Of a stretch of 24,519 bases of DNA, positions 1-24,519 are shown one piece after another. The DNA is from a virus (taxonomy: Duplodnaviria; Caudoviricetes). The DNA lies in IMG/VR virus record IMGVR_UViG_3300033486_000008, positions 1 through 24,519 of that record; one strand, given 5' to 3'. Each line of letters starts with the position of its first letter. Within the stretch, counting starts at the first letter, position 1. The position numbers and the translations under genes were made by a program. A model generated the notes under the pieces. It worked only from the letters and a program-made list of their open reading frames with translations. It made no database searches and was not told the origin of the DNA.

Positions 1-330
1 GTGGCGTATTGAAATCAAACACTTGCCGTGGCACTATGGGGCGCTAACTCTTTAGCTAAAATTACGATGTTTAGTTATATGCTGTAATGTAATATCAATA
101 CGCTACATACATACACCGTATCTAATATCCTACCAATTATAAAGTAAAGGAGTAGTGGTAGATAGTAGTAGAAAGACCGTAGATATTGGGTTATAGCATG
201 ACGGAAGGTTCCGGTGAGTTTAGACCGCTCGTGACGGATAGACCAGATAGACGCTGTCAATTGTGGATATGGTTCGTATTTGACATCTGCTTAATTTTTA
301 ATCAATTGTCAAATTTTAATAATCAATAAA

Positions 331-359
331 TTGACAATTACATATATCAATAATATTAT
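331..359 (+). promoter_or_regulatory. sigma70-type promoter upstream of putative terS
   Basis: TTGACA (331-336), 17-nt spacer, TATTAT (354-359), in an AT-rich non-coding region about 90 nt upstream of ATG 447. Confidence 0.7.
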
Positions 360-446
360 CGGACAATATGTTGCAATATGGAACGCCCGCCCGGCGCCAC
401 ATACGCGCCAGATTGTGAAAATTACCTAACGTAACTCATTGATTAT

Positions 447-1022
447 ATGGAAAATACGGAACAACCGCGAAGGAAGGCCGGACGGCCGGAAGGATCGACT
501 GCGGCGGCAATGAAGGCGCGTGGCACAAGTCGTGCAGCGTTGATCGATAAGCGCGTATCGGGCGAGATTGCACCACCGGAGCGCACCGGCCAGCGTGGCG
601 TGCGGCTGCGGCCCGAACACCAGGAAGAAGTGCGCGCCAAAATACAGGCGTCGCACCTGGTCAACTTGCTGCAACAGCACGCCGACGGATTGATTGAACT
701 GGAGACGTCGAGGATAAAAGCGATTGAGATATTACTGAGCAAGTCTCTCTCGTCGCTCGCATCAACTGAGGTCAATATGATCTCGAACAACGACAAGATG
801 ACCGAGGCGGAAATCATGGACAAAATTCGCCAGCTGGTACAAGCGGACCCTCGGATCGTTTCGCTGATCGTACCGGGAGAGGCGCGCGTTATATCTGCAC
901 CGATTGAACCGGCTGCGGTATCGTCGGAGGTTGTCATATCGTGCGCCATGTGCGGCGATGTCGGCATATCTGGCGGGTGCCCCATGTGCGGCGGCGATCC
1001 AGCGGACGAGATACTGGCCTAG
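447..1022 (+). CDS. putative terminase small subunit
   Basis: 191-aa ORF. Basic N-terminus (RRKAGRPEG) and helical core RAKIQASHLVNLLQQHADGLIELETSRIKAIEILLSKSL resemble putative TerS proteins. First gene of the packaging region, upstream of TerL. Confidence 0.55.
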   Translation: MENTEQPRRKAGRPEGSTAAAMKARGTSRAALIDKRVSGEIAPPERTGQRGVRLRPEHQEEVRAKIQASHLVNLLQQHADGLIELETSRIKAIEILLSKSLSSLASTEVNMISNNDKMTEAEIMDKIRQLVQADPRIVSLIVPGEARVISAPIEPAAVSSEVVISCAMCGDVGISGGCPMCGGDPADEILA

Positions 1023-1104
1023 GTGGGGCATATGGCGGGTGCGATCCAGTGCGCCGAGGGCGCCAGGCGGTGCGGTGTAGGGGGTGGGTCATATGGCGGG
1101 TGCG
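1022..1104 (+). repeat. G-rich 22-bp direct repeat (2 copies, 61 bp apart)
   Basis: GGTGGGGCATATGGCGGGTGCG (1022-1043) and GGTGGGTCATATGGCGGGTGCG (1083-1104), one mismatch. A degenerate third copy CATATCTGGCGGGTGC lies at 965-980. Confidence 0.85.
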
Positions 1105-1180
1105 GCGAACTCGGGGAACCACCGGACGGGTGGGAAAATTGTTGCCGGCACGTCTCCACATTTTTTCAACACTTTTGAAG

Positions 1181-1189
1181 TGCTATAAT
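1181..1189 (+). promoter_or_regulatory. extended -10 promoter element
   Basis: TGCTATAAT matches the TGnTATAAT consensus. No good -35 (T-tract at 1161-1166). Confidence 0.5.
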
Positions 1190-1231
1190 TGCACCACACG
1201 TCAGATAACGAACGATAGCACGCCATACGAT

Positions 1232-1306
1232 CGATAACGCACCGCACGTCCGATAGCTCCCGATAACGCACCGCACGTCCGATAGCTCCCGATGACGCAC
1301 CGCACG
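1232..1306 (+). repeat. 29-bp tandem repeat, about 2.6 copies
   Basis: CGATAACGCACCGCACGTCCGATAGCTCC at 1232-1260 and 1261-1289 (identical), partial copy CGATGACGCACCGCACG at 1290-1306. Confidence 0.95.
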
Positions 1307-1433
1307 AACAACACTCGCCCATCCAGGCGATCAATATCAACCATACGACATATGTGTTACATAATTCAGCGCACGATAGATGCGACGCGAGATAGCGACC
1401 ACGACTTCGACGATAACGAATGGGACGAAACAC

Positions 1434-1462
1434 TTGACACGGCAGTCAGCACGTGAGACACT
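1434..1462 (+). promoter_or_regulatory. possible sigma70 promoter for the accessory cassette
   Basis: TTGACA (1434-1439), 17 nt, GACACT (1457-1462) preceded by TG at 1454-1455; lies about 50 nt upstream of the 1512 ORF. Confidence 0.45.
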
Positions 1463-1511
1463 TCGGTCGTCGGTTGATATTGACCGACACCAACTAACCG
1501 AGGAGTGAGCG

Positions 1512-1613
1512 ATGGACACGAACCAAACAGCATTTGTGGTAACGATGGTGATCGGCATCGCCTGGTTCATCTGGGCGTTTGCCAAGGCTGAATTCGAACG
1601 TCACGGAGGTTGA
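1512..1613 (+). CDS. small single-pass membrane protein (33 aa)
   Basis: Not in ORF track. GAGGAG RBS at 1500-1505; translates to MDTNQTAFVVTMVIGIAWFIWAFAKAEFERHGG. Its stop abuts the RBS and start of the next gene. Confidence 0.7.
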   Translation: MDTNQTAFVVTMVIGIAWFIWAFAKAEFERHGG

Positions 1614-1615
1614 CC

Positions 1616-2194
1616 ATGATCGGAACGATACTCCTGTGCTCGACCGAGCCGCAGCGTCCGGCCCCCGGCGTTCAGTTCATGGTCATCGCCGCCCCGAGAT
1701 CCGGCACGACGTGGGCCGCCAATTGGCTGACTACCGACCGCTCGATCTGCCTGCATGACCCATTATGGGATCACCACTACGAAGAACTGGACAACATCCG
1801 TCCGTCGGGCGGGAAGATGTTGGGCGTTTCGTGTACTGGGCTGTTCCTGTTTCCGAAGTGGCTCAACAATCACCCAGCGCGGAAGGTCATCCTGCATCGC
1901 CCGTTGGACGAGATAAACGTATCGCTGGAAGGTATCGGATTGCCTCCGGTCAGTCAGAGGGAGTATGACGGGCTTGACGATATTGCCGGCATGCACGTTG
2001 ACTGGCGTACCATGTGGGACGACCCGCGCGTGATGTACGAGTATTTGCTGCAGCGGCCATTTGACCAGGAACGGCATAAATTGCTGAAGTCGATTGAGAT
2101 GCAGCCCGATTTCGAAGGGCTGACGATCAACCCAGGCGTTACGAGGAGACTGATGAACGAACTCGGTGTTATTGCGGACGGGTCGCTACCATGA
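1616..2194 (+). CDS. sulfotransferase-family protein
   Basis: GGAGGT RBS before ATG 1616. 5'-PSB loop IAAPRSGTTW followed by LHDP; 3'-PB-like R-x7-S (RPLDEINVS). Confidence 0.7.
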   Translation: MIGTILLCSTEPQRPAPGVQFMVIAAPRSGTTWAANWLTTDRSICLHDPLWDHHYEELDNIRPSGGKMLGVSCTGLFLFPKWLNNHPARKVILHRPLDEINVSLEGIGLPPVSQREYDGLDDIAGMHVDWRTMWDDPRVMYEYLLQRPFDQERHKLLKSIEMQPDFEGLTINPGVTRRLMNELGVIADGSLP

Positions 2195-2415
2195 TGTGCC
2201 TACCGATTGATGACGCCTGCGCCGTGTCGCAGCAGTATGCCGAAGTGGTCGCCTCCGCGCGGGACGATATGGAGCAGGGTGCGAAGGATTTCTCGCTTGG
2301 GACATTCGGCGGCCGTACGTATCGGTATATGGTCATTGACGGGACACCGGCAATTGTGATTGAATCCGAGAAAGCCGACGACATATACCCGCCGGATTTT
2401 CTTATGGAGGATTGA
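2191..2415 (+). CDS. hypothetical acidic protein
   Basis: 74-aa ORF with ATGA overlap to the upstream gene; fills the gap in a tight operon. Confidence 0.6.
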   Translation: MMCLPIDDACAVSQQYAEVVASARDDMEQGAKDFSLGTFGGRTYRYMVIDGTPAIVIESEKADDIYPPDFLMED

Positions 2416-2417
2416 TC

Positions 2418-2696
2418 ATGGCAACGACTGTACGGAAATTCGGCGAGAACGAAGAAGAAACTCGGCGTAAAGCGCGCGAGACGAACAAGCGTCTGACCGA
2501 ACAGGCCCGGAAGAACAAGGCGGCGAACATGGCTGCTGCCGGCGGTAATGGTGGCGGAGTGATGCAAAAGGGGAAGAAGAAGGAGTTTGCATCCGAGCAG
2601 GGTACGACTATCGCATCGCAGGCGCTCGGCGGCATGGCAGGGTCTGCTGCTGAATCGCTGCGCCGTCAACGCCGGTTGAAAGATCAGCCGCTGTGA
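2418..2696 (+). CDS. small basic hypothetical protein
   Basis: GGAGG RBS (2406-2410), ATG 2418; K/R- and Gly/Ala-rich. Confidence 0.65.
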   Translation: MATTVRKFGENEEETRRKARETNKRLTEQARKNKAANMAAAGGNGGGVMQKGKKKEFASEQGTTIASQALGGMAGSAAESLRRQRRLKDQPL

Positions 2697-2986
2697 CGCC
2701 ACGCCGAATAAAATCGGCGGCAATCAAGAAGCCGAGCGGCAAGGTAGTCACGAAGCGCCCGCCGGCGCATCACGTCGATGTTGCGGCGAAAGATCGCGAT
2801 GCGGGCGGAACAGGTCGCGGTAAACGTGGATTTGTAACGACGCCTGACGATAAATTTGTTGGTCGCCAGGTGGGTAAAAAGATTGCGAAGAAGGCTGGAC
2901 AGGCGAACGTGCGCGGAAAGCGCGGTTTGCACAGTGAGGATGTGTTCGGCCATTCTTCGCGTAAGAGCATCTCCTCCTCGAAGTAG
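2693..2986 (+). CDS. highly basic hypothetical protein
   Basis: GTGA overlap with upstream stop; 97 aa, strongly Lys/Arg-rich. Confidence 0.6.
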   Translation: MTPRRIKSAAIKKPSGKVVTKRPPAHHVDVAAKDRDAGGTGRGKRGFVTTPDDKFVGRQVGKKIAKKAGQANVRGKRGLHSEDVFGHSSRKSISSSK

Positions 2987-3062
2987 ATGATACCGCAGCC
3001 CCCAGCGACAGGCCTCGCCTGACGTAGTCGGATGGGGGCTCCAATAAAACAGGACTGCCACG

Positions 3063-3386
3063 GTGACGATGTTCAAAACGAGATATTCCCCGGGAGGGAA
3101 CGGTGGCGCGGTCAGACTTGAGTGCCGACGATGTGGGGCATTCGTAGACATGGTAGTCACTGAGATCGACGGGCCGCCGCTGTGCGACGAATGCCGACTT
3201 CCACCACCGGAGCCGATATGCGGCGAGTTGATGAGCATAGGTTGCCGCCGTTGTGGCAAGGAAGTTCGCATCGGGGTTATTGAATTGTCCAGGGCGCACC
3301 GCCCGCCATTATGCAAGGAGTGTGAGAAAAATGAGATACATGCTAATCCTGCTGTTCCTGTCAGCCTGCGGAACGGCCCCAATTGA
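3063..3386 (+). CDS. tandem zinc-ribbon protein
   Basis: Two internal repeats, CRRCG-x-PPLCDEC and CRRCG-x-PPLCKEC (CxxC-x16/x19-CxxC); AGGA RBS at 3051. Confidence 0.65.
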   Translation: MTMFKTRYSPGGNGGAVRLECRRCGAFVDMVVTEIDGPPLCDECRLPPPEPICGELMSIGCRRCGKEVRIGVIELSRAHRPPLCKECEKNEIHANPAVPVSLRNGPN

Positions 3387-3840
3387 TCAAGTCCGAGGCG
3401 CAGCACCGGTGCCAGTTGTTGCGGATAGTGCGCAGGAGCCGACAACACCTGCGGCAGGTACTTGGGGAAGCATGCAGTACGTTGAAGGACTGAGTATCTT
3501 TTATGCGTTCGATTCGGCGGATGTTGCGGCTGATTCGGAGTTGAATTTCAACGGGTGGGCGAACCTCAAGCGTCATGCCGCATATCTCAAGTCTACCCCC
3601 AGCGTCAGCGCCGTCGTGGTTGGCAATTGCGACGAGCGCGGATCCGCGGCATACAACTACGCACTCGGCCTGCGCAGGGCGGACAGTGTCAAGCAGTTGC
3701 TACTGCGCGAAGGGGTGAGCGAGTCGCAACTGTCCGTTCGGAGCGACGGAAAGTCGAATCCTGTTGCAAATTGCCACGCCGAGCAGTGCTGGCGCCAGAA
3801 TAGGCGCGTCAATCTTGAGTATCGTTACGAGTTGAAATGA
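3331..3840 (+). CDS. Pal/OmpA-family peptidoglycan-associated lipoprotein
   Basis: AAGGAG RBS, ATG 3331. Lipoprotein signal MRYMLILLFLSA-C. OmpA-C motifs GNCDERGS, YNYALGLRRADSVK, GKSNP, CWRQNRRV. Confidence 0.88.
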   Translation: MRYMLILLFLSACGTAPIDQVRGAAPVPVVADSAQEPTTPAAGTWGSMQYVEGLSIFYAFDSADVAADSELNFNGWANLKRHAAYLKSTPSVSAVVVGNCDERGSAAYNYALGLRRADSVKQLLLREGVSESQLSVRSDGKSNPVANCHAEQCWRQNRRVNLEYRYELK

Positions 3841-5327
3841 GCGACGCGGCCGAAGAACTACTCGCGATGCTTCAGCAGTTGGAGCGTCGGAAGAAGATAT
3901 ACCGGGCTGAGTACTTCACCCCCTATCCTTACCAGGAACGATTCTACACGGCAGAAGGGCATCTCACGCCAGGTAAATTGGCGATATTCAGAGCCCTGTG
4001 CGCGGCCAACGGCATAGGTAAGACACTCGGCGGCTGCATGGAGGACTCGTACCACTGCACGGGGAAATATCCGGAATGGTGGAAAGGCCACATATTCAAT
4101 GAGCCGGTATCGCTGCTTGCCTGCGGTGAAACAAACGAAACGGTTCGAGACATTCTGCAGAAAGAATTGTTCGGCGATCCGACAGACCCGAAAGCGCTCG
4201 GCACCGGGACAATACCAATAGATTGCATCGGTAAAATCACCAGAAAACCCGGGATACAAAACGCATTTGACAATGTGAAGGTCCGGCATGTTACGGGTCG
4301 GTGGTCAACAATATATTTTCGCGCGTATGAGCAAGGCTGGCCGCGTTTTCAAGGAACTCGTTTTGAGATATTCCATGCTGACGAGGAGGCTCCCGAGGAG
4401 ATCTGGTCACAGTTGATTCGAGCTGTAATATCGAAGACGAAGGCCATCGGGTATCTGACATTTACGCCTGAACGCAGCGTGACTGCGTTGGTCGATCAGT
4501 TCACCAACAATCCGGCCAAGGGGCAGGCGTTCATCAACGCTACATGGGACGATGCGCCGCACTTGATCAAAGACGGCAAATTGACTGAGCAGGCTGAAAT
4601 CCTTGCCGCAAACATACCGAAGCACCAATTGGCAATGCGAACCAAGGGTCTTGCGATATCAGGCGAAGGTTTGGTCTTTGACGTTCCTGACGAAGACATA
4701 GTCGTGAAGCCGTTTGAGATTCCGAAACATTGGCCGCAATTGCGGTGCATGGACTTCGGCTGGAATCACCCATTTGGCGCGGGGCATCTGGCGTACGACA
4801 GAGATGCCGACTGCATTTACTTATGTCATGAGTACAGGGAGTCCCGGGCGCTCCCCGCCGTACACGTCCAGGCAATGAACGGTTGGGGCGCATGGTCCCC
4901 CGTAGCGTGGCCGCATGACGGTGTGAATGATGAGAAAAGCACTGGCGATGAGTTGATCAAGTCGTATCGAGACGCAGGCCTTAACTGCCTACCGAATAAA
5001 GCGACGCACCCGCCCGAACTTGGAAAAGAAGAAGGGACGGGCGGGAACTCAGTTGAAGTCGGGATTATGGACATGCTGATCAGAATGGGCACGGGGAGGT
5101 TTAAGGTGTTTTCCACATGCACGATGTTCTTAGAGGAGAAGCGTGTGTATCATAGGAAGAACGGGTTGATCGTGAAATTGAAAGACGATGTCATTTCCGC
5201 AGTTCGCTATGGAACGATGATGATCCGCCACGCCCGTATTGACAAACCTAAAACCCTCGGTCACACTTCAACAACACAGTCCGGGGTGACGTATCTTACT
5301 GCCCGCCCAACACGACCTAAAAGGTGA
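3837..5327 (+). CDS. terL: terminase large subunit
   Basis: Walker A AANGIGKT, Walker B FHADEE, motif III TFTP, RNase H-like nuclease motifs MDFGWNHP and DDVISAVRYG; resembles P22-type TerL. Confidence 0.95.
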   Translation: MSDAAEELLAMLQQLERRKKIYRAEYFTPYPYQERFYTAEGHLTPGKLAIFRALCAANGIGKTLGGCMEDSYHCTGKYPEWWKGHIFNEPVSLLACGETNETVRDILQKELFGDPTDPKALGTGTIPIDCIGKITRKPGIQNAFDNVKVRHVTGRWSTIYFRAYEQGWPRFQGTRFEIFHADEEAPEEIWSQLIRAVISKTKAIGYLTFTPERSVTALVDQFTNNPAKGQAFINATWDDAPHLIKDGKLTEQAEILAANIPKHQLAMRTKGLAISGEGLVFDVPDEDIVVKPFEIPKHWPQLRCMDFGWNHPFGAGHLAYDRDADCIYLCHEYRESRALPAVHVQAMNGWGAWSPVAWPHDGVNDEKSTGDELIKSYRDAGLNCLPNKATHPPELGKEEGTGGNSVEVGIMDMLIRMGTGRFKVFSTCTMFLEEKRVYHRKNGLIVKLKDDVISAVRYGTMMIRHARIDKPKTLGHTSTTQSGVTYLTARPTRPKR

Positions 5328-5331
5328 TATG

Positions 5332-5481
5332 ATGCCAAAAGGAACGAAAGTTGAACGAGTTTACGAAGCCGTAAAACGTAAAACGGGCGACAAAGGAAAA
5401 GCTGCGCGTATTGCCCAAGCGCAGACTGGGAAGAGTCTCGCGACGGGCAAGAAACCGAAATCTAAACGTAAGGGGTCATGA
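5332..5481 (+). CDS. small basic protein (49 aa)
   Basis: Not in ORF track. MPKGTKVERVYEAVKRKTGDKGKAARIAQAQTGKSLATGKKPKSKRKGS; AAGGTG RBS; exactly fills the gap between terL and the next gene. Confidence 0.7.
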   Translation: MPKGTKVERVYEAVKRKTGDKGKAARIAQAQTGKSLATGKKPKSKRKGS

Positions 5482-5483
5482 TC

Positions 5484-5972
5484 ATGAGAAAGATTGGTAA
5501 ATTCCTGGGCACCGGCTTGATGTGGGTAACTGGTGCGTTTTTGGCGATGTTTGGCTTCGCGGCAAGTCTGGCGGTAGTGCACACTGCATTCCCAACCCCG
5601 GACAATACTGCAAACTTTGGCCTGTTCGCGGCTGTTGAGAACATGAACAATGTGATCACCACGAATATGCTAAGTAAGGTGATCGTCCCCAACAATGCTG
5701 CCACTGCGTATCAGATCCCGAACAATACCGCGTACGTGCTGTTCACTGGTGTTCAATCGTCTGTCGCTGCGACAATCAGTATGCCGTCTGCCGCAAACGC
5801 GCTTGACGGTCAGGAAGTCACGATCTTCTCCGCATCGACGGCTGCAGCAACAACCACCATTGCGTCTACTGGTGCAACCGTAGTTGGGGCGCCGGCATCG
5901 CTGGTAGCAAATGAAACGCTGAAATTCAAATACGACAGCGGCACGACCAGCTGGTATTTGATTGCTCACTAA
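5484..5972 (+). CDS. putative virion decoration/fibre-like protein with N-terminal signal peptide
   Basis: AAGGGG RBS. Hydrophobic leader ending AASLA; Ala/Thr-rich beta domain (TISMPSAANALDGQEVTI...FKYDSGTTSWYL) resembling phage structural modules; located between terL and portal. Confidence 0.6.
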   Translation: MRKIGKFLGTGLMWVTGAFLAMFGFAASLAVVHTAFPTPDNTANFGLFAAVENMNNVITTNMLSKVIVPNNAATAYQIPNNTAYVLFTGVQSSVAATISMPSAANALDGQEVTIFSASTAAATTTIASTGATVVGAPASLVANETLKFKYDSGTTSWYLIAH

Positions 5973-6019
5973 GCATAACGCCCCGTTGTAGTATTGGCGG
6001 GGCGCACCCTACGCGCGCC

Positions 6020-8065
6020 ATGACCGAGAAGATCAACTACGTCAAGTACAAATCCATCCGCGAGAAGGCTGAGAAGCTGTACGCAGATGTCGTCGATGCC
6101 TTCAAAGAGAAGGACGAACAGAGTCAGAACATTGACAACTACTGGGACATATATAACTGCAAATTGAACTCGAAGCAACAGTACGAGGGTGATTCTGCCG
6201 TGTTTGTCCCCGTGGTCCGTGACGCGATCGAAGCGGCCGTAAAACGCCGCGTCTCCATGCTCATGCCGACGACTGGGAAGTGCATTGACATCATATCCGA
6301 GAGCGGTGACATTCCGTACGAAACAATCGCCGTACTTGAGCACTACATTCGAGCGTGCAAACTGAGAACCTTCCTGCCAGGCGTGCTTCGCCGCGGCGAT
6401 GTCGAGGGTCAATGGTCTTTTATGGTCGGCTGGGATAAGTCGGTCAGAAAGACTCGCCGCAAGGTCAAAAAAGAAAATCCGGATAACATCACCGAAGAAA
6501 TCGAGGATATGGAGGATGTCGAGATTGTCACAGCGGGGCCGACTGTAACGGCTATCCCCGCGCAAGATCTCGCCGTTGTACCGGCGACTGCCCCGAGCGT
6601 GCAGGACGCAGACATGGTGATCGTGGCGCTCCGGTACACCAAAGACAAAATGGATTCGCTCGTTGCGGATGGAACGTTCTCGCAATCGGCCGTCGATAAG
6701 ATGGCGAAAGGCGTAGGCGATAAGAAATGGTCGGACAAGGATCGATCCGCCGAGGCTGGCGTTCGGATGAAGGGTTCCCAGAAGTACTACTTCATCTACA
6801 TGGTGTGGATGGACTTCAAGGTCGAAGATGAAAAAGAACCGTGTATCCTCTATTTCGGTGGCCCGCAGATCGTCCTCGGGATAGAGAAAAACCCGTATTG
6901 GTCGGGGAAAGTCCCGATTCTGTCTGAGCCAGTCGATCTTATCCCCGGCTCGTTCTGGGGAAAATCCCGTATCGCGCCGGTCGAGCAGTTGCAGTACCAG
7001 TGCAACGATGCGATCAACATGGGAATGGACAGCGCGAAGTATAGCGTTCTGCCCATTGTGATGACCGACCCCGTAAAGAATCCGAATGTAGGATCGATGA
7101 TCCTGGCCGCAGCTGCGATCTGGGAGACGAGTCCGAACGACACAAAATTCGCGCAATTCCCGGCATTGTGGAAGGATGCGCTCCAACTTGTCGCAGCCAC
7201 AAAATCTCAGATCATGGAGAGCATGGACGTGAACGATGCGATGATGGGGCGCTCACCGTCTGGTCGGAAAAACGCGCAAGCCATCGCCCAGCAGGAGGCC
7301 GCTGCGATGGCGACTATCGCCGATCCGGTCCGCCGTTTCGAAACGGGGATTATGGACGAACTGCTGGAATGGTTCTTTGAGCTCGACCAACAGTTCCGCG
7401 ACGATGACTTGCTGATCCGTACCGAAGGCGATGTCGGTCTGGCCGCCAAAATACAACGTATCCCACCGCAGTCGTTCGAACAGCGGTATTTTTTCAAGTG
7501 GAACGGTGTCGAACAGGCAATGGGAGCGCAGCGCGTCCAGCAAATGATCGGATTCATGAACGTCCTGCGCGGTATGCCGCCTCAAGCAATGAATGGTCGC
7601 ACACTCGACATCACGCCTATCATCGACTACGCCTCGGAAGTTGTGTTCGGCCCGAATATTGCCCCGAGGGTCATCGTCGACAATCGCAATAAAATGTCGA
7701 TCGATCCGGACACCGAGAACGAGATTATGCATAACGGGATGGACATGGCGGTATCTCCGTTGGACGACGACATGCGCCATCTGCAGTCGCATCAGGAGGC
7801 TGCACGACTTACTGGCGACAACGCCGGTCACTTTAGAAAACATATGATGTTGCACGCGGCAGCGGCACAAGCTAAAGCGCAAGCGGCGGCGCCACAACCG
7901 CCGAAAGGATTGCCAGGGGTGCCAGGCGGGGGTAATCAACCCGGAGTAGCGGGCACGCCACGCCCAGGCGCAATTCCCGCCGGCCCGCGCGGCGGCGCGC
8001 AACAGCCGCCCGGTGCGATACCGCAAGACCAAATGCAGGACGCGTCGGCGGGCGGTAGAGGCTAA
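6020..8065 (+). CDS. portal protein
   Basis: 681 aa, after terL and before scaffold/MCP. Podovirus portal-like segments (PGSFWGKSRIAPVEQLQYQCNDAIN; NAQAIAQQEAAA) and a low-complexity P/G/Q C-terminal tail. Confidence 0.88.
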   Translation: MTEKINYVKYKSIREKAEKLYADVVDAFKEKDEQSQNIDNYWDIYNCKLNSKQQYEGDSAVFVPVVRDAIEAAVKRRVSMLMPTTGKCIDIISESGDIPYETIAVLEHYIRACKLRTFLPGVLRRGDVEGQWSFMVGWDKSVRKTRRKVKKENPDNITEEIEDMEDVEIVTAGPTVTAIPAQDLAVVPATAPSVQDADMVIVALRYTKDKMDSLVADGTFSQSAVDKMAKGVGDKKWSDKDRSAEAGVRMKGSQKYYFIYMVWMDFKVEDEKEPCILYFGGPQIVLGIEKNPYWSGKVPILSEPVDLIPGSFWGKSRIAPVEQLQYQCNDAINMGMDSAKYSVLPIVMTDPVKNPNVGSMILAAAAIWETSPNDTKFAQFPALWKDALQLVAATKSQIMESMDVNDAMMGRSPSGRKNAQAIAQQEAAAMATIADPVRRFETGIMDELLEWFFELDQQFRDDDLLIRTEGDVGLAAKIQRIPPQSFEQRYFFKWNGVEQAMGAQRVQQMIGFMNVLRGMPPQAMNGRTLDITPIIDYASEVVFGPNIAPRVIVDNRNKMSIDPDTENEIMHNGMDMAVSPLDDDMRHLQSHQEAARLTGDNAGHFRKHMMLHAAAAQAKAQAAAPQPPKGLPGVPGGGNQPGVAGTPRPGAIPAGPRGGAQQPPGAIPQDQMQDASAGGRG

Positions 8066-8068
8066 CAG

Positions 8069-8097
8069 TTGACTGGCGATAATAGGCGTGATATATA
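8069..8097 (+). promoter_or_regulatory. possible internal promoter for head genes
   Basis: TTGACT (8069-8074), 17 nt, TATATA (8092-8097) preceded by TG; sits in the portal-8123 intergenic gap. Confidence 0.4.
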
Positions 8098-8122
8098 CGC
8101 CACCAATTAGAGGAGACTCATC

Positions 8123-8314
8123 ATGGCACGACTTGGAAGTATGACTGACGATAAGAAATGGCAGGCGAGTTGTGACGCGCGTACATTGCGCGAGGCGGAA
8201 GAGATCAAGGCTAATGCTGCACGCACTCGGGCCGCTAAAGCGCACATCGCAAGCGAAATGAAGAGTATGGCGAAAGTTGTAGCAAAACCAACAGCACGAA
8301 GGGGCGGGAAATGA
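8123..8314 (+). CDS. small helical basic phage protein
   Basis: GAGGAG RBS; 63 aa containing KWQASCDARTLREAEEIKA. Confidence 0.75.
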   Translation: MARLGSMTDDKKWQASCDARTLREAEEIKANAARTRAAKAHIASEMKSMAKVVAKPTARRGGK

Positions 8315-8460
8315 CTCGTAAGAAACCGACGGTAAAGACGGACAAAGAGGTCCACCAGAAGTTGCGCAACGACATCAAAAAGATTCCGGGCATGCCAAAA
8401 GAACCCGTGAAGCGCAGATCTCGCGGCGGTAAAGTTCAGGCCAAACGGCCAATGAAGTAG
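8311..8460 (+). CDS. small Lys/Arg-rich protein (49 aa)
   Basis: Not in ORF track. ATGA overlap; MTRKKPTVKTDKEVHQKLRNDIKKIPGMPKEPVKRRSRGGKVQAKRPMK. Confidence 0.65.
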   Translation: MTRKKPTVKTDKEVHQKLRNDIKKIPGMPKEPVKRRSRGGKVQAKRPMK

Positions 8461-8490
8461 TGTAGTAATGCGGCAGGGATACTTGTAGGT

Positions 8491-8538
8491 TCGACTAAAC
8501 CCCGTAAGGGTTCATTCGGGCGATTCGCGTAACGAATT
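8491..8538 (+). promoter_or_regulatory. paired TCG-N9-CGTAA stem-loops upstream of scaffold gene
   Basis: AACCC-CGTAA-GGGTT (8498-8512) and ATTCG-CGTAA-CGAAT (8523-8537); each has TCG 12 nt before the loop; located directly before AGGAG RBS. Confidence 0.65.
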
Positions 8539-8553
8539 ACAGGAGTAGTGAAA

Positions 8554-9243
8554 ATGGCTGACGAAGAACTGATTGAAGGCGCTGAAGGTGGCGAAGAACT
8601 GATTGAAGGCGCTGAAGGTGGCGAAGAACTGATTGAAGGCGCTGAAGGTGGCGAAGAACTGATTGAAGGCGCTGAAGGTGGCGAAGAGGGGCATCAGGCT
8701 ACTCCCGCATCCCGCGGCCAGGCTCGCATCCAGAAACTGGCAAACGAGCGCGCAGAAGCGTTGGCTGAAGCCCGCGCAGCAAAAGAACAGGCAGATTTTT
8801 ACAAGCGGCAAGCTGAACAACTGCAGCAACAGCACCGCCCGTCACAGCAGGACGACGTGTACCGCGACCCGGACGAAGTGTGGCGGCAACAGACTGAGGC
8901 AAAGCTGAACCAGTCGCTGTTTGCGGCGCAAGATATGCAAGATAAAGCGGCATATGACCGCCAGGCGGCAAGAAACCCGCTGTATTCGAAATACGAGGAC
9001 CGCGTCGAAGAAAAGATCCGCGAAGCCCGTTCGAAAGGTCAGAATCCGACCCGAGAAGGTGTGCTGTTCTACCTGATCGGCGAAGACGCTGCAAAGAATC
9101 AAGGTAAGACGACCCCTGCGGCGAAGCAGGCGCAGCAACGTGTCCAGGCCGCGAAGGCTAAACCCGTCAACGCGGGATCGAATGTAACGTCGCCGCGAGG
9201 CGAGAAGTCGTTGGAAGAACGTTTGTCTGGAATGATTTTGTAG
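8554..9243 (+). CDS. capsid scaffolding protein
   Basis: AGGAG RBS (8541-8545), ATG 8554. Acidic N-terminus, coiled coil (ARIQKLANERAEA...), located immediately before MCP. Confidence 0.85.
   Translation: MADEELIEGAEGGEELIEGAEGGEELIEGAEGGEELIEGAEGGEEGHQATPASRGQARIQKLANERAEALAEARAAKEQADFYKRQAEQLQQQHRPSQQDDVYRDPDEVWRQQTEAKLNQSLFAAQDMQDKAAYDRQAARNPLYSKYEDRVEEKIREARSKGQNPTREGVLFYLIGEDAAKNQGKTTPAAKQAQQRVQAAKAKPVNAGSNVTSPRGEKSLEERLSGMIL
8562..8687 (+). repeat. perfect 30-bp tandem repeat x4 in scaffold gene
   Basis: CGAAGAACTGATTGAAGGCGCTGAAGGTGG x4 plus CGAAGA; encodes (EELIEGAEGG)4. Confidence 0.97.
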
Positions 9244-9358
9244 TATCCGAGTTCGCAGTATCCGTAGCATCCGTAGTGATCGATTCGTCTCCGTAAGAGA
9301 CTGCTCGACTGGCTCTCGTAAAGGCTAAAGGTGTGTAGCACTAATTGTCTGGAATGAT
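9223..9358 (+). repeat. exact 14-bp direct repeat flanking the scaffold-MCP intergenic region
   Basis: TTGTCTGGAATGAT at 9223-9236 and 9345-9358. Confidence 0.9.
9280..9327 (+). promoter_or_regulatory. paired TCG-N9-CGTAA stem-loops upstream of major capsid gene
   Basis: GTCTC-CGTAA-GAGAC (9287-9301) and bulged TGGC(T)CT-CGTAA-AGGCTA (9310-9327); TCG 12 nt before each loop; loops 25 nt apart, as in the scaffold pair. Confidence 0.65.
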
Positions 9359-9398
9359 CCGGACCAAACATATTTTTAACTTTAACGGGAGTCGTATC

Positions 9399-10865
9399 AT
9401 GAAAAAACTTTTCGCAACAATCTTCTCGTTCTTCGAAGAACAACTGTATCGCTTGACGATGCAGTTCATGGAGCGTAGCGGCGGCATTTGCTATGCGACC
9501 AACAACGCCAGCACATTCAGTTCCGATATTCGCAACTATATCGCCGAGAAGGTGCTGCCTCTGGCAAAACGTCAACTGACCGCATACCAGTTCGCCGACA
9601 AGCTGAAACTTCCCGCAAACATGGGCACGACCTACACGGCAACTCGTTACAGTCGTCTGAACCTGCCGTTTGCACCGTTGTCGGAAGGCGTACCGTCTGC
9701 TGGCGAAGCGATGACAATCAGCCAGTCGCAAGGTGTCGCACAGCAATGGGGCGATTCTGTGAGCATCACTGACGTTGCCGAGATCACCATCGCGCATGAC
9801 GTGTTCAAGCAAGGCATGAAGCTGGTCGGTATGCAATTGGCCGAAACGATGGAGCGCAACTCTTACACCGGCACGAACGGTCTGATGGCCGGAAGCAACA
9901 TCAATTACGCCAACGCCAAAGCCAGCCGTGCAGCCCTGTTAGCGACCGATGTACTATCCCCTCACGAAATCAACCGTGCGGTGAACGTCCTCGAACTGTC
10001 CGGTGCGCCGAAATTCGGCGATCCTGAAAAAGAGTCGTATGAAGTCGATGCTCGCCAGAAGAAAGGTACGGTCAATCCCCACTATGTTGCCATTGTGCAT
10101 CCGTCTTCTGCACAAGACATGCGTGAAAACTCCACCGTGTCTACCGCCTGGTCGTACAGCGACATCAATCGCCTGTATACGAACGAATTGGGCGAATGGG
10201 GCGGCGTACGCTTCACCAAATCGAATATGGTTCCGTTCTGGACCGGCGTAGCTTTGGTTAGCGGCACTCCGGCAACCACTGGCGGCGCGTTGGCTGCAGC
10301 GAACTACATCATCCAGGTTACTGCATCCCCCGCGTTGACCTCCATGGAGCAGCGTATCTACCAGCAGTCGGCCCCGATTACGGTCGGCGGCTCCGGCGCA
10401 GGTTCGATCTCGGTGACTCTGCCGACATTGGCTGGCTACGTGTTCAATGTGTACATCTCCGCAGCAGGTAGCTCCAGCGTCGTCAATCTCGGTCTGTGTG
10501 CATCTGGTCCGACTACCGGCCCGCTGGCCGGCCAAGCTACTCAGTTGGCCTCCGGTGCGACCGTTGTGATCACTGGTGTTGGCGCCGCGCAAGTACCGCC
10601 CGCAGCTCCGGCTACCGGCGTTAGCGTGTACCCAACTTTCGTGATCGGCGAGAATGCCTACGGTGCGGTCGAACTGGACAGTGCGAAGTTTGAGTACCTG
10701 AAGGAAGCTGACAAGTCCGATCGTCACAACCAGTTGCGTTTGATCGCGTGGAAGATTTTCTACGGCATGATCATCCTCAACCAAGCATTCATGATGCGTA
10801 TCGAGAGCGGTAGTGCGTTTGCTCCGACATACGACTCTGGTGCTGTTGCCGGTGTGACGTACTAA
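9399..10865 (+). CDS. major capsid protein, N4-gp56-like family
   Basis: GGGAG RBS, ATG 9399. Motifs QFADKLKLPANMGTT, RY, PLSEGVP, QQWGDSVSITD, YVAIVHP, ELGEWGGVRF, DKSDRHNQLRLIAWK and ILNQAFMMRIE are typical of N4-gp56-type coat proteins. Confidence 0.92.
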   Translation: MKKLFATIFSFFEEQLYRLTMQFMERSGGICYATNNASTFSSDIRNYIAEKVLPLAKRQLTAYQFADKLKLPANMGTTYTATRYSRLNLPFAPLSEGVPSAGEAMTISQSQGVAQQWGDSVSITDVAEITIAHDVFKQGMKLVGMQLAETMERNSYTGTNGLMAGSNINYANAKASRAALLATDVLSPHEINRAVNVLELSGAPKFGDPEKESYEVDARQKKGTVNPHYVAIVHPSSAQDMRENSTVSTAWSYSDINRLYTNELGEWGGVRFTKSNMVPFWTGVALVSGTPATTGGALAAANYIIQVTASPALTSMEQRIYQQSAPITVGGSGAGSISVTLPTLAGYVFNVYISAAGSSSVVNLGLCASGPTTGPLAGQATQLASGATVVITGVGAAQVPPAAPATGVSVYPTFVIGENAYGAVELDSAKFEYLKEADKSDRHNQLRLIAWKIFYGMIILNQAFMMRIESGSAFAPTYDSGAVAGVTY

Positions 10866-10893
10866 GAATTAGGGGGCTAGTCCTCCTAATGGT

Positions 10894-10929
10894 GGGGTGG
10901 GTAGTCGTAAGATCACCCACCCTTTTTTT
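10894..10929 (+). terminator. rho-independent terminator after MCP
   Basis: GGGTGGGT-A-GTC-GTAA-GAT-C-ACCCACCC stem with GTAA tetraloop, followed by T7. Confidence 0.85.
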
Positions 10930-10982
10930 ACGAGTCGCCCAATTTTCGGGCGTACTTGAAACCAAAAAGTGAGGTAAGCATC

Positions 10983-11390
10983 ATGAGTGAGCAACAAACG
11001 AAACGCCCTCCCGGCAAGCCCGCTTCCGCGATGACCCCGCCGCCAGGCGCTGTTATCAGCGAGAAGGTGGAGCATGCGCCAGAAGCACGCTCGGATCGTA
11101 TTGAGTCCGCCCCCGTGCCAGTGATCGACGTTAGCAAGTCCGTTCAGGTTTCAAAGCCTGTGAAAGACGAGCCGACTGAAGTAGAACTGACATGGCACAA
11201 GGTGTATATCGACCTCGGGCCGTCTACGGACAAGATCATGATCAACGAGATCGAGTTCCATCACGGTCAAGTTGCAACAGTGCGCAGCGACTTGCTGCCT
11301 GTGCTGAACGAAGTCATGTACAATACGAAAATGCACGAAAAGGTTGTTCGCGGTGAAGTTTCTCCGCTCGGCCGTCGCCTGCAACGTTAA
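10983..11390 (+). CDS. hypothetical protein following MCP
   Basis: GAGGT RBS, ATG 10983; Pro-rich disordered N-terminal half and a compact C-terminal domain. Confidence 0.75.
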   Translation: MSEQQTKRPPGKPASAMTPPPGAVISEKVEHAPEARSDRIESAPVPVIDVSKSVQVSKPVKDEPTEVELTWHKVYIDLGPSTDKIMINEIEFHHGQVATVRSDLLPVLNEVMYNTKMHEKVVRGEVSPLGRRLQR

Positions 11391-11405
11391 CCTGGGGAGC
11401 CTGTA

Positions 11406-11789
11406 ATGAGTGAAAAAGAAAAGAAAGACATCGGCTATGCGTTCCGTATCGGAGCTCAAACCGCCGACGGCATCAGCATCGACATTACCGGGAATTTCCC
11501 AGTTGGCTGCCCAAACGATGTGATCAACACAGAACTGGACAAGTGGATCGAAATCTTCTCCCGCCAACGCGCGAAAACCGTACTGGCCGAAGAACAGAAG
11601 CTGCTGGCGAACGATAAGCGGACGCACGCAACGTTCCTCGACCAGCTGCGCCAAGCTAACGAAACCGCTGGCACAAAGACTGCAGAGAAGCAGCAACTCG
11701 CCAGTCTGAAACAGAACGTCGATCGCTTGGAAGCGACGATCAAAGCGCGCGAGGAAGGCATCGCATCTTTGGAAAAACTGACCGTTTGA
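11406..11789 (+). CDS. coiled-coil hypothetical protein
   Basis: GGGGAG RBS; 127 aa with heptad-rich C-terminal half. Confidence 0.75.
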   Translation: MSEKEKKDIGYAFRIGAQTADGISIDITGNFPVGCPNDVINTELDKWIEIFSRQRAKTVLAEEQKLLANDKRTHATFLDQLRQANETAGTKTAEKQQLASLKQNVDRLEATIKAREEGIASLEKLTV

Positions 11790-11809
11790 ATTAACCGGAG
11801 CAATAACGA

Positions 11810-12469
11810 ATGCTAACCGCTGCCCAACTCGTAACCGTAGCGTGCCAGATTGCAAAATGCCCTGGCTACACTCAAATTGCCGGGCAGCGGCTGAATGAAA
11901 TTCTGGTCGATCTGGCACTCGACCAGAATCTTGACAGTATCCGCCGCACTATCACCCTGAACGTTCAGCCGAATCAGCAGGCATACCAACTGCCCGTCAA
12001 TTTCTTGCGCGCTCGCGAGTGCTTCTACAACGTGAACGGCGCAGTTTTCATTGTGACTGAGTACGCACTTGAGGACTTTGACGCGCTTTTTACCGGGCCG
12101 AACAATTCCGCCTATCCCGAAATCTTCACGGTGGACGCATCCACCAATATCTTGCAGTTCTACCCGCTACCACTTGTCCCGTTGAGCGTGACTTTCCGCT
12201 ATATGGACAATACGGTTGAACTCCCGACCCCGGATACGAACAATGGCGTGCCGTGGTTCCCGCAGCAGGCGTATCTCATTGAGAAGCTGGCAGCGAAAAT
12301 GATGCAGGTAACTGACGATGTCCGCGCAGACTCCTTTGACGCTCGCGCGGACGAGATCTTGCGTCGTTACCTGAAATTGAACAATGGAAATGTACTGAAG
12401 ACCGTGCAGTTGGATCCACGGCGGTTCAACAATCCCCGCGATTTGAAGGCAACAAAATTGTACCCATAA
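11810..12469 (+). CDS. head-tail adaptor / tail tubular protein A-like
   Basis: GGAG RBS; helical N-terminus followed by NQQAYQLPVNFLR and FYPLP motifs; typical size and position. Confidence 0.7.
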   Translation: MLTAAQLVTVACQIAKCPGYTQIAGQRLNEILVDLALDQNLDSIRRTITLNVQPNQQAYQLPVNFLRARECFYNVNGAVFIVTEYALEDFDALFTGPNNSAYPEIFTVDASTNILQFYPLPLVPLSVTFRYMDNTVELPTPDTNNGVPWFPQQAYLIEKLAAKMMQVTDDVRADSFDARADEILRRYLKLNNGNVLKTVQLDPRRFNNPRDLKATKLYP

Positions 12470-12470
12470 T

Positions 12471-13256
12471 ATGACTAAGCCGCTCATCATTGCCGATGGT
12501 GTACTACCAGAAGCGCGCGCGTTTCACGATGCGCGCGAGGCGCTAGTCGATTGGCCCGAGATCGTGCTGTTCTCCCACGTGGCGAACTTCGTTGGCGAGG
12601 AAGTGCCGGCCGACGCGGTGATCTACAATCTCGAACCGCTGTACGAGGGTTGTCAGAGTTTTTCACTTGGATATCGCGACCTTCTCCGGCGGCATCCCGT
12701 GCTTGACTACCAGGCGCGCAATGTCGAGTATCTGCGATCGCTCGGTATCGAAGCGGTGCACATGCCGTACGGCTATCATCCGTCGATGTGGCGGCCTGCA
12801 CATGCGGTCAAGGATATTGACGTACTGTTCTTCGGGAGCCTCCTCAGTGACCGCAGGAAACGGATACTGGATGAACTCGCTGTAGCAGGGGTCAAAGTCA
12901 CCGCGGCAACCGACTGTTACGGCGCAGATCTCGACAAAATGGTCGCCCGTTCGAAAATCGTGCTGAACATCCATCGGATGGATCATTTGCCGCTCGAAGT
13001 AGTCCGCCTGAACTACCTTCTTGCCAATGGCGCGTTCGTCATATCTGAGCGAGGGTGGGATGAGTCGGATAACGTCACGTATTCGCCCGGCCTAGTGTAT
13101 GCGGCACCCGACGACGTAGTTCCAGCGTGCCGATATTTTTTGAAGAATACTGACATTTGTGACGGTATTGCAGCCAAAGGGCAACATATAATCCGAAACA
13201 TGCCGCAAAGCCGTTTCATCAAACAAGCGCGCGCCGCGCTGGGGGTGTACGCATGA
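12471..13256 (+). CDS. glycosyltransferase (GT-B fold, C-terminal nucleotide-sugar-binding domain)
   Basis: DIDVLFFGS, RRKRIL, ARSKIVLNIH, EVVRLNYLLANGAFVISE. Confidence 0.8.
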   Translation: MTKPLIIADGVLPEARAFHDAREALVDWPEIVLFSHVANFVGEEVPADAVIYNLEPLYEGCQSFSLGYRDLLRRHPVLDYQARNVEYLRSLGIEAVHMPYGYHPSMWRPAHAVKDIDVLFFGSLLSDRRKRILDELAVAGVKVTAATDCYGADLDKMVARSKIVLNIHRMDHLPLEVVRLNYLLANGAFVISERGWDESDNVTYSPGLVYAAPDDVVPACRYFLKNTDICDGIAAKGQHIIRNMPQSRFIKQARAALGVYA

Positions 13257-13807
13257 AGAACATGCTCAAAATCGCATCGGGCTTGGATGTTATGCCGCTG
13301 GTATTGGCTATCCAGCGCAATCCGCATTTGTGGAATCGGAATACCCAACGGACTGAGCATCCGTCATCCCCACATCATGGTTTGTCCGACATCTGGGTTC
13401 GATATTCGGATGGTGATCTCGACCCGAAAGTTCCGCACGATTCAGTCTGGTATCCGGCATACCGTGATCTCCCACAAGTGCGTGAGCTGGTCTTCAATCT
13501 GATGCGCTACGTCGAAGGAGAGCGCCTCGGCGGGGTACTCATTTCCAAAATACCGCCCGGCGCCACGTGTAAACCACACGTCGATATTGGTGGCTGGCAC
13601 GCAGAGTATTACGACAAGTACGCGATCCAACTGCAGGGGAATGCCAAGCAGGCGTTTCATTTTGAGGGCGAGTCGTTTTCCGCAATGCCTGGCGATGTGT
13701 ACTGGTTTGATAACCACCAGAAACATTGGGTAACGAATGACAGTGACGAAGACCGGATGACCATGATTGTCTGTATCCGGTCCGCACGATTCAGAGAGGG
13801 GATTTAA
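13253..13807 (+). CDS. aspartyl/asparaginyl beta-hydroxylase-family 2OG-Fe(II) dioxygenase
   Basis: ATGA overlap with the GT gene; HxD (PHVD), distal H (WFDNHQKHWVTN), 2OG-binding R (DRMTMIV). Confidence 0.85.
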   Translation: MKNMLKIASGLDVMPLVLAIQRNPHLWNRNTQRTEHPSSPHHGLSDIWVRYSDGDLDPKVPHDSVWYPAYRDLPQVRELVFNLMRYVEGERLGGVLISKIPPGATCKPHVDIGGWHAEYYDKYAIQLQGNAKQAFHFEGESFSAMPGDVYWFDNHQKHWVTNDSDEDRMTMIVCIRSARFREGI

Positions 13808-13808
13808 A

Positions 13809-14831
13809 ATGCCTTGGGTAGCAGCCGTTGGTTCAGTAGCAGCAGCCGCGATGGCGCCAGATCCGTCAGGGACCGCTGGCGGCGTCAGATCAACAGTGCA
13901 ATTGCCAGATCAAGCCGGAGCTGCGCAAGCGTTAAATCTTGCCAATCAGAACTACATGACGCAAGCGGGGCAATTTTACGGGCTTGACCCGCAGTACGCG
14001 AATCAAGCCTTCAATGCTATGTACAACAACCCGTACGCCGGCGGAATGCAGACCGCCGCGGGCCAAGCTGGAACGATGGCCGGACAATTCGCTCCGCAAG
14101 CCGCCGCCATGGGGCAGGGGGCATTCGGGGCTGGTCAACAAGCTCTCGGGGCAGGGCAACAAGTCTGGCAGACTGCGCAAGATCCTCAGAACGCGCTGTT
14201 CAACCAGTTGCAGAATCAGGTTCAGCAGCAGGCCAATGTGACCAACTCGCAGTATGGTTTGGGGTCTTCGCCAGCTGGTGCGGCCGCTGCGAATCAGGCG
14301 TTGGGTCAATTTGACATAAATTGGCAGAACCAACAATTGGCACGGCAACAGCAAGGGCAGCAGGCGCTGAATGCCGGTATCAATGCGTACACTGGCGCTG
14401 CACAGCAGGGGCTCGGGATGGGGCAGGCTGGAATCAGCCTGCAGCAACAGGCCGGAGCGCTGCCGTACGCTACCGCGCAACAGATCGGTCAGGGCCAATT
14501 CGGCGCGATCAACCAGAATCAATTGGCGATGCAGGGCGCGATGCAGCCGTACCAACAGAACATCAACAATCTGAACTCGTACCTCGGATTGGGCCAAGCC
14601 GCCCAAGCGCAAGCCAACCAGCAAGCGTACCAGCAGCAGCAAATGCAGAATCAGCAGATTGCGGGATTGGCGCAACTCGGAACTCAGGCGTACACGTCGT
14701 ACATGGGGCAGCAGCCGCAACAACAGCCGACGTATGATCAGACGACCGGAGCTGGCACAACATCTTTGGGGACGAGTTTCTATAACCCGAGCGCATCGGG
14801 GTATGACACGACTGGATGGTCGGGAGGCTGA
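13809..14831 (+). CDS. DNA ejection (internal virion) protein 1
   Basis: ATG 13809 after GAGGGG; hydrophobic Ala-rich N-terminus and Q/A/G-rich helical body, like P22 gp7-type proteins. Confidence 0.7.
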   Translation: MPWVAAVGSVAAAAMAPDPSGTAGGVRSTVQLPDQAGAAQALNLANQNYMTQAGQFYGLDPQYANQAFNAMYNNPYAGGMQTAAGQAGTMAGQFAPQAAAMGQGAFGAGQQALGAGQQVWQTAQDPQNALFNQLQNQVQQQANVTNSQYGLGSSPAGAAAANQALGQFDINWQNQQLARQQQGQQALNAGINAYTGAAQQGLGMGQAGISLQQQAGALPYATAQQIGQGQFGAINQNQLAMQGAMQPYQQNINNLNSYLGLGQAAQAQANQQAYQQQQMQNQQIAGLAQLGTQAYTSYMGQQPQQQPTYDQTTGAGTTSLGTSFYNPSASGYDTTGWSGG

Positions 14832-14833
14832 TC

Positions 14834-16021
14834 GTGGACTTCGGACACTTTTATGGAAATTTGGGTGCGGCGGCGCCGGGCGCGTTGCAAGGTGTGCAAA
14901 ACGCGCAAGATATGCAAGCGCGTCAGTTCAATATGCAGCAGGCGCGCGACCGCGAGGCTCGGCAGCAGGCGGCGTTTAACGCGCAAAAAGCCGCAGACGC
15001 AGCGTACCGTCAAACGCTGCAGTCTGTATACGGGCAGCAACAGCCAATGCCGCAATCTCCGATGCCCGGTCAAGCCTCTGTGCCGATGGTGCAGCCTGCA
15101 ATCGCTCCGTACCAAGCGATGCCGACTACCCCTGTTCCGCAGGGCGTGCCGCCCGCGGCGAATTTGACTCAATCTGCGGTTCAGGGGGTTCAACTGCCCC
15201 AAAAACCGACCGTGGCGAAACAACTCGACATGCAGGCCGTAATGTCGAATGCGCCGAAAGATCCTGAAGCGTTCGACATATACATGGCGAAAATGGCGCC
15301 ATTGCTCAAACCGAAAAACGAATGGTCCGAGCCGACTGAGATGAACGGAACGATAGTTCAGAAGAACGCGACAACGGGCGAAGTCCGCCAAGTGTTCAAA
15401 CCTGTGGCTGAGAAAGGCGAATGGTCTGAGCCATTCCAACTTAACGGCGCGACGGTCCAGAGGAATGAAAAAACCAAGGAAGTTCGTAAAATAACAGCGC
15501 CGCCTGGCGGTGCGGGGGGTGGCGCTGGTAATTTGGGGCACTTGAATGCCTTCATGGCGCGCGAAACGAAAGACCTCGCCCCAATTACGGACGGGCAGAT
15601 GAAGTCAGCCAAGATTATCGCCCTTCTCGATAGCGGCAATGCCGTCGCAACGCCGCAAGTTCAGCAGGCGTTGTCTGACTTGTACAGCCACTTGCGCGCA
15701 ACTACGCAGATCTACGCGGATAACAAGAGCTTCGGCAATGTCGAGCAGCGTTTGGCGAATTCGATCAATCGGTTCCTGTCCGGTAAATACTCATCTGACG
15801 ATAAGAAGATGATCCGAGATTTGGTAACGGAGATGAACGATAAGGTGTTCGCACCGGCAAGAGGTAATGTCGTAAAGAATTACAAGAAACAGGCCAAAGC
15901 GTTCGGGTATGACCCAGATGTGGCTGAAATCCAAAATCCGTATGAGGCTGCCTCACCTGCCGCCAAGCCGACGCCTCAAACGTCTTCCGCGCCGCCGGCC
16001 GGTTTCACGGTATTGGAGTAA
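14834..16021 (+). CDS. DNA ejection (internal virion) protein 2
   Basis: GGGAGG RBS then GTG 14834; Q/P-rich; internal 33-aa repeat; C-terminal PPAGFTVLE. Confidence 0.65.
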   Translation: MDFGHFYGNLGAAAPGALQGVQNAQDMQARQFNMQQARDREARQQAAFNAQKAADAAYRQTLQSVYGQQQPMPQSPMPGQASVPMVQPAIAPYQAMPTTPVPQGVPPAANLTQSAVQGVQLPQKPTVAKQLDMQAVMSNAPKDPEAFDIYMAKMAPLLKPKNEWSEPTEMNGTIVQKNATTGEVRQVFKPVAEKGEWSEPFQLNGATVQRNEKTKEVRKITAPPGGAGGGAGNLGHLNAFMARETKDLAPITDGQMKSAKIIALLDSGNAVATPQVQQALSDLYSHLRATTQIYADNKSFGNVEQRLANSINRFLSGKYSSDDKKMIRDLVTEMNDKVFAPARGNVVKNYKKQAKAFGYDPDVAEIQNPYEAASPAAKPTPQTSSAPPAGFTVLE

Positions 16022-16023
16022 GC

Positions 16024-18789
16024 ATGGCTGAATGGACTCCGGTAGAAAAAGTGGCAAAAAATGCCGAGGGCAAATACGTAGCCCTCGTTGGCGGGTCATG
16101 GGTTCCAGTTGAGCGCGCGGCAAAAAACGCCGAAGGAAAGTATATGGCGCTCGGGGTTCCGACTACGCCTTCGCCCACAGCGCCCGTTCAGGATGAATCG
16201 CCACTGGGGTACATCGCGAATAAGTTCAAACAGGGCGTAGCATCGTTGCCTGCGCTCGGGCCGCTGGCAGCGGACGTTGTGAATATGCCGATTCGCCCAT
16301 TCACTAGGGCGATGGGGGCTGGAAATCTCGGGGGTGGCGCGGATACTCGGTTCGTACAGTTTCCGGCGACCGAACAATACAATCGCGCCATGTCTGGGGC
16401 TGGGGTATATGACCCGAATATGCCGATACCTCGAGATGAGACTGGCAAGCCAAAATTTACCGCTGAATTAGCGGGTAATATCGCTGAAATGGCAGGCATG
16501 AATGTCATACCGGGGACTGGCGCAGTTGTGCGTAGCGCGCGGCCGGGGGTTGCGTTGGCAAAAGAACTAGCCGGCACAGCGCTATCCGGCGAAGGTATGA
16601 CGATGGGCGGCCAACTCGCCGGATTGGATGTGTTTGGCAAGCCGTCTGCAGAAAAGAAAGCCGCGGGAGAAGCGCTCGGCAGTATGACCGGGCCGATGCT
16701 CGTACAGAAGGCTATCGACGCAGCGGCAAAAGGCGGAAACTGGCTGAACAAAGTAGGTGTGCCAATCGGTCTGACTAAAGCGTCGCGAGACGAGCAAATC
16801 GCCCGGATGGCGGCAGAGCAGCAGGAGCAAGCCAAAAAGGTCGCTGCGGGGCGACTACAACCGCAACTCGAAACTCCCGCCGCACAACAGGCGATTGCGC
16901 AATCTCAAGATATTTCTCGTAGGGTGCCGGGATTCGGCGAGAACCTGACGCTCGGCCGTGTGACGGGTTCGCCTGCAATCAAGTCGATGGAGCAGCATTT
17001 CGCGTCCACAGACCCCGCAATGCTTGAGTTGGCAAGTCAGCGTGAGCGCGGGCTTAACGAGGCGATTCGTCGGTATTCGGAGCAACGGTTCCCAGCGCCA
17101 GAATGGAGCGCTCAAGATGAGGTCAAATATATCTATTCGAACCGACTGCGCAGTTTTGACGATGGCCTGAAACGACTCGACCGGCAAGAGCGCAAACTGG
17201 CAGCGTCTTTGCCGCGCCAGGACATCGAAGACATCGGAAAGCAACAACGCCAGCTTGTCGGGGAGCGCATGAACATCGCCCGCCAAAAGAAAGACACGTT
17301 GTACAAAGAGGTCGCAGATACCGCAGAACGTCTCGGGGTGAAAGTCAACATGGGCGACGTGGTAGATTTAGCCAAATCGCACGCGGGCGGCGACCTCAGA
17401 AAATTTCAAGACGACCCCGGTGTGATAGGTAAGATTCTTCGAGAATATGCGCCGGCGGCAAAAGCTCGGGTAGCGAAAACTACGCCAGGCGGGGGTCAAA
17501 TCTTCACGATTGGCGCCGCGCCTGCCGTCAAGCCGCCAATCGCCAAATATGGGGAATTCGAATCGCTATATCGTGAAGCGAACCGTGAGGCTATGACGCT
17601 CGGGGTCGCTGCATCTGGCGGAGATTTACAAGCAGCGCAGAAATTGCCTGCGGTGAACTCGATTCGCGAGTTGCTACGCTCGAAGATTGAAGAAATGGCG
17701 AAGCCGGAGTACGGCGAAGTCGGGAAAAAGTTGCAGACTGCCAATGCGTACTACCGAGATCAGTACGCCAATCTGTTCAAACGCGGCGTTGGCGCAGAAA
17801 TTTTGAAGACGGGAAAGTTCGGGCCGGCGACAGAGAACGCAAAACTGACCGAGTCGCTGATATTCAAGCGCGGTGATCCATCTGGCGTCACCGAATTCTT
17901 GAACGCAGCTGGCGGCGATCCCCGAGGCATGAGACTGCTGGAAAACGGCGTATTTGATATGCTGTCGAAAAAGGTAGTGCGCGATGGGAAAGTGTCGAAA
18001 ACGGCGCTGGAAGGTTTCCTGCGTGACTACAAAGAACCTCTGGCTGAAGTTCCTGGCATCCGTAAGAAAATTGAGTCTGTCGAGAACGCAACTCGTTCTT
18101 TGCAGGAAAACACCGCGCGGGCGACGGCGGGGCAATCACAATTGGCAAAAAGTACGCTCGCAGCGGTTGCACGAGAAGAGAATCCTGCCAAAATCATCGC
18201 AAACGCCATCAGGTCGCCGAAATATCTTGATACGCTCATGGCTAACGTCGGCGCTGAGTCTAGGAAAGACGTGGCGCGCGGGGTGATGGAACACGCGCTA
18301 GGTGTGCCCAATGCCGCGGAGTTCATGAAAACGAACGAGGTCGCTTTGAAGAAGATGCTCGGGGCGAAGCAATACGCCAATTTGAAGACTATCGCCCAAG
18401 CCCGAGAGGTTGCCGAGCGCGTGAAGCCGCCAGGCTACGTTCAATACCAGAAAGAGGGCGACGTACTCGGACAATTCGGAACAAGTGTCCCGCAGGCGGT
18501 GTCCGACATAAAAGGTATCTTGCAGAAACGAGCGGGGTCGTCTTACATAGGCACTTTGATGGGTACTCGGTGGTGGAACAAATTGCGCAACGATGAAGTT
18601 GATCGGCTGATGAAAAGCGCAGTCTATGACCCCGAGTTGGCTAAAGCAATCGCGGAGTATTCCAGTAGCGGAAGCAAAGCGGCAGCACATGCACTGGACG
18701 ACCATTTGATAGCGCACGGAATTCGCTCAGTTGCGGTAACATTGGCAGGAAAAGGGCAACGAGAAGATCAACAGGGAGCTGAACAATGA
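16024..18789 (+). CDS. large DNA ejection (internal virion) protein 3
   Basis: 921 aa, helical, Ala/Lys-rich; third of three size-graded genes, as in podoviral ejectosomes. Confidence 0.7.
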   Translation: MAEWTPVEKVAKNAEGKYVALVGGSWVPVERAAKNAEGKYMALGVPTTPSPTAPVQDESPLGYIANKFKQGVASLPALGPLAADVVNMPIRPFTRAMGAGNLGGGADTRFVQFPATEQYNRAMSGAGVYDPNMPIPRDETGKPKFTAELAGNIAEMAGMNVIPGTGAVVRSARPGVALAKELAGTALSGEGMTMGGQLAGLDVFGKPSAEKKAAGEALGSMTGPMLVQKAIDAAAKGGNWLNKVGVPIGLTKASRDEQIARMAAEQQEQAKKVAAGRLQPQLETPAAQQAIAQSQDISRRVPGFGENLTLGRVTGSPAIKSMEQHFASTDPAMLELASQRERGLNEAIRRYSEQRFPAPEWSAQDEVKYIYSNRLRSFDDGLKRLDRQERKLAASLPRQDIEDIGKQQRQLVGERMNIARQKKDTLYKEVADTAERLGVKVNMGDVVDLAKSHAGGDLRKFQDDPGVIGKILREYAPAAKARVAKTTPGGGQIFTIGAAPAVKPPIAKYGEFESLYREANREAMTLGVAASGGDLQAAQKLPAVNSIRELLRSKIEEMAKPEYGEVGKKLQTANAYYRDQYANLFKRGVGAEILKTGKFGPATENAKLTESLIFKRGDPSGVTEFLNAAGGDPRGMRLLENGVFDMLSKKVVRDGKVSKTALEGFLRDYKEPLAEVPGIRKKIESVENATRSLQENTARATAGQSQLAKSTLAAVAREENPAKIIANAIRSPKYLDTLMANVGAESRKDVARGVMEHALGVPNAAEFMKTNEVALKKMLGAKQYANLKTIAQAREVAERVKPPGYVQYQKEGDVLGQFGTSVPQAVSDIKGILQKRAGSSYIGTLMGTRWWNKLRNDEVDRLMKSAVYDPELAKAIAEYSSSGSKAAAHALDDHLIAHGIRSVAVTLAGKGQREDQQGAEQ

Positions 18790-20132
18790 GCCGCGTACTA
18801 TTTATCGACACTGCCTCAAATTGCCTTGACCTAGCCATGCGTTGTCAACGGCATGGGCATGACGTGGTATGGTTTGAATCACTTCGCGCAGATGGCACAA
18901 AGCGTCGTGCGGGTGACGGCATTGTGAAAAAGATCAGCGACTATGGCGAACTTCGCCGCAAATGGCTCGATTGGGCCGACTTGATCTATTTGACCGATAA
19001 CGCAAAGTACATGGAATTGCTCGAATCGTACCGTTTGAAAGGCTACCCAATTTTTGGCGGCGGTATTCATGCTGCGGAATTGGAAATTGAGCGCATGGCT
19101 GGGCAGGATGCGATGAAAAAAGCCGGAATGAATATCATCCCTGGCAAAGAGTTCAAAGACTACAAATCGGCTGCTGCGTTCGTCGAAAAGACTGGTAAAG
19201 CCTACGTCAGTAAGCCGTGCTGGGATGCCGCGAAGGATTTAACGTATGTGGCGAAAGATCCCGACGATCTGATCTTCATGCTTGAGTCGTGGAGCAAAAA
19301 TCAACAATACCGCGCGCAAGCTCGCAAACACGGGTTTATTCTCCAAGAAAAAGTAACTGGCACGGAGTTTGCTGTCGGCGGCTTCTTCGGCCCGCACGGA
19401 TGGAATAAGCAATTTTTGGAGAACTTCGAGTACAAAAAACTGGCAAACGACGATCTCGGGCCCGCGACCGGAGAGATGGGAAACGCGGCCAAAGCGGTTA
19501 CAAAAAGCAAACTAGCCGAAGAGGCGTTGTTGCCGATGACTGCGCAATTGCATGAAATGGGCTATGTGGGATATGTGGATAACAATTGCATCGTAGACGA
19601 CTCCGGCAAAGTTTGGCCGTTGGAATTCACGATTGGTCGTGATGGATGCCCAATACGATTCAACCGCGACGCACTTGTCATCGGCGACCCGATCCAATGG
19701 ATGATCGATCTGATAAACGGTCAGGACACGCTTAAAATGCGACCCGAAGTGTGCGTGTCGGTTGTTGTTGCACTTCCCCCGTTCCCTTACCAGCATAAAA
19801 TAGGGAAAGATCTTGACGGGACGCCAGTTTGGAACGCTTTTGATATTGAACACGTGCACCCTGTCGAGATGCGCGTCGAGCAGGACATACCGACGTGGGA
19901 CGGTAGCAAGATACAACGACTGCCCGGTTACGTGGCGACTGACGACTACGTATGCGTTGTGACCGGCCTCGGCGCTACAATCACGGGGGCGCGGCGCTCT
20001 GCGTATAATGCCGTGAAGAAAGTGAAAATATCGAGATCTCCGTTTTACCGGACGGACATCGGAGCAGGTCGATTGGTAGAGCAACTGCCAGTGTTGCAGA
20101 AAAACGGGTTTGCTAAAACTTGGGTACGATGA
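18786..20132 (+). CDS. PurD (GAR synthetase)-like ATP-grasp ligase
   Basis: AAELEIER...MKKAGM, YVSKP, FILQEKVTGTEF, EYKKLANDDLGPATGEMG (compare PurD DHKR..DGDTGPNTGGMG), LEFT and FYRTDIG. Confidence 0.8.
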   Translation: MSRVLFIDTASNCLDLAMRCQRHGHDVVWFESLRADGTKRRAGDGIVKKISDYGELRRKWLDWADLIYLTDNAKYMELLESYRLKGYPIFGGGIHAAELEIERMAGQDAMKKAGMNIIPGKEFKDYKSAAAFVEKTGKAYVSKPCWDAAKDLTYVAKDPDDLIFMLESWSKNQQYRAQARKHGFILQEKVTGTEFAVGGFFGPHGWNKQFLENFEYKKLANDDLGPATGEMGNAAKAVTKSKLAEEALLPMTAQLHEMGYVGYVDNNCIVDDSGKVWPLEFTIGRDGCPIRFNRDALVIGDPIQWMIDLINGQDTLKMRPEVCVSVVVALPPFPYQHKIGKDLDGTPVWNAFDIEHVHPVEMRVEQDIPTWDGSKIQRLPGYVATDDYVCVVTGLGATITGARRSAYNAVKKVKISRSPFYRTDIGAGRLVEQLPVLQKNGFAKTWVR

Positions 20133-20133
20133 G

Positions 20134-21846
20134 ATGGGCATCCGCGCCGCACAGCCATTACAGTTCAGCCCGCGTGGGCTGACCGACGCATTCGACGAGG
20201 TCGATTCGTTCCCAGGTGCGTGCCGCGCGCTATCGAATTTGATTTTCGATTCGGCTAATCCTGACCAAGTCATAGCTCGGCCAGGTGTTGGTCTGCCGAT
20301 AACGTCCTTCGCCACGTTCAATGCCCCCGGTTTCATCTCTATCCAAGAAACGGTCGGGGATATTACGTTTGGGATGATCGCAAGTAGCCGGAATCCCGGA
20401 TTTGAGGAGCCGTTCGCGTTCAATAACGTGAGTGGAACGTTCATTACCATATCCGGCGTCACTGCCGGGAACGTACCGGCCAATGCCCCGTCTACCGGCG
20501 CGTGGACCCCGCCGACGATGACCTCCATTGCGAAGAAAATAATAATTACACATCCGGGGTTCTCGGGGGCGGGGGCTAATTTCTTCGGGGTGCTGGACGT
20601 CACCAATTTGAATGCCCCTACCTGGACTTCTGCAAATACGACGACAAATGCGTTGCCGTCAGTTCCGACTTCGGTGGCGAACTTCAACAATCGGGCGTAT
20701 TACGTCTGCGGAAATCAGATGTACGGCAGCGATTCGCTGTCTCCACTGGTCATCACGAACCTGAATTCAACCGTGACGGTCGGGGATTACACCGCGATAA
20801 CCGCCCAAAGCGGCCTGCCGATGCAAACGGTCAGTTCTGGCGTCACTGCGACGCTCGTAGTGTTCAAGGCAAACTCCGTGTGGATATTGACTGGCGATAC
20901 GGTTTCAAGCAATCTTACGCTCAGTTTCGTGTCGCTGAACGTTGGTTGCCCGCATCCCCGTAGCGTTGCCCAAACGCCGATTGGAACGATTTTTATCAGC
21001 CAGGACGCGCCGTACAATTTATTGCCGAGCGGCATATTGATCGAACTGAAGAATCCAAGCAATCTAGCGTCCGATGTCAGAATTCCGTTTCAGAACTCAC
21101 CGATGCCGTCGCGGACGGCCGCCGCTTTCGCGGGTAGCATATACCGCGTATGCGTAAACACGGTGATCGACGGAATTGTCCAGACCAACGACTATTGGTT
21201 CGACCTTCGCCGCTTGCGGTGGACCGGTCCGCACACGTTCCAGTATGATTGTGCGAGTCAATACAACGGACTGTTCATCCTATCCGGCGTCGGTACTGGC
21301 GCGGCACTGTTCAATTCGATCTTCGGCAATACGACGCAAAATACCGTCTACAACGACAATGGCGTTGCCATCGGAGTCACCGTGACGACGACGAATTTGC
21401 ATGATAGCGACACGATGGAGTTCAAACAGGTAGTCGAGTCAACTATTGATGTTACATCGAGCGGGCAGTCGGTATCATTCTCAATAACCGCAAATGACGA
21501 TCTAGGCGCGGTTCTAGCCTCGGCGTCTGTCGCAACCCCGTCGGCGAGTGCGGTATGGGGCGCCTTTAATTGGGGGGATGGGACAGCGTATTCGACGGCA
21601 AATACCCACCCTCGCAGGTATGACGTTGCATGGAACGTCCCGATCGTGTGGGATCGGATGAGTTTGACTATCACGACTGGGAGCGCCAACGGTGTCGCCA
21701 TCGGAAAATTTAAAGCAAAATACCAGCGTTGCGGGTATACTTTGCGCGCGCCACTGTTGCCTGGCGTCATCCCAACTCCGGCGTCGCCGCAGGCAGGAAA
21801 ACAGTTGGACGTGAATTTCGTATTGGACCAATCGCCATTATCGTGA
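20134..21846 (+). CDS. tail nozzle / tail tubular protein B-like (P22 gp10-like)
   Basis: About 570 aa, beta-rich; propeller-type motifs (LVVFKANSVWILTG, NVGCPHPRSVAQTPIGTIFIS, YWFDLRRLRWTGPH). Confidence 0.72.
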   Translation: MGIRAAQPLQFSPRGLTDAFDEVDSFPGACRALSNLIFDSANPDQVIARPGVGLPITSFATFNAPGFISIQETVGDITFGMIASSRNPGFEEPFAFNNVSGTFITISGVTAGNVPANAPSTGAWTPPTMTSIAKKIIITHPGFSGAGANFFGVLDVTNLNAPTWTSANTTTNALPSVPTSVANFNNRAYYVCGNQMYGSDSLSPLVITNLNSTVTVGDYTAITAQSGLPMQTVSSGVTATLVVFKANSVWILTGDTVSSNLTLSFVSLNVGCPHPRSVAQTPIGTIFISQDAPYNLLPSGILIELKNPSNLASDVRIPFQNSPMPSRTAAAFAGSIYRVCVNTVIDGIVQTNDYWFDLRRLRWTGPHTFQYDCASQYNGLFILSGVGTGAALFNSIFGNTTQNTVYNDNGVAIGVTVTTTNLHDSDTMEFKQVVESTIDVTSSGQSVSFSITANDDLGAVLASASVATPSASAVWGAFNWGDGTAYSTANTHPRRYDVAWNVPIVWDRMSLTITTGSANGVAIGKFKAKYQRCGYTLRAPLLPGVIPTPASPQAGKQLDVNFVLDQSPLS

Positions 21847-21854
21847 GGCAAGAG

Positions 21855-23381
21855 ATGAAGAATACTACAAAACGATTCGTAGCTGCGCTTACGGGGCTAT
21901 TGTTCTCGGTTCACGTAGTCGCAGCGGGATTTCCGTTCCAGCCCGGCCAGATTCTCAATGCGAACGACCTCAATACGGCGCTGCAGACTGCCGCGATAAC
22001 AAGCGGGAGCGTCGGCAACGTCAGTATCGTAAACAGCACCATATCGAATTCCACGGGATCGTTCAACACGCTTACGTCGCCATCCGTCAATTTGACCGGC
22101 GGGCTGATAAATAGCACGTCTATCGGGGTAACGGGGCAATCCACTGGGGAATTCACAAGCCTGTCGGCGTCCTCATCTGTGTCTGGTGCCGGCATAACCG
22201 CGCTGTTTGCATCGCCACCGGCAATCGGCAGTACTACTGCGGGTACGGGGGCGTTCACAACGCTTACCGCGTCAACTTCGGTATCTGGCGTTGGGGTAAC
22301 TTCTCTTTTCGCATCACCGCCGGTCATAGGCGGCACGTCCGCAAATGCCGCGACATTCACGACATTAAATTCAGCCTCGCTCGGAGTAACTGGAACGGCC
22401 ACGGCATCTGCAGTTACTGCAACAAACGCTGTATCTGCAGTAACCGGAGTGTTCACTAATGTCAATACTTCCGGAACAGAGACTGCGCCATTTGTGAACG
22501 TAACAAATAACCTCACGGCATCAGGCGTGACGGTTACGAACGTTCTTACCTCGAATGTTGCTACAGGCACGGCACCATTCGTTGTGTCGTCCACCACTCC
22601 TGTTGCGAACTTGAGTATTGGCGGGAACGCCGCAACAGCTACGACTGCTGCAGGCTTTACAGGCACGGCGGCTTGTAAAATTGCGGCAGTCAGTGCATCA
22701 GTTGCAGCCAATGCGATGACGGTAGGCGTATCAGCGCAGTATTTGGATTTTCGTAGCGCGAACGCCGGCAGCGGTGTAGTCAGCACGATAAACGCTGCTC
22801 CGGCGAACATCGTCATTCCGTCGGGCGCGACACTCGGGACCATAAGTGCAGTAGCTTCCACGATTGTTGTGGCAGAAATGAACAACGGGGGAACTGCTGA
22901 GTTGGCAGTCGCGAATATCTCCGGCGGCCTTCAGATGGACGAAACGAATCTGATCAGCACTACCGCAATAAGTTCCGTATCTTCCGCATCGAATATCTGG
23001 TACTCAACGACTGCGCGTACTTCTCTGCCATATCGTATTGTTGGACGGATTGATTCTACCCAAACTGTGGCTGGTACTTGGGCGACTGCGCCGAGTCTGA
23101 TACAAGGGGCTGGCGGCAATGCCATAACTGCGATGAGCAGTTTGGGGTATGGGCAAACGTGGCAGTCTTTTACTTCTGGCACGCGGGTATCGGGAACAAC
23201 GTATTACGATACAACAGGGAAGCCGATTTTTCTCTATATTAACGCCGCCTCAATAAATCTGGTGGTTGGCGGCACAACTGTTTTTAATGCGTCCGGCGTC
23301 CCCGTGAGCGCGGTTATCCCGCCAGGGATGGCGTATTCAGCCACGTATGGGTCGGGGTTGACATGGTCCGAGCTTCGTTGA
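21855..23381 (+). CDS. tail fibre protein with N-terminal signal peptide
   Basis: ATG 21855. FQPGQILNANDLN anchor motif, S/T/G-rich shaft repeats (IGxTxxxxGxFTTL), C-terminal LGYGQTWQ...GTTYYDTTGKPI...IPPG...WSELR fibre-tip domain. Confidence 0.8.
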   Translation: MKNTTKRFVAALTGLLFSVHVVAAGFPFQPGQILNANDLNTALQTAAITSGSVGNVSIVNSTISNSTGSFNTLTSPSVNLTGGLINSTSIGVTGQSTGEFTSLSASSSVSGAGITALFASPPAIGSTTAGTGAFTTLTASTSVSGVGVTSLFASPPVIGGTSANAATFTTLNSASLGVTGTATASAVTATNAVSAVTGVFTNVNTSGTETAPFVNVTNNLTASGVTVTNVLTSNVATGTAPFVVSSTTPVANLSIGGNAATATTAAGFTGTAACKIAAVSASVAANAMTVGVSAQYLDFRSANAGSGVVSTINAAPANIVIPSGATLGTISAVASTIVVAEMNNGGTAELAVANISGGLQMDETNLISTTAISSVSSASNIWYSTTARTSLPYRIVGRIDSTQTVAGTWATAPSLIQGAGGNAITAMSSLGYGQTWQSFTSGTRVSGTTYYDTTGKPIFLYINAASINLVVGGTTVFNASGVPVSAVIPPGMAYSATYGSGLTWSELR

Positions 23382-23395
23382 TGAGGGGTGAGACA

Positions 23396-23842
23396 ATGAT
23401 ACGCGCACTTATTATAGTACTCTGCTTACTGGTCACGCCAGCGTTCGGCGACCAATACTATCAATCGCCGAATGGGGCATTGCACTTCTTGTCTACCGAT
23501 GACATACGGAATGGCGGCGAACGCTTATTGCCTGTTGGAGCGCTGCCGATTACTGCAGCGCAAGCAGCAGTCGCCCAACAACAGCAAGCTGCGCAACAAG
23601 CCTTACTGCCGAACGCCCTCGGTTTCCAACAAGCAGTAAAGACTGCCCTTGGCGGAATTGTCGGCGCAAACACCCTGATGGTTGCGTACCCCGCATTTCT
23701 TCCGGCGCTGCAGCAAGGTCAATGGGCGGACCTGCAAGCACTCATCATTGACGCAAATACACGTGCGATTTTGACCCCGGCGCAGTATTCTGCGATTAAA
23801 ACGGCTGCAGCCGCCAACAATATCCCGGTGACACTACCATGA
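23396..23842 (+). CDS. putative tail fibre assembly/chaperone-like protein with signal peptide
   Basis: GAGGGGTGAG before ATG 23396; directly follows the fibre gene; mature part begins YYQSPNGALHFLS. Confidence 0.6.
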   Translation: MIRALIIVLCLLVTPAFGDQYYQSPNGALHFLSTDDIRNGGERLLPVGALPITAAQAAVAQQQQAAQQALLPNALGFQQAVKTALGGIVGANTLMVAYPAFLPALQQGQWADLQALIIDANTRAILTPAQYSAIKTAAAANNIPVTLP

Positions 23843-24519
23843 CCAAATTACTGACCGTATTCGCTGCGCTTCTCATGTCGTTCGCCGCATCGGCGGCAAC
23901 GATCATCAATCCGCTACCGAACAATATCCAGAACGGGCAACCGGCGGATGCGACGAAATTGATGGGGAACTTCAACCAGATCGTCAATAACGTCAATGGC
24001 AACGCAGCTGCGATAAACGCGGCCAATGTGTTTTCTGCTCCGCAGCAATTCAGCGCAGCTGTTACGCCGAATCAAGGGGTGATCGCCAGTCAATTGCAAA
24101 ACGACACGATGGTGTGGCTGGGGATCGCGGGCGGAACGGCAAACGCACTGACGGCGACACCTTCGATCGCTCCGGTAGCGTATACGAGCGGTCAACGGTG
24201 GAAAACTGTCGCGGCGTTCACAAATACGGGGGCAGTTACGATCAACATCGGCGGGCTCGGAGTTCGTGCGATTACGAAATTCGGTGCAGCGCCGCTTCTG
24301 CCAGGGGACATAACTGCCGGTCAAATTCTGGCGTTAGAGGATGACGGTATTGAGCTGCAGCTGATAAACCCGCTTCAGCCTGGCGGACTTCCGTATGTTG
24401 ACGCCACTGGGTCAGCAAACGCAATAACGGGCGCGTACTCGACTAGAACAAACTTGACTCTGGTTGACGGGTTGGACCTGACGGTCGGGATTGCGACGCC
24501 GAATACGTCCGCCAGTGTT
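23839..24519 (+). CDS. second tail fibre protein with signal peptide (partial, runs off window)
   Basis: Not in ORF track (no stop in window). ATGA overlap; MTKLLTVFAALLMSFAASA-ATIINPLPNNIQNGQPADATKLMGNFNQIV...GGTANALTAT...TNTGAVTINIGGLGVRAITK...LLPGDITAG, a common fibre domain that starts to repeat (TGSANAIT) at the edge. Confidence 0.8.
   Translation, partial: MTKLLTVFAALLMSFAASAATIINPLPNNIQNGQPADATKLMGNFNQIVNNVNGNAAAINAANVFSAPQQFSAAVTPNQGVIASQLQNDTMVWLGIAGGTANALTATPSIAPVAYTSGQRWKTVAAFTNTGAVTINIGGLGVRAITKFGAAPLLPGDITAGQILALEDDGIELQLINPLQPGGLPYVDATGSANAITGAYSTRTNLTLVDGLDLTVGIATPNTSASV

Follow-up and report, generated by a model that had tools for sequence, protein, structure and literature searches.

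Organization of the late region

The window, i.e. the whole stretch of 24,519 nucleotides that was analysed, is the late region of a podovirus, an uncultured short-tailed phage. Three consecutive genes at its downstream end, here called genes 1 to 3, follow the probable tail nozzle and begin with hydrophobic leaders (Table 1). Judged from its sequence, the putative Pal-like lipoprotein (3322) suggests that the host is a diderm and that the phage uses its export machinery.

Table 1. Features of the window discussed in the text.
Feature	Position	Strand	Remarks
Pal/OmpA-domain lipoprotein, lipobox-like leader	3322..3840	+	PF00691, E 8e-14; orthologue in the relative L025
Short spike-like head-region protein	5478..5972	+	Predicted signal peptide, 26-28 residues
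SU10-like portal, no leader	6020..8065	+	PF23899, E 2e-16; no M48 peptidase gene after portal
Major capsid protein	9399..10865	+	PHROG 1357; 31-residue insertion at 9402-9494
SU10-like adaptor, no leader	11810..12469	+	Pfam PF24175, E 7e-12
Probable tail nozzle, no leader	20134..21846	+	Assigned from size and position only; no family or PDB sequence match
Gene 1: fibre-like protein, 508 aa	21855..23381	+	Leader residues 1-23 (21855-21923), predicted signal peptide
Gene 2: 148 aa, in the fibre-chaperone slot	23396..23842	+	Predicted signal peptide, residues 1-16 or 1-18
Gene 3: fibre with conserved N-terminal anchor domain, 227 aa, cut off by the contig end	23839..24519	+	Predicted signal peptide, residues 1-19 (23839-23895)

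The initial annotation described the three as fibre or chaperone genes, which holds for genes 1 and 3 as fibres, while support for a chaperone in gene 2 is weak. In gene 1, the predicted signal peptide is followed by a short anchor helix, a low-complexity shaft and two C-terminal beta domains. Its tblastn matches include the "major tropism determinant" of Pseudomonas phage AH02 (E 7e-24) and a "putative tail fiber" of Acinetobacter phage Scuro (E 1e-3), and its AF2 model (mean pLDDT 70) matched viral tail fibres in Foldseek. Against the PDB, the model gave only middling small beta-barrel matches at residues 431-508 (best Z 7.5), and a scan of viral contigs with gene 1 returned nothing. Gene 2 belongs to no Pfam or PHROG family; structure comparison (Atlas) gave weak rows only, with a TM of 0.34 to a tail-fibre-assembly cluster. 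Gene 3 matches the tail protein family PHROG 4900 (E 1e-8). Its anchor domain, which probably docks on the tail, is over 40% identical to leaderless fibres in the same gene slot; a profile of 70 such anchors reached a best E of 0.58 against the PDB. Elsewhere, this domain is leaderless or carries a second, short amphipathic leader type. No S74 Pfam domain was matched in the window genes or in gene 3 of the related contig L083, and no transmembrane anchor was seen in genes 1 and 2.

Sequence searches of the PDB with the nozzle, gene 1 and the adaptor gave no match, nor did the nozzle match cultured phages, while distant capsids were the only matches of the capsid among the latter; scanning genome contigs with the capsid gave no match. 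The nozzle carries a C-terminal extension of ~30 aa that is also present in L083. One public run, possibly the window's own source, includes contigs identical to the window over 21500-22242 and 22896-23955, which span all three leaders; they give no extension of gene 3.

Signal prediction and translation starts

All three leaders that the initial annotation had quoted are present, letter for letter, at their positions. Their basic n-region and hydrophobic h-region were likewise recovered by a self-written rule-based predictor of n/h/c-regions (not SignalP), which called 3/3 leaders against 0/16 other window genes, one of the latter having been entered at a non-start codon. In null sets, its call rate was 0.3% for internal segments (19/5643) and 3.6% for antisense starts (14/385); when the first 35 residues of each protein were shuffled, it was 2-9%. 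Positive calls were also obtained for the spike of the head region (5478) and for the Pal-like lipoprotein, and flags on several non-gene frames were disregarded. By the same predictor, leaders are absent from the portal, scaffold, adaptor, nozzle, ejection proteins and terminase of the window.

The small-x-small cleavage sites proposed earlier coincide with the homology junction in genes 1 and 3, whereas the site of gene 2 is uncertain because the predictor places the cut after residue 16 instead of 18. The further claim that the leaders directly precede a normal N-terminus is supported; the predicted cut of gene 3 falls at the Met of its leaderless orthologues; in relatives, the leaderless orthologue is the gene directly after the nozzle. 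Lipoprotein and Tat signals are marked by a lipobox and a twin-arginine consensus motif, respectively. As read from the sequences, genes 1-3 have no lipobox Cys at the cut, and no RR motif, so both the signal peptidase II and the Tat routes were rejected; the one Cys of gene 2 lies within the h-region and is missing in L083.

The starts are also supported as annotated. Genes 1 and 2 each begin after a stop and a purine-rich stretch (anti-SD duplexes of -5.7 and -13.2 kcal/mol, respectively), and the ATG of gene 3 overlaps the stop of gene 2 (ATGA). No in-frame ATG, GTG or TTG occurs at the three leader/mature junctions; alternative starts inside the leaders are a TTG at codon 16 of gene 1 (-4.5) and an ATG at codon 13 of gene 3 (-1.6).

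The head-region spike is a fourth member of the leader-bearing set and lies outside the coordinates of the initial annotation. Its homologue search gave 12 matches, all called signal peptides, with the spike itself included and the leader being part of the query. Its fold resembles the N-terminal part of CBA120 TSP4 (Z 9.7, rmsd 2.8, 94 aligned) and the capsid spike of Pseudomonas phage Pa223 (Z 9.1, rmsd 2.4, 89 aligned). In other family members, the head spike bears the short leader type.

Conservation of the leaders in related phages

The leader of gene 1 is retained in P0002, P0003, P0008, P0009, P0011 and L104. Leaders of like character and divergent sequence are found in L083 on genes 1, 2 and 3 as well as on two genes further on, and in L104 on genes 1 and 3 and on three genes further on. 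The full-length gene 3 orthologues of these two contigs, both with leaders, comprise 694 aa (L083) and 708 aa (L104). For gene 2, the syntenic orthologue in L083 bears a different leader. Two observations count against export: a leader is missing from the small protein that follows gene 3 in L104, and also from all five gene 2 homologues that match the C-terminal half only.

Among 147 anchor-bearing representatives, 45 (from 45 clusters at 50% identity) carry a long hydrophobic leader and 35 carry other leaders; the share of 45/147 is inflated because the query contained the leader. A leader-blind census of 70 anchors gave 2 hydrophobic leaders, 13 short ones and 55 without any, and such rarity of the hydrophobic type (2/70) speaks against export as well. 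Leaders of this type (n=45) are 15-28 residues long with at least 11 uncharged residues in a row, while the remaining leaders are short or charge-interrupted. The loose (-3,-1) rule is satisfied within one residue of the junction in 45/45 hydrophobic versus 10/35 other leaders, and the strict rule in 37/45 hydrophobic ones. The rule is weakly specific; controls with slid junctions passed its loose form in 38/45 cases at -3 and in 43/45 at +18. On a quick-method tree of the 147 anchors (61 columns), the leader states are clustered, the hydrophobic one with 10 changes versus 39 when shuffled. The number of leader gains is not fixed by this tree because its well-supported branches force only 2 changes.

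The leader trait is not peculiar to the window phage. The relatives include Burkholderia and Paraburkholderia prophages, in which the anchor fibre lacks a leader and a signal peptide is found on a second fibre-like gene located after the portal (10/10 non-redundant cases). In the Bradyrhizobium USDA 122 prophage, the annotated tail fibre was called signal-bearing. The leaders found on genes 1-3 are conserved in character and confined to appendage-type proteins.

Cysteine content and glycosylation

Among proteins of >150 aa with 2 or more Cys, the count is even in 25/26 leader-bearing versus 10/16 leaderless ones. For all proteins with Cys, even and odd counts number 26 and 11 with a leader and 10 and 41 without (Fisher p 2.5e-6, the related proteins not being independent). 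Even counts accompany the hydrophobic leader type only. In L083 and L104, the Cys pair of one signal-bearing gene further downstream occupies matching positions, and the domain concerned contains no Cys in five leaderless distant homologues. The mature window proteins contain one Cys (gene 1) or none (gene 2, the incomplete gene 3 and the spike), which counts against export in that they lack a disulfide signature of their own.

Periplasmic O-glycosylation of S/T-rich shafts by a PglL-type enzyme, as had been suggested, is not supported. The S+T content is nearly equal in 43 leader-bearing and 61 leaderless proteins (0.22 versus 0.21, p 0.012). Leaders are also missing from the glycosyltransferase-like, hydroxylase and ATP-grasp genes that the phage itself encodes.

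A model of appendage export and its alternatives

As the leaders on genes 1-3 and the spike are predicted Sec signal peptides, the host likely exports these appendage proteins. Leaders that are kept in relatives and absent from core particle genes likewise suggest that the host-recognition parts are likely exported. The best reading of the sequences, which we regard as reasonably probable, is Sec export and signal peptidase cleavage of the last-added appendages, which would be joined to the particle at lysis. In this model, the host Sec system would carry the products of genes 1-3 and the 5478 spike across the inner membrane, where signal peptidase I would trim them and the fibre trimers may then fold in the periplasm. 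Heads and tails would meanwhile be built in the cytoplasm, and only when lysis opens the inner membrane could the folded fibres dock on them. Likely benefits would be that disulfides of some members could form in an oxidising compartment, and that free fibres would accumulate as a pool able to mask receptors as well.

The main competing explanation, which the initial annotation had missed, derives from leaders on the capsid. It holds that the leaders of genes 1-3 serve as membrane tethers, or as propeptides that are cut off on the cytoplasmic side, with fibres folding and attaching in the cytoplasm. Its model would be the capsid, scaffold and spike leaders of the window's family, which are likely cut by a small phage M48 zinc peptidase. 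Across 23 non-redundant loci spanning the portal and the capsid start, a capsid leader occurs in all 16 with an M48 gene and is absent from 6 of the 7 without (Fisher p 7e-5, uncorrected for kinship). The window capsid also bears a leader of its own: its initiator Met is separated by the 31-residue insertion from the start that the closest relatives use (DNA comparison with L025 and L024), and this insertion is not signal-peptide-like by the rule-based predictor. In other members, the gene 3 anchor and the head spike bear the short leader type, and a precedent exists in the host protease Prp, which cuts the capsid and scaffold leaders of Staphylococcus phage 80alpha (PMC5744158). Moreover, our predictor fires on 7/16 M48-linked capsid leaders, i.e. 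on a protein assembled in the cytoplasm, which counts against export. Yet no M48 gene is present in the window (57% complete), including between portal and scaffold, or in the 41-kb record of L024 (86% complete; positive control found). The two leader types also separate cleanly, with even Cys counts confined to the hydrophobic one. The leaders of genes 1-3 have long uncharged cores and small-x-small ends, unlike the M48-linked type, which is short or interrupted by charges and has a Pro/Leu-Gly/Ala-Val-like motif at its end. We consider cytoplasmic removal unlikely.

Exported proteins might instead never join the virion. Having arisen from fibre genes, they would act as decoys in the periplasm or at the surface, block superinfection or serve lysogens as adhesins. 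The Burkholderia and Paraburkholderia prophages fit such a role: with the anchor fibre leaderless and the second fibre-like gene signal-bearing, the second could be dispensable for the particle. Bacteria also possess secreted fibre-like adhesins (PMC10769870). However, the anchor of gene 3 shares its slot and over 40% identity with leaderless fibres, start-stop coupling links the genes within the late operon, and the cultured phage phi18:3 has signal-bearing proteins whose annotation as virion components cites mass spectrometry (see below). Nor was a leaderless anchor gene found in the sequence searched of the phage represented by L024 and L083, which overlap with 100% identity over 6602 bases: the only anchor gene found in L083 bears the leader, with 7.5 kb of the contig outside the search, and the L024 record gave no gene 3 match in a search without positive control. 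A role apart from the virion thus appears quite improbable. That the leaders are untranslated or neutral, retained extensions is very improbable: most close relatives lack a leader (55/70) and gene 3 has its in-frame ATG at codon 13, but no junction has a start codon, the inner starts score weakly for ribosome binding, and leader character is kept across divergent sequences in three phages and the 45 clusters.

Extended beyond the window, the export model would state that in many tailed phages the cytoplasm is where the DNA-filled head and the tail core are completed, whereas all appendages (fibres, fibre chaperone, head spike) are exported by Sec and folded in the periplasm, the particle becoming infectious only through mixing on lysis. 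Within the window's family, the anchor would switch between no leader, a leader cut by the phage M48 enzyme and a host-Sec leader. From the sequences compared, we rate this general form slightly better than even.

Relation to known systems

Tailed phages are assumed to finish their particles in the cytoplasm, where leaderless podovirus fibres are also taken to fold. Fibres of the SU10, T7 and P22 type and the leaderless prophage fibre of Burkholderia and Paraburkholderia share the gene slot, the N-terminal anchor and a modular shaft and tip with the window. They have their Met at the anchor, whereas in the window a predicted cleavable signal precedes it. In filamentous phages, pIII and pVIII carry leader peptides, are cut by leader peptidase and are added outside the cytoplasm, the receptor-binding protein included. 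These stay anchored in the membrane and are assembled as the particle is extruded, with no lysis, whereas genes 1 and 2 of the window show no transmembrane anchor and the particle is a tailed capsid.

A parallel in gene features is provided by Cellulophaga phage phi18:3 (KC821620), a cultured podovirus of the Pachyviridae. Its consecutive genes gp085-gp087 are fibre- or tailspike-like and were called signal peptides; in its GenBank record, these signal peptides are unremarked. Of 12 proteins marked "structural protein, experimental MS/MS" (GenBank, 22000-71400), 3 were called and the other 9 were not. As in the window, three consecutive signal-bearing fibre-like genes go along with leaderless core proteins and no even-Cys pattern (0, 1 and 3 Cys in gp085-087). 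In contrast to the window, its host belongs to the Bacteroidota; the likeness is one of gene features. Virion status rests on the GenBank note, and secreted proteins can co-purify with virions. None of the papers listed joined phi18 with a signal peptide.

Phage-like fibre trimers with signal peptides do reach the cell surface in Bdellovibrio bacteriovorus, as described for the MAT fibres (PMC10769870). These resemble the window proteins in having a signal peptide and then a conserved N-terminal domain (in the MAT family ~130 aa and beta-rich) on a phage-tail-fibre-like protein; they differ in being chromosomal cell-surface adhesins, many with an S74 chaperone and none with a virion. The Prp-cleaved leaders of 80alpha (13-14 residues, cytoplasmic, on core head proteins; PMC5744158) are the best analogue of the family's short leader type, being short, removable and cut by a host protease. 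Genes 1-3 differ from these in their long uncharged cores and in encoding appendages.

The initial annotation knew of no description of such a route, and we found no published signal peptides on tailed-phage fibres in a search that covered few subscription papers. Passages of PMC5723332, PMC3426561 and PMC10127595 (the last without the word "signal") and of bioRxiv 10.64898/2026.04.10.717836, which concerns a processed capsid esterase with no signal peptide, have no bearing on the question. In PMC6199706, the absence of signal peptides is used to support a phage origin of fibre-like proteins.

Implications

Appendage export is directly testable in cultured systems, namely Cellulophaga phage phi18:3 and the Bradyrhizobium USDA 122 prophage. 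If it is true, real virion proteins are misclassified whenever an annotation pipeline treats signal-bearing phage genes as morons, and expressing such proteins would require export or removal of the leader. Lysis would then be the last step of assembly, and receptor-binding proteins could make use of periplasmic folding.

Signal-type leaders on the post-nozzle genes

The initial annotation had placed Sec/signal peptidase I leaders at the start of three tail-fibre-module genes (genes 1-3), and leaders as described can indeed be read from the sequence. Our own rule-based n/h/c-region predictor, used here instead of SignalP, was positive for all three and for none of the 16 other window genes, with null rates of 0.3% for 5643 internal segments, 3.6% for 385 antisense starts and 2-9% for shuffled N-termini. 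None of the three leader/mature junctions carries a start codon, and starts inside the leaders have weaker ribosome-binding scores than the annotated ones. The leaders are a real feature, assembled from known parts; that they are an artefact is very improbable.

For gene 1, the C-terminal half is similar to a Pseudomonas phage AH02 protein named 'major tropism determinant' and to a protein of Acinetobacter phage Scuro annotated as a putative fibre, and the predicted model of gene 1 retrieved viral tail fibres in a structure search. Gene 3 is the orthologue of a post-nozzle gene in most relatives, whose leaderless versions have their initiator methionine exactly at the predicted cut of the window leader. 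The proposed fibre identity is supported for genes 1 and 3. Gene 2 gave no family match; its size, position and a weak structural hit faintly suggest a putative fibre chaperone. A fourth leader-bearing appendage, a spike-like protein of the head region, resembles in its fold a capsid spike and the N-terminal domains of tailspikes (Z 9.1-9.7); all 11 other matches in its search, for which the query contained the leader, bear leaders too.

Features of the window and of related or comparison loci (L numbers)
Feature	Position	Remark
P-loop hydrolase or sulfotransferase-like gene	window 1610-2194	leaderless
Pal/OmpA-domain lipoprotein gene	window 3322-3840	just upstream of terminase; counterpart in L025
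Terminase	window 3837	
Spike-like protein	window 5478-5972	162 aa
SU10-like portal	window 6020	
Scaffold	window 8554	
Scaffold N-terminus	window 8554-8700	acidic 10-residue tandem repeat, x4
Capsid	window 9399	
Capsid insertion	window 9402-9494	31 codons, directly after initiator ATG
SU10-like adaptor	window 11810	
Glycosyltransferase-like gene	window 12471-13256	leaderless
Asp/Asn beta-hydroxylase gene	window 13253-13807	leaderless
Probable ejection proteins	window 13809-18789	
ATP-grasp gene, PurD-like	window 18786-20132	leaderless; between ejection genes and nozzle
Probable nozzle	window 20134	followed by genes 1-3
Nozzle C-terminal extension	window about 21750-21846	~30 residues; present in L083 too
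Genes 1, 2, 3	window 21855-23381, 23396-23842, 23839-24519	gene 3 cut by contig end
Small M48-like zinc peptidase gene	L001:2632-2976, L014:3594-3938, L057:5933-6280 and others	after portal
Signal-bearing fibre-like gene, Burkholderia/Paraburkholderia prophages	L012:4213-5307, L001:3408-5657, L100:4196-5302, L103:4128-5327	between portal and spike
Signal-type leaders on fibre-like genes of cultured phages (Bradyrhizobium, Pseudomonas)	L167:5611-9665; L166:6108-7205	
Ejection-type protein	L102:9235-10359	apparently with short M48-type leader
ATP-grasp gene	L083:4913-7171	752-aa product, internal LAGLIDADG domain

Conservation in relatives and cultured phages

The related locus L083 (nozzle identity 64%) holds all three genes in the same order; their leader sequences differ from those of the window, yet end at the same mature start, and two further leader-bearing genes lie ahead of the endolysin. 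In L104 (67%), leaders precede genes 1 and 3 as well as three further genes, and the small protein downstream of gene 3 is leaderless. Because 6602 bases are identical at 100%, L024 and L083 represent one phage. A search of the 41-kb L024 record, run without a positive control, gave no gene-3 match, and L083 has a single gene for the anchor, the conserved N-terminal domain of gene-3 fibres; hence no leaderless substitute was found in this phage, the search covering all but 7.5 kb of the L083 contig.

The anchor is carried by 147 of 150 listed representatives: 66 are leaderless, 45 have a long hydrophobic leader (a share inflated by the leader-containing query), 35 a short or charge-interrupted one, and one mis-called start was left out. 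A leader-blind census of 70 anchors, from loci fetched by nozzle or capsid, gave 55 without leader, 2 hydrophobic and 13 short. The (-3,-1) rule, weakly specific by slid-junction controls, applies to 45/45 hydrophobic versus 10/35 other leaders. Among the 120 gene-1 homologues listed, seven are signal-bearing, namely gene 1 itself, five sharing its N-terminal anchor and one with a different N-terminus; the remaining 113 differ at the N-terminus, and for most of them the similarity is confined to the C-terminal part. In Burkholderia-type prophages the signal sits on a different fibre-like gene, after the portal (10/10 non-redundant cases; cysteines even or zero in 8/10).

The n/h/c-region predictor is also positive for AH02 gp17 and for the annotated tail fibre (18 cysteines) of the Bradyrhizobium USDA 122 prophage, which, according to PMC10127595, produces siphophage particles. 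GenBank notes mark 12 genes of Cellulophaga podovirus phi18:3 (22000-71400) as 'structural protein, experimental MS/MS'; the consecutive, fibre- or tailspike-like gp085-087 score as signal-bearing with this predictor, the other nine marked proteins are negative, and one unannotated gene is also positive. That the window proteins are exported decoys outside the virion is, in our estimate, improbable.

A second leader type and a candidate phage peptidase

Most family members bear a second leader kind, short or charge-interrupted, on capsid, scaffold and spike and in some cases on the gene-3 anchor as well; it is a class distinct from the leaders of genes 1-3 with their long uncharged cores and small-x-small ends. 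The spike has a signal-type leader in the window lineage and this M48 type in other members. An HExxH protein of 110-150 aa is M48-like by alignment (3/5 above the Pfam cut-off). Across 23 non-redundant loci, the capsid leader is present in 16/16 with this gene and absent from 6/7 without it, the window being the single exception. This co-occurrence makes the protein a likely phage leader peptidase. The short leaders resemble those of phage 80alpha, which are cut by Prp (PMC5744158). No M48 gene was found in the window lineage (the 57%-complete window record and the relatives' records). The window's capsid insertion, ahead of the position where the L024 and L025 capsids start and behind the same ribosome-binding site, has acidic residues, is not signal-like and is unrelated to M48-type capsid leaders; no protease candidate for it was found in the window. 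The n/h/c-region rule is positive for 7/16 M48-linked capsid leaders, so 'signal-like' alone is not proof of export in this family. A short leader on an ejection-type protein, as apparent in L102, would argue that the M48 type acts in the cytoplasm.

Cellular compartment

For genes 1-3, a leader serving as cytoplasm-side propeptide or tether is unlikely, though the foremost alternative. Even cysteine counts occur in 25/26 leader-bearing versus 10/16 leaderless anchors with at least two cysteines. A downstream signal-bearing gene has a cysteine pair in L083 and L104, which five leaderless homologues lack; a sixth, leader-bearing homologue has one cysteine (six of eight loci inspected). The window proteins do not follow the even pattern (1, 0 and 0 cysteines, gene 3 being incomplete). 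Since serine plus threonine content barely differs (0.22 leader-bearing versus 0.21 leaderless), the suggested O-glycosylation of S/T-rich shafts finds no support.

Genome setting and proposed assembly route

The window comprises late genes of an uncultured podovirus, and its nozzle has no match among cultured phages. Six related loci whose nozzle is 45-50% identical belong to prophages, and the hosts of these are Burkholderia, Paraburkholderia and an uncultured betaproteobacterium. The Pal-like lipoprotein gene points to a diderm host, and its product possibly acts in envelope stabilisation or superinfection. Four leaderless enzyme genes lie within the virion operon; the beta-hydroxylase and PurD-like genes recur family-wide, adjoining ejection genes, and the LAGLIDADG insert in L083 is probably an intein.

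Filamentous phages make their adhesins with leaders, and completed virions can acquire fibres, tailspikes and decoration proteins in vitro. The leader system of the window would work like that of the filamentous phage adhesins and like that of the Bdellovibrio MAT fibres, reported with signal peptides in PMC10769870, but belongs to neither group. In the literature searched, which takes in only a minority of subscription papers, no paper described tailed-phage fibres with signal peptides. On balance, we consider it probable that the last-added appendages are exported: the host Sec system would carry them across, signal peptidase I would trim the leader to the N-terminus with which leaderless orthologues start, trimers would fold in the periplasm, and the folded appendages may dock on finished particles once the inner membrane is breached, with the nozzle C-terminal extension as a candidate docking peptide for a late-added fibre.
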